Notes under the pieces: model-generated
Told to the model about the DNA's origin: nothing
Seen by the model: the letters and a program-made list of their open reading frames with translations, nothing else
Database searches by the model: none
Program-made: the position numbers and the translations under genes
NCBI RefSeq assembly: GCF_032444005.1
Contig: NC_091287.1
Span: forward strand, 536,858,001-536,922,000
From: Ranitomeya imitator
Lineage: Eukaryota
Direction of reading: 5' to 3'
Length of the DNA stretch: 64,000 nucleotides
Shown: positions 1 through 64,000 of the stretch, in pieces
Layout of the letters: every line of letters begins with the position of its first letter
Position numbering within the stretch: the first letter of the stretch is position 1

Positions 1-286
1 CATTACTGATCCTGAGTTACATCCTGTATTATACCCCAGAGCTGCACTCACTATTCTGCTGGTGCAGTCACTGTGTACATACATTACATTACTGATCCTG
101 AGTTACATCCTGTATTATATCCCAGAGCTGCACTCACTATTCTGCTGGTGAAGTCACTGTGTACATACATTACATTACTGATCCTGAGTTACATCCTGTA
201 TTATTCTCCAGAGCTGCACTCACTATTCTGCTGGTGCAGTCACTGTGTACATACATTACATTACTGATCCTGAGTTACATCCTGTA
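1..286 (+). repeat. 86-bp satellite array (runs off the left edge of the window)
   Basis: Tandem copies of cattactgatcctgagttacatcctgtattatactccagagctgcactcactattctgctggtgcagtcactgtgtacatacatta; ends abruptly at ...catcctgta (286). Confidence 0.95.
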
Positions 287-326
287 GATCTTTTATTATA
301 AAAATGAAAACCATAACAATAATAAT

Positions 327-3263
327 ACCCCGGCCCCCCATGTTATAGCCAGTCAAACCTCCCAATTGCTACACCCAGAAACCCCTCTAACCTTATTAAT
401 ATTCCCTGCATGCCTTCTGTCTCTTTGAATTGTGCCCTTTGGAATTCTCGCTTTGTGTGTAATAAACTCTCCTTCATTCATGACTTCTTCCTTTCTAATT
501 CTCTTAATCTCCTGGCTCTTACTGAAACCTGGATCCAGCAGTCAGACACCACTGCTGCTGCTGCTCTTTCATATGGTGCACTACACTTTTCTCATACCCC
601 AAGATCGGACAACAGAGCAGGTGGAGGCGTTGGTCTGCTCCTTTCACCCAAATGTACTTTCCAAGTTATCCCCCAAGTACCCTCACTTGTCTTCCCTTCC
701 TTTGAGGTCCATGTGGTCAGACTCTACGTCCCCTTCTCCATGCGAGTGGTGGTGGTGTATCGTCCTCCCGGCCCCTCTCATCAGTTCCTGGATCACTTTG
801 CCACCTGGCTTCCACACTTTCTTTCCTGTGACACCCCCACCCTTATCATGGGTGATTTCAACATCCCTATTGCCTCTCCCCTCTCCCCATCTGCTTCTCA
901 CCTTTTGGCTCTAACCTCCTCTTTCGGCCTCTCGCAGCATACTAACTCGCCAACACATGAAGATGGAAACTCCCTTGACTTGGTCTTCTCCCGGCTTTGC
1001 TCAGTGGATGATTTCACAAACTCCCCTCTCCCACTCTCTGACCACCACCTTCTTTCATTCTCTATCAAGAACTGCCATCCCGCTCAGGTCACCCCCACTT
1101 TCCACACTTATAGAAACATACAGGCCATTAACACCCAGGAACTTATGAAGAACTTGCAGTCCTCATTGGCCCCAATCTCCTCCATCTCATGTCCTGATTC
1201 TGCTCTGAAGCATTACAATGAAACCCTGCAAAGTGCCCTGGATGAAGCTGCTCCTCCTATACATAAAACAACTCGGCACAGACGGCAACAACCGTGGCAC
1301 ACGCTGCAAACACGTTTCCTGCAGCGGTGCTCCAGGTGCGCAGAACGTCTGTGGAGAAAATCTAATCTACCCGAAGATTTCATCCATTATAAGTTCATGC
1401 TAAAGACATACAATTCTGCCCTTCACCTCTCCAAACAAACCTACTTCAACACCCTCATCACCTCCCTGTCCAATAACCCTAAACGTCTCTTTGACACGTT
1501 CCAGTCCCTACTCAACCCAAGAGCGCAGGCCCCAACCACGGATCTCCGTGCTGACAATCTGGCCAATTACTTCAAAGAAAAAATTGACCATATTCGACAG
1601 GAAATCATCTCCCAATCTCTTCATACCATGCACTGTCCTCCCTCCCCCACTGCATCTAGTTCACTCTCTGACTTTGAACCAGTTACAGAAGAAGAAGTAA
1701 GCAGGCTCCTTGCATCTTCTCGCCCGACCACTTGCACCAGTGACCCCATTCCGTCACATTTCCTCCAGTCCCTTTCCCCGGCTGTCACCTCTCACCTAAC
1801 AAAAATATTCAACCTTTCCCTCACTTCCGGTATTTTTCCCTCCTCATTTAAGCATGCCATCATACATCCATTACTTAAAAAACCATCCCTCGACCAAAAC
1901 TGTGCCGCTAATTATAGACCTGTCTCTAATCTTCCCTTCATCTCTAAACTCCTCGAACGCCTGGTCCACTCCCGTCTTACCCGCTATCTCTCAGATAACT
2001 CTCTTCTCGACCCTCTTCAATCTGGTTTCCGCTCTTTACACTCTACTGAAACTGCCCTCACTAAAGTCTCTAATGACCTACTAACAGCTAAATCTAATGG
2101 TCACTACTCCATGCTAATTCTCTTGGATCTCTCTGCAGCATTTGATACTGTGGATCATCAGCTCCTCCTCACTATGCTCCGCTCCATCGGCCTCAAGGAC
2201 ACCGTTCTCTCCTGGTTCTCCTCCTATCTCTCTGACCGATCCTTCACTGTATGTTTCGCTGGTTCCTCCTCCTCTCACCTTCCCCTTACTGTTGGGGTTC
2301 CTCAAGGATCAGTCCTAGGCCCCCTCCTCTTCTCTTTGTATACTGCCCCTATTGGACAAACAATCAGTAGATTTGGCTTCCAGTACCATCTCTATGCTGA
2401 CGACACCCAACTATACACTTCTTCTCCTGATCTCACGCCTGCCTTATTAGAAAACACCAGTGATTGTCTTACCGCTGTCTCTAGCATCATGTCCTCCCTC
2501 TATCTGAAACTAAACCTGTCAAAAACTGAACTCCTCGTGTTTTCTCCCTCTACTAACCTACCTTTGCCTGACATTGCCATCTCCGTTTGCGGTTCCACCA
2601 TTACTCCAAAGCAACATGCCCGCTGCCTTGGGGTCATCCTTGATTCTGACCTTTCATTCACCCCCCACATCCGATCACTGGCTCGCTCTTCTTACCTGCA
2701 TCTCAAAAACATTTCTAGAATTCGCCCTTTTCTTACTTTCGACTCTGCAAAAACTCTTACTGTTTCACTTATTCATTCTCGTCTGGACTATTGTAACTCT
2801 CTACTAATCGGCCTCCCTCTTACCAAACTCTCCCCGCTCCAATCTGTCCTGAATGCTGCTGCCAGGATCATATTCCTCACCAACCGTTACACCGATGCCT
2901 CTACCTTGTGCCAGTCATTACACTGGTTACCCATCCACTCAAGAATCCAGTACAAAACTACTACCCTCATCCACAAAGCACTCCATGGCTCAGCACCACC
3001 CTACATCTCCTCTCTGGTCTCAGTCTACCACCCTACCCGTGCCCTCCGCTCCGCTGATGACCTCAGGTTAGCATCCTCAATAATCAGAACCTCCCACTCC
3101 CGTCTCCAAGACTTTACACGTGCTGCGCCGATTCTTTGGAATGCACTACCTAGGATAATACGATTAATCCCCAATCCCCACAGTTTTAAGCGTGCCCTAA
3201 AAACTCATTTGTTCAGACTGGCCTACCGCCTCAATGCATTAACCTAACGATCCCTGTGTGGCC

Positions 3264-3294
<31 letters not shown>

Positions 3295-3585
3295 TTAATT
3301 ACCTGGTTCATGCAGCTTTACATGAACACCCAAGCCTTACACTATGGCTGGTCCGAATAACTATAGCAATTGTTACCATCCACCTCTCGTGTCTCCCCTT
3401 TTCCTCATAGTTTGTAAGCTTACGAGCAGGGCCCTCACTCCTCTTGATATCTGTTTTGAACTGTATTTCTGTTATGCTGTAATGTCTATTGTATGTACAA
3501 GTCCCCTCTATAATTTGTAAAGCGCTGCGGAATATGTTGGCGCTATATAAATAAAAATTATTATTATTATTATTATTATTATTAT
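327..3585 (+). mobile_element. L2-clade LINE, 5'-truncated, young
   Basis: Intact ORF2. The 3' UTR ends in the L2-type stem-loop tail tgtaaagcgctgcggaatatgttggcgctatataaataaa followed by (ATT)n. 9-bp TSD aataataat at 318-326 and 3586-3594. Internal A25 run at 3270-3294. Confidence 0.93.
410..3247 (+). CDS. L2 ORF2: APE endonuclease plus reverse transcriptase, 945 aa, uninterrupted
   Basis: Endonuclease motifs WN, LTETW, GGGVG, MGDFN and SDH; RT motifs [32 protein letters not shown] and YADD; L2-type C-terminus HWLPI...F.RALKTHLF. Confidence 0.95.
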
Positions 3586-4039
3586 AATAATAATAGCAGA
3601 AAACATAACAAAAATATTCTCTCCTCTCACACATATTATACAGTATATACAGAATAACTACTTTGACCTTCTGGTCCGGTCACCAAACAAAAAAATAATA
3701 ACAAATAAAACAAACAATGGCAAACAAAAACTATATACATGAATTTTATTTTTTTTTAATAAAATAACTACAGATATATACAATACTAAGCTATCCTTCA
3801 TTCCCAACCCCCCGCACTGACCCGAGAGCTGGTCCTGCGTCTCATGCCTCAGTCCATGTCCAACGTCCATAGGCCAGATCAGGCAGTGCTAGTTTTCCCC
3901 CAAACAACTCAGTGTCCCATAGTCCCACAACATAAACCCACCTCCCCCCTTTTCCCACCACCCAACCTAACACCTACACCCAATTCTATATCCCTATATA
4001 CAATATATACATTATATACAGCAACACACACCACAATAA

Positions 4040-7000
4040 TTACACATCACTAAAAGAAAAGCCCCTCCAGAGGAGAGCGGCCCTCCGTGCGCCCAGTCTC
4101 CCATACTCCAGAGAGTGCACCTTCACCAGGTCACCGAGTATGGTCCTAAACACATCGTCCACTGGGAGGATTTTTCGTTGCGTCGATACTAAGCACCGTG
4201 CGTTCCACGTGTGATACCTAACCACTGTGCTAACTAGAAATAAGGTGCAGCGGTACTGACCACCAAGGTCTCCGAATGCTCCATAGGCTCATTCCGCATA
4301 GGAGAGACCAGCCAGCCGAGACCAGCAAATGAAGGCGCCCACCCTGTTGTACACCTCTGTATTGAAGGGACAATGAAGCAGGAAGTGGTCCATGCTTTCC
4401 AGCAAGGTACCACAATGCTCCCGAGGACAAATTCTGTCCTCAGAGCTCCTACACTTCAGATTGTTCCTCACACACAGTTTCCCATGGAAGCAGCGCCAAG
4501 ACAAGTCCCAAAACTTCGAGGGGATCCTGATAGAATTCAAAAGATGCAAACCCACCCCAAGATCCCGACTTGGGCAGTCACTGAGCGCCAGAGACCTCTG
4601 GAAATGGGTCAACAGAACCCTATTGTCAAGGAGTTTCCTTGGCAGAGTCCTGATCTCCCACATTCCCAGACCCCACCTACGAATTACCTTCAGAACCAAG
4701 GTAGCGTAAGCCGGAAGATGTCCATGCGGTGTGCGAAGATCCTTCACTTGCCCTCCTGTCTCCCATTCCTGGAAGAAAGGCTGAAACCATCCCCTACAGG
4801 AGAATACCCACGGAGGAGCCCTCTCTTTCCAGAGATTTGCAATATCGATCTTAATGAAGGTATCCACAAGGAATACCACAGGGTTGACCATACCCAACCC
4901 TCCTAGTCTTGTCGTACGGTAAGTAACCTCCCTCTTGACCAGGTTCAGTCTATTCCCCCATAACAGTTGGAAGAACAAACTGTAGACCCGAGTCCAGAGA
5001 GATTCTGGCAAGATGCACACACTGCCCAGATAAATCAGTAAAGGGAGCAGGTAATTTTGATCAGGTTTACCCTTTCTCTTAGGGTCAAAGACCAACCCTT
5101 CCATTGGTTCACCTTCTAAGTGGCGATCTCTAGCCTGCTGCCCCAATTTTGTTTGGGGTAATCCCCTTGGCCAAATTCGATGCCAAGGACTTTTGCAGAA
5201 ACTTTGGGTCCTGGAAGGGTGTCCGGGAGATCAAAACCAGGATCTCCTCCTCCCAGCCAGAGACTCTCACACTTATCCCGGTTGATCTTGGACCCGGATG
5301 CCTCCGAGTAGTGATCTACCTCTGACATCAGCCACCCTGCCTCCTTGTGAGAGGAAATAAACACAGTGACATTGGCATACGCCACCTGTTATGGACCTGG
5401 TGGTTAGGAGCACCCGGAACGACCTGATGGTTAAACTCACACAGGACAAGCTCTGGGAAGTAGGAACTCTGCTGACCGCAACCCCTAATCCTATCACACA
5501 ACTAGAAATAGCCGTGGGGCGTACCTAACTCGGCCTAGACGCCTCTTCACAGCCTAAGAGCTAACTAGCCCTAGAAATAGAAAATAAAGCCTACCTTGCG
5601 TCAGAGAAATTCCCCAAAGGAAAAGCAGCCCCCCACATATATTGACTGTGAGTTAAGATGAAGTCACAAACACAGAAATGAAACAGGTTTCAGCAAAGGG
5701 AGGCCAGACTTACTAAACAGACTGAGGATAGAAAAGGTATCTTTGCGGTCAGCACAAAAAAATACAAAAAGACCACGCAGAGTGTGCAAAAAGACCTCCG
5801 CATCGACTCACGGTGCGGAGGTGCCACTCTGCATCCCAGAGCTTCTAGCTAGCAAGGCAAAATCATGATAGCAAGCTGGACAAGAAAACAATGAACAAAT
5901 AATTAACTAGCTTCTGCTGGAGTAGACAGGTCACCAGAAAGATCCAAGAGCGAACTGAACCAGTACAAGAACATTGACAGCTGGCATGGAGTAACGATCT
6001 AAGTGGAGTTAAATAGAGCAGCCAGCCAAAGAATAAACTCCGTCACCTGTGGAAGAAACCTCAGAAGCAGCAGCTCCACTCACAGCCACCAGAGGGAGTC
6101 CATGGACAGAACTCGCCGAAGTACCATTCATGACCACAGGAGGAAGTTCGATAACAGAATTCACAACAGCCACCACCCTCAGAGTGGTGCTGCCTGGTCC
6201 ATCCCGATCCTGGCCAACGGTCCACGCTCCACCCTCCTAAGAAGAGGGTCAATCGCAAACACGTACAGCAGCGGGCTCAAGGGAAAACCCTGGCGAACAC
6301 CGGACCCAACCTCAAAAGAGCTGCCACTCCAACCATTTACAAGCAGGAAACTCTCTGCACCACTGTACAAGGTCTTAAGCCAATCAACAAACCCCCCTGG
6401 CAGGCCATATCTCAGAAGGATGGCACAGATGTACTCGTGATTAACCGAATCAAACGCTTTTGCCTGGTCCAGTGACAGCATGTACCCTTTCCATTGACCA
6501 GCCCTACCCTGCTCCGCTGCCTCTCGGACACAGAGCACAGCACTAAATGTGCTACGGCCTGGAACAGAGCAATGCTGGGCCTCCGAAAGGAGTCGGAGTG
6601 AAAATTTCACCAGCCAATTAAACAGCACCTTTGCCAGAACCTTCCTGTCTGCATTGAGAAGCGCTATGGGACGCCAATTCTCAATGCAAGATGGGTCCTT
6701 ACCCTTTGACAAGATGATCAGAGCAGACCTGCTCATTGACTTCAGCAGAGTGTCCGAGGAAAGACACTCATTGAATACCTCAGTCAAGAGGGGAACAAAA
6801 ACGTCCTTAAAGGTCTTATAGAATTCAGATTTTAAGCCATCTGGACCAGGCAATTTTTTTTGGGCAAGCCCTTCAATCGCCAACTGAACTTCCTCTTCCC
6901 TGATCATTTCTGTCAAAACATCAAGAGAGGGGTCTACCCCTGGTTTGGGGACAGCTTCAGCCAGGAAAGCCGACATCTCATCCCAATCAAGATCCCTCTT

Positions 7001-7995
7001 CCCCAAGAGGTGCGAGTAGAAGGATCTGACAACCTCCAGGATCCCTGATCTGGATCGCCTCAGGGACCCCGTAGTGTCGACCAGTCCTGTAACTACTTTA
7101 CTATTCACTGACATCTTGCAGTTTCTGTAAGGGTCGGGTGAGCGGTACTTCCCGTAATCCCTCTTAAAAACCAAAGATGCATGTCTATTGTACGGACACC
7201 TCATAAGCAAAGGACTGTCTTATCTCCGCTTCTTCCAAGAGAGACGAATTGAGCCTCCAAAAGCCTCTTCCCATCCGGAGGGTCTCTAACATTCCGAGAA
7301 AACAAAATTAAACAGTGGTCGGAGAATTCCACCTCAACAACAGACACTGCTGAAGAGACAGCTTCCTCCTTTAAATAAAACCTATCTATCCTAGACCTAC
7401 AATTACCTCTATGATAGGTGAACCCCTCGTGGCCTGGGGTGTGCCGAATGTGGACATGCACCAGGCGAGCCTCACTAGCTATACTATTAAGGGCGACGCT
7501 ATCATAAGTCAGCTTGTCTCTGGAACCTCCTCTATCTCGGTGCCTCGTGACAGCATTGAAATCCCCTCTAAAGACAACATGCCAACTTGTAAAAAGGTAG
7601 GGCTTGATCCTCATAAAGAGACACTTGCGGTCCCACTTAGATTGGGGACCATAGATGTTGATGAGCGGGAGCTCTTGTCCCTTCATGAGGACATCTAAGA
7701 TCAGGCACCTCCCCATTTCTAACTCAATAACCCGTCGGTATTCCACCGGTGCGGTAAAAAGGACCGCCATTCCACTATACGGCTCGGCTGAAAGAGTCCA
7801 ATAGGAGGGCCTGAGTCTCCACTCCCTCTTAGCTTTAAACACATCTGCCATGTTTGGCAGCCTGGTCTCTTGCAAAAAGAAAATGTCAGCTTCAACCTGG
7901 CTGAGAAAATCAAAGGCCGCAAACCTAGCTGTATTTGACTTTATGCTGGTGACATTAATGGATGCCAGCGTCAACGGAGTGGGATCCGCCATCAT
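4040..7995 (-). pseudogene. Tx1-clade ORF2 (endonuclease-RT), frameshifted and split by a solo LTR
   Basis: Fragments: 7201-7995 (SINV, LQET, GDFN, IDRFY, SDH), 6179-7210 (PGPDG, WRPIALLN, LDQAKAFD, GVRQG.PLSP), 5116-5385, 4289-5146 (C..CG.LLESMDHFLLHC) and 4040-4225. The catalytic YADD motif reads YAN-. Confidence 0.92.
5387..6168 (-). mobile_element. Solo LTR (782 bp), probably Gypsy-like
   Basis: TGTT...AACA termini; gccacc duplicated at 5381-5386 and 6169-6174. Removing the insert restores the RT frame LRVVAY. Strand is tentative, from a TATA-like ctatttaa on the minus strand. Confidence 0.85.
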
Positions 7996-9630
7996 TGGTG
8001 ATCGAGTTAGATGACTTTCTTTTTCCCACTCCCCTTATCCTCTGCCTCAGAGGAGGAATCCTTCCCCCTCTTTAATGATAATGAGGTATCCATTCCCACG
8101 TGTTTTTTATTTTTATCGTCCTCGTCTCCGGACTCTGGGCCAGTCCCTCCGTCCAAGGATCTTACATTCCCAGAAGAAGGAGACTCGGCGTCCTCTGTGA
8201 GCCTGGCTGAAGCCAGAACCTCACCCTCAGCTTCCTCCTCAGAGGAAGAGATGTTTTCAAGGGCCTGGAACCGGTTAGAATGCCCAACCAGAGGGGAGTC
8301 GGTTTTTCCTTCCTTAGATACGTTGGTCAGAGCAGGAGAAGATTTTTTATCTCCCTTCTTTCTCTTCTTTTTGGTGCTGAGCTTACGCTTGTCCTCTAGC
8401 CACTGCCTATTATCCTCATCCATACTTTCATAATGGGAGGACTCTGAGGCAGTGGCACTTTCCTCCCTGTGGATCCTCCTGACCTCCTCATCCAACTCAT
8501 CATCCCTCGGTGCCTCAGCAGCAAGACTGGCATCCAGAACAGGGCCGCCCCAGTAGCCCGAGGCTCGCCCAGCTCCCTATCCTCTCTGCGCTTGTCTAGA
8601 CGCCTTAGCTGGGCAGGCGTCTTTTTATTGCTTTTCTTCCTTGGCCCCTCCGCTCCCTCACCCCTGCTAGTCCCTTCCCCAGCAGAATCAGCGTCACGGC
8701 TTTCTCCCAGTGGGGTCATGACTGCATTAGCGAAGGAGCGAGGACAACAGCTGAATGGGTGACCTAACTCACCCCACAGGTGGCACCTAATCTCCACACA
8801 AAATGCAGCAAGATGGCCAATATCCCCACACAATGCACATTTCTGCACAGTGCAGTTTGTGCTGAAGTGTGTGGGGTCACCGCACTTGTGACAGAGCTTC
8901 GGTTGCCCCTGGTAGAAGACCAAGATACGATCCCTACCCAGGAAGACAGATGATGGTATGTGGGCAACCGTACCACCTGAACGCTTAAGTTTTACCACAA
9001 ACGTCCAGGCCCCTGACCAGATACCAAACTCGTCACGGTTTTTCTTTGGCATTTCTACCACCTCTCCATACCAGCCAAGCCACGTCATGATGTCATAACA
9101 AGAAAGCGACTCGTTACAAGTCATCACGGTCACTTTCTTGACTTGGTTTTGGCGAGACACCACCTAAATGGAAAAGTCTCGCCAGCCAGGCTCATTTTTT
9201 GCCAACTCATAGTTCAACCAGAAGAGCTCAAGCCCCTCTGGACGAACAAAGCTGACATCAAACTCAGGTGTGGACTAGGGATGTATGAAGGCATAGATGT
9301 CAATCGCCCTGAAGCCCATCCTCAGCAGGAGCTCCACAACTTTAGACCTTGGAGGACACGCATCACTGCCCCTCCACCGAAGATGGACCACATTCCTACG
9401 CACACTACCCGGCCCGGCTGTTGGCAGGGACCACACTGTATCCCCCCCTCTTTGCTCTCGGAAGGCCCCAAGGCCATGCCTCTCTATCCAGAAGGATAGA
9501 TCAACCTCTCGACCCTCTACCATTAGTGATCTCTCTCCCTTCTTTAGAGCCTCCAGGAGACGCCGTTGCAACATGCCATCCCCAGAGCCCAGAGACGAGG
9601 AGGATGCCCTATTTCCCCCGGAGGTGACAG

Positions 9631-9704
9631 TAGCAAAACTCCTGACAGGTGCTTATACCACTGGGGGGGGGGGGCAACCGGACCAGTGACTACATCCACA
9701 CCAA
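9631..9704 (+). repeat. Left copy of the 74-bp target-site duplication flanking the ribozyme array
   Basis: tagcaaaactcctgacagg...catccacaccaa recurs at 11306-11384; the only visible difference is G-run length (12 vs 17). Confidence 0.95.
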
Positions 9705-9937
9705 AGGCCTGGCTATTCACTGCTTGCGTCGAGAAACACGTGATGGTGTCTCCGCAGCTTCTTTTCTTGCATCTGCATATTTCCCATAAGGGATGGGGGC
9801 AGTGTTCTGGAATCACTGCGTTGAGAAACACGTGATGGTGTCTCCGCGGTGTTGGATGTTTTGGTCTCCCCGAGGCCAATCATCTGTGCCTTTATAGCCT
9901 TTTTACTAGGCACTGCTCCTAATAGCCAGATTCCTAC

Positions 9938-9981
9938 TCCACACTGATGAGGGGCAAAACCCCGAAACAGCTGTCTGTGGA
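9938..9981 (+). ncRNA. Type I hammerhead ribozyme, copy 1
   Basis: Stem I UCCACA(9938-43)/UGUGGA(9976-81); core CUGAUGA(9944-50); stem II GGGG-CAAAA-CCCC(9951-63); GAAA(9964-67); palindromic stem III ACAGCUGU(9967-74); GUC triplet with predicted cleavage 3' of 9975. Confidence 0.92.
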
Positions 9982-10289
9982 TGGATACCATGCTTGGCAT
10001 AGGTGGCTTTCCTTCATAGGATGCTGCCCTTCCCGTGGTTGTTCCTTCCCGGGGAAAGGCCTGGCTATTCACTGCTTGCGTCGAGAAACACGTGATGGTG
10101 TCTCCGCAGCTTCTTTTCTTGCATCTGCATATTTCCCATAAGGGATGGGGGCAGGGTTCTGGAATCACTGCGTTGAGAAACACGTGATGGTGTCTCCGCG
10201 GTGTTGGATGTTTTGGTCTCCCCGAGGCCAATCATCTGTGCCTTTATAGCCTTTTTACTAGGCACTGCTCCTAATAGCCAGATTCCTAC

Positions 10290-10333
10290 TCCACACTGAT
10301 GAGGGGCAAAACCCCGAAACAGCTGTCTGTGGA
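10290..10333 (+). ncRNA. Type I hammerhead ribozyme, copy 2
   Basis: Identical to copy 1, shifted +352; predicted cleavage 3' of 10327. Confidence 0.92.
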
Positions 10334-10641
10334 TGGATACCATGCTTGGCATAGGTGGCTTTCCTTCATAGGATGCTGCCCTTCCCGTGGTTGTTCCTTC
10401 CCGGGGAAAGGCCTGGCTATTCACTGCTTGCGTCGAGAAACACGTGATGGTGTCTCCGCAGCTTCTTTTCTTGCATCTGCATATTTCCCATAAGGGATGG
10501 GGGCAGTGTTCTGGAATCACTGCGTTGAGAAACACGTGATGGTGTCTCCGCGGTGTTGGATGTTTTGGTCTCCCCGAGGCCAATCATCTGTGCCTTTATA
10601 GCCTTTTTACTAGGCACTGCTCCTAATAGCCAGATTCCTAC

Positions 10642-10685
10642 TCCACACTGATGAGGGGCAAAACCCCGAAACAGCTGTCTGTGGA
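10642..10685 (+). ncRNA. Type I hammerhead ribozyme, copy 3
   Basis: Identical to copy 1, shifted +704; predicted cleavage 3' of 10679. Confidence 0.92.
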
Positions 10686-10993
10686 TGGATACCATGCTTG
10701 GCATAGGTGGCTTTCCTTCATAGGATGCTGCCCTTCCCGTGGTTGTTCCTTCCCGGGGAAAGGCCTGGCTATTCACTGCTTGCGTCGAGAAACACGTGAT
10801 GGTGTCTCCGCAGCTTCTTTTCTTGCATCTGCATATTTCCCATAAGGGATGGGGGCAGTGTTCTGGAATCACTGCGTTGAGAAACACGTGATGGTGTCTC
10901 CGCGGTGTTGGATGTTTTGGTCTCCCCGAGGCCAATCATCTGTGCCTTTATAGCCTTTTTACTAGGCACTGCTCCTAATAGCCAGATTCCTAC

Positions 10994-11037
10994 TCCACAC
11001 TGATGAGGGGCAAAACCCCGAAACAGCTGTCTGTGGA
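10994..11037 (+). ncRNA. Type I hammerhead ribozyme, copy 4
   Basis: Identical to copy 1, shifted +1056; predicted cleavage 3' of 11031. Confidence 0.92.
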
Positions 11038-11305
11038 TGGATACCATGCTTGGCATAGGTGGCTTTCCTTCATAGGATGCTGCCCTTCCCGTGGTTGTTC
11101 CTTCCCGGGGAAAGGCCTGGCTATCCACTGCTTGCGTCGAGAAACACGTGATGGTGTCTCCGCAGCTTCTTTTCTTGCATCTGCATATTTCCCATAAGGG
11201 ATGGGGGCAGTGTTCTGGAATCACTGCGTTGAGAAACACGTGATGGTGTCTCCGCGGTGTTGGATGTTTTGGTCTCCCCGAGGCCAATCATCTGTGCCTT
11301 TATAG

Positions 11306-11384
11306 TAGCAAAACTCCTGACAGGTGCTTATACCACTGGGGGGGGGGGGGGGGGCAACCGGACCAGTGACTACATCCACACCAA
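11306..11384 (+). repeat. Right copy of the target-site duplication
   Basis: Duplicate of 9631-9704; Tx1 ORF1 sequence resumes at 11385. Confidence 0.95.
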
Positions 11385-13190
11385 CAGCATCACTATTACC
11401 CACCTTCATAACCCCCTCACCCTCTACCAAACCAGCAACCACACCACTAGACAAAGAATTTTCCTCATCCATACCCACCATCACATTCACTCCTGCTGGA
11501 CCAGTGACAACAGGGGGTGATATTATGACCTCTGCATCATCAGGCACAAGGGGCTGAGTCTCCTCCACAGAACTGGAGGTGACCTCACCCCTGGTCTTAC
11601 GTGTGCCCTCCGCATCATCAGATATTTTCCGCTGCTTTACTGTTGATACCAGGTGCCGCTGATATTTTGCTGCTGTGGGACGCCGCTGATTCTTTATATC
11701 AGCATCTTGTTGACCAGCGGCACCAACACAGAACAGGACTTTGGTGGGAGGACCGGAACTCCCAGCCCCAGCAACCCCCTCACACTGCCGCCGCTTCTCA
11801 ACTAAGTGATCAGCGGCAACAGCATTCAGGGGCACCGAGGCTAACGGAGCTGCCCCCGACACCGGGTCGCTCCCCTCTCCCACTGAGGAGCGCACCACAG
11901 TATCGTGGCCTGACCTTTTGCCCGCCACCGGGTTGCCCTCACTGTCCAGCATTTCGGCTGATGCACCTGTTGCTACGTCCCTGCTACTACAAGCAGAGAC
12001 GGAGCTCTGCGCCTCATTACATTGCTTTGTAATCTCCCCGCGCCTTTGCACTGGATCCACAGCAGAACCCGGGCCAGGCTGGGTAACGGGGCTTATACAG
12101 CGAACTGATCCTGCAGCCGACTCAGGGGGTACAGGGAAGGGGGCATGTACATAGCTTACCGCTTCCTGCAGCTTAGGTTTGATCTTCTTTACATTTTTCT
12201 TCTGGCCCCCAGGTGCCTCCTCTGGTAAATCATCACCAAGATGGAAGTTCTGAAGGCACACAGGGGACTCCAGCAGCTTGATCTCTGCCATTAGCGCCCC
12301 TCCCTGGCCGCTGTTGTCACTGTCCTCCCCAGAGCCAGCAGAACTGCGCTTGTCCCGCAGGAAGCTTGCTGCACGTGGCCTGTGAGTGACTAAGCAGGCT
12401 GCCAGATGGGGCTTTCTGCTGGTCATCATCCTGCTCATCATCATCCACCTGGCACTCAGGCTGCAGCCCCATCTGCCTTTGCTCTCTGTTATCAGCCATT
12501 TCTCTGAATCGATCTTCATTAATACGTTTTTCCTTAAACGATCCACTTTTTTCTCTGATGAAAGCTTTTCTGACTTCAAGCTCATTGATGTCAAATTTCA
12601 GTCTCCTTACCTCCGCCTGGAGCTGATTCTTCCTCGGTTTGGAGGAATCTGCAGCTTTGTTGCTTGTGCAGCGCAACTCCTCCCGGAGCCTCCTCAGGGT
12701 CTTACTAGCTTGTTCATACTCACGGAGATGGCTCATGACACGGGAGGCATAGGTGGTCACAGACTCCCGGGGTCTCTGCAGCGCCCAACCCTCCTCAGTG
12801 AGGTCGGCCTCACCTCCGTGAGCACTCAGCTTTCCTCCGGAAGGACCGCCGTCTTGCACGCTAGCAGGCTTCTCCTCCATGGAAGCCTTGCGGCTGCTCT
12901 GGGTCTCTGCAGACCTGGGGGGAGTAGGAGCCACATTGCTGCGACTCCTGGTGGAGCGTCTCACCCCCGAATCCTCTGAAGTGCAGGCTGGTTCCTTCTG
13001 CCCCCCGCCAGCCAGGTCTGGGAAGCAGAAGCCTGGGACTTGGCTCCTTCACTCATCCCAGGAAACCCACTCCCTCCCTGTTTAAGAGAGAGAGCAGGTC
13101 CCCGGGTGGAGAGATGGTTCCCAGGAGCTCAGGAGCACACTGCAGGTTCAGCAGCGACCGCACCCACAATCAACACAATGAGCAGTAGCT

Positions 13191-13994
13191 GAGCTGCACT
13201 CACTACTCTGAAGGTGCAGTCACTGTGTATATACATTACATTACTGATCCAGTACTGATCCTGAGTTACATCCTGTATTATACTCCAGAGCTGCACTCAC
13301 TACTCTGAAGGTGCAGTCACTGTGTACATACATTACTGATCCAGTACTGATCCTGAGTTACATCCTGTATTATACTCCAGAGCTGCACTCACTATTCTGC
13401 TGGTGCAGACACTGTGTACCTACATTACATTACTTATCCTGAGTTACATCCTGTATTATAATCCAGAGCTGCACTCACTATTCTGCTGGTGCAGTCACTG
13501 TGTACATACATTACATTACTTATCCTGAGTTACATCCTGTATTATACTCCAGAGCTGCACTCACTATTCTGCTGGTAGAGTCACTGTGTACATACATTAC
13601 ATTACTTATCCTGAGTTACATCCTGTATTATCCTCCAGCGCTGCACTCACTATTCTGCTGGTGCAGTCACTGTGTACATACATTACATTACTGATCCTGA
13701 GTTATATCCTGTATTATTCTCCAGAGCTGCACTCACTATTCTGCTGGTGCAGACACTGTGTACATACATTACATTACTGATCCTGAGTTATATCCTGTAT
13801 TATTCTCCAGAGCTGCACTCACTATTCTGCTGGTGCAGTCACTGTGTACATACATTACATTACTGATCCTGAGTTACATCCTGTATTATACTCCAGAGCT
13901 GCACTCACTATTCTGCTGGTAGAGTCATTGTGTACCTACCTTACATTACTTATCCTGAGTTACATCCTGTATTATACTCCAGAGCTGCACTCAC
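13191..13994 (+). repeat. 86-bp satellite array, continuation of 1-286 after the Tx1 insertion
   Basis: About 9 monomers, same orientation as 1-286. Confidence 0.95.
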
Positions 13995-14900
13995 CATACT
14001 ATAAGTATTGCAATATATGTACACGCAGTGTTTCCACCTATAGAATTGTGAAGGCAGCTCTGGAGTGCAGAAATCATGCATAGGATGAGAATGGTTGACT
14101 CTAGTAACTAGGCTTAATGGAGAAGTTAATCTGAGCAGTTCTCCAGTCCTCACCCACCTGTCCCCATCCTCCCCACTTTACATTCCGAGGTTTCCCTGTT
14201 TCCCGCTGATGACTCTGGCCGGGTTCTTCTCCCCTTATAGAGCCATCAGGTTGATGTAGAGCAGCACAGACAGATCACTGGTCTGGAATAGAGCACATAT
14301 TTTATTAGTGTTTGCGTGTTGGAAATCAAAATAGCCCATAGGTTTCCCTTCATCTGCATTATTCTGCTGCTGGCGCTTCAGTTAAGTCAGCGCTTGTTAA
14401 AAATAGAGATCTTCTTCTCGTAGAACGTGTCATGGTGTCGGGGACTGTGGATTCACTGGTTAACGTTTATGACAGCTGTGTTGCTTAGCACTTAGCTCCG
14501 TGCTTGGAAAGATCGCTGTTAATTGCTGCAATGATATTGTAATGCCACAAATGAACATATTATAGGCAGCGTTTCATCAGACGCCTTCTAGACTCTGTAA
14601 TCCATGGGTGATCGCGAAGACACAGACAATGTGATGTGGCAAACGCAAGGCGGCATGAGAAAACTGTCAAAATTTGAGCTTTGTTGGTGGATGTTTGCTA
14701 AATCGATGCATCATTACAGCGGATGACTCATTCTTTATAGGGGGCGACTGGTTTGGCCAATTCCTCCCTGGCTAGAATGGCCCCCCAATGGGAGCCTGAC
14801 TACCGGGTAGGATCTGCGGTGATTAGTGATGAGCGAACGGGCACCTTATCCGAGCACGCTCGGGTGCTAACGAGAAATGACACATTTTATGCTGTCGGCG

Positions 14901-15563
14901 TAATGGATGGATGTGCTAAATATGGCCCCATTCAGTCGTCCATTTTTCGTGTACGATAATATCCTTACCTGTGATAGTCTATGGGGCCATACACAAGTAT
15001 GTGATTTTTTGTAAACCAAGTGGTCCGCATAAAGTTTAGGAGTCTTGTCTGATTTGGATCAAAAATGGTAAGGTAATTCTACGGGTCTGGGAAAAATATC
15101 TTTAAACTTTTTATTAAAGAGACACTTTTGTACTAAAAAATAAAAAAATTGTCAAAAAATTATCCACTAATTTAATGTTTTTTTAAATGGAATTTAGAAG
15201 GTAAGTGCTGGCAAAGTAGATACTGGGTATAGCATAATGGATGGATTTGCTGAATATGGCCGCATTGTCGTCCATTTTTCGTGTACGATAATATCCTTAC
15301 CTGTGATAGTCTATGGGGCCATACACAAGTATGTGATTTTTTTGCAAACCAAGTGGTCCGCTTAAAGTTTAGGAGTCTTGCCTGATTTGGACCAAAAATG
15401 GTAAGGTAATTCTAGGTCTGGGAAAAAATATCTTTAAACTTTTTATTAAAGAGACACTTTCGTACTAAAAAATAAAAAAATGTCTAAAAATTATCCACTG
15501 ATTTAATGTTTTTTTAAAATGGAATTTAGAAGGTAAGTGCTGTCAAAGTAGATACTGGGTATA
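14901..15563. repeat. Two-copy tandem duplication, about 334-bp period
   Basis: taatggatgg...gatactgggtata at 14901 and again at 15235, with scattered substitutions. Confidence 0.85.
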
Positions 15564-15850
15564 TAAAAGTATGTTCCCATCTTGTATACCTTGCACCGAT
15601 GCTGGAAACGCTCCACTAGAAATACATTTTAAGGTTGAATGTAGACTTAAGTCCATCCACTCCAAACTATAACCTGACATGTTGATCCCGTGGAAGGTAA
15701 AAACCCCCGTGGGGCAGATGTTAATTTGTCCCATATTAGGGGAGAAATTCCTTCCCAATTCCATTACCGGCAATTAAGGCTAAATTACCATATGTTAAAA
15801 TAGTTAATAAATTATTGCGAAAAAAAGGTAGTCATTAGTAATATACAGTA

Positions 15851-16645
15851 ACATAGTAACATAGTTAGTAAGGCCGAAAAAAGACATTTGTCCATCCAGT
15901 TCAGCCTATATTCCATCATAATAAATCCCCAGATCTACGTCCTTCTACAGAACCTAATAATTGTATGATACATTATTGTTCTGCTCCAGGAAGACATCCA
16001 GGCCTCTCTTGAACCCCTCGACTGAGTTCGCCATCACCACCTCCTCAGGCAAGCAATTCCAGATTCTCACTGCCCTAACAGTAAAGAATCCTCTTCTATG
16101 TTGGTGGAAAAACCTTCTCTCCTCCAGACGCAAAGAATGCCCCCTTGTGCCCGTCACCTTCCTTGGTATAAACAGATCCTCAGCGAGATATTTGTATTGT
16201 CCCCTTATATACTTATACATGGTTATTAGATCGCCCCTCAGTCGTCTTTTTTCTAGACTAAATAATCCTAATTTCGCTAATCTATCTGGGTATTGTAGTT
16301 CTCCCATCCCCTTTATTAATTTTGTTGCCCTCCTTTGTACTCTCTCTAGTTCCATTATATCCTTCCTGAGCACCGGTGCCCAAAACTGGACACAGTACTC
16401 CATGTGCGGTCTAACTAGGGATTTGTACAGAGGCAGTATAATGCTCTCATCATGTGTATCCAGACCCCTTTTAATGCACCCCATGATCCTGTTTGCCTTG
16501 GCAGCTGCTGCCTGGCACTGGCTGCTCCAGGTAAGTTTATCATTAACTAGGATCCCCAAGTCCTTCTCCCTGTCAGATTTACCCAGTGGTTTCCCATTCA
16601 GTGTGTAATGGTGATATTGATTCCTTCTTCCCATGTGTATAACCT
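15851..16645 (-). mobile_element. CR1 LINE, 5'-truncated 3' fragment
   Basis: ORF 15954-16634 encodes a CR1 ORF2 C-terminus (EKDLGILV, LVRPHMEYCVQFW, LFSLEKRRLRGDLI). The tail has 8-bp (TATGTTAC)n repeats. Possible TSD tacagta at 15844-50 and 16646-52. Confidence 0.9.
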
Positions 16646-16785
16646 TACAGTATATTATCAGTATGACTGAAAAAGTGATAGTACTGCCTCCTGTTTCTTC
16701 CTATAAACGGTAAATGCACAGATAGTACATCCTCCTTGTCTTTCCCTGTAAATGATGCAGGCACAGATAGTACTGCCTTTGCATA

Positions 16786-18408
16786 CAGTTAGGGCCAGAA
16801 ATATTTGGACAGTCACACAATTTTCGCGAGTTGGGCTCTGCATGCCACCACATTGGATTTGAAATGAAACCTCTACAACAGAATTCAAGTGCAGATTGTA
16901 ACGTTTAATTTGAAGGGTTGAACAAAAATATCTGATAGAAAATGTAGGAATTGTACACATTTCTTTACAAACACTCCACGTTTTAGGAGGTCAAAAGTAA
17001 TTGGACAAATTAACATAACCCAAACAAAATATTTTTATTTTCAATATTTTGTTGCAAATCCTTTGGAGGCAATCACTGCCTTAAGTCTGGAACCCATGGA
17101 CATCACCAAACGCTGGGTTTCCTCCTTCTTAATGCTTTGCCAGGCCTTTACAGCCGCAGCCTTCAGGTCTTGCTTGTTTGTGGGTCTTTCCGTCTTAAGT
17201 CTGGATTTGAGCAAGTGAAATGCATGCTCAATTGGGTTTAGATCTGGAGATTGACTTGGCCATTGCAGAATGTTCCACTTTTTGGCACTCATGGGGTCAT
17301 TGTCCATCTGTACTATGAAGCGCCGTCCAATCAACTTTGCAGCATTTGGCTGAATCTGGGCTGAAAGTATATCCCGGTACACTTCAGAATTCATCCGGCT
17401 ACTCTTGTCTGCTCTTATGTCATCAATAAACACAAGTGACCCAGTGCCATTGAATGCCATGCATGCCCATGCCATCACGTTGCCTCCACCATGTTTTACA
17501 GAGGATGTGGTGTGCCTTGGATCATGTGCCGTTCCCTTTCTTCTCCAAACTTTTTTCTTCCCATCATTCTGGTACAGGTTGATCTTTGTCTCATCTGTCC
17601 ATAGAATACTTTTCCAGAACTGAGCTGGCTTCTTGAGGTGTTTTTCTGCAAATTTAACTCTGGCCTGTCTATTTTTGGTATTGATGAATGGTTTGCATCT
17701 AGATGTGAACCCTTTGTATTTACTGTCATGGAGTCTTCTCTTTACTGTTGACTTAGAGACAGATACACCTACTTCACTGAGAGTGTTCTGGACTTCAGTT
17801 GATGTTGTGAACGGGTTCTTCTTCACCAAATTAAGTATGCGGCGATCATCCACCACTGTTGTCATCCGTGGACGCCCAGGCCTTTTTGAGTTCCCAAGCT
17901 CACCAGTCAATTCCTTTTTTCTCAGAATGTACCCAACTGTTGATTTTGCTACTCCAAGCATGTCTGCTATCTCTCTGATGGATTTTTTCTTTTTTTTCAG
18001 CCTCAGGATGTTCTGCTTCACCTCAATTGAGAGTTCCTTTGACCGCATGTTGTCTGCTCACAGCAACAGCTTCCAAATGCAAAACCACACACCTGGAATC
18101 CACCCCTGACCTTTTAACTACTTCATTGATTACAGGTTAACGAGGGAGACGCCTTCAGAGTTAATTGCAGCCCTTAGAGTCCATTGTCCAATTACTTTTG
18201 GTCCCTTGAAAAAGAGGACGCTATGCATTACAGAGCTATGATTCCTAAACCCTTTCTCCGATTTGGATGTGGAAACTATCATATTGCAGCTGGGAGTGTG
18301 CACTTTCAGCCCATATTAAATATATAATTTTATTTCTGAACATGTTTTTGTAAACAGCTAAAATAACAAAACTTGTGTCACTGTCCAAATATTTCTGGCC
18401 CTAACTGT
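16786..18408 (-). mobile_element. Tc1/mariner DNA transposon (1623 bp)
   Basis: TIRs CAGTTAGGGCCAGAAATATTTGGACAGT; TA TSD at 16784-85 and 18409-10; internal inverted sites caaaagtaattggaca / tgtccaattacttttg. Confidence 0.95.
17041..18048 (-). CDS. Tc1 transposase, open frame of 335 aa with an apparent 10-aa deletion in the catalytic domain (probably inactive)
   Basis: HTH region, GRPR, WTDETK, KHGGG.VM.W, MDNDP and WPSQSPDLNPIE; 24 residues between the second D and the E instead of 34. Confidence 0.85.
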   Translation of the reverse strand: MRSKELSIEVKQNILRLKKKKKSIREIADMLGVAKSTVGYILRKKELTGELGNSKRPGRPRMTTVVDDRRILNLVKKNPFTTSTEVQNTLSEVGVSVSKSTVKRRLHDSKYKGFTSRCKPFINTKNRQARVKFAEKHLKKPAQFWKSILWTDETKINLYQNDGKKKVWRRKGTAHDPRHTTSSVKHGGGNVMAWACMAFNGTGSLVFIDDIRADKSSRMNSEVYRDILSAQIQPNAAKLIGRRFIVQMDNDPMSAKKWNILQWPSQSPDLNPIEHAFHLLKSRLKTERPTNKQDLKAAAVKAWQSIKKEETQRLVMSMGSRLKAVIASKGFATKY

Positions 18409-18410
18409 AT

Positions 18411-19275
18411 CTTCCTGTAAATGATGTATGTACAGCTAGTACTGCGTCGCTCTCTTCCTGTATATGATGTAGATAGGAGTGGTTCTATCTCTTTCTGTAA
18501 ATGATGTTGATTCACAAAGTACTGCCTCTCTGTATCTTTTTGTAAATGAAGTAAATAGAGGTAGTCATTTCTAATTGTCTCTCCGTTTCAATGATGTAGG
18601 CACAGATAGTACAACATCCCTGTCTCTGCCTGTAAATAATATATTTCTAGGTTGAACATGCTTTTTTTCGCTTTCTGGAAATGAAGTACGTAAGTACAGA
18701 CAGAAATGCCTCCATGTCTCATTGTATAAAAAAATTACAAGCTTATAGTACAACCTACTAGTTTCTTCCAGTAAATGATATATGTACAGGTTGAACACCC
18801 TAGTTATTCGTGTAAATGATGTATACGCAGATAGTACTGCCTCCCTGTCTCTTCCTGTAAATGATACATGTACAGGTTGAGAATCCTATTTGTCTCTTCC
18901 TGTAAATTATGTATGTACAGATAGCACTGCGTCCTTGTCTCTTCCTGTAAATAATATATGTACCGGTTCAGCATCCTATTTATCTCTTTTTGTCAATGAT
19001 GCATGTGCAGATAGTATTGCCTCCCTGTCTCTTTCTATAAATAATGTAGGTAAACCTCCCTGTGTCATCCTATAAATTATTTATGTATGTGTTGAACACT
19101 ATTTGTCTCTTCCTGTAATTTATGTATGTACAGATAGTACTGCCTCCCTGTCTCTTCCTAAAAATACTGTACATACAGATAGTACTGCCTCCCTGTCTTT
19201 TCCTATAAATTATGTAGTTACAGATAGTACTATCTCCCAGTCTCTTCCTGTAAATGATGTATACAGATAGTATCG
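18411..19275. repeat. Degenerate ~45-bp minisatellite, also at about 16670-16785 (interrupted by the Tc1)
   Basis: Recurring gtctcttcctgtaaatgatgtatgtacagatagtactgcctccct variants. Confidence 0.75.
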
Positions 19276-19336
19276 ACTGCTTGGTGGAAGTTTTTCTTGA
19301 ATCTCCACGTGTGGTCATTGTAATAACAACATCTTA

Positions 19337-19643
19337 GGCTACGTTCACATTAGCGTCGCGTCGCCGTTGCGTCGGCGACGCAGCGGCGACGCAGCGGCGA
19401 CGCGCCCCTATGTTTAACATAGGGGACGCGTGCGTTGTTTTGGTGGCGTTTTTCGCCACGTGCGTCGTTTCCGACGCTAGCGTCGGACGCAAGAAAACGC
19501 TACATGTAGCATTTTCTGTGCGTCCGATTTTCGTCAAAAACGACGCACGCGTCGCAAAACGCGCGCGTTTTTGCGCGCGTTTGCGCGCGTTTTTCCGTGC
19601 GTCGCCGACGCAACGGCGACGCGACGCTAATGTGAACGTAGCC
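19337..19643. mobile_element. PIF/Harbinger-type palindromic MITE (307 bp)
   Basis: TIR GGCTACGTTCACATTAGCGTCGCGTCGCC; TTA TSD at 19334-36 and 19644-46. Confidence 0.9.
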
Positions 19644-21782
19644 TTACCTCTCTCCAGGGTACTGGCTTAAGAGTCAAAGAGAGTGGGAGCATGGAGAGAA
19701 TCACCCCGTCTTTCCGGGGGGAACAAAACCCAGCACCGCAACGTGGAGGCCTAGTTTGATCTTATCTATGAGTTTTTCATTTTTTTTGCCCTTGAGATAT
19801 TGTGTTACATTTTCAGCTTCTCCTTTTTATGTTCTCCTTGGATTTTGGACGTGTCCACCCCTCCTCTGACTTTTGACAGCATAGCTATCTGTGGTCTGCA
19901 TAAGATGGATGAGCATTCAGACCGTTTCATAACTGAACGTCAGACAATGAAAAAAAATGTTGTAAAACAACAATTTGAAGCCGGCCTGATATATGTTTTT
20001 GCCCTCCAGGCGTATGAGGCTCTGCTGCACTGGGACCACTTCAGGTGGAAGCAATATCATCCAGATTACCTGGAACAAGAGTCAGGGGTTACTCAAGGTC
20101 AAAAGTTTGAAACTTCTCTTGTTGAGTAGTAAATCATGACAATGTGGTGAAGAATTGTGCACAATTTTCCAGGTAACATCCCTTGCATATTTGATATGGT
20201 GATTTTTATGGGTGGAGTTGTTTTTTTATGGACGCCATTTTCATCATGGTGATCTTGCAGTTGCCGCCTGTGCACATGTGAGCAACAGCTAGGACCAGAG
20301 AGAGCGCAGATCCCGGCAGTTTAACCCCTTATATATGGTCAATAGTGACCATGACATCCAAGTAGTTGGACAAAAACGAGATCCCTCAGTCATCAAGTAG
20401 CCTCTCCCCAGCACATGATCTCTATAGATGTTATACAATGCCCCCCCCCCCCCCCCAAGGTCTGCTATGCTATTACTACAGTTTTAATCTGATAGACAAT
20501 GTATACAGAAGAATATTACCCATAATTTACCTGCAGGAACTACTATTCACAATCAGTGAAGGCCTAGCCTACTTTCCTCCCTCTCTGCACAATGACCTCT
20601 GCATAGGTCACTGAGCATGCTCACAGCACTTTCCCATAGGATTCAATAAGTCATCTCCGGGCACCAATTCCAATGTAACTGCAATAAAGCAAGTCTCTGA
20701 ACTGCTGTTAAAGAATATTAATACCTTTGCATTTTTTTTACTTAATGGGGATGTCCACTTTCAATAAAGAAGCCCCCAAAGTGTGTAAAATGCATAAATC
20801 ATCACTGACAGATTCTTAGTTAACTCATTCTGCAGCCAGCAGCTCAGGTGTGGAAATAAGCTAAAAAATCTACAATCAGATGATAAAAATGCATAAAAAG
20901 AAAAGAAAATCATGGTACATTCCCTTTCAGCTGTTACTGTACACTGCCCCACTTTCCCGACAGGAGATTGATCGTATTTTCCAGGAAAGAAAGGCTCAGT
21001 ATGTCATTTTCTGATGCTTGGTCTCTGTCAGACTGATTTTTTCTTGTTCAACTTGGCCCCAGATGTGGGTCACCAACTCCACTAACAATATGATTTCTCC
21101 TAATCTAGCCTCACTAATGGAATACCACGCCTGTCCTGACCGCACTGTGCATTGACATCTTCCTTCTTGGCATCCAATAATTTCTAGATTACAGACTCTT
21201 TGTGACTTTAACCCTTTTTCCTTGCGGAGGTTTCTACACTTTCACACTTTTGGCTTCTAAGTTCCAAAACTAAAATTTAGTTCCAGCATAAAATTATACT
21301 CTTGAAACCTATTAAACAAAAAAAATGGGCGGATCTCATACATACTGCCTGCACCCATGGCTCCCAACCATCCCAGTTTCAGCAGGACTAATTCTCTGTC
21401 CCGGGAGGTCAGTGTAAAGTCCTGCCTTTTACTCATGCTGTCTGTGATGTCTCCTCAGGTGAAGGCTTCCCTCATGTCTTTACTATGCGTGCATGTCATT
21501 ACTCCTCATGCTCCTCGGGGGCGGGGCAAGCATCTCTGCTGTTTATGCTTACATTCATTTAAATACATAATTCTTCTATTTTCTTGAAGTCTGATCTTCT
21601 CAGATATGTGTATACGTGTGGTGAAGGATTTACACATTTTTTCTTGTTTTTTTTTTTCTACTCCCTCTGATCCTCCCATTTTTTTCCAAATCCTCAGTGG
21701 GCATTTTTCATAAATCCATGGTGCCTATTTTGGCCATTCCTGTCTCTATGTGCATTATACAGGTTTTTTTTTTTTTTTACAG

Positions 21783-21817
21783 TTGATAAAGACTCCAGTC
21801 CGACATTGAAACGCGTT
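21783..21817 (+). other. Degenerate Penelope-type hammerhead remnant
   Basis: TTGATAAAG...GAAACGCGTT resembles CTGATGAAG...GAAACGCGT, but the core is mutated and stem II does not pair. Confidence 0.4.
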
Positions 21818-22309
21818 ATGGAATAAGAAACAATTCTGAATCAAGAATCTTCACTACGATCACGGTTGTAGGCATATTGGTGAAGTTCATCCACCAGCCA
21901 CGTTGCAGCAGCTCTCTAAAATGAGAACGGTGTCATACTAATCTTTCACGGCAATTCTCGATTTTGGAGTAATTTGGATTAGCGGCAAATCAAATTTCCT
22001 TGGAACTTTACAATTTAGAGAACACAGGTAAAAACAATGTCAGACATTATATAATATTATGATGCGCTAGTAAATGCATGGAGGGTGGGACATATTCTCT
22101 ATTGTAGAATAATGTAGAAGAGGGCTGTGGAGAAGACTTAGTTTAGGGAATATTATAATCTTGCTCAATATGTGGTGTTTTTCGTGGCTCTTAAATCTGT
22201 GGACGTTGGTAATTAGGGTTTTCAGACTGGGTTAGTGCATTCCAAAGAAATGGGTCACAATGAAAAAGGTTTACAATACAGAAGATGTCATGTTAGTATT
22301 AGTCAATTA

Positions 22310-23960
22310 GCAGAATGGAGAGCATGGGTAGTGTGATAGACAGAGATGCTGGAGGAGATGTATGGGGGCGGTGCAGCACTATGGAGAGGACGGTAGGGTG
22401 GTAGGAATAGATGATGGAGGAGATGTAAGGTGGTGCAGCACTATGGAGAGCATGTAAGGTGGTAGACAGCGATAATAGAGGAGATGAAGGGCAGTTCAAC
22501 ACTGTGGAGGGGGGTGGGTAGAGTGGTAGATGGAGATGAGGGAGGAGATGTAGGGCAGTGCAGCTGTCACGGGTATGTCAGAGGCTGCAGACAGTCGTAT
22601 TACATCTAGCTGTAGAAGGCCTCTGTGTTTGGCTTTGCAGACACATTCTTAACTCTTCTGACTCTAGGACCCAGTGGCAATCTTTCTCCAGCTCTAATTG
22701 ACACACCTGGACCTGGGTGTTTATAGACTCCCAGTCGGTTGCTGGGAATCGCTGGTGATATTTCCATTTCCCCCTGTTGAGGTTTCGAGCTATAGCAGTG
22801 GGCTATCTTTCTCTTTGGTGTTGCTGGACGATATCTGTGTTACTTTTCTGAATCTACTCAAGATAAGTGTTCCCCTTGTTCGTCTATCCCAGCTGTCTTT
22901 AGTGATAGTGGGGATCGACTAGTGAACACCTCGTCTTTCCCTAATCAGGTCTTATTGCCAGAGTCAGGCAAGGATTAGGTTCCTGTTTGGTGATAGGTGC
23001 AGAACCTATATTGGGAGGTTTAGGGCAGACAGGAGGTTTAGATCTGCCTAGGGGTTTCTACTCCCCCTTCCCTAGTGTTGGGCTCCCTTCCCCTCATCCC
23101 TTCATGTTGCACTTAGTCTTTCCTACACAGTGCGTGACAGCAGCACTATGAAGTAGGAATAGATAGATGATGGAGAACATGTAAGCTGGTGCACCACTGT
23201 GGAGAGCAGGTAGGGTGGTAGACAGAGATAATAGAGGGAATGTAGGGTGGTTCAGCACTGTGAAGAGGACAGGTAGAGTGGTAGATTGAGATGAGGAAGG
23301 AGATGTAGCTGCAGCACTGTGGAGAGCACAAGTAGAGTGTTCGAAAGAGATTAGAAGATATAGGGCGGTGCAGCAATGTGGAGAAGACTGGTAGGGTGGT
23401 AGACAGAGATAATTGAGGAGATGTAGAGGGTGCATCACTATAGAAAGCACAGTAGGGTGGTAGACAGAGATGAGGGAGGAGATGAAGGGTAGTGCAGCAC
23501 TGAGGAGAGCACAGGGAGGGTGCTAGATGGAGATAATGGAGGAAATCTAGGTGGTTGCAGCACTAAAGAGAGCACAGTAGGATGGTAGACAGAGATAAGA
23601 AGGAGATGTAGGGCGGTGCAGCACTATGGAGAGGACAGGTAGGGGTGATAGAGATGTAGGGCGGTGCAGCACTATGGAGAGGACAGGTAGGGGTGATAGA
23701 GATGTGGGGCGGTGCAGCACTATGGAGAGGACAGGTAGGGGTGATAGAGATGTAGGGTGGTGCAGCACTGTAGAGAGGATGAATAGGGAGGTAGACAGAG
23801 AGGAGATGTAGGGCAGTGCCCAACGTGGTGAGGACCAGTAAGGTGGCAGACAGAGTCGAGAAGAAGATGTGGGATGGTGCAGTATTGTGTTTTTTTTTTA
23901 TTGTTCTCTATATTGGATAAGTAACCGGTAAAGTGACTGGCACAAGGTGGAGGCATCGAT
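22310..23960 (-). repeat. Tandemly amplified fragment of L2 ORF2 3' coding sequence (48- to ~60-bp units)
   Basis: Minus-strand units translate as LHSAAPPYIS..., matching L2 [19 protein letters not shown] at about 2980-3040. The segment 23921-23960 matches L2 gatgcctctaccttgtgccagtca. Confidence 0.8.
22565..23139. mobile_element. Solo LTR (575 bp)
   Basis: TGTCACG...CGTGACA termini; 5-bp TSD gcagc at 22560-64 and 23140-44. Confidence 0.88.
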
Positions 23961-25275
23961 GTAATCGCTGGAAAGAAAGATGAGCCTGGTTACATCGGAA
24001 AAGGGGAGAGTTTCATTAAAGGAAGTCTGATAATTCTAGCCATGAAGGCAAGATTGGAATTTTCCCTTTATTCGGCACCTTGTGGTCAGGTTTAGTAAGG
24101 CAAATATAACTTCTCATGGGTCTTTCCAGTATCATATTCCACAAAAGTTTAATAAGTATTAAAAACTTTCATCAATCCCAAATCTAATAAGGTCGCTCTG
24201 TTGACGGGTGGCTGTATATGCACAATCACTGAGATGGGGATGTAGGAAAAGACGAGCGATCCTACTGGGCTGGTATCACCCTTTATTCCAGTGGGGTGTA
24301 TCTGGTGCTACATGGTAAATATAAACTCAGCTCTGCTACATTCGTGTGTGCATCATTTCTTGCTTTTACCAAAGCCTCATTTTATTTAAACAACCATTTA
24401 ACATAAAATGTTTCTTGATGAGTTTGTCACGAGGCTCAGATATTTATTCCTCCCAATACCCGCATATAATTAGTCATTTGCTCGTACCGTAATACCGCAA
24501 ACCTGTATTTTATCCAATTACCATAAAAAAAGGGAAATCCCGCAATCATCTTATTGAATAACGCACCTCACATTGCACGTACACCCCGAAATGTTCATGG
24601 TAATGAGCTCGGAGTCACGTATAGCGGCACAGGAACGCCATGACTGCGCCATAAATACAACAAGAAGTCATATAATGATAATTACTTCTCATTCTATCCA
24701 ATCAGGGCTTTATTGGTGAAAGTGATGAAAGGGCTTAGTAACGAGTGGATGTATTTATAGACCGTGTGAAAAGCATGTGCTACTTAAAATGGAAATTAGA
24801 AATGGACTTCACAAAGCAGGCACGCTGGAGAACCAGCGAGAGGCTCCGATTGTATGAGATCCGGAGGATCAGACAATGTGCCGTAAGCAAGCAGAAGCAT
24901 ACACGTGAACCATTATAGGGTATGACATTGGAAAACACCGCTGCTTTCTTCCAGAAATAGCGCCCCTCTTGGTTCGTTTGTGGTATTGCAGACCAGCCAT
25001 ATTTTTTTTTTCTTACTTAAATGCATTCAATTTGGCCTAAAAATCATTTTAGCACTTGGGTTCCATGAAATATATTGCACCGTTTGCTACCGGGGGGGGG
25101 GGAGCAAAGGTTGCGGTTGCCCTGGGCCCGCCGCCCAATCGAGATTTATGGTACTATTGACTATATCGGAGTGCGCATATCCCTATCCCGGTATCGTAAA
25201 GCACCGTGGAGGAGCAGGGAGACACGATCTCCCCACGCTACCGTTCTCCATTCTGTAGACGAGAGGTCACTCTAA

Positions 25276-26390
25276 GGCCGGCTTCACACTTGCGAGTTTT
25301 ACGGACGTAAGAGCGCAGAAACTATGTCCGTAAAACTCGCAAAAAATACGGCACAATTATTCTCTATGCCCCTGCTCCTATCTGCCGTATTTTACTGATC
25401 AGTATTATACGGCTTTCTACGGCCGTACAAAATCGCAGCATGCTGCGTTTGTCACCGTATTGCGCAAGAAATACGCCAATGAAAGTCTATGGAAGCGTGA
25501 AAAATACGGATTACACACGGACAAGCAGTGTGACTTGCGAGAAATACGCAGCGCTGTTAGAGAGAAAAGCCGGCAATTCAGTGCGGTGTACAGTAAAATC
25601 ACACTGACAGCTTACAGTAGAATAGGTAGAATAAATGTGTACACATAGAATAGGTATATATATATATATATATATATGTCATTAGACACATATATGTATA
25701 TATATTAATATTTATTCCAGCGCGATACAGCTTGAAAGACGGTAATTCAATTACCGGCTTTTTCTTTCTCCTTCCTAAAACCCGACATGATTTGAGACAT
25801 GGTTTACATACAGTAAACCATGTCTTCTCTCCATTTTTTTTGCAGATTCCACACTACTAATGTCAGTAGAGTGTATCTGCAAAATTTGGCCGTTCTAGCT
25901 CTTAAAATAAAGGGTTAAAAAAATTGGCGTGGGCTCCCGGCCAAATTTTGCAGATACACTCTACTGACATTAGTAGTGTGGAATCTGCAAAAAAAATGGA
26001 GAGAAGACATGGTTTACTGTATGTAAACCATGTCTCAAATCATGTCGGGTTTTAGGAAGGAGAAAGAAAAAGCCGGTAATTGAATTACCGGCTTTCAAGC
26101 TGTATAGCGCTGGAAAAAATAGTAATATATATACATATATGTGTCTATAGACAGTATATATATATATTTTTTTTTCTTTTTGGGACACATGGATCATTTC
26201 TATAGCGGTATGTTGGTTTTGCAAGCCTGCGAGAAAACCACGCAGTACCCGTACGGAGGATGCCATGCGCAAAAAACGCTGACACACCCTGCCTACGGAG
26301 GAGCTACGGACCACTATTTTCGGGACATTTCAGCGTATTACGGCCGTAATATACGGACCGTATTTTCATACGCTGAGTGTGAAGCCGGCC
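25276..26390. mobile_element. PIF/Harbinger-type non-autonomous element with a large internal foldback
   Basis: TIR GGCCGGCTTCACACT; TAA TSD at 25273-75 and 26391-93; internal inverted arms at about 25683-25892 and 25938-26147. Confidence 0.88.
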
Positions 26391-26721
26391 TAAGCCTGTG
26401 GTCTACAGAATGTCCAATATGCTGAAGCACATGCAGGACATTAGAGTCCTGGCATGATTATGTTACTGGGACACTTACGTCCTGACATGTTAGTCCTCCG
26501 AGGCTTTGCCGCCAAACTCGTCAGGATCCCGGATTAGGTGAGCATATGATGTTAGTAATTTAATTAATTAAAACTTGTGGGGGCATCTAAACAATTGTGG
26601 ACACTGGTGGGGCATTCATACATTATAAGGACTACTGTAAGGGCCCATCATACAGCTTGGGGTCCAATTTGGGGCCTATTATACAGTTTAGGAGCACAAA
26701 AGAGGCATTATTACTATATAA

Positions 26722-27742
26722 GGCCGGTTTCACACGTCAGTGGCTCCGGTACGTGAGGTGACAGTTTCCTCACGTACCGGAGCCACTGACTCACGTAGAC
26801 ACATTAATATCAATGTGTCTCTGCACATGTCAGCGTGTTTTCACGGACCGTGTGTCCGTTTGGAAAACATGGAGACATGTCAGTGTTCGTGGGAGCGCAC
26901 GGATCACACGGACCCATTAAAGTCAATGGGTCCGTGTAAAACACGTACCGCACACGGATGCTGTCCGTGTGCAGTCCGTGTGCCGTGCAGAAGACAGCGC
27001 TACAGTAAGCGCTGTCCCCCCAGCTTGTGGTGCTGAAGCCCCATTCATTTCTTCTCTCCAGCAGCATTCACTGGAGAGAAGAAATGAAAAATCATTGTTT
27101 TTTTTTTTTGTGTTTAAAATAAAGTTCCCGGTAATCTACCCCCTCCCACCACCTGTGCGCCCGCCCGCTGGCATTAAAATACTTACCCGGCTCCCTCGAT
27201 GCTTCCATCCTCTCAGCGTCGCAGCTCTTCCTGTATGAGCGGTCACGTGGTGCCGCTTATTACAGTGATGAATATGCGGCTCCACCTCCCATAGGGGTGG
27301 AGCCGCATATTCATCACTGTAATGTGCAATACCACATGACCGCTCATACAAGAAGAGCTGCAACGCTGAGAGGATGGAAGCTTTGAGGGAGCCGGGTAAG
27401 TATTTTAATGCCAGCAGGTGGGCGCACAGGGGGTGGGAGGGGGGAGATTACCGGGAACTTTATTTTAACAACAACAAAAAAAACCCTGCTTTTTCATTCC
27501 TTCTCTCCAGCGAATGCTGCTGGGAAGAAGGAATGAATTCTGGATTCAGCACCCAAAGCAGGGGACAGCGCTTAACTCTAGCGCTGTCTCCTGCACGGTG
27601 CGTGTGGTACCCAGTCGACACACGGACGGCACACGGCTGCCGCACGTGTGCCACACTGATGTGTCAGGTAAGCACATGGACACGGATAACTCCGGTACCG
27701 ATTTTTCCGGTACCGGAATTATCTGGACGTGTGGGACAGGCC
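26722..27742. mobile_element. PIF/Harbinger-type non-autonomous element (same family as 52362-53349)
   Basis: Imperfect TIRs GGCCGGTTTCACACGTC / GACGTGTGGGACAGGCC; TAA TSD at 26719-21 and 27743-45; internal hairpins. Confidence 0.88.
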
Positions 27743-28292
27743 TAAGTGGCACAATGGTGGCCATTGTTACGTGGTGCAGTACGAGGATCCCTGCTTTTGT
27801 ACCAAACAACAGGTGCTGTAATGGGGACACATACGGCAGCAGTGGCTCAGCTTTGGGGCATTAGTAAGATGAGGAGTTTGTGCAGGTTGGGAATAGATGG
27901 GGACGGTGCAGGAAATGTGAGGAGTCAGATGTGTCTTTGTTGTAATCTCTGCAGAAGAGTCCTGGCTGGGAGAAGTTGTCACGTCAGTCTGGGCAAGAAG
28001 GAAAAGACGGGAAGAGTGAACGATTCCATCAGAAAAAATGTTATCTGTAAGTCACCATCCGTAACTGTACTGTAATCACAGGTATGTTCAGCAGGACTCG
28101 TATCTACCACTATATGGTCGCTGTATGGCGATAATATCAGTGCGCCACTATAGTTGCAATCAGCTCCAGGTTTCCGTGGGCCGGAGAATCCTTGCCCCAC
28201 ACAGTGCGTATCCCGGGGGATTCAAAAGTTTTAATTTTAGGCCGGACAGTATAGTCCTCAATACAGTATTATTCCAAAGACATACTAATAGG

Positions 28293-28410
28293 GAATTTAG
28301 ATTGTGAGCCCCATCGGGGACAGCAACCTGTAAAGCGCTGCGGAATATGTTAGTGCTATATAAAAATAAAGATTATTAAAAAATAAATAAAGACTATTAT
28401 TAAAGATTAG
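28293..28410 (+). mobile_element. Short L2-type 3' tail (truncated L2 or L2-dependent SINE end)
   Basis: gattgtgagccccatcggggacag...tgtaaagcgctgcggaatatgttagtgctatataaaaataaagattatt. Confidence 0.75.
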
Positions 28411-28439
28411 TATTATGGGCACCACAGTCTTCTGTAGAG

Positions 28440-28835
28440 TTTAATGAGCCCTATATAGTCCTCTATACAGTATAATGAGCCCCATATATTGCTCCAAACA
28501 GTATGAGATCCATATAATGCTCCATACAGTATAATGCATTCCTCCATACAGTATAAAGAGCCCCATATATTGCTCCATAAAGTATAATGAGCCCCATATA
28601 TTGCTCCATACAGTAAAATGACCAGCTTATATTGCTCCATACAGTATAATGAGCCCCATATATTGCTCCATACAGTAAAATGAGCAGCTTATATTGCTCC
28701 ATACAGAATAATGAGCCCCATATATTGCTCCATACAGTATAATCGGCCCCATATAATGCTTCATAGAGAATAATGGACCCCATATAATGCTCCATACAGA
28801 ATAATGAGTCATATATAATGCTCCATATAGAATGG
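28440..28835. repeat. Degenerate ~30-bp minisatellite
   Basis: Repeats of agtataatgagccccatatattgctccatac. Confidence 0.85.
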
Positions 28836-30834
28836 GCCCTGAGCTTCTCTCAGCTCGTTTCTGACCAAAGACCACATCAAAATTGACTGTAAAGGAAAAT
28901 TGTGCACATTTTTAAATTAAACCCAATTGCAAAGATTATTTGCCACTAAATACATGAGTTTAAGAAAAAAAAAAACCACCTTTAATTTGGTTATAGAAAT
29001 ATTTATGTTTAAACAGGACTTTCATACAAATTTATGTTGACTGGGACCAGACCTGCACAACATAAGGCCAGCTGTCCGGGAGGTTCTGCTGCCTTCCTAT
29101 ATTCAAATGTATTTATGTCTTTTTTTTTTGTGATGTATTCATGTAATTACCCCTTTAAATTTTTCTGACGCCCTTGGAATTTGTTCAGTATGGCAATGTG
29201 GCCCTTGGACCAAAAAAATGTTGTGCACCCCTGAATTGGACAACCAATGTCATAGGGGCTGCAGAGCAAAGTCAAACTTGTCCTCTATTTTGCTTAATGT
29301 TAGCAATCAAAGGATTCAATAACTAAACAGTTATTTTTTAAAAAGTCCAAGTGGGCGTTTCCAGAGAGATTTCAATGGGGGCGTGTATGCTTTCCTTTTT
29401 AGGACACTGACTAATCATAAACAGGCAGCAAAACACTAGGAAAAAAAAAACCACGTCCCCACAATCGATGTCTTGCTGCCTGCTTATGCTTGATAATGTC
29501 CCCAGTGAAATCTCACTGGTAATGCCCTCTTGGATTTTAAAATAAATTAACTGCTTAGTTGCCAAATACTTTCATTGATAACATCTCTACGACAGATAGG
29601 GGAAGAAATAAGAAAAAAGTTATATTCTGATCTACAGGCACTATTACAGTGTGTGTTGAGTTCAACATGAAAAATGTGATGAAATGTCCTCTTTAATAGC
29701 ACACCATGTGGTTAAATGTGGTATTGCAAGTAAAATGTATGTGGTTTTAATGTGATTCCTTAAAGGGTTATTCCAATCTCAGCCAGGATGGGAGCCAATA
29801 ACTATGCCCAGGCTATGCCCCAAATGTGGATATTACCAATGCACCTTTTTATGGCTTTTATTCTCCACATATATTCTATATGCTCCTTTGACTTTGCAGT
29901 TTATATATATATATGGTTCTCCTTTCAGGTTAATTAACGATACGGACATACGATACGATACGATACGATACGGAAATGAGGACATTTTTTTAAAATTTTG
30001 CTTAAACCCTTTCTGACCATTCAAATTTTTGTACTTTTTTTTTATCCATTGACATAGCCATAGGAGGATTTTTTTGTTTTTGTACTTTTTTTTTTCCATT
30101 TTGTTGTTGGATGATTTGTTTTTTTGAATGACACTATTCATTTTACCATATATTGTACCGACAACTGGAAAATAAATTCAAATGAGGTAAAATAGTACAC
30201 GATGTAGCCGCATGTAACACTTGTGTCTGTGCCTCTGTATCAACACACGATGAAGCCGCATGCACCATCTATATCTGAGCCTCAGCATGAACATTGTATC
30301 TGCTAATCTTTGTGCGCCGCAACCGGTAAATGTTCTGACTGCTCCTCTGTTCTTCTGGACTTTTTATTTACAAAAGTTGTCCACTGCTTGGACAACTTCT
30401 TCTCATACACTATGCTTAGCCCTGATAATATAATAAAGCCTATGCTCACCTCCGGTGCTGGTGCTGAATGGGCGCCGATGTGACAACACTGCATGAGAGC
30501 CCCAGGGAGAGCGAGTGCCAACACCACGGGAAAGGCGCTAGCACGGGAGATAGGTATAGGCTTTATTATTTTCTCGGGGCCAAACTTTTTGATTAAGAAA
30601 GGGTTGTCCTACTAGTGGACAATGACTTTAACATATTAAGTACACCACGCTACATCCCTCCCCCCACTCACCACATCCTTATTTTCACTTATGTCGGCAG
30701 TGTGAGAGTATGGTTTCCATTACTATCATCGTGCCTCCTGTCTACTATCACATGCCCATATTTACTGTACAAGTAGCATCTGTTTTTTCCACTGATGCCA
30801 CATGTACCCATTATAATCTATGCTGCTCTACACA

Positions 30835-32079
30835 TGTAGCGCCCCTGTAGGGCAGTGGGGTACTCGGCATCGGGCCCGTCAGTTCTCAAGGGGGATATCA
30901 TGGTGGCTGACCTGGTCCGTGGCCCTCGAGAGGTCCGTTAATAAAAGGGGAAAGGTCTTTAAAGAGATAATGTTCGTGACGCCACCTGTGGTATTCGGTC
31001 AGGGTGACCGACGCTGCTTAGGGGTCCGCTGGGGTGATGTGATGGCAGCTAGATGGTATACCTTCCCACAGGTGAAGTATGTTCCCAGGGCTTCCCAGAA
31101 GTGTAGATGGTGATGATGGATGGTGCAAGGTGGAGTGAAGAACGAGGACACAAGGTTGCAGTCTCTTTACCTTTTACTGAAGGCTTCAGCATCCACAGTC
31201 CAGAGCACCAGACCACAGGGCAGACGGAGTCCGGCCGGTCTGAAGGCAAATCCAGAGTCTCCTTATCCAGGTGGAAATCAGTAGCCTTCCTCTAGCACCT
31301 AGGTGTTGTAGTACCTCCCTGCTGTGCGTCTCGGTAAGGTCCTCACAACTGTTGTAGATGTTAAGTCTTTCTCTCTGTCCCCCAGATGGATAGGAACAAC
31401 CCGTATGACTGGTGGCTTGAGGCTTTTTACAGGGACTCTAGCATGCCCCGGCCTCCCATCGTTGCCACCGTGCCTCCTGGGTAAAGGTCGGGCAACTAGT
31501 ATGGAACTAGCTGTCCTGCTGGTCTCTGGAGCCAGGCTTGGAGACGATGACTCCCTCAGTGTTCTGGCTACCGGCTACTGCGCCTCAGAAGGAGGCAGCC
31601 TTTTACAGGGCCGAACTCCTTCTGGTTTCCTCTCCTTTTGCTATGACTTCGTTTCTCACTCTCTGCAACACAATTCTCCTTCAATGTCTCTTTCCTAGGA
31701 TGCTGCCACATGTGGGGCAGGCGCAGCTCCGTGGCCTTCTGTCTAGGCCTCTGACAGGATCCCACCCCTGTCAGGGACCCACTACCTGAGTGGAGCTCAG
31801 ATAGCAGCTCACTGGGTGAAGCCCAGCTCGCTTCTGCCTGGGTCAATGCGCAGTCAGCTTCTGACTAACTTTCTATCCAGACCACCAGTTTTACCTAATT
31901 GTGAAGAGTGCCCCTAATAAATAGGAGCATAGCTCCCCCTGGTGGACTGGAGTGTGAAGTGTGGTGTGTGGTATGTGATACCTGGTAAAGTGATCTCCTT
32001 TATTGCCTTCAGACGTAACATCACTCCCCCTGGTGGAAGAATGACATTACTGCAACGACCAGGACCCTGGGGCGCTGCA
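30835..32079. mobile_element. Solo LTR (1245 bp), Gypsy-like
   Basis: TGTAGCGCCCC...GGGGCGCTGCA termini; 4-bp TSD caca at 30831-34 and 32080-83. Confidence 0.88.
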
Positions 32080-32689
32080 CACATAGCCATGTTTTTACTA
32101 GCAGCACGGATGACAAGGGCAAATAAAAGTTTCTGGGTCAGTGTAAAACTCATAGAGCACATGGATGACATCTGTTTGCCATCCCTGTGCCATATTTTCT
32201 TAGTATTGTAAAGTATAGGAGAAGTTTTGTCATTTTTTTTTCTTTTGCCATATCGAAAAAACACTGATGGCATACTGATCCAAAATAGTGATGACACGGT
32301 AATGTTTTTTCCAGTACTGGATTTATACGGATATGTAAAGAATGTTTTACTCTCAAATTTGTGTACTACACAAGTAGCAATCTAGCTTTTCATTTTGATC
32401 ACTTGCTAACACAGGACTGATATCCTGAATAGACATATTTATTTCAATAATATCAATAGTAAGATAAATGTTACATTTGAAAGACAAAATCGGCAAAAAT
32501 ACCATATATATCCAGATAGCCCCTCTATGATGACACTGCACTGAGCAGCCGAATGGCAAAGCGCTGTCTAAGCTGTTATTCTTCAAACACCATGTTGCCT
32601 GAAATTCTCACGTCCTAGTCATACGTTGTAGAAAGAAATCATACCCCAATGCAAAACACACAATTTGTGTAGTACGGTCTTTTCTCCAA

Positions 32690-33115
32690 AGTGCCCAGGA
32701 GCCATTTATCAACACGATAACACCAAGCCGCATGTTACTGGTGATACTGGGAGCAGCTTGCGTGGTCTAAACATGCTTCCATGGCTGCAGCGTCTCCAGA
32801 CTTGTCTCCCATCAAGCACATCTGGGACGTCATTTGTCGGTGATTACACAGAAGCTGCCAGCAGTGGATCTTGATGATTTGCCCAAGTGCATTCAAGGCT
32901 GCAGAACCTTCCTCAGAGAACATTAATAACCTGGCAGCTGAGGCTGGAGGTGCTGGGTTATTACTGCACGTGGCTCATGCTCCATACTGAATAAATCAAA
33001 ATAGTTTCAAAATGTTGTTTCCATTTTTCCATCATTTGCTGATCAGTTACATCTCCATCCTGTGATTTTCATCATTGCACCACTTTTCCTTCTTGGTGTT
33101 AGAATTTCAGTGTTA
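32690..33115 (+). mobile_element. Decayed Tc1 3' fragment
   Basis: Translates as IYQHDNTKPHV...LNMLPW and, after a frameshift, SPDLSPIKHIWD. Confidence 0.75.
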
Positions 33116-34162
33116 TTCGTGTAATAAGAAGCTGTAATATCTCTGAAGAACTCTTGCAGGAGGTGCCATTAATGAGGAGAGACTGCCATCCGCTGGCCAG
33201 CTGAAATAAAGCGGAACCAAATTGTGCTTGAATATTTGCAGGCGGAGTGACTTTATGTGCTGGACTCGACCAGGTGATCCACAGGGAGGACCTCCATGAT
33301 ATATAAACCACGACGAGATTTGGCGCCAGGGAAGACAGCGCAGGAGACGTGGTCCAGAGACACCACTGAGACCAGCGTGACAGGCCTCAGCGGGAATTCT
33401 TCGCCACCCAGGTGGCGGTCGCCACCTGGAAAGGTTCGGATTCACCGCAGTAGATCTCTAAGTACCGATCAGAAACTGGTCAATACTTCAAGGCCTGACA
33501 TCGCCTGACAAGAGCCAAGGCCTAGTCCTCTCCACCCCGAGCATGAGAGACTTCCGCCGACGGTCAAGCTGAGAAGAGGTGTGAGGAGAATGGACAGGAG
33601 AATGGACAGGAGAGGCATGCCTGCCACTGCGAAGAAACAGTATAGGTGAGCAGGGCTGTCACTTTAAGCTATCATTTATGGTACTGGGGTCGGCTGGGAT
33701 TGGGATTACAGGTTGGGAAGGTGCCGGTTGGTGCGTGGGAGGCTAAATGGGCTTTGATAAACTTCGTCAGAATGCGACTTGCGGCCTAGAAGGAAATCCC
33801 TGACTGTTTCCGCCTCACGATCTCTGCTCGTTGCAGCCAATTACAAGTGTACGCAGAATTTTCATTTATGTAAGAAGAATGAACTTTACGCACTGGATTC
33901 TTTTAGTCACTGACTAAATCTATTTTGAACTCTGACTACAGAGACACATACAGGCTGTAAACCACATAGCAAGCATAACAACCAGAGCATGTGCTTTCTT
34001 TATGCTAAGGCTGCCGTCACACTAAAGACAGAGTAAGTCAATACTTTTAGTCAACATAATTGCTGTTTTCTGGTGATGGTCTGCATTTTTCATGCGAAAA
34101 AAAAAACAAAAATAATGCATAAAAAAAATTAAGTGTGAACATTTCATAATGGCCTATTTTAA

Positions 34163-34443
34163 TAGTGATGATCGAACATGCTCAGTTAAGGTGTTATACG
34201 AGCATGCTTGTGTGCTAAAAGTGTCTTCCATGTGCTCAAATAATATGTCGAGTACCCGCGGCTGTATGTCTCGCCGTTGTTTGACAGCTGCAACACATGG
34301 AGGGATTGCATGCTTGTTATGCAATCTCTGCGTGTGTTGTGGCTGTCACGCTAGAACATATTTTTTGAGCACGCCGAAGATACTTTGTTAGCACATGAGC
34401 ATGCTCAGATAACACCGTATCCCTGCACGTTCGCTCATCACTT
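34163..34443. mobile_element. Old hAT-type MITE
   Basis: TAGTGATGATCGAAC...GTTCGCTCATCACT termini; no TSD recognisable. Confidence 0.6.
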
Positions 34444-34771
34444 TTGTTCATCTGTAGCATAAATGCTGCGTTTTTCCTGCTGCTTTTTATCATTTTCTAC
34501 AGCTGTATGCATCAAAGCACTCAATAAATCGACTGTGAGAAAGAGAAGGTGCTCTGTCTTCTTTGTAAAAACGATCTGGTTTATGTCATGAATGAATGAT
34601 AAAAGTTCACACAAGGACACAAATGTGTAAACATCCGAAGCATTTCAGAGATTACATCTCTTTATTCATTGATGCCACCCCTGAAATGTGTCCGCATTTG
34701 AGAAACAAAAGATTTCTCTACCTTTTGATATCTAACAGTCAGTGAAAATCTGCCAAGCTGTAACAGTCTTA

Positions 34772-35379
34772 TGTAGGGGGGCCTCAAGCTGTCCCTGGAG
34801 CTGGGCCCCTAACTATCCCTGTCCCAGGGGTACTCTTGATGGTAGCGAGGCCTGAGTCTCCCCAACCCATGGAGGACGGATCAGAAATGTAATGTGAACA
34901 AGACACACAAGACAAAACAGGGATAACAGAAAACCTCAATTATACAAAAGCACACCAACCAATGATATGGAGGAGGATTGGGACAGGGAGGAATAAACTA
35001 AATGGGAAACAGGGACCAGGAGATAATGACACACGTACAACAGAACACCTTTATAACAACTTCCCTCCAAAACACTTACCTTTAGCACACAGCACGGGAA
35101 GACAAACTCCTATTCAGCACAGCAAGGAAGCAAAGCTTTCATTGGCAAGACAGAGAGGGTCTGGCCAGTTTTATAGAAAGTGTTAATGACCAGATAGATC
35201 AGAAGCAACTGAATTGGAGCTGCATGCTTCTGACCAGCACAGAAAGGGTCGTTAACCTCTTCTGCCCCAAAGGAAACCAAATTAATTTAATGTGGGATCC
35301 AAACCCAGAAGCTAAATGGAAGAACTGCGAATAACAGTACGCAGTGATCTTCTACCCCCAGATCTCCCAGGTTGTCACA
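34772..35379. mobile_element. Probable old solo LTR
   Basis: TGTAGG...GTCACA ends and LTR-like composition; no matching TSD found. Confidence 0.45.
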
Positions 35380-37218
35380 CTAGTAAGAAAATCATTCCAC
35401 AGTCGGAGGGTATCCAAGTCCCATCCCATTTTTTCATCGAATTAAAGACTTGCATTCCATTGCCTGTTTTGTTCTGGATGAAAATTGATCATGTTTCCAA
35501 GATTTTGCTCGGTCCGCGAAAAATCACCGACATATGAACAGCACCGTTCACTATTACAGGTAGGAGTGCTGTCCATAACAACATGGATGGCACTCGTACA
35601 CAAAACACGGTCGTGTGAATGGTTCCTGAGTCTTGTCTTGCAGATTGCGGGGGATTTGCTGCAGAATTCGTTCTGCTGATAATCTTTGAGTGTGCCCTTA
35701 CCGTTTAGGGTACATTCACATCGACTGCACAAAAGAAACAAGCTGCAGATTTCAAATCCACAGAGATGGTCAATTTTACGCTGTATATATACAGTATTTC
35801 ACAGCGCGTGTGTAAACGTTCCTGCACAATGCTGGAACTGTGATTTTCCATCATTCCAACCCATCGGCTGAATTTCCGCTACCTGGAGACGAGGAAGGTT
35901 CTGTGATGGATTTTTCGACCTCATGTTTGTAAATTATCTGCAGCAAAATCCACTTGTGTTCCATGCAGATTTGGTTGCTGATTTGTTACAGGTTTCATAG
36001 TTTCCGCTTGAAAGGGTGAAATGTGCAAGAAATTCACATGGAATTCCACAGGGAATTTCAGTGCAGACGTTTTCAGCACTGCGTAGATGAGAGTTGATTA
36101 AATTGCTGGAGCGGCGGCACAAAATAGACCATGCAAGTCAATGGGTCGGTGAAAAAAAAAATCGAACAAGTTTCATGCACTGTCAGATTGGAGAAGGGGG
36201 AGAAACTTTTTTGTGTTTATTTCAGACCACACTAAACTCAGGTCAGAGTTTTAAAAAATCTGAAAAATCGGTCCTTTTTTTCTCATATGTGTGAATGAGC
36301 CTTTACGCTGCAGATTCTCACGAAAATCTGCAAAAAAAAATCAGAAGCAAATCCATAATGTCTAAACATGCACCAAGCAGTATGCACAATTTTTGGGAAT
36401 GAAAGACTCTTAATTTGTGACTTTCTCACGTAAATTCAGCAATCACATACTCTGATTTGAAGCAAAACAAGGTGATGAAGGGAATACCAGTAGTCAAAAA
36501 AGTGCCCAAAAAACCTATAAACGATAAATAGGGGTCTAAATGTGCTTTGTCACAATCAGTCCAGCTGCGTGAGCGGAACGTCGCATTCTCAGGACACTTT
36601 TTCACTGCTGGATTGACAGAAGCAGAGGAGATAAATGATATTCTATTTCTTCCTGCTTTAATATTAATTAAACAAGCAGAAAATAGCTCGATGGTAAATC
36701 AGCGGCTGATTTATGGGTGAGGACGCCGAAGCTGAACATGAATAATGATCAGACCCGGATTGTAAAAGTGACACTGGAGCCGTGTCTGCACCCCGTTATC
36801 ATCTCTCATTACAGCGCATTAGTAATCGCAATTATTTAATATTTAATAAATTGTTCAACTGAGCAATTTGGAAACTTGTAAAGGTCACGGAAATCTCGAG
36901 TCAGTTCTGATGAATGAATAGTCAGAGCAATTGAAATCCATCGTATCCTGTGTACGTCCGCTGCAGCCATGTTCATTAGCATCAGAATAGCACAAAGGAC
37001 TGACCTTTTGTTCAATGAGAAAATTTGTTGCAATTATTGCGACAAACAGGGAAAGTTATAAAATTATATGTAGAGTTACAGTCTGGGGTGCAGAGACGGA
37101 AACGATCAATGCAACAATAGAGGTAAAGGCGATTGATAGGAGAATTATATTATCCTTTGTATTAAACAGGTGTCCACGTAATCTGCATAAAAAGTTTAAT
37201 GGTACATATGTTGCCTCT

Positions 37219-40200
37219 TGTATTAAACTCCAGAGCTGTACTCACTATTCTGCTGGTGCAGTCACTGTGTACATACATTACATTACTGATCCTGAGTTAC
37301 ATCCTGTATTACATCCCAGAGCTGCACTCACTATTCTGCTGGTGCAGTCACTGTGTACATACATTACATTACTGATCCTGAGTTACATCCTGTATTACAC
37401 CCCAGAGCTGCACTCACTATTCTGCTGGTGCAGTCACTGTGTACATACATTACATTACTGATCCTGAGTTACATCCTGTATTACACTCCAGAGCTGCACT
37501 CACTATTCTGCTGGTGCAATCACTGTGTACATACATTACATTACTGATCCTGAGTTACATCCTGTATTATACCCCAGAGCTGCACTCACTATTCTGCTGG
37601 TGCAATCACTGTGTACATACATTACATTACTGATCCTGAGTTACATCCTGTATTATACCCCAGAGCTGCACTCACTATTCTGCTGGTGGAGTCACTGTGT
37701 ACATACATTACATTACTGATTCTGAGTTACATCCTGTATTATACCCCAGAGCTGCACTCACTATTCTGCTGGTGCAGTCACTGTGTACATACATAACATT
37801 ACTGATCCTGTACTGATCCTGAGTTACATCCTGTACTATATTCCAGAGCTGCACTCACTATTCTGCTGGTGCAGTCACTGTGTACATACATTACATTACT
37901 GATCCTGTACTGATCCTGAGTTACATCCTGTATTATACTCCAGAGCTGCACTCACTATTCTGCTGGTGCAGTCACTGTGTACATACATTACATTACTGAT
38001 CCTAAGTTACATCCTGTATTATACCCCAGAGCTGCACTCACTATTCTGCTGGTGCAGTCACTGTGTGCATACATTACATTACTGATCCTGAGTTACATCC
38101 TGTATTATACTCCAGAGCTGCACTCACTATTCTGCTGGTGCAGTCACTGTGTACATACATTACATTACTGATCCTGAGTTACATCATGTATTATGCTCCA
38201 GAGCTGCACTCACTATTCTGCTGGTGCAGTCACTGTGTACATACATTACATTACTGATCCTGAGTTACATCCTGTATTATACTCCAGAGCTGCACTCACT
38301 ATTCTGCTGGTGCAGTCACTGTGTACATACATTACATTACTGATCCTGAGTTACATCCTGTATTATACCCCAGAGCTGCACTCACTATTCTGCTGGTGGT
38401 CACTGTGTACATACATTACATTACTGATTCTGAGTTACATCCTGTATTATACCCCAGAGCTGCACTCACTATTCTGCTGGTGCAGTCACTGTGTACATAC
38501 ATAACATTACTGATCCTGTACTGATCCTGAGTTACATCCTGTACTATATTCCAGAGCTGCACTCACTATTCTGCTGGTGCAGTCACTGTGTACATGCATT
38601 ACATTACTGATCCTGTACTGATCCTGAGTTACATCCTGTATTATACTCCAGAGCTGCACTCACTATTCTGCTGGTGCAGTCACTGTGTACATACATTACA
38701 TTACTGATCCTGAGTTACATCCTGTATTATACTCCAGAGCTGCACTCACTATTCTGCTGGTGCAGTCACTGTGTACATACATTACATTACTGATCCTGAG
38801 TTACATCCTGTATTATACTCCAGAGCTGCACTCACTATTCTGCTGGTGCAGTCACTGTGTACATACATTACATTACTGATCCTGCACTGATCCTGAGTTA
38901 CATCCTGTACTATATTCCAGAGCTGCACTCACTATTCTGCTGGTGCAGTCACTGTGTACATACATTACATTACTGATCCTGTACTGATCCTGAGTTACAT
39001 CCTGTATTATACTCCAGAGCTGCACTCACTATTCTGCTGGTGCAGTCACTGTGTACATACATTACATTACTGATCCTAAGTTACATCCTGTATTATACCC
39101 CAGAGCTGCACTCACTATTCTGCTGGTGCAGTCACTGTGTGCATACATTACATTACTGATCCTGAGTTACATCCTGTATTATACTCCAGAGCTGCACTCA
39201 CTATTCTGCTGGTGCAGTCACTGTGTACATACATTACATTACTGATCCTGAGTTACATCCTGTATTATACTCCAGAGCTGCACTCACTATTCTGCTGGTG
39301 CAGTCACTGTGTACATACATTACATTACTGATCCTGAGTTACATCATGTATTATGCTCCAGAGCTGCACTCACTATTCTGCTGGTGCAGTCACTGTGTAC
39401 ATACATTACATTACTGATCCTGTACTGATCCTGAGTTACATCCTGTATTATACTCCAGAGCTGCACTCACTATTCTGCTGGTGCAGTCACTGTGTACATA
39501 CATTACATTACTGATCCTAAGTTACATCCTGTATTATACCCCAGAGCTGCACTCACTATTCTGCTGGTGCAGTCACTGTGTGCATACATTACATTACTGA
39601 TCCTGAGTTACATCCTGTATTATACTCCAGAGCTGCACTCACTATTCTGCTGGTGCAGTCACTGTGTACATACATTACATTACTGATCCTGAGTTACATC
39701 CTGTATTATACTCCAGAGCTGCACTCACTATTCTGCTGGTGCAGTCACTGTGTACATACATTACATTACTGATCCTGAGTTACATCATGTATTATGCTCC
39801 AGAGCTGCACTCACTATTCTGCTGGTGCAGTCACTGTGTACATACATTACATTACTGATCCTGAGTTACATCCTGTATTATACTCCAGAGCTGCACTCAC
39901 TATTCTGCTGGTGCAGTCACTGTGTACATACATTACATTACTGATCCTGAGTTACATCCTGTATTATACCCCAGAGCTGCACTCACTATTCTGCTGGTGG
40001 TCACTGTGTACATACATTACATTACTGATTCTGAGTTACATCCTGTATTATACCCCAGAGCTGCACTCACTATTCTGCTGGTGCAGTCACTGTGTACATA
40101 CATAACATTACTGATCCTGTACTGATCCTGAGTTACATCCTGTACTATATTCCAGAGCTGCGCTCACTATTCTGCTGGTGCAGTCACTGTGTACATGCAT

Positions 40201-41666
40201 TACATTACTGATCCTGTACTGATCCTGAGTTACATCCTGTATTATACTCCAGAGCTGCACTCACTATTCTGCTGGTGCAGTCACTGTGTACATACATTAC
40301 ATTACTGATCCTGAGTTACATCCTGTATTATACTCCAGAGCTGCACTCACTATTCTGCTGGTGCAGTCACTGTGTACATACATTACATTACTGATCCTGA
40401 GTTACATCCTGTATTATACTCCAGAGCTGCACTCACTATTCTGCTGGTGCAGTCATTGTGTACATACATTACATTACTGATCCTGCACTGATCCTGAGTT
40501 ACATCCTGTACTATATTCCAGAGCTGCACTCACTATTCTGCTGGTGCAGTCACTGTGTACATACATTACATTACTGATCCTGTACTGATCCTGAGTTACA
40601 TCCTGTATTATACTCCAGAGCTGCACTCACTATTCTGCTGGTGCAGTCACTGTGTACATACATTACATTACTGATCCTAAGTTACATCCTGTATTATACC
40701 CCAGAGCTGCACTCACTATTCTGCTGGTGCAGTCACTGTGTGCATACATTACATTACTGATCCTGAGTTACATCCTGTATTATACTCCAGAGCTGCACTC
40801 ACTATTCTGCTGGTGCAGTCACTGTGTACATACATTACATTACTGATCCTGAGTTACATCCTGTATTATACTCCAGAGCTGCACTCACTATTCTGCTGGT
40901 GCAGTCACTGTGTACATACATTACATTACTGATCCTGAGTTACATCATGTATTATGCTCCAGAGCTGCACTCACTATTCTGCTGGTGCAGTCACTGTGTA
41001 CATACATTACATTACTGATCCTGAGTTACATCCTGTATTATACTCCAGAGCTGCACTCACTATTCTGCTGGTGCAGTCACTGTGTACATACATTACATTA
41101 CTGATCCTGAGTTACATCATGTATTATACTCCAGAGCTGCACTCACTATTCTACTGGTGCAGTCACTGTGTACATACATTACATTACTGATCCTAAGTTA
41201 CATCCTGTATTATACCCCAGAGCTGCACTCACTATTCTGCTGGTGCAGTCACTGTGTGCATACATTACATTACTGATCCTGAGTTACATCCTGTATTATA
41301 CTCCAGAGCTGCACTCACTATTCTGCTGGTGCAGTCACTGTGTACATACATTACATTACTGATCCTGAGTTACATCCTGTATTATACTCCAGAGCTGCAC
41401 TCACTATTCTGCTGGTGCAGTCACTGTGTACATACATTACATTACTGATCCTGAGTTACATCCTGTATTATACTCCAGAGCTGCACTCACTATTCTGCTG
41501 GTGCAGTCACTGTGTGCATACATTACATTACTGATCCTGTACTTATCCTGAGTTACATCTTGTATTATACTACAGAGCTGCACTCACTATTCTGCTGCTT
41601 GTGGAGTGACTGTACATACATTGCATTACTTATCCTATACTGATCCTGAATTATATACTGTATTAT
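37219..41666 (+). repeat. 86-bp satellite array (about 50 monomers) with a 1601-bp higher-order repeat; remnant continues at 42341-42470
   Basis: Diagnostic monomer variants recur at +1601 (38149/39750, 38321/39922, 38685/40286, 39051/40652). Confidence 0.95.
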
Positions 41667-42340
41667 TGTTACCACTCTGTTGTCGGGTGTCCCGGGACCA
41701 GGGACGCCTTCAGAATCCCTAACGCTAGTGGTTCCCTAGCTCGCCCTTTTTCCCAGTGTACTTCTGATTGTGAAGATGCCGGGGTCACGTACTTTGTTTT
41801 AGCTCCTGAATCCACCCTCAGTCTGTACCCTTTCCCCACCCAGGAAAGAGGGGAGTAGTAGTGTACCATAATACACCAACCGGACTAACATGGTAATACA
41901 ACAGGGATAAAGGAAAATATCAATCATACAAATATATTCACACCAGGGAGCAGAGGATGGGATAAAACCAAAGTAGGAGAAAAAGTGGAATTAGCACACA
42001 CCCAAATCCTAGCAACAGTCTCAGATAAATCCACCAAACGCCTTCTCAAACAACAACCACAAACCACCATCTCCTAACCATGCAGCGTGAAGCTAACTCT
42101 GGCAATGAGTGCTAGACAGAGCCCAGATTACATAGGAGATGGAAGTGGCTGACAGTGAACAGCTGAGAGCCTTAATGCAGGAAAGCTTCCAACAGCTCTC
42201 AACTGAGCAAACTAACCCCTGCACTAAAAGAAATTTGCACATTTTAATACGAAGGTGAAGTGCTTCTAAACAGTGAAGGAGTAGGAGAAATCTGATGCTG
42301 CGTTCTTCTGGCTCATATCTGTCCCGGTAAACCCGTGCCA
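41667..42340. mobile_element. Solo LTR (674 bp) inserted in the satellite
   Basis: TG...CA termini; 5-bp TSD attat at 41662-66 and 42341-45; satellite phase continues across the insert. Confidence 0.82.
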
Positions 42341-43049
42341 ATTATACTCCAGAGCTGCACTCACTATTCTGTTGGTGCAGTCGCTGTGTGCATATATTAC
42401 ATTACTTATCCAGTACTGATCCTGAGTTACTCACTTACTGTGCTATACTCCAGAGCTGAACTCACTATTTGTTTTCAGGGCAAGGCATCGGCCCCTTCAT
42501 CTGAATTAAGAGATATCTTTACACTTCAGCACAAGACAATATGGACAATCACAGTTTCCACCTTTGTCAGAACAGTTTGGGGAAGGCCCTTTTCTATTCC
42601 CCATGACTGTGCCCAGTGCACCAGTTCCATAAATGCCTAGTTGAGGGACTTGGGTGTGGAAGACTATCTCTAGCCATGAAGCTGGTATTGCTGCAAAGTG
42701 GCCCTCTCCATTTTATTGCCTATGGATGTAAAATGAGAAGTCAGAAAAGCCTCTAGGTGTAGGTGCCCCAGTTGTATTGTCCATATAGTTCATTGGTCTC
42801 AAACTAAATTGCTGTCCGGGGCTACATAGCAATATCACGTTAGGATATTGGCCGGATTGATAATTTATGCTGGGACTATACGACATGATAGAGGTTGCCT
42901 GGCCAAAGTACACACTGCGTAGCTGCTAAGTAATGGTGTCATACAAGTAAATGGTGCCTCATTGCGAACCTTGTGCACCCCACAACCCACTATATACAGT
43001 TTGTTCTTCCCACAGCCACTACATACTGTATGACAGTAATGTATCTATC

Positions 43050-44733
43050 ATGCTACAGAGAGAAGAAATAACCCGGGAGTGGACCCTTTGGGTCACGGCC
43101 CCAGAGCCCCCAAGGGTGAGCAAACCTGGTGGATGCACCCCCTATACAGGGAGCGTTAGGAGCAGGCCCTAGGAGGTTGGAACCGCAACTGCCGGAGCCA
43201 AAGGGATGACTGGGTCAAGACAAAGTAGCAGGACGAAGGGAGTATGCAGGAACCAATGATGGCTGAGGCGGAGAGCTGAAAATGAAAAAGAAACAGTAAA
43301 TGACGGTAACACTGGAGAAAACGGACACAGGGAAGGACCATAGGACATGGACAGGATGAGACTGGGAAAGGACGGAAATAGGGAACACAAAGGAGTGGTA
43401 ACAAAATAGTAAAGAAGGAAAAGCGCACATAAGGCCGATAAATGAGAGAACAGGAAGGGCCTGAGGACGACGAAGGGACACCTAAACAAACAGCTTCACA
43501 GTAGCGAAGATTCACAGGCGCCTTACCTGGGTAAGCGCCAAACAGAAATATATCTGGATATCTGGAGTCTGGTATCCGCTGTCTGATGTCTGGGAGTCTG
43601 ATGACCGTGCTGAGCGTCTACTATGCTGTGCTCAGCTTATTATGCAGCGCTTGCTCCATCCAGCTCTGGTCCGTTGCTGCGGTGCTTGCACCAGACCGCT
43701 TGATTTCCTTTCTAGGTCGTGTCTGATGTCCTACTGGAGTCTCTGATGTCCTAAAGGAAGCCCTGATGTCCTGCCGTTGTCCCTGATGTCCTGCTGATGT
43801 CCCTGATGTCCTGCCATTGTCCCTGATGTCCTGCCATTGTCCCTGATATCCTGTCTGTGTCCCTGATATCCTGTCGGTGTCCCTGATGTCCTCTGCCTAG
43901 AGCCGTGTCTGTTGTCTGCAGTCCAGAAGCCTTGCCTTCCGTGTTCCTGGTGGTCCAGCCTGTGTCTCAGAGTCGGTTCCCACTCATGTTCCTGGATGGG
44001 CTCCTCCGTGTTTCTGGGTAGTCTCCAGTCTACTCGTGTGCCTGGATGGGCTCCTCCTTCTTGTACCTGTGGAGTCTCCAGTCTGACGGCTCTGCCTGTG
44101 TGTCCTGGATCTGACCAGCCAATGTCTTGAGCTTCCATGTTGGTGTTCCTGGATTCGTGCTGTCCGTGTTTTGCCTATGTCCCGATGACCTGCCTGTGCC
44201 CTTGGGTTGGGGTCCATCCTGTGATAGGGTCTGTCCGAGGTCAGTGTCTGATGTTCTCCTGCTCTGCCAGTGCTACGCCTGAGTCCTGAGAGAGAGGTTC
44301 TCCTGATATGCCCGTGCCAGATGACCCTTGACTGCATCAACCTGTAATGACCTCTTGCCATCGTGTAACGTCTGCTGTCCTGTGATGTTCGCCCTTCCTT
44401 TTTGTGCGGAATCGGGAGCCTAACATTATATTCTGTGTTCTGTATCATGACTTTGTCTAAGTAAATTTTATGTTTCTTCATACCTGAACTTGTGTGGTGT
44501 CATCTAGTCCTGCATCTCACCACTTTGCCCACATGCTCAGCTGCCACATACCCCGGTCGCTGCCCTTCCCTAATCCGGGTAGGCCCGGGTCCCTCTCTGT
44601 GGTCCAGTGGGTCCACATTCCTTTACCACCTGGCACGCATGCCCCATGTCGTCATGGCCTGGTGGCGTGGGAGCGTAAGCTAATGAAGTTAAGCCTCGTC
44701 CCCTTCCCCTCTCCGTTCCGTGGGAGTGTGACA
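43050..44733. mobile_element. Unclassified, probably LTR-related element with internal 10/20/30-bp tandem repeats
   Basis: Right end GTGTGACA; ctgatgtcctgccattgtcc repeats at about 43730-43890; left boundary and TSD not resolved. Confidence 0.35.
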
Positions 44734-45960
44734 CTACATACAGTATGATGTCCCAGCTGCTCCCTAAATACAGTATAATGGCCACCACAGTTAACTATCT
44801 TCAAGATGATGACCCCCTACAGCCATCTACATGGAGTATAATGGTCACTACAGCCCTCTACATAGTGTATAATGTTCACCGCAGCCCCCTACTCACAGTA
44901 TGATGGTCACCACAGTCCCCTACACACAGTATGATGGTTATCACAGTCCCATACACACAGTATGATGGCCATCACTGCCCCTTACATGCAGTGTGATAGC
45001 CACCACAGTGCCCTTGCATACAGTATGATGCCCCCACAGCTCCCCTACTATACAGTATGATGGCCACCAAAACCTCCTACATACAGTGTGATGGCCGTAC
45101 TGCCTTTGTACATACATAATGATGGCCCCATATCCTCCCTATTTACAGTTTCTAAAGTACAATGCCCCATCATGGCGCTTACCTCCTGCCATGAGGCTCA
45201 TCTCCTGTCTGGCCCTGTTGATTAGAGATTCTATCCAGAAAGGACAGGCATTCAATGGATGCGGCCACACACAGCGTGCTACACCTCTGCCTCTGCTATT
45301 CTGTGGTGCACCCGGGAAAACCCCCAGCACATTTACAGATACAGTGCCAGCCTGACCACCCTCCACCCATCCCAGTTCACCCCTGGATGCAAAAAATAAC
45401 TTCAGGGGTCACAATTGGGCCGTAGTTTTGGGACCCCTGATATACAATATACATGTAAACTTTATAAGAGCCAATGCAGAGTCTATCGAGACCTCGTCAT
45501 CTGTAAGATTACCATGGACACTTGGAATTATGTATTCTGTTTGCAGTTTGCAGTACATACTAATAACTGCCTGACACTTACACAGCCGCAATCACTCACA
45601 GGGATGAAGATACAGACCAGCGACTGCTCCAGTTTCTTACCTATAATTCATAATGGAGGAGATTTAGAAGCGATTTTAATTTATTTAAGGCATTACCTGT
45701 AAATCCACCTATCCCGTTATGCATGTCATCGTGCTGAAAGCCTCTTTTAATCAGATTGTGCAGATTCTCATAAATCTGCTGCTGTACATTATTATAATTT
45801 CACTTAACTCTTTCCATGGATTTATTATTTTGTCTCTTACCTGCACATAAACATTCCATCATTTAATCCTTGTCCCTTTAAATCTTACAAGTTATTTTGA
45901 CAGTTACGTGACGTTGAGTTGGTCAGATATGGAACGGTTAAGGGTTGGGACATCATCAGA

Positions 45961-46747
45961 TCTAATATATAAAGCTAAATGTGTGTGTGTATGTGTGTAT
46001 GTGTGTATGTCCGGGATTGGCATCTGCACCGTCTCAGCTACAGCCACAAAATTTTGCACAGTCACACGTCTGGATCCCGAGAGTGTCATAGGCTATGTTG
46101 TGAGGCAAAATTTTAACCCCGCGCTTTCCAATTCACCAAACAATTTTGCCCCTATCTACATAATGGGGAAAAAGTGAAAGGAAAAGTGTTGGAGGCAAAT
46201 TGACAGCTGCCAGATGTGAACAAGGGGGACTTAAAGAGTGAGAGCGATGGCGCCAAAGAGTATATACCGTATAGTTGCTAAGGTGGGACCCCGACATGGG
46301 ATACTCACCACACACGGGGATATGAACACACACACAAAATGCGCCACATACTACCACGTGCTTGAACACATATCACCCTCAGCACACATTTCACCACACA
46401 TACACCAACCTCGCCACTTAAAAGTCGAAACACAAAAGTCGCCGCTCAAAACTCGCCACACGCAAAACTCGCCACATGCAAAACTAGGCTCACGCAAAAC
46501 TCGCCACACATGCAAAACTCACCTCATGGAAAACTCGCCACATGCAAAACTAGGCTCACTCAAAACTCGCCACACGTGCAGAACTCACCTCATGGAAAAC
46601 TCGCCACACGCAAAACTTGCACAGGCGGAAAAATTGCCACATGCACAAAAGTTGCAACACATGCAAAAGTTGCCTCACACAAAACTTGCACATACTCAAA
46701 ACGCACCACACATAAAACTCGCCACGCGCAAAACTTGCTGCACACAA
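45961..46747 (+). mobile_element. Helitron-like 5' fragment
   Basis: Begins TC directly after a host A (a|tctaatatataaagc...), followed by (TG/TA)n and then aaaactcgccacac subrepeats; no 3' hairpin or CTRR end seen. Confidence 0.6.
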
Positions 46748-48065
46748 CAAGAATATAACTACTATAATACTGCTCCTATGTACAAGAATATAACTACTAT
46801 AATACTGCTCCTATGTACAAGAATATAACTAGGAGCTGTATTATAGTAGTTATATTATTGTACATAGGAGAAGTATTATAGTAGTTATATTCTTGTACAT
46901 AGGAGCAGTATTATAGTAGTTATATTCTTGTACATAGGAGAAGTATTATAGTAGTTATATTCTTGTACATAGGAGCAGTATTATAATAGTTATATTCTTG
47001 TACATAGGGACCAGTATTATAGTAGTTATATTCTTGTACATAGTAGCAGTATTATAGTAGTTATATTCTTGTACATAAGAGCAGTATTATAGTAGTTATA
47101 TTCAGATACATAGGAGCAGTATTATAGTAGTTATATTCTTGTACATAGGAGCAGTATTATAGTAGTTATATTCTTGTACATAAGAGTAGTATTATAGTAG
47201 TTATATTCAGATACATAGGAGCAGTATTATAGTAGTTATATTCTTGTACATAAGAGCAGTATTATAGTAGTTATATTCTTGTACATAGGGGCAGTATTAT
47301 AGTAGTTATATTCTTGTACATAGGGGCAGTATTATAGTTGGTATATTTTTGTATATAGGAGCAGTATTATAGTAGTTATATTCTTGTACATAGGAGCAGT
47401 ATTATAGTAGTTATATTCTTGTACATAGGGGCAGTATTATAGTAGTTATATTCTTGTACATAGGGGCAGTATTATAGTAGTTATATTCTTGTATATAGGA
47501 GCAGTATTATAGTAGTTATATTCTTGTACATAGGAGCAGTATTATAGTAGTTATATTCTTGTACATAGGAGCAGTATTATAGTAGTTATATTCTTGTACA
47601 TAGGAGCTGTATTATAGTAGTTATATTCTTGTACATAGGAGCAGTATTATAGTAGTTATATTCTTGTACATAGGGGCAGTATTATAGTAGTTATATTCTT
47701 GTACATAGGGGCAGTATTATAGTAGTTATATTCTTGTATATAGGAGCAGTATTATAGTAGTTATATTCTTGTACATAGGAGCAGTATTATAGTAGTTATA
47801 TTCTTGTACATAGGAGCAGTATTATAGTAGTTATATTCTTGTATATAGGAGCAGTATTATAGTAGTTATATTCTTGTACATAGGGGGCAGTATTATAGTA
47901 GTTATATTCTTGTACATAGGAGGCAGTATTATAGTAGTTATATTCTTGTACATAGGAGCAGTATTATAGTAGTTATATTCTTGTATATAGGGGCAGTATT
48001 ATAGTAGTTATATTCTTGTACATAGGAACAGTATTATAGTAGTTATATTCCTGTACATAGGTAAT
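46748..48065. repeat. 35-bp minisatellite with an orientation switch at 46830/46831
   Basis: About 2.4 copies of aagaatataactactataatactgctcctatgtac, then about 35 copies of the reverse complement aggagcagtattatagtagttatattcttgtacat. Confidence 0.95.
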
Positions 48066-48819
48066 AGTATAGTATACATTGGCCTAAGAACAGAGAGGAG
48101 CTCTGAGGAGATTGCCTGAAGACAGAGAGGAGCACTGAAAAGATGACCTGAGAGTAGAGAAAATCACAGAGAAGATGGCCTGCGGCAAGAGAGAGCACTG
48201 AGGAGGCAGCCTGAGGACAGAGAATAGCCTCCAGGAGATGGTCTGAGAACAGAGAGGATTACTGAAAAGATGGCCTGAAAGAAGAGAGGAGCAATGAGGA
48301 TAAAACCTGAGCGTGGATTGATAGGACCATGAATTTAGGAGTCAAATGTGATGAACACCTGGACAAAAAGTTGACACAGCCCATTAAAGTCACTGGGGAC
48401 AGTCGGGATCTGCTGTGCATTCAATGACAAATTCGTCTTCAGCTGCTTTGCATTGTTCTGCTCCTATAATGGACTGGAGAATAACAAGGTTTAGTAGTAG
48501 TGTGAACAAATGCTTCAAAGGTTGGTTCATCACTTTCTAAACTTTTCTTAATGAGGCCAAGTGAAAATGAAATGGTGGCTGTGGTTATGGGCTGCACTCT
48601 GCGTGAAACATATTCTGTCCCTTTTCTCATCCTAAAAAAGTTGCTACATATACAAGCATAAAAGTAAAAAGAAAAAAACACCCCCAAAGGGGTCCATAAT
48701 TTTCCTTTACCGTCCTCTATACTGTCAAAATAAATCGTCAGACCCTATGGCTAAGGCAATGTTGAAATGTCACGCATCTTGAAAATTGTGATGTGTCATT
48801 TTTAGAATGCGATAACATG

Positions 48820-49800
48820 AGCTGATCTGGAATATGCACTTCAGTTCTGGGGGCATGAGATCATAGTCAGGAAACCCCTGGAACTAAAAAAAAAAAAAAG
48901 ACACACAGAAGAACCACAAAACTGATAAGGGGAAGAAGGACCTTCCTTATGAGGAAAGACTAAGAGAATTACATTTATTTAGTCTTGAGAAGAGACGTCT
49001 AAGGGGAACATTTGCTTGTACAAGTGCATAAATGTACCTTACAAAAAATATTGTCAAAAGAAATGATTCGAATTTGCCAAACCACATGGATTTTGGTGGG
49101 AAATTCAATTTTTAGTGAAGTTATTCTTGGCGTTTTCAATGTTCCTTATTACACTCTGGGGTCTCTCCAAACCTTAGAACATAAACATAATACGCAATTC
49201 CCCTTTTGCAGCCACCGTGTTGGTCATCATCCGGTCCTCAGAGCATCTAATTTACGCTGTCACGGGTTGCATCTCCTGTGACTTTACTCTAAAGCAGAAC
49301 TTCTGGCCACAGCAAGGTTGCGAACGTTTGTAAGATAGCAACGTGATGACGTCAAGACTTGTGTCGCAACCTTAAGATTCCCGGTGACTGCTGAGTTTTG
49401 GGCACAGCCGGAAACCCCATTCTAAAGTGAAGACATCGGAGATGATGAACTGAAAGAGGCTGTGAGAACAGCATTGTAGGCAACGATTAGGTGGACGGGT
49501 GGAGAGGTGAGTGGTGAGGTATTAGGTCTTGGCTTTTCTTTTAACAATTTGCCAACTTTTTATGGTTCAGGCTGACGTTTGTTCAATCTGTATGGAGTGA
49601 TATACAAAAAAAGTCAAAAGTTGTTTCATGTAGAACTCTGTTAAAAGAAAATGGGACACTCCTTCCTCCTGGAGAAAGAAAGGTTCAATCTCCAGAGGAG
49701 ACAAGTCTTCTTAACCATAAATAGTATTAATCTGTGGAAAATTCAATCTCAGGAGTTCGTGACACTGGTAACTGTCGATGGTTTGAAAACTCAGGAGATT
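48820..49800 (+). mobile_element. Decayed CR1 ORF2 3' fragments
   Basis: LEYALQFW (about 48825), YEERLRELHLFSLEKRRLRG (about 48950-49010) and LEKERFNLQRRQVF (about 49670). Confidence 0.7.
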
Positions 49801-50027
49801 AATATTATTGTGTGGACAAATTATTCAAAAAAAAGACAAAAATGCAACATTTTGCAAGAAATATATTTATTCCACTGTATTTACTTGGCTACCCTTAATA
49901 TTATTGTGTCTTGTAATAAATTTTATTAGGGTCAAGACTTGGTTATACTTTCACCAATGGCTTTAGTAGAAGAATTAGGACTGATCAATATACAGTTTAA
50001 ATAGACATCAACCCAAGGCTTTCATGC

Positions 50028-51337
50028 TGTCACAAGTGAGTCAGGTCCCCCTGTGGTATCTGTGGTAGGCGATCATTGTGTACTGTGAATCACAGGCCTT
50101 CCTTTTAGCCTGTGTGTTTTGCTCCCCATATTAAATGGACTTTGTTTCCTTTGGTGCTGAAAAGGTTAACGACTGTTTCTATGCTAGTTGGAGAAATGCA
50201 GCTCCATCTCACAGATGCCCCTGACCTGCTGGTTTTCTCTCTCTACAAAACCTGGCCAGACTTTCTCATTCTCATCCCTGAAGCTTTACTTCCTGGCTTG
50301 CTGGAGTTGGTGTGCTGAAGTTGGAGTTCGTAGTTGCTGCTGGAGATTGTTATTTGCCGTTTTCGGGTGTTTGCTTTCTCCATTATCCAGTTCCCATTTG
50401 GTTTCTACCTTCCTATCCTTCCCTTGATTACTGTCTCCACTCGGTGAGTGTTTTTGTATGTAAGTTGCTTTTGGTTAGACCTGTTAGTCTTATGTGTATT
50501 TACACTAACATATCTGTCCCAGGCTTCCTGGGGGAGGGGACAGCTTAGGACATTAACAAGAGCATAGTAAGGTCAGAGACTGAGGCCTCTGTAGCCTTAA
50601 AGGGAACCTGTCACCCCGAAAATCGCGGGTGAGGTAAGCCCACCGGCATCAGGGGCTTATCTGCAGCATTCTATAATGCTGTAGATAAGCCCCCGATGTT
50701 ACCTGAAAAAGGAGAAAAAGACGTTATATTATACTCACCCAGGGGCGGTCCCGCTGCTGGTCAGGTCAAATGGGCGTCTCCGGTCCGCTGCGGCTCCCCC
50801 CATCTTCATTACAAGACGTCCTCTTCTGATCTTCAGCCACGGCTCCGGCTCCGGCGTACTTTGCTCTGCCCTGTTGAGGGCAGACAATGTACTGCAGTGA
50901 GCAGGCGCCGGGCCTCTGACCTTTCCGGCGCCTGCGCACTGCAGTACTATCTTCTGCCCTCAAGAGGGCAGAGCAAAGTACGCCTGCGCCGGAGCTGAAG
51001 ATCAGAAGAGGACATCTTGTAATGAAGATGGGAGGCACCGCAGCAGACCAGAGACGCCCATCTGACCTGACCAGCAGCGGGACCGCCCCTGGGTGAGTAT
51101 AATATAACGTCTTTTTCTCCTTTTTCAGGTAACATCGGGGGCTTATCTACAGCAGTACAGAATGCTGCAGATAAGCCCCTGATGCCGGTGGGCTTACCTC
51201 ACCCGCGATTTTCGGGGTGACAGGTTCCCTTTAAGAGTCTTAACCCCCCCCCCCCTCCCTGGGACAAGGATATTTAGGGTCCCAGTCCAGGGACAGTTTG
51301 AGGCCCCCTTCCTTACAGAAGACATCATAGCGTGACA
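50028..51337. mobile_element. Solo LTR interrupted by a Kolobok MITE
   Basis: TGTCAC...CGTGACA termini; 5-bp TSD catgc/cttgc (one mismatch). Confidence 0.75.
50601..51230. mobile_element. Kolobok/T2-family palindromic MITE (630 bp)
   Basis: TIR AGGGAACCTGTCACCCCGAAAATCGCGGGTGAGG; TTAA TSD at 50597-600 and 51231-34; near-perfect foldback over its whole length. Confidence 0.92.
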
Positions 51338-52361
51338 CTTGCAGATCGTATCCATGCCTATGCGTATGAAAGACAGATTAGTTTCCACCCCAAAGTGGTG
51401 ACTGTCCAGGGAAATGGTCCTGGTAGTTTTACATGAACATAAAAGAGCTGTGGAACCTAAATAAATTATAGCCGTTTGTCACATTGTCTTAACATTCTAT
51501 GATCCAGGTGCACATCGGTTTATATTCTTATTGATCTGACCTGATCCCCGAGTTAGGACGAACCACTGCTCTTAATCCTGTATTATTTAGCCCCACTGTG
51601 AAAAAAGTTTAGACGCAAAAAAAAAATAATATTTTCAGGGCTTATCCGAGCACATTTATGTTGTTTTCTATCTTTTAATCTTGATCCTTCTTTCTGCTAG
51701 CTTTGCTATAAGCAGGAGGATTACGAGGGAAAAAAATAGGCCAGTGAATTCCTATTTCTGTTTGTTTTAAAATTGGAATTATTGCTCTGCGAGGTTACAA
51801 TGATAATTCTGTAGTTTATCTAAACAATAGAGATGATTGAGAACTAAAATGCTCGGGTGCTCGTTGCTCGAACCAAGCAATTTCTAATACTCGGATTCTT
51901 GTTTCGAGTGACGAGTGTAATGGGAGCCAATGGGAAATCCGAGCTTTTTTTTCCGGCAGACCCTACAAGGTAGTCTAGGGGGGAAGTGAAAATGTTCAGA
52001 TGGATGTGAAAAGTGTTGAATGGAAGGAGAACAGCATGGGGAAGACCCCTGGACGAATCTCTGACCCCCAGATCGCTGATGAGAACAATGGGGTCACTCT
52101 TTTACTCCACTTTAAGGTCAGACAATAAAACTTTCCAAACTGACGAGAATTTGCATTTTACAGGAAAAAAAATTTAAAATATTTTTTCCTGTTTAGTGAC
52201 TTGTATCAGGCAAAACGTAAAAAGGATATAAAGAAAATATATAATTTGAGTAAACCAAAATTGATTTTTTATTAAAAATAGGAAATTTCAGAGTAATTTA
52301 TGAAGGGAGCAAAAACTGTCAAAAATTACATGGAAGAGGGACTCAGATACACCCTGTATTA

Positions 52362-53349
52362 GGCCAGTCTCACACGTCCAGATAATTCCGGTACAGGAAA
52401 AATCGGTACCGGAATTATCTGTGTCCGTGTGCTGGTGCGTTTCTGTGGCACATCAGTGTGGCACACGTGCGGCACACGTGTGCCCACTGGGTACCACACG
52501 CACCGTGCTGGGTACCACACGTACCAGCATCTGGTGCTGAAGCCCCATTCATATCTTCCCTGCAGCAGCGTTTGCTGTAGAGAAGATATGAATAATTGTG
52601 TTTAAAATAAAGATCTATGTGCCAACCCCCGCCCTCCCACCCCCTGTGCGCCCCCCCTCCCCGCTGTTCTGAAAATACTCACCCGGCTCCCTCGCCGGCG
52701 CTGCTTCCTGTTCTGGCCGCATCTTCTGTATGCGGTCACTTGGGGCCGCTCATTTACAGTAATGAATATGCGGCTCCACCCCTATGGGAGGTGGAGCCGC
52801 ATATTCATGACTGTAATCGGCGGCACCACGTGACCGCTGATACAGTAGAAGATGCGGCCAGAACAGGAAGCAGCGCCGGCGAGGGAGCGAGGCGGGTGAG
52901 TATTTTCAGAACAGCGGGGGGGCGCACAGGGGGTGGGGGGGCGCACAGGTGGGGCTCATAGATCTTTATTTTAAACACAATTATTAATATCTTCTCTACA
53001 GCAAACGCTGCTGCACAGAAGATATGAATCGCGGCTTCAGCACCAGTGGGGGGGGACAGCGCTTAATGTAGCGCTGTCTCCTGCACGGCACACTGACTGC
53101 ACATGGACAATGTCCGTGTGCGGTACGTGTTTTACACGGACCCATTGACTTTAATGGGTCCGTGTAATCCGTGCGCTCCCACGAACACTGACATGTCTCC
53201 GTGTTTGGCACACGGAGACACGGTCTGCAAAAAATCAATGACATCTGCACAGATGCATTGATTTTAATGTGTCTACGTGTGTCAGTGGCTCCGGTACGTG
53301 AGGAAACTGTCACCTCACGTACCGGAGCCACTGACGTGTGAAACCGGCC
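52362..53349. mobile_element. PIF/Harbinger-type element, inverted relative to 26722-27742
   Basis: GGCCAGTCTCACACGTC...GACGTGTGAAACCGGCC termini; TTA TSD at 52359-61 and 53350-52. Confidence 0.9.
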
Positions 53350-53504
53350 TTAGACATACAGGAGGGTCTCATACACATTTTGGTCACATTTTCATGTATT
53401 GGGCTAATAGACTCATAAAGGCTATGCACTTTTGAGGGTCACATACCAAGGAAATGTTCTCCAGACACGGAACAGTCTATGGGTGAGCAATATATTACCG
53501 ATAA

Positions 53505-53865
53505 GGGAATGTGCACACATTCAGCAAAAATTTCTGTACCATTTCTGCATCTTCTGGCAGGAGAAACGCAGCTGCAAAAATTAATATTTTTGCCACGTTT
53601 TAGGTGTTTTTCTGCCTACGTTTTTGATTGATCTGAGTGAAATCAATGGTGAATAAGACAGAGCACAGAGAATTAACACAAAACAAATGATTTTCTGCAC
53701 CTAATCTGCAAGTCAAAAATACTCAACGCGTGCATAACACTTCAGGTTTCTAATTCTGTTTGTTGGCATCAGTTTTTGTTTCAAGTTTTGTCACAAAACC
53801 GCACCGAAAAAATTCTACAAAAATACAACAAAAACGCACCAAATCTGCAACGTGTGCACACAGCC
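53505..53865. mobile_element. Older PIF/Harbinger-type MITE
   Basis: GGGAATGTGCACAC...GTGTGCACACAGCC termini; TAA TSD at 53502-04 and 53866-68. Confidence 0.75.
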
Positions 53866-55360
53866 TAAATTTTTTACCAAGTTTTCTGAGACTTATATAG
53901 CAATGAATTGTACTCCAGGCCACGGAATAGTCTATGGATGAGCAATACAATACCAATTATTTTTTAACACGTTTTTTGAGGGTTATATACCAATGAAATG
54001 TACTCCAGACCACGGAAAAGTTTATGGGTGATCAATATAATAACAATACATTTTTGAATACATTTTTTCAACCTTTTATACCAACGAAATGAACATAAGA
54101 AGATGTGATACCCTATGGGCGAGCAATATATTATCGATACATTTTTTAACATGTTTGTTGAGGCTTATATAGCAACGAAATGTACCCAAGAAGATGTAAT
54201 ACCCTATCGGTGAGCAATATAATGCCAATACATTTTGAACAAGTTTTTTGAAGGTTATATACCAAGGAAATGTGCTCAAGAACTTGAAATGCTGTATGGC
54301 AGAGAAATGTTCACAGACCATATAACATTTTATGGCTGAGAAATGGAAGCCTACAAAATTTTTAAAAGCATTTTTCCAGTGTTAGGGATCACAGAAATGT
54401 TCACAGCCCAAGTAACACTATATGGCTGAGAAATGGATGCCTACAATATTTTTAAAATCTTTTTCTCAATTTTAAAGATCATAGAAATGTACTCCACAGT
54501 CCACACTATGGAATACTGTATGGCTGAGAAATGTAGCCCAGGAAAATGATTTTTGGGTGTGTTATTTAACACAAAAATGGACATCAAAGCACATAATACT
54601 TGAGGGATCAAAATATATTTAATTTTTTCATCCCCCACAAAATAAGCTGCAGCTATATATTTGCCAACAGACTGCACAGGCCTAATCCCTGTCTGCAGAC
54701 TGGATTCTGTCAGTCTCCCTGCTCCTACGACTCTCTCCATCCCATGGCTAAATGCAGATCATATGTGATACAAACAGCAAAGCAAACAATTAGCTCTTAG
54801 AAGGGCTGTTGGCTCAGCTTCAACACCAGTATCAACACTACAGGCCTCTGATTTGTTATACTGTGCACACAGGCCTGGACAAGCAGTCTCTCCATCCAAT
54901 ACAAAGTGTCACAGAGTTGTGCAATGACGCCAGGGTGCCGAGCCAGGCCGTGCCTGTCCTTTTATAATCGCTGATGATGTCAGAAGGTCTGCCAATCACA
55001 GTAATGCCACAACCAAGATGACTACAGCATTACAATGACTCTCAGGCAATCCCTGCCTGCTTATTGGCTGCGAAACAAGAGCCAAAGATGTGAGCGGGGA
55101 TTCAAGTTTGAAGTAGACCACTGCCCTTTGCTTGCCGAGTAAGGAACACATCCGAGCACAGTGATGCTGAACTGATAACCAAGTATCACTGAGCACGCTC
55201 GCTCATCCCTACTAAACAAGCCTTAGTTATGGGTAAAATGAAGTCAAGATGAGAAAATTGCCAAAAATACAGTTTGCAATTATATAGCACCTGGAAACTA
55301 AATTAGTGTAATTGTTTCAGGTGGGAAGCAAAAATTATCATGTTCTAATATCAAACTGTT

Positions 55361-56472
55361 TGTGACAACACAGCATTTAATCTTAGTTATGCCAAATGTA
55401 AATTCAGTAGGCCCAGAGATATAGGCTATTGTCTGAAAGTTGACCCGGGAATTTGTGTTTCTTTCTTTGGTTGGTCAAGAAGCAGAGACTACTGTTTGTA
55501 TGAGTCTTTTAAGTTGGCTTTTGAGTTGATGCTTGTTTTAACTTATTGTTTGTTATCTCTGCAAGACAGGGATGCAACGTCATTGAACAATTGATGTTTG
55601 ATAATTTGTTGATTGATCATTGTGTGGGACCCTGTGGCTTGTTGACTTGCATAACAGAAAAGGACGATCTATGCAGATTGATTAAATACTCAAAAAATGA
55701 GAGTTGAACTCATCCCATCTTCCCCCTGACCTCTGGATGATAACCTGAACCACAGAAGTGGGTATAAAAAGGGATTTTTTTTAATCCTTCTGAGATGATA
55801 GTGGACTCTAAAAAACCAAAGCCAGAAACACTCTACAGGACAGCAGCCAAGACATTATGGCTCCATCACTAGGGACACAGATTTTACATGCTTCAGGATG
55901 CCAGTTTAGGCCTGGCTTAAAGAATACACATCTGCTCCATTGACCATCACTGAACCCATGGATACATTTGTGGAAGCCAGGATTTGGACCCACTGGTCAC
56001 CTGAGCCCCATGGATGCATTTGTTGAAGCTAGGTTGGGACTCACCGGTCACCTGACCCCATGGAGACATTCGAAGAAGCCAGGTTGTGACCCTCCGGTCA
56101 CCTGGCCTTGCACCTCAATGGACTGTCAGCTTCCTAAACTTGGCATTTCCTTTTCTCTGTGTGTGCCATAGGTGGGGTAGTTGGCCATGGAAGCTCCGCA
56201 GTCGCAGCTGCTCTAATTCTGTTGAGTCAAGGGAAGGGTGAGACTCTGTAATTTTTCACAATCTTGGGTATTTTGCTGGGGCTGTTCAATATCTTACTGT
56301 CCGTTTGATGGTTCAATAAAGTATTGTCACACTGTTTTACCCTCACCCTGTGTTTTCTGAGAAGTTTTATGCCCATGGTGAAAGGAAAGCCAGCGTTCAG
56401 CGGGATGATCCTTGGTCCATGCAGTCTTGGGCCAACAGACTAAAGCACCCTCTGATCTCCCGTGTCTCCACA
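55361..56472 (+). mobile_element. Solo LTR (1112 bp)
   Basis: TGTG...CACA termini; 5-bp TSD ctgtt; TATAAAA near 55764; AATAAA near 56315; internal ~50-bp repeats at 55890-56110. Confidence 0.87.
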
Positions 56473-56869
56473 CTGTTGTAATAGCTCATATAGATGCTCA
56501 ATAGTAAAAAAAAAACATGTAAAATATCCAAGTAATAACATCAGCTATTTGTACATATAATGGTGATAGTGTTTTAGCTCAGGGGCATGACGAATGTAAT
56601 TTCTCATCCACGTATTATGACCAAATCTGGTTTATAACCTTGCATTTAGTGGTTATTATTGATTTAACTTGGAGATCTGTCCACGGAACTCTAAAATCAC
56701 CCCCTTTGCAATAGTAAAGTTTGGATAGTAATATCTCTCGAATTTCAAAGGAGTGCCTACAGGGATTGAGGACTTCGATGATTTTTCCCAAAAACTGGAT
56801 TAGCGGTTAAAAAATTTGCGCACATCTCAATAGTGTAAAACTTGTAATTGCTCGGGAACTACTCGTGGG

Positions 56870-57500
56870 GAGAGGAGATAGAGAGAACCTCACTAACCAT
56901 GAGAGCTTCCACTCTACAGGCGAGAGGGAGAGAGGACCCCACTAACTATAAAAGCTTACATTTTATAGGTGAGAGAGGGAGAGAAAGGACTCCACTGACC
57001 AAGAGAGGACCCCACTGACCATAAGCGCATATACTTCACAGAAGAGAGAAGACCTCTCTGACCATAAGAGCTTGCACTCTACAGGAGAGACAGAGACCCC
57101 TGCTGATCATAAGATCTTACACTCTACAGGAGAGAGAAAGGGAAAGCGAGGACCCCGCTAACTATAAAAGCTTACACTCTATAGGTGAGAGAGGGAGAGA
57201 AAAGACCCCGGTGACTATGAGAGAACCTTGCTGACCATAAAAGCTTACATGTCACAGGAGAGAGAGGACCTCGCTGCCCATAAAAGCTTACACTCTACAG
57301 GAGAGGACCCCATTGGCTATTAGGGCTTACACTCTATAGGGGAGAGAGAGGACCTCACTGACCATGAGAGGACCCCGCTGACCATAAGAGCTTACACTTT
57401 ACAGCAAAGAGAGGACTCTACTGTCCATAAGAGATTTCACTACTGTACCAAAAAGTGAGAGAGAGGACCCCGATGACCATAAGAGCTTACACTCTACAGA
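56870..57500. repeat. Degenerate ~45-60-bp tandem repeats
   Basis: Recurring gagaggaccccactgaccataagagcttacactctacagga. Confidence 0.75.
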
Positions 57501-57723
57501 GTGGCTTCTTCTAGCCACTAGGCTAGAAGCTTGTGCTAGAGAACCATTTATCTGACAAGTAGTGGGAGGTCTGCGGTAAATACTGTACATCATAAGAGAC
57601 ACTGAGATTGCTGTATACATCACATAAGAGACACCAGGACTGCTGTATACATCAATAAGAGACATCAGGACTGCTATATACTGTATATATACATCCCATA
57701 GGAGAAGCTGAAATTGATGTATG

Positions 57724-58906
57724 GCAAGCACAGATTGAGACCGCGCATAAGGGATAGAGTAAGATGGCTGAATACCAACTAAGAAGACATATGATGGAAA
57801 AACAAAAACCCTCGGAAGCCGTGGATACCTAAAATCAATAAATACCCTAGACAGTAAAGTCGCGACACAAAATCCAATGGAACAGGACAGCTGGTATATG
57901 CTGGTATAAGAGCAGTGCTATTAAAATGGTCCCATCAGGATGGGTGGTAAACGTACCTGTAGTCCGTGCTTATGTACATGAGAGGCCGCGGGTATACTGT
58001 GTGGGTATGAAGGTACGCAGCCGGGGTCCGGACACTACGGTGCCGGATGCAAGGTGGAATGTAGAGCTGTCAAATGGAGTGTCCGGCGTCAGGTGAGTAG
58101 ATGAAACAGTGGGTCAGCAAGTGTGGAGGTGCGCCGCACAGAGTGCAGCAGAGGGCTACGCAGAGCCAGGGAAAGCCCCGGCCGGTGGCGTCCCTGGATA
58201 TGAGCGCAAAAGATGGCCGACAAAGAACTTAGCGTGTGACGTCACAGCTGGGGAACTACGGAGCGGCACTGGGACAAGGTTGTACCAACGCGTTTCGAAG
58301 GAACAGCGTCCTTCTTCGTCAGGGTTACCCGCCCCATTAACTCCGAAGATTATAAACTAGTCCTCTGTCAATCACCCCAAGGAGACCCGCCCATCCACTC
58401 AATACAACGAGAAGACTAATACATACTCACAATGGTAACCCTTAGTATGACTACCAGAAAATGAAGCAGTGGCTACTAGAAGTGTATTATGTGTCACAGA
58501 GCAGAACTTTACAGCAAATGTGCTAAAAATGCTAAAAAAGGGGTAATTACCAAATAACAAATGGCAGTTGTAGAAAATAATGAAACTGTATCTAAAAAGT
58601 ACATAAAAAAGGAGCATGCATATATGAAGGAAAAAAAATATATATATACATGCAGGGGAAAGACCCCGACTGCGATTTTACTGTCTAGGATATTTATTGA
58701 TTTTAGGTATCCACGGCTTCCGAGGGTTTTTGTTTTTCCATCATATGTCTTCTTAGTTGGTATTCAGCCATCTTACTCTATCCCTTATGCGCGGTCTCAA
58801 TCTGTGCTTGCCATTTTTCTTTGATTCAGGTCTGACGTCCACCTGTCTTTGATTCCAGCAGCTAAGGGTATTGTTCTTGTGATTTAGCGCTAGTGTATCT
58901 ATTATA
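57724..58906 (-). mobile_element. Penelope-like (PLE) pLTR-type non-coding insertion with a terminal inversion
   Basis: 16-bp TSD ctgaaattgatgtatg at 57708-23 and 58907-22; 143-bp inverted repeat at 57721-57863 and 58672-58814; minimal hammerhead on the minus strand. Confidence 0.78.
58284..58325 (-). ncRNA. Minimal type I hammerhead ribozyme (Penelope-type)
   Basis: Minus strand ACC-CUGACGA-A-GAAGGA-CGCUGU-UCCUUC-GAAA-CGCG-U-U-GGU; palindromic stem III ACGCGU; predicted cleavage between 58287 and 58286. Confidence 0.8.
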
Positions 58907-59558
58907 CTGAAATTGATGTATGTACATCACATAAGAGAAACCGAGACTGCTGTATATACATCATATTGGAAACAATAAGACTGCTGTATACATCAAATAT
59001 GAGACAAAGAGAATGCTGTATATACATCACATAGGTGACACTGGAGCAGAGAGCTAGCAGTGCATTCTCTGGGAATATGCCAGGCCAGAATTTTACCACC
59101 CCTGGGCTTGAGGAACTGTCAGAAAAATGTGAAACACTGTCACGTCCTGCTAGACTCCTGCCACATAGTTCTTGGCACCTATCTATATATTTGCTATAAA
59201 AAAAACGAGACAAATGTGTTGGTGCGTGCTGCTCTCTACTTTATGCTGCTCTTCATGTGATAACTTTGGAATATAATTAACAACACTGTTCAACAACGAC
59301 CTTTAATGAGATCTGTGGAGCTGTCCAGGTTCTGAAATGCATGAAAACGCTGAATGCAATAAATCTTTTCCAAGATTTGTCCCTCTCAAAAAATCAACAC
59401 TGAAAAGGATTAACCTTCACATTGTTTATTCGTCGTCAGTGGTCAAGTTTGATTAACTTTCTGGGTACTGAAATAAATAGGAGCAAGATGAATGTAACAA
59501 TTCTTATCCCAACAGTGTCCTTCTCACAAAGCCACGTAAGAAGTGGATTAAACAGATT

Positions 59559-61236
59559 GAATAGTGAGTGCAGCTCTGAAGCATGATACAAAATTAAACT
59601 CCAGATCAGTACAGTATAAGGAATGTATGTACACAGTGACTGCACTAGCAGAATAATGAGTGCAGCTCTGGGGTATAATACAGGATGTAACTCAGGATCA
59701 GTAATGTAATGTATGTACACAGTGACTGCACCAGCAGAATAGTGAGTGCAGCTCTGGGGTATAATACAGGATGTAACTCAGGATCAGTAATGTAATGAAT
59801 GTACACAGTGACTGCACCAGCAGAATAGTGAGTGCAGCTCTGGAGTATAATACAGGATGTAACTCGGGATCAGTAATGTAATGTATGTACACAGTGACTG
59901 CACCAGCAGAATAGTGAGTGCAGCTCTGGGGTATAATACAGGATGTAACTCAGGATCAGTAATGTAATGTATGTACACAGTGACTGCTCCAGCAGAATAG
60001 TGAGTGCAGCTCTGGACTCTAATACAGGATGTAACTCAGGATCAGTAATGTAATATATGTACAAAGTGACTGCTCCAGCAGAATAGTGAGTGCAGCTCTG
60101 GACTATAATACAGGATGTAACTCAGGATCAGTAATGTAATGTGTGTACACAGTGACTGCACCAGCAGAATAGTGAGTGCAGCTCCGGGGTATAATACAGG
60201 ATGTAACTCAGGATCAATACAGGATCAGTAATGTAATGCATGTATACAGTGACTGCACCAGCAGAATAGTGAGTGCAGCTCTTGAGTATAATACAGGATG
60301 TAACTCAGGATCAGTAATGTAATGTGTGTACACAGTGACTGCACCAGCAGAATAGTGAGTGCAGCTCCGGGGTATAATACAGGATGTAACTCAGGATCAA
60401 TACAGGATCAGTAATGTAATGCATGTATACAGTGACTGCACCAGCAGAATAGTGAGTGCAGCTCTTGAGTATAATACAGGATGTAACTCAGGATCAGTAA
60501 TGTAATGTTGTACACAGTGACTGCACCAGCAGAATAGTGAGTGCAGCTCCGGGGTATAATGCAGGATGTAACTCAGGATCAATACAGGATCAGTAATGTA
60601 ATGCATGTATACAGTGACTGCACCAGCAGAATCGTGAGTGCAGCTCTTGAGTATAATACAGGATGTAACTCAGGATCAGTAATGTATGTACACAGTGACT
60701 GCACCAGCAGAATAGTGAGTGCAGCTCCGGGGTATAATACAGGATGTAACTCAGGATCAATACAGGATCAGTAATGTGATGCATGTATACAGTGACTGCA
60801 TCAGCAGAATAGTGAGTGCAGCACTGGAGTATAAGGGTATGTGCACACGTATAGAGCTCCTCTGTGGATTTTTCCACAGCGGATTTGATAAATCCGCAGG
60901 GGAAAAACGCTGTGGTTTTTACTGCGGATTTATCGCGTTTTCTACTGCGGATTCCGCTGTGGATTTACATCTGCAGTTTTCTATTGGAGCAGATGTAAAA
61001 ACGCTGCGGATTCCGCACAAAGAATTGACATGCTGCGGAAAATAAAATGCTACGTTTCCGCGCGTTTTTTTCCTGCAGCATGGGCACAGCGTTTTCGGTT
61101 TCCCATAGGTTTACATTGTACTGTAAACTCATGGGAAACTGCTGCGGACCCGCAGCTGGGGAAACGCTGCGGAGCCGTAGCAAAATCCGCAACGTGTGCA
61201 CATACCCTAATACAGGATGTAACTCAGGATCAGTAA
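59559..61236 (-). repeat. 86-bp satellite array in opposite orientation to the other arrays
   Basis: Reverse-complement monomers (gaatagtgagtgcagctctggagtataatacaggatgtaactcaggatcagtaatg). Confidence 0.95.
60835..61207. mobile_element. PIF/Harbinger-type MITE (373 bp) inserted in the satellite
   Basis: TIR GGGTATGTGCACACGT; TAA TSD at 60832-34 and 61208-10. Confidence 0.92.
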
Positions 61237-61339
61237 AAGTTAAGCATACATCCCATCATTTGAAGAATGGAAAGAGGGACAAATTATGCAGTGTGGGCAG
61301 CAAATTTTGGCCACTCCATCTCAGACAGATGTCTGTCCA

Positions 61340-61690
61340 GCCTTTGTTATAAAACTTCCATTAAAGGAGAAACCACCTCTTGTGGCAGCCTGTTCCACTT
61401 ATTGATCACCCTCACTGTCAAAAGGTTTTTCTAATATCTAATCTGTATCTTCTCCCTTTCAGTTTCATTCCATTTCTTTTCGTGTTTCCATGTGCAAATG
61501 AGAATAATGATGATCCCTCTACACTGTGACAGCCCTTCAGATATTTGTAGACAACTATTAAGTCTCCTCTTAGCCTTCTTTTTTTGCGAGGTAAACATTT
61601 CCGGATCCTTTAACCGTTCCTCATAGTTTGCAGTCCGCTCACCATCCTGTTCACTCTTCTCTGAACTTGCTCCAGTTTTTCAATGTCTTT
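61340..61690 (-). mobile_element. Decayed CR1 ORF2 3' fragment
   Basis: Reverse complement resembles the CR1 segment ...KRRLRGDLI.VYKYLKG...FTVRVINKWNRLP. Confidence 0.7.
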
Positions 61691-62289
61691 TTTATATATG
61701 TGCTCATTTTGTGGATTCTCTTGTTTCATTTATTTTTTTTCTTAATTTTGCATATTCATGGTCTTTATGTTGACAGCACTAGCATTATGTAGTTCCCATG
61801 CAATGCCGTAAATTTGTGGTTGGCAACCTTTACACCCTACCAAAGTGTACGCCGATGTGGATCCCTGTATCATCATATTGACACTCAAGACGGGATCACT
61901 GGGTAACTATGCATTATGTGAGTGATCAAGTGATTACATGGTCAAGTACCTGAGTGAGGCTCCAAAAAAATGTGAAAAATATGATTAAAAAAATGTTTAG
62001 AAATACAAAAAAAAAAAGAAATAAACACAAAAGTTTACCACTTTAGAAATTCATGAACAAATTAATTGTAATGTATTTTGTATAATGACAATAACTTTAG
62101 AATTATCCCCGTATTTCACCCACCAGTTAAATGTTATTAAAAAAAAAATAATGGCAATATTCGCCCCCAGATTCCACCCCAAAAATATAATGAAAAGTTA
62201 TCTTAATATCATTTTCACAGTAACAACGAAAATACCAACTCATGCCACAACAAACAAGCCTTCATACAATTTCATCAACAGAACAAAAA

Positions 62290-62345
<56 letters not shown>

Positions 62346-63010
62346 GTATTGGCCACAAAAGCAAAAGTTTTTTTAAGTGATTTTATTACGGAAAAAACAA
62401 ACAAAAAATTACTATATGATTTTGGTATCATACTAATCTGCAGAATAAAGATATCATATGACTAAGAAAAATAAATAAAAAATACTTTAGAAGTACCCCA
62501 AAATCATGCCATTAAAAAATAAGCGATGTAAAACACCAAAAATTAGAAATGTAATATTTATTGTAGGGCAAAAATTAAAAAAATTGAAAAATAGCTAAGA
62601 GATAGTGTATGAGTCCAATGTATTCAGTCTTCACGCACCCAGCCTGAGTGATAGCTTGTTGGGTAAAAATTGAGTTAAAACTGTAAAAAAAATTAATTAT
62701 ACAGTCATTCCAACATGGATTTTCAAAGTAAGTGCACCAGCCTCATCGTGTCCCAGAGGTCTATTTAATAATGTATGCAGTTTGTGTTGTAAAATCTTGT
62801 TTCTCTTGTAAAAAGGACCAGTGATCAGGTGAAAAGTGTCCAGTTTTTGCTTTTATTTTATTCCTGCTGCTCCCCTGAATTTTCAGTTTTGTTCTGTTTT
62901 TAATCTGCCATACAGTCCCAGAGAAATTACCCTTTTATTTAGCGCTAATTTTCATGATCTTTATCAATAGGGCGTGGCTCACAGTGTAGTTAAGCAGATC
63001 AGCCCAATGA

Positions 63011-63492
63011 CATGCCCCAGAGGATCTTATGAGCCTCGCCCCAGAGGATCTTATGAGCTTCGCCCCAGAGGATCTTATGAGCCACGCCCCAGAGGATCTT
63101 ATGAGCCACGCCCCAGAGGATCTTATGAGCCACGCCCCAGAGGATCTTATGAGCCACGCCCCAGAGGATCTTATGAGCCACGCCCCAGAGGATCTTATGA
63201 GCCACGCCCCAGAGGATCTTATGAGCCACGCCCCAGAGGATCTTATGAGCCACGCCTCAGAGGATCTTATGAGCCTCGCCCCAGAGGATCTTATGAGCCT
63301 CACCCCAGAGGATCTTATGAGCCATGCCCCAGAGGATCTTATGAGCCTCGCCCCAGAGGATCTTATGAGCCTCGCCCCAGAGGATCTTATGAGCCATGCC
63401 CCAGAGGATCTTATGAGCCATGCCCCAGAGGATCTTATGAGCCACGCCCCAGAGGATCTTATAAGCCACACCCCAGAGGATCTTATGAGCCC
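63011..63492. repeat. 24-bp minisatellite, about 20 copies
   Basis: Unit cgccccagaggatcttatgagcca. Confidence 0.95.
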
Positions 63493-64000
63493 CACACCTT
63501 TGAAACCACTATGAAAATAAATACAAAATAAAAAAGTCTATTTGTCTGGAACCATAAGGTGCATAAAAAAACAAGAATATTCAATGAAGCAGTAGGAATA
63601 AAATAAGAGCAAAAACTGTACACTTTTAACCTGGTGACAGGTCCTCTTTATGTAGAAAAATGGTGTTTATAGTGTGCAAAATTGCTAAAGTTTTTTAAAT
63701 CTCTTTTTTATGATTTTTCTATAGCTATAAAGTTAGCAAACTGCAGAATTTATGCTTTATCGCACCTGGAATTTGGAGCCTAGAGTGGCCCAAAAGATCT
63801 TTACGACCCATATGAGAAGAGAAGACGATTTTGCTTTGAGGTCCTGGAACTTCAGCTTAGACCACTACCCTGCCCCCTTAACAAGATTCTGGTTGAACTT
63901 CAAGAATGTGTTCCAAGATCTTGCCTTTTGTATCCCGGCTGTGGACATGAGCCCGTTGGGCTCCCCTCGGTGATAAGCCCGTTTTGTTTTTTTTTTACTG

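Follow-up and report, generated by a model that had tools for sequence, protein, structure and literature searches.

The array at positions 9703–11305 (plus strand) of the window, which is the whole 64,000-nt stretch of Ranitomeya imitator DNA analysed here, is very probably a retrozyme inserted as a copy of an RNA (probability of about 0.93). Several elements can be read directly from the locus: a tandem array of 352-bp units, a hammerhead ribozyme motif repeated along it, a target-site duplication around it, the descent of its units from a single founding unit, and an uninterrupted passage across the predicted ribozyme cut site. As for the template, we give about even odds that it was a circular RNA and that most of the units were made at insertion.

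The array, its ribozyme motifs and its target site

The array was delimited by a period search and by stacking of its units. TRF reports a period of 352 at 9703–11305, with 4.6 copies, 99% matches and zero indels; the span 9705–11305 measures 1601 bp, or 4.548 units, and is made of a partial unit covering phase 80–352 (9703–9975), full units at 9976–10327, 10328–10679 and 10680–11031, and a last partial unit covering phase 1–274 (11032–11305), all on the plus strand. Exactly two columns vary in the stack, both singletons (G at 10155 in unit 2 and C at 11125 in the last partial unit), and the figures of the preliminary description (1601 bp, 4.55 units, two substitutions) hold. Its statement that neither end is a ribozyme cut was also borne out: the array starts at 9705, which is phase 82 (81 nt past the cut phase), and stops at 11305, which is phase 274 (274 nt after the last predicted cut, at 11031). 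One has to keep in mind that 2 nt at either end are common to the flank, so that the insert runs from 9703/9705 to 11303/11305 and its end phases are 80–82 on the left and 272–274 on the right. The four cut-site junctions between units are all identical, with no letters gained or lost. We found no further copy of the 352-bp monomer within the 64-kb window, and no terminal inverted repeats at the array.

The layout is purely tandem and non-coding, with no LTR-internal-LTR arrangement; no frame on the plus strand reaches 100 aa, and the only repeated frame is a 172-aa stop-to-stop frame in antisense. Each unit contains a 31-nt hairpin module in two copies, at phase 102–132 and phase 194–224 (in unit 2, 10077–10107 and 10169–10199, plus strand), the second being identical to the first at 30 of 31 positions. 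Most of the length of this duplicated module carries no listed variants in the contigs that we compared, and it is possible that it acts as a protein-binding or promoter element.

Four identical motifs, at 9938–9981, 10290–10333, 10642–10685 and 10994–11037 (plus strand), are putative type I hammerheads, with predicted cuts after 9975, 10327, 10679 and 11031, respectively. This assignment is based on the core motif and the stems, as Rfam returned no match in the window at the gathering score and none for 9700–10400 at E-values up to 5. Each motif comprises a 6-bp stem I, an intact core, a 4-bp G-C stem II with a 5-nt loop, and a stem III of 2 bp closed by a palindromic tetraloop. Across 101 distinct contexts of the same core in public contigs, 519 of 606 stem I cells are paired, through several kinds of base pair, whereas 500 shuffles, a control that ignores relatedness between contexts, reach 447 at most.

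The unit folds better than its shuffles (z of −3.7, 0/100 shuffles as good; z of −3.5 as a circle, 60 shuffles). Helix III is predicted at +2.4 kcal/mol when it forms a hairpin and at −11.1 kcal/mol when two copies pair into a duplex. In the circular monomer, the active hammerhead fold lies 5.3 kcal/mol above the minimum; given this weak hairpin and this unfavourable active fold, a 352-nt monomer circle should be stable. Amphibian type I hammerheads with a weak helix III are described as cleaving well only as dimers (PMC7229834; PMC4209133), and eight of the nine Xenopus dimers assayed in vitro in a recent preprint showed no cleavage (bioRxiv 10.64898/2026.07.22.740005). The pairing probabilities of the circular fold also point to a U-rich, largely unpaired segment at phase 263–282 (10942–10961 in unit 4, plus strand), which includes the end phase of the array, 272–274, and would be the start site of reverse transcription.

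Sequence comparison revealed two features that the preliminary description had missed, the host of the array (see below) and a direct repeat on its two sides, at 9629–9704 and 11304–11384. The two copies of this repeat agree at 64 of 64 positions once a G run is set aside, and we interpret them as a target-site duplication of 72–76 bp. The G run counts 12 letters on the left (9663–9674) and 17 on the right (11338–11354), a difference due to slippage or sequencing error; it is speculation that a G-rich structure bears on the long distance between nicks. Both copies carry two bases seldom found in the surrounding LINE family (9632 and 9636 on the left, 11307 and 11311 on the right); at 9632, contigs from other copies of this LINE depart from the window in 100% of the listed depth of run X1, and at 9636 in 95%. 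As both copies share these rare bases, the repeat was duplicated from the array's own locus and does not result from the joining of two LINE copies. The junctions and the unit number rest on the assembly of the window: no piece spans the left junction among the contig pieces listed (13,974 more lie outside the listing), and neither X1 nor X2 shows the window's base at 9632 in its listed depth.

The host is a fragmented LINE on the minus strand, with pieces within 4292–12597, recognized by domain matches of its ORF pieces, which we take to be L1/Tx1-like. Its ORF1 pieces match ZCCHC3-type RNA-binding domains and its ORF2 pieces match endonuclease, RT and zf-RVT domains; the array interrupts ORF1, in antisense orientation relative to the LINE, and Pfam gave no match for the ORF piece upstream of the array. 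This LINE copy shows six listed differences from its family majority in about 300 bp, against zero substitutions between the two copies of the duplication, from which we infer that the insertion of the array is much younger than the LINE.

Other repeats share the window. At 326–3294, an open frame of 973 aa contains endonuclease and RT domains and has a 25-nt A run behind it; it is apparently an ORF2, still intact, from a second LINE family. The minus strand at 17044–18057 holds an open 338-aa frame matching Tc1/mariner-type transposase domains. An 86-bp repeat, present on both strands, forms four arrays (1–286, 13253–13994, 37219–41636 and 59559–60834), the largest with 50 copies, and a two-copy 332-bp repeat at 14901–15563 contains no hammerhead under the pattern scan used.

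The family in public contigs and the phases of its ends

The 352-bp unit is present in 20 of the 24 listed sequencing runs, from 10 studies and under four organism labels, none of the runs that hold it being recorded as RNA. We aligned the contigs of four runs (three studies) to one unit plus the left flank, and period-352 head-to-tail joints were found in all four. Summed over contigs, the depth of the unit is roughly 530-fold that of the LINE flank; this depth ratio does not give a copy number, but there is clearly an abundance of the family in X1 and X2. In run X12, which bears another organism label, a 362-nt contig (record 9) covers the entire unit and joins back onto itself, with two differing letters and one gap, and the family thus appears nearly identical across organism labels. 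In run X8, one contig has loose letters behind 9976 and another a T run before 10019, each a single contig.

The family is polymorphic. The 20 listed variants that have a depth value in X1 lead one to expect about 4.2 differences per 352 nt between units, compared to about 1.0 within the array. The T at 9765 accounts for at most about 2% of the family depth in X1 and X2, yet it occurs in all five copies of the array; these are depth-weighted contig values and not true allele frequencies. The preliminary description had foreseen both a locus variant common to all units and a lower divergence within than between arrays. The array stems from one founding unit, and polishing towards a consensus is an unlikely source of its homogeneity, since such a rare T was kept in 5/5 copies.

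The claim of the preliminary description that the ends are arbitrary did not fare as well, as a preferred 3′ end, which that description had itself named as a refutation, is suggested indirectly by loose contig ends in the 352-bp family and by two other families; a circle read from a fixed start survives this change. In the aligned contigs, 33 loose ends in X1 and 29 in X2, two runs of one sample, lie behind position 9884. The order behind it is a patch of variants, then the last seven letters of the array (phase 268–274), then non-unit sequence that differs between the two runs. This consensus describes a variant subfamily of a single sample; the loose parts have median lengths of 14 and 12, the shared part is of 13 and the agreement of 0.64–0.65, and no loose end was recorded at 9897 itself among the 16 rows listed of 344.

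A hammerhead-pattern scan of metagenome and viral contigs retrieved at least 123 loci, each found through an intact core. Compared with the whole unit, these loci gave 34 BLAST matches, the longest of 52 nt, and the 25 longest of the 34 cover the hammerhead only. Judging from adjacent animal genes, their hosts are presumably invertebrate animals. We phased two of the eight listed families, families 1 and 3 (43 loci, with L039, L075 and L079 dropped as probable duplicates), which are hammerhead repeats with periods of 340–355 nt among L002–L123 and share only the ribozyme with the 352-bp unit. In family 1, 19 of the 27 usable 3′ ends fall at phase 89–121 and the other eight stop at 33–72 against the references used; for three loci of the family (L014, L040 and L118), pairwise comparison puts the 3′ end near +100. 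Twelve of the 13 usable 3′ ends of family 3 cluster as well, nine at 131–163 and three at 185–189, with the remaining one at 50. The two end sites of family 3, separated by about 40 nt, are reminiscent of the “tail” of Penelope elements. The 5′ ends, for their part, are scattered over phase 46–339 in family 1 (28 ends) and over phase 93–311 in family 3 (14 ends). Copies of 1.39–2.06 units cross the 3′ end site once and then end there on the next turn. The windows for the 3′ phases were picked after seeing the data, and the phased copies span 0.25–2.06 units in short-read assemblies that may collapse longer ones.

We therefore lean towards a preferred 3′ phase in the 352-bp family too, in which case probably only the 5′ end of the array is arbitrary. 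Such a preference would match internal initiation by a Penelope-like reverse transcriptase.

Template, enzyme and competing explanations

The fractional length of the array constrains its origin. Whole units can be gained or lost after insertion without changing the fractional part; hence, at least 1.55 units were inserted, from a template that was continuous over the cut site. A single pass over a cleaved linear monomer is thereby excluded, in agreement with the preliminary description, which had held that a self-cleaved linear monomer was insufficient. Its broader claim of rolling-circle reverse transcription stands in part: insertion as an RNA copy is likely, given the duplication and the known class of the element, but an uncleaved multimer predicts the same ends and the same homogeneity.

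Judging from related elements, the cycle would start with the transcription of parent arrays, in which neighbouring hammerheads would pair through their palindromic helix III and release 352-nt monomers, and a host ligase would close these monomers into circles. A Penelope-like protein with reverse transcriptase and endonuclease activities, acting in trans, would then nick ORF1 of the broken LINE, and the 3′ end of the target, with 2 nt of complementarity, would prime synthesis at the preferred, single-stranded internal site of the RNA, at a phase of about 274. The enzyme would circle one monomer about 4.5 times before stopping arbitrarily at phase 80–82, and a second nick 72–76 bp away may account for the long duplication, itself directly visible at the locus. 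This reading, with the start at the right end, a free stop at the left end and a duplication that spans the distance between nicks, follows the purified Anolis Penelope-like protein, which nicks both DNA strands and carries out reverse transcription from defined internal sites (PMC11167929). We prefer a circle as it accounts for the exact junctions, for several turns and for a single founding unit with no call for four uncut hammerheads, and as circles have been demonstrated for the 330- and 350-nt retrozymes of the axolotl, where they amount to about 50% (PMC7229834).

Even so, the array taken by itself does not separate the circle, at roughly one chance in two, from copying of an uncleaved multimer or from later expansion in DNA, to which we assign successively lower weights. 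The multimer would be a linear transcript of at least five units from a homogeneous parent array, used by the same enzyme from the same start site; we regard it as a doubtful explanation, albeit a serious one. In vitro, the Anolis protein does not need cleavage and takes unprocessed RNA as its main substrate, which we count against the circle, and no RNA-seq ends were found at the hammerhead cut of that element (PMC11167929). Multimeric RNAs are present in the axolotl too, with dimers and trimers accumulating (PMC7229834), helix III of our unit is weak, and homogeneity could simply be inherited from the parent array. Such a transcript would nonetheless have to keep at least four consecutive hammerheads uncut, although dimers are the efficient form in the axolotl and cleave well (PMC7229834), and all the parent units would have to carry an allele found at about 2% of depth, so that the question of homogeneity is only moved one step back.

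Unequal crossover or slippage in DNA could also have expanded a shorter insertion of at least 1.55 units, whether copied from a circle or from a multimer. Gains of whole units preserve both end phases and yield homogeneity, this route has been proposed for retrozyme arrays (bioRxiv 10.64898/2026.07.22.740005), and the invertebrate copies that we phased do not exceed the 2.06 units given above, with the same reservation about short reads. We nevertheless hold expansion to be unlikely: both substitutions are singletons and none is common to neighbouring units, and duplication copies free of substitutions indicate a young locus, even if a rapid expansion is compatible with either observation. Quite improbable, in our opinion, are jumps of the reverse transcriptase between identical linear monomers, or capture at the DNA level from an extrachromosomal circle or through break repair from a homogeneous array. 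The 2-nt microhomology at both ends and the atypically long duplication would suit repair, and template jumps have been invoked for rotifer Penelope elements; against this, the cut-site junctions are exact in four cases out of four, monomers drawn from a diverse family should give mixed variants, and DNA capture predicts no preferred 3′ phase. Lastly, an assembly or polishing artefact behind the homogeneity or the unit number is scarcely credible: the unbridged left junction and the base at 9632 absent from the listed X1 and X2 depth speak for it, but polishing to the family majority would have erased the T at 9765, and head-to-tail joints of period 352 recur in 4/4 runs from three studies.

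The length of the duplication counts against our best explanation, as 72–76 bp far exceeds both the 8–10 bp reported for rotifer Penelope elements and the values of at most 12 bp at the related hammerhead loci, where candidate duplications of 6–12 bp were found in 8/43 loci versus 2/43 shifted controls. An 18-nt repeat was seen at one of these loci (L062), and an 83-bp repeat at another (L020) was rejected as a second long target duplication, its copies being one 341-nt period apart and hence a tandem continuation. A more general reading is that this abundant, young family would record, locus by locus, how a Penelope-type reverse transcriptase rolls for several turns from a fixed, single-stranded start on 352-nt circles and can leave duplications of 70–80 bp; it is tentative, and we would not bet on it at present.

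Next to the related loci, none of the 22 upstream ORFs matched a reverse transcriptase or GIY-YIG domain of a partner enzyme. The window itself contains, at 57708–58922, a remnant that we label Penelope-type by inference. It has no long ORF, a minimal hammerhead on the minus strand (58322–58287), a 143-bp inverted repeat (57721–57863 and 58672–58814, 98.6% identity) and a 16-bp direct repeat (57708–57723 and 58907–58922). By eye, the unit and this remnant (57864–58906) seemed to have a recognition motif in common, but their similarity is not significant and the motif was rejected: equally high scores came from 113 of 300 shuffles and from 24 of 84 controls with real sequence.

Comparison with known systems

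As far as sequence can tell, the element has each feature expected of a non-LTR retrozyme: head-to-tail units of about 150–450 bp (here a 352-bp period and 4.55 units), two or more successive units that each hold a complete putative type I hammerhead (here four identical motifs), a non-coding body with no LTR-internal-LTR layout, and a dispersed, multicopy distribution with a target duplication of more than 4 bp (here 72–76 bp). An autonomous Penelope-like element was rejected, since the array has no ORF joining reverse transcriptase and GIY-YIG domains and the nearby reverse transcriptase belongs to the host LINE.

Both the class and the rolling-circle model are already in print, so that the locus by itself is a clean example and no discovery. 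A circular RNA template for more-than-unit reverse transcription was proposed in 2014 for Penelope-like elements (PMC4209133), and a route from circles to tandem cDNA in 2020 for animal retrozymes (Cervera and de la Pena, PMC7229834). Li, Clavereau and Pollet (2026, bioRxiv 10.64898/2026.07.22.740005) describe retrozymes in all seven amphibians sampled, link them to pLTRs and treat those of vertebrates as non-autonomous derivatives of Penelope-like elements, and they call the movement of animal retrozymes, as regards both the enzyme and the choice between circle and multimer, unresolved. In the literature that we searched, we found no analysis of end phases or of long duplications in animal retrozymes, although the supplements of PMC7229834 or of the preprint may hold one; the accessible text of a study on Rana tandem repeats (PMC12054243) does not mention hammerheads. 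As the family is young, abundant and polymorphic and its junctions are intact, a single long-read genome could answer the question of retrozyme movement, and the details that deserve the attention of specialists are the pattern of fixed start and free stop and the 72–76-bp duplication. If the fixed-start circle is true, a long-read catalogue of ends and variants would amount to a genomic proof of the rolling-circle route put forward between 2014 and 2020, and retrozyme mobility would be tied to the internal-initiation chemistry of Penelope-like enzymes.

Among metazoan non-LTR retrozymes, the closest resemblance is to the 330- and 350-bp families of the axolotl (PMC7229834), compared here by description only: non-coding tandem units of about 350 nt with one type I hammerhead each, no LTR, and a target duplication of more than 4 bp. 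The weak helix III with its palindromic tetraloop recalls HHR_Amex1 from the same study. The unit differs by its G+C content of 51.7%, against the <50% described, and by the length of its duplication, for which we found no value in PMC7229834; circles are known for the axolotl, whereas the R. imitator family is known here as DNA. With regard to the vertebrate retrozymes of the 2026 preprint, 352 bp is near the amphibian mean of 316 bp, and 4.55 units agree with the 75% of families that have at most seven units. Unlike the pLTR-linked retrozymes of that preprint, the 352-bp unit has no pLTR relative that we could find among the related loci or in the remnant of the window. For very long target duplications, precedents are reported in the rotifer R9 LINE (126 bp) and in Dualen (PMC9977147), which, unlike the array, are autonomous LINEs with other endonucleases.

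Penelope-like elements, as studied by Frangieh et al. (2024, PMC11167929) and Craig et al. (2021, PMC8557442), share with our array the hammerhead and insertions in partial tandem; their variable 5′ end and defined internal start may have counterparts in the array, and their non-autonomous relatives form multicopy head-to-tail insertions. The array differs from them in having no ORF and no inverted terminal copy and in its longer duplication. The element would behave like the cargo of a Penelope-like element, without being one itself.

What the first reader, a model, noticed from the sequence alone, without database searches (positions are those of the whole stretch)
9705..11305. Hammerhead-ribozyme retroelement (retrozyme): tandem 352-bp units each encoding a self-cleaving RNA
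Seen: four identical, complete type I hammerheads spaced exactly 352 nt apart (UCCACA-CUGAUGA-GGGG CAAAA CCCC-GAAA-CAGCUG-UC^-UGUGGA). All conserved core nucleotides are present, with a GUC cleavage triplet. The unit has no credible ORF but several hairpins (CCCAU/AUGGG 9783-97, GCAGUG/CACUGC 9799-9819, UCCU-UCAU-AGGA). Established: tandem type I hammerhead repeats of a few hundred bp (newt satellite 2, Schistosoma Sm-alpha, cricket pDo500, metazoan non-LTR retrozymes) yield multimeric transcripts that self-cleave to monomers and circularise. Inference: this is a frog family of viroid-like 352-nt circRNA retroelements, recently mobile and hidden inside another TE. I cannot tell from sequence alone whether this family has been described.
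Basis: partly seen in the sequence, partly recalled or inferred. Interest (0 to 1): 0.92.

Follow-up and report, generated by a model that had tools for sequence, protein, structure and literature searches.

The report
Hammerhead retrozyme array in poison-frog LINE
A 1.6-kb block of 4.55 near-identical 352-bp repeats, each carrying a complete hammerhead self-cleaving RNA motif, was inserted recently into an old LINE element of a poison frog; it is a clean new example of a class of mobile element (the non-LTR retrozyme) already described in amphibians.

Summary
The array spans 9703-11305: 4.55 units of 352 bp with only two substitutions. It carries four identical 44-nt type I hammerheads, with cleavage predicted 3' of C9975, C10327, C10679 and C11031. 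The motif has the canonical metazoan architecture: helix I of 6 bp, helix II of 4 bp, helix III of 2 bp plus the palindromic AGCU loop. ACAGCUGU can form the 8-bp helix III of a double hammerhead.

Rfam Hammerhead_1 scores only 20 bits (threshold 34), but equally good motifs arise in only 0.007 of shuffled windows.

New here: the array is bracketed by a 72-76 bp direct duplication of host sequence (9629-9704 and 11304-11384) with 2-nt microhomologies and no poly(A). It lies antisense in the 5' part of a decayed LINE. Flanking protein matches place the window in a dendrobatoid frog.

The best reading is one recent retrotransposition of a non-LTR retrozyme, probably by rolling-circle reverse transcription of a 352-nt circular RNA.

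The class is known from axolotl, newts and Xenopus, and a 2026 survey found it in all seven amphibians sampled. This is therefore a new member of a known kind. Self-cleavage, circles and other genomic copies could not be tested with these tools.

The parts
9703..11305 (+). Retrozyme array: 4.55 head-to-tail units of 352 bp. The first two bases (AA, 9703-9704) and the last two (AG, 11304-11305) could equally belong to the host, as junction microhomology.
   Evidence: TRF; unit alignment; blastn of the unit against the window (no copy outside the array); junction sequences.
9938..9981 (+). Type I hammerhead, copy 1. Helix I UCCACA/UGUGGA; core CUGAUGA; helix II GGGG/CCCC with loop CAAAA; GAAA; helix III AC/GU with loop AGCU. 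Cleavage is predicted 3' of C9975.
10290..10333 (+). Type I hammerhead, copy 2, identical to copy 1. Cleavage predicted 3' of C10327.
10642..10685 (+). Type I hammerhead, copy 3, identical to copy 1. Cleavage predicted 3' of C10679.
10994..11037 (+). Type I hammerhead, copy 4, identical to copy 1. Cleavage predicted 3' of C11031. The fifth, partial unit (11111-11305) ends before its hammerhead.
9976..10327 (+). First of three predicted excisable 352-nt monomers; the others are 10328-10679 and 10680-11031. Folded as a circle: -123.8 kcal/mol, 64% of bases paired, branched.
   Evidence: Circular-fold z-scores against dinucleotide shuffles are -2.5 (plus) and -3.6 (minus); the linear fold gives -2.9 and -3.1.
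9725..9755 (+). 31-nt module TGCGTCGAGAAACACGTGATGGTGTCTCCGC, first copy in the unit. Its twin at 9817-9847 is 30/31 identical, and both recur every 352 nt. Each folds as the hairpin GAGA-AA-CAC/GUG-UCUC. Function unknown.
   Evidence: score 57 against a null maximum of 21; hairpins in the MFE.
9629..9704 (.). Left copy of the target-site duplication: 72 unambiguous nt (9631-9702) plus 2 ambiguous nt at each end. Contains a G12 run at 9663-9674.
   Evidence: the repeat finder families D4 and D5; blastn; junction print-out.
11304..11384 (.). Right copy of the target-site duplication. It is identical to the left copy except that the G run is G17 (11338-11354).
4289..9574 (-). Host LINE, decayed, with several frameshifts. 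ORF1-like part with ZCCHC3-type RNA-binding domains and a CCHC knuckle (8396-9574); AP endonuclease (7201-7995); reverse transcriptase (6179-7210); zf-RVT (4289-5146). The array lies about 55 nt upstream (on the minus strand) of the ORF1 Met at 9574. The repeat-derived sequence continues upstream of the array to about 12964.
   Evidence: ORF list; Pfam; three-frame translation of the site with the array removed; dendrobatid protein matches to the upstream part.

Best explanation
This is a non-LTR retrozyme: a non-coding, non-autonomous retroelement whose 352-nt unit carries one canonical metazoan type I hammerhead.

Shown by the sequence:
- 4.55 almost identical units.
- Array ends that do not coincide with the ribozyme cleavage site. 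The array starts at monomer position about 80 and ends at about 274.
- No poly(A).
- 2-nt microhomologies at both junctions (AA on the left, AG on the right).
- A 72-76 bp duplication of the host sequence on both sides.

Inferred integration. A single recent target-primed reverse-transcription event occurred at two nicks about 75 bp apart. The reverse transcriptase ran about 4.5 times round a 352-nt circular RNA, or along a multimeric transcript, and laid down a concatemeric cDNA. The enzyme was most likely supplied by a Penelope-like element. The site is in the 5' part of an older LINE, in antisense orientation.

Inferred life cycle, from the axolotl and newt work:
1. A plus-strand multimeric transcript forms.
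2. Neighbouring hammerheads pair through the ACAGCUGU palindrome into a double hammerhead, because the single motif has only a 2-bp helix III.
3. [quoted passage not shown]
4. The RtcB-type tRNA ligase closes them into circles.
5. The circles are the transposition template.

Whether this particular copy is transcribed is unknown.
For: Array and unit identity.

Complete hammerhead core in all four full units. Full-length alignment to Rfam Hammerhead_1.

The architecture matches the published description of canonical metazoan type I hammerheads: helix I 6 bp, helix II 4 bp, helix III 1-2 bp capped by a 2-4 nt palindromic loop (PMC4209133).

Dimer mode:
- The 2-bp helix III hairpin is unstable on its own (+1.7 kcal/mol).
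- The ACAGCUGU duplex is worth -11.1 kcal/mol.
- Co-folding two motifs returns the double hammerhead at -36.3 kcal/mol, against 2 x -15.4.

Target-site duplication and microhomologies. The duplicated copies are identical apart from a homopolymer length, and only 2 substitutions are seen in 1603 bp, so the insertion is young.

Non-coding. Structured RNA. No other Rfam ribozyme in either polarity of a full unit.

Literature:
- Axolotl Rtz_353 (353 nt; helix III of 2 bp plus tetraloop) is expressed as linear and circular RNA, cleaves better as a dimer and is circularised by RtcB. TSDs of metazoan retrozymes are 'larger than 4 bp' (PMC7229834).
- Retrozymes were found in all 7 amphibians surveyed and are related to PLE pseudo-LTRs.
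- PLE target duplications vary in length because the two nicks are variably spaced (PMC8557442).
- A PLE reverse transcriptase initiates internally on its template (PMC11167929).
Against: - The Rfam score (20 bits) is below the curated threshold of 34, and the motif is missed in whole-window scans.
- Only this one locus could be examined, so 'family' and 'dispersed copies' are untested.
- There is no expression or cleavage evidence. In Xenopus only 1 of 9 predicted retrozyme dimers cleaved in vitro.
- In a 501-nt two-hammerhead transcript the double-hammerhead fold lies 2.6 kcal/mol above the MFE, with about 2% pair probability.
- Unit GC is 52%, whereas published metazoan retrozymes are described as below 50%.
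- No Penelope-like element was seen among the window's longer ORFs.
- 72-76 bp is long for a target duplication.
- Array growth by unequal crossing-over after a shorter insertion cannot be excluded.
Confidence: 0.8

Rival explanations
1. A shorter retrozyme insertion (about 1.5 units) was followed by local amplification at the DNA level. The element arrived as a short cDNA and grew to 4.55 units by unequal crossing-over or replication slippage, as ordinary satellites do. No rolling-circle reverse transcription is needed.
For: Unequal exchange inside an array keeps its two outer junctions and the target duplication intact, so searches are equally compatible. The 2026 survey explicitly proposes local amplification of retrozymes into tandem arrays.
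Against: The units are almost identical (2 differences in 1603 bp) and the flanking duplication is equally pristine. Several successive exchanges would therefore have had to occur in a very short time. A concatemeric cDNA explains the same facts in one step.
Confidence: 0.12
2. The array is a 5'-truncated Penelope-like element reduced to tandem pseudo-LTRs, not an independent non-autonomous family.
For: PLEs insert as partial tandems, are often 5'-truncated, carry type I hammerheads in their pseudo-LTRs and give target duplications of variable length. Xenopus retrozyme families group with PLE pseudo-LTRs.
Against: There is no PLE coding sequence in or next to the array, and none among the window's longer ORFs. 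PLE hammerheads are described as minimal variants lacking the helix III loop or the loop-loop contacts, whereas this motif is the canonical form. Four and a half identical full units without any ORF remnant are not the usual truncated-PLE layout.
Confidence: 0.05
3. Integration was at the DNA level. A piece of hammerhead satellite, or an extrachromosomal circle derived from one and copied by rolling-circle DNA synthesis, was captured during repair of a staggered double-strand break.
For: There is no poly(A), and both junctions show 2-nt microhomology, as in end-joining.
Against: End-joining capture does not normally produce a precise 72-76 bp duplication of the target. Staggered nicking with fill-in, as in target-primed reverse transcription, does. 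The element belongs to a class for which RNA circles are documented.
Confidence: 0.02
4. The array is an ordinary satellite in which a hammerhead-like string occurs by chance and has no catalytic meaning.
For: The Rfam score is below the gathering threshold. The four copies are a single sequence repeated.
Against: A motif of this quality arises 0.007 times per shuffled window. It would also have to fall in one of the few tandem repeats whose period lies in the 150-450 bp range published for retrozymes, and match the canonical metazoan architecture in every helix length, including the palindromic loop 3.
Confidence: 0.01

Closest known systems
Axolotl non-LTR retrozyme Rtz_353 with HHR_Amex2 (Cervera and de la Pena 2020, PMC7229834)
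   Same: An amphibian tandem repeat of almost the same unit length (353 against 352 nt). It has one type I hammerhead per unit, with helix III of 2 bp capped by a palindromic tetraloop (ACGU there, AGCU here). There is no ORF, and the predicted monomer RNA is branched and highly paired. Dimer-dependent cleavage and RtcB circularisation were shown there.
   Different: I saw no sequence similarity outside the ribozyme core when reading the construct sequence in the supplement; this was not formally aligned. Helix II here is a clean GGGG/CCCC, whereas Amex2 has a U-U mismatch at its base. The cleavage triplet is GUC here and GUA there. The host is an anuran, not a caudate. Nothing has been tested experimentally here.
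Newt satellite 2 and axolotl Rtz_331 with HHR_Amex1
   Same: Tandem units of about 330 bp, a type I hammerhead, an A-rich loop 2 (CAAAAA against CAAAA here), and activity as a double hammerhead.
   Different: Their helix III has a single base pair; here there are two. The core there reads CUGAGGA, here CUGAUGA.
Xenopus non-LTR retrozyme families (Li, Clavereau and Pollet 2026, bioRxiv 10.64898/2026.07.22.740005)
   Same: Anuran tandem repeats with a type I hammerhead in each unit. Mean amphibian consensus length is 316 bp, and most families reach at most seven units. [quoted passage not shown] Here there are four units and -15.4 kcal/mol.
   Different: Their consensus sequences are not held in the library, so homology could not be checked. 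The species list is in their Supplementary Table 1, which I could not read, so I cannot say whether a dendrobatid was sampled. A search of the full text of the held papers found no match to this hammerhead string.
Penelope-like element pseudo-LTR hammerheads
   Same: Type I topology, tandem arrangement and dimeric mode. PLEs are the presumed source of the reverse transcriptase and nuclease, and they give target duplications of variable length.
   Different: PLE motifs are minimal, with no helix III loop, and sit next to an RT/GIY-YIG ORF. Here the motif is canonical and no ORF is present.
Plant LTR retrozymes
   Same: Non-autonomous retroelements that make hammerhead-processed circular RNAs.
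   Different: They have type III hammerheads in two LTRs, a PBS and a PPT, 4-bp target duplications and circles of 600-1000 nt. None of these features is present here.

Membership tests
Hammerhead ribozyme, type I (Rfam RF00163) | Score at or above Rfam's curated gathering threshold (34 bits) | tested here: not met
   20 bits, E = 0.0067 on a 91-nt slice, with full-length alignment to model positions 1-45. Not reported in the window-wide or 1.8-kb scans.
Hammerhead ribozyme, type I (Rfam RF00163) | Conserved core C3-U4-G5-A6-N7-G8-A9, G12-A13-A14, the A15.1-U16.1 pair, and H17 at the cleavage site | tested here: met
   CUGAUGA ... GAAA ... A-U pair ... GUC is present in all four copies.
Hammerhead ribozyme, type I (Rfam RF00163) | Three helices around the core, with helix I open-ended (type I topology) | tested here: met
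   Helix I is 6 bp and open. Helix II is 4 bp closed by CAAAA. Helix III is 2 bp closed by AGCU.
Hammerhead ribozyme, type I (Rfam RF00163) | Site-specific self-cleavage in the presence of Mg2+ | not testable with these tools
   Needs in vitro transcription of monomeric and dimeric constructs.
Canonical metazoan type I hammerhead (as defined in PMC4209133) | Helix I 6 bp, helix II 4 bp, helix III 1-2 bp capped by a 2-4 nt palindromic loop, allowing a dimeric active form | tested here: met
   6 / 4 / 2 bp with the AGCU loop. ACAGCUGU is self-complementary. Co-folding gives the double hammerhead.
Metazoan non-LTR retrozyme | Head-to-tail repeats of roughly 150-450 bp with one type I hammerhead in each unit | tested here: met
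   352-bp period and 4.55 units, with a motif in each of the four full units.
Metazoan non-LTR retrozyme | Non-coding, and lacking LTR, PBS and PPT | tested here: met
   The only long ORF (172 aa, antisense, TTG start, running across a unit boundary) has no Pfam match and no homologue in two protein libraries. There are no terminal repeats other than the unit itself.
Metazoan non-LTR retrozyme | Target-site duplication longer than the 4 bp of plant retrozymes, when one is present | tested here: met
   A 72-76 bp duplication exactly bracketing the array.
Metazoan non-LTR retrozyme | Monomer RNA predicted to be compact and highly self-paired | tested here: met
   Circular MFE -123.8 kcal/mol, 64% paired, z = -2.5 (1 of 200 shuffles as good). 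Linear fold z = -2.9. This is a modest excess over shuffles, not strong evidence.
Metazoan non-LTR retrozyme | Expressed as linear and circular monomeric RNA | not testable with these tools
   No transcriptome of the source species can be searched at the nucleotide level here.
Metazoan non-LTR retrozyme | Multiple dispersed genomic copies (a family) | not testable with these tools
   There is no second locus in the 64-kb window. Dendrobatid genome DNA could not be fetched.
Metazoan non-LTR retrozyme | Co-occurrence with Penelope-like elements in the same genome | tested here: inconclusive
   No PLE among the window's ORFs of 150 aa or more, nor among those of 80 aa or more between 5000 and 17000. 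An anuran-wide repeat annotation that includes four dendrobatid genomes analyses Penelope as a TE family (PMC12822217), but I did not see Penelope content reported for dendrobatids specifically.
Metazoan non-LTR retrozyme | Low GC content (below 50%), given as a usual property rather than a definition | tested here: not met
   Unit GC is 52% against a window average of 44%.
Penelope-like element | ORF with a telomerase-like RT and a GIY-YIG endonuclease between pseudo-LTRs | tested here: not met
   There is no such ORF in or beside the array. The flanks are LINE sequence with an AP endonuclease and RVT_1.

The most novel reading that the evidence does not exclude
This locus may be an unusually clean snapshot of retrozyme integration. 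It shows a concatemer of 4.55 identical units, ends away from the cleavage site, 2-nt microhomologies and a 72-76 bp target duplication. That pattern would be direct genomic evidence that a circular RNA was copied by rolling-circle, internally initiated target-primed reverse transcription at widely staggered nicks, as a PLE-type enzyme would do. On this reading the twin 31-nt hairpin modules (30/31 identical within the unit) are the element the reverse transcriptase recognises. If other insertions of the family share the same 3' phase (...GCCUUUAUAG), the initiation site would be defined from sequence alone.
Probability: 0.15. Interest if true: 0.55.

Novelty: new member of a known kind. Interest (0 to 1): 0.3.

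Why it matters
Non-LTR retrozymes are thought to move through small circular RNAs copied by a borrowed reverse transcriptase, but the integration step has been inferred rather than observed, and target duplications are reported only in passing. A young insertion still shows both junctions, an intact long target duplication and a fractional number of identical units. That gives concrete, checkable parameters: nick spacing, junction microhomology, and the phase of initiation and termination. These can be compared across all copies in the poison-frog genomes and set against the in vitro behaviour of Penelope-like enzymes. It also extends the class to dendrobatoid frogs, whose very large genomes are rich in retroelements. 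Beyond that it is an expected kind of element in an amphibian genome.

Tried and rejected
**Rfam**
- The scan at gathering thresholds and the 1.8-kb E-value scan were both empty. The hammerhead surfaced only on a 91-nt slice.
- A whole-unit scan showed no other ribozyme family in either polarity.

**Other copies through proteins**
- The 172-aa antisense ORF was searched in the 5.8-billion word-indexed library and in the 1.84-billion HMMER library. There were no hits, so no spurious gene calls on related arrays exist there.

**Other copies through DNA patterns**
- The 25-nt hammerhead core in viral contigs gave nothing.
- In metagenomes it gave one lake contig with an unrelated 599-bp repeat.
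- The 25-nt hairpin-module string gave nothing in prokaryotic genome contigs or viral contigs.

**A paralogous or orthologous 'empty site'**
- Dendrobatid proteins matching the LINE part upstream of the insertion were found, but their genomic DNA could not be fetched: the files are too large or the protein is not on record.

**Published sequences**
- A full-text search for the hammerhead string gave nothing.
- The supplement of the 2026 survey held here is only an oligonucleotide order form, without consensus sequences.

**Internal structure of the unit**
- I tested for an ancient sub-repeat of about 96 nt. Only the 31-nt module is significant.

**Host ORF continuity**
- I tested whether removing the array restores one long LINE ORF. 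It does not. The upstream 457-aa ORF and the ORF1 frame are not continuous with either G-run length. The insertion is therefore best described as lying in the LINE's 5' part just upstream of ORF1, not as splitting an intact ORF.

**A second hammerhead candidate**
- The relaxed-descriptor match at 48666-48741 (-) has no Rfam hammerhead support and was set aside as probable chance.
Full report
**1. What is there**

Tandem Repeats Finder reports a single array at 9703-11305 with a 352-bp period, 4.6 copies, 99% matches and no indels. Aligning the five units shows only two substitutions in 1603 bp.

The 44-nt string UCCACA-CUGAUGA-GGGG-CAAAA-CCCC-GAAA-C-AGCU-G-UC-UGUGGA occurs exactly four times on the plus strand, at 9938, 10290, 10642 and 10994. 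No such match is expected in shuffled sequence. The fifth, partial unit stops before its motif.

**2. Is it a hammerhead?**

All core positions are present: C3-U4-G5-A6-U7-G8-A9, G12-A13-A14, the A15.1-U16.1 pair and C17.
- Helix I is 6 bp and open-ended, which makes this type I.
- Helix II is 4 bp closed by CAAAA.
- Helix III is only 2 bp (AC/GU), closed by the palindromic tetraloop AGCU.

This is exactly the published description of the canonical metazoan type I hammerhead: helix I 6 bp, helix II 4 bp, helix III 1-2 bp with a 2-4 nt palindromic loop (PMC4209133).

Rfam is less generous. Nothing reaches a gathering score in the window, and a 1.8-kb E-value scan is empty. Only a 91-nt slice returns RF00163 Hammerhead_1, aligned over the whole model, at 20 bits against a threshold of 34. 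I report that as a membership feature not met.

To judge chance independently I wrote a descriptor scan requiring the core plus the three helices. It recovers the four copies. A motif at least as good appears 0.007 times per dinucleotide-shuffled window. That it also sits once per unit in a tandem repeat of retrozyme-like period makes coincidence very unlikely. The four copies are still one sequence repeated.

**3. Dimer mode**

On its own the 2-bp helix III hairpin is unfavourable (+1.7 kcal/mol). ACAGCUGU is self-complementary and forms an 8-bp duplex worth -11.1 kcal/mol. Co-folding two 44-nt motifs returns the classical double hammerhead at -36.3 kcal/mol, against 2 x -15.4 for the separate minimum-energy folds.

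In a 501-nt transcript spanning two neighbouring motifs, the double-hammerhead fold lies 2.6 kcal/mol above the minimum, with about 2% pair probability. It is accessible but not predicted to dominate. Nearest-neighbour models ignore the tertiary contacts that drive this ribozyme.

This matches newt and axolotl hammerheads, which cleave poorly as single motifs and well as dimers (PMC7229834).

**4. The rest of the unit**

- The 352-nt monomer between cleavage sites folds into a branched structure. As a circle it gives -123.8 kcal/mol with 64% of bases paired. The z-score is -2.5 for the plus polarity and -3.6 for the minus polarity. Linear folds give -2.9 and -3.1. This is a moderate excess over shuffles.
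- The only long ORF is antisense, starts with TTG and runs across a unit boundary. It has no Pfam match and no relative in either protein library.
- No other Rfam ribozyme appears in either polarity.
- The unit contains two copies, 30/31 identical and 92 nt apart, of a 31-nt module that folds as a hairpin. No wider sub-repeat exists. Its role is unexplained.
- GC is 52% and CpG observed/expected is 0.50, close to the window's 0.46.

**5.

The array is bracketed by a direct duplication of host sequence, 9629-9704 on the left and 11304-11384 on the right. The two copies are identical except for a G run of 12 against 17. Seventy-two nucleotides are unambiguous. Two more at each end (AG and AA) are shared between host and unit, giving 2-nt microhomologies at both junctions.

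There is no poly(A). The array starts and ends away from the ribozyme cleavage site, at monomer positions about 80 and about 274.

The surrounding sequence is a LINE on the minus strand, comprising:
- ZCCHC3-type RNA-binding domains and a CCHC knuckle;
- an AP endonuclease;
- a reverse transcriptase;
- a zf-RVT domain.

It carries several frameshifts. The insertion lies about 55 nt upstream of the ORF1 methionine, in antisense orientation. Removing the array does not restore one long ORF.

Proteins matching the repeat-derived sequence upstream of the array come only from dendrobatoid frogs:
- Phyllobates terribilis, up to 91% identity;
- Dendrobates tinctorius;
- Anomaloglossus baeobatrachus.

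The window therefore comes from a poison frog or a close relative.

**6. Mechanism**

*Shown:* a concatemer of identical units, a long precise target duplication, junction microhomology, no tail.

*Inferred:* one recent target-primed reverse-transcription event at two nicks about 75 bp apart. The template was either a 352-nt circular RNA copied about 4.5 times round or a multimeric transcript. With 2 substitutions in 1603 bp and none in the duplicated flanks, the event is of the order of a million years old or less. That figure assumes a typical vertebrate neutral rate (my own assumption) and carries wide error.

The enzyme source is inferred to be a Penelope-like element, for three reasons:
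- Their nicks are variably spaced, which gives duplications of variable length (PMC8557442).
- A purified PLE protein initiates reverse transcription internally on its template (PMC11167929).
- Retrozymes co-occur with PLEs and group with their pseudo-LTRs (bioRxiv 10.64898/2026.07.22.740005).

The RNA half of the cycle is taken from the axolotl work and is not tested here. It comprises a multimeric transcript, double-hammerhead cleavage, RtcB ligation and a circle.

A caution applies: only 1 of 9 predicted Xenopus retrozyme dimers cleaved in vitro. An intact motif is not proof of activity.

**7. Rivals**

- *Local DNA-level amplification after a shorter insertion.* It fits the same junctions but needs several exchanges in a very short time.
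- *A truncated PLE reduced to pseudo-LTRs.* This is unlikely because no ORF remnant is present and the motif is canonical rather than minimal.
- *Capture of satellite DNA during break repair.* It does not explain a precise 72-76 bp duplication.
- *A chance motif.* It is excluded at roughly the 10^-2 level per window before its position in the repeat is considered.

**8. Comparison and novelty**

The closest described elements are:
- axolotl Rtz_353 with HHR_Amex2, which has the same unit length to within one nucleotide and the same helix III design;
- newt satellite 2 and axolotl Rtz_331;
- the Xenopus retrozyme families.

By the operational rule of the 2026 survey this array would be called an active non-LTR retrozyme. 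I found no published occurrence of this particular sequence and could not compare it with the survey's consensus sequences.

It is a new member of a known kind. The interesting detail is the unusually clean integration signature, which makes the integration step checkable across the genome. The existence of the element itself is not surprising.

**9. Limits**

These tools give no nucleotide access to frog genomes or transcriptomes. Copy number, conservation, covariation, the empty site, the autonomous partner and expression all remain open. They are listed as next steps.

Noticed in passing
L001:1-1133 (metagenome contig TBL_comb48_EPIDRAFT_1068898): A lake-metagenome contig carries a 599-bp direct repeat. 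Each copy has a minimal type I hammerhead on the minus strand (ACUUCA-CUGAUGA-GGGG-CAAAA-CCCC-GAAA-CCGG-UA, then UGGAGU). Helix II and loop 2 are identical over 25 nt to the frog motif. Helix III is a loop-less palindrome (ACCGGU), as in Penelope-like elements. The rest of the unit is AT-rich and unrelated. It is probably a retrozyme or PLE repeat of an unidentified aquatic eukaryote. Rfam gives only HH9 at 15.9 bits.
   Followed up: partly
window 9725-9755 and 9817-9847 (recurring every 352 nt): Two 31-nt modules, 30/31 identical, lie inside each unit. Each forms a hairpin. They contain GAAACACGUG, the same string as GAAA plus helix III of the axolotl HHR_Amex2 construct. No upstream CUGAUGA is present, so it is not a second hammerhead. 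It could be a protein-binding or priming element, or a ribozyme relic.
   Followed up: partly
window 9663-9674 and 11338-11354: The two copies of the target duplication differ only in a G homopolymer (12 against 17). This is either post-insertion slippage or an assembly length error. Published PLE-type elements show insertion bias towards simple repeats including (C)n, which may or may not be relevant.
   Followed up: no
window 48666-48741 (-): A relaxed hammerhead-descriptor match (helix I 5 bp, II 3 bp, III 2 bp, long loops, U-A at the base of helix II). The chance rate for the relaxed descriptor is 0.01 per window, but an Rfam slice scan gives no hammerhead hit. It is probably chance.
   Followed up: yes
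window 12144-12345 (-), and proteins P0003, P0004, P0007, P0009: A segment of about 65 aa from the repeat upstream of the array matches at 71-91% identity inside annotated dendrobatid gene models. These are named TNF ligand superfamily member 13 isoform X2, adenylate kinase 8 isoform X2, reticulon-2 isoform X3 and a glycine transporter. This suggests exonised or mis-annotated transposon sequence in those models.
   Followed up: no
window 410-3294 (+): An uninterrupted 945-aa ORF with AP endonuclease and reverse transcriptase domains is followed by an A25 run. It looks like a young, possibly intact LINE ORF2 with its poly(A) tail.
   Followed up: partly
window 17041-18048 (-): A 335-aa ORF with Tc1/mariner-type HTH and DDE_3 transposase domains.
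   Followed up: partly
window 1-286, 13253-13994, 37219-41636, 59559-60834: One 86-bp satellite occurs in at least four arrays in the window, in both orientations. The largest has about 50 copies. A 35-bp satellite (46830-48061) and a 24-bp satellite (63014-63491) are also present.
   Followed up: no
window 14901-15563: A second tandem repeat with a period of a few hundred bp (332 bp, 2 copies, 94% identity). It has no hammerhead by the descriptor scan.
   Followed up: partly
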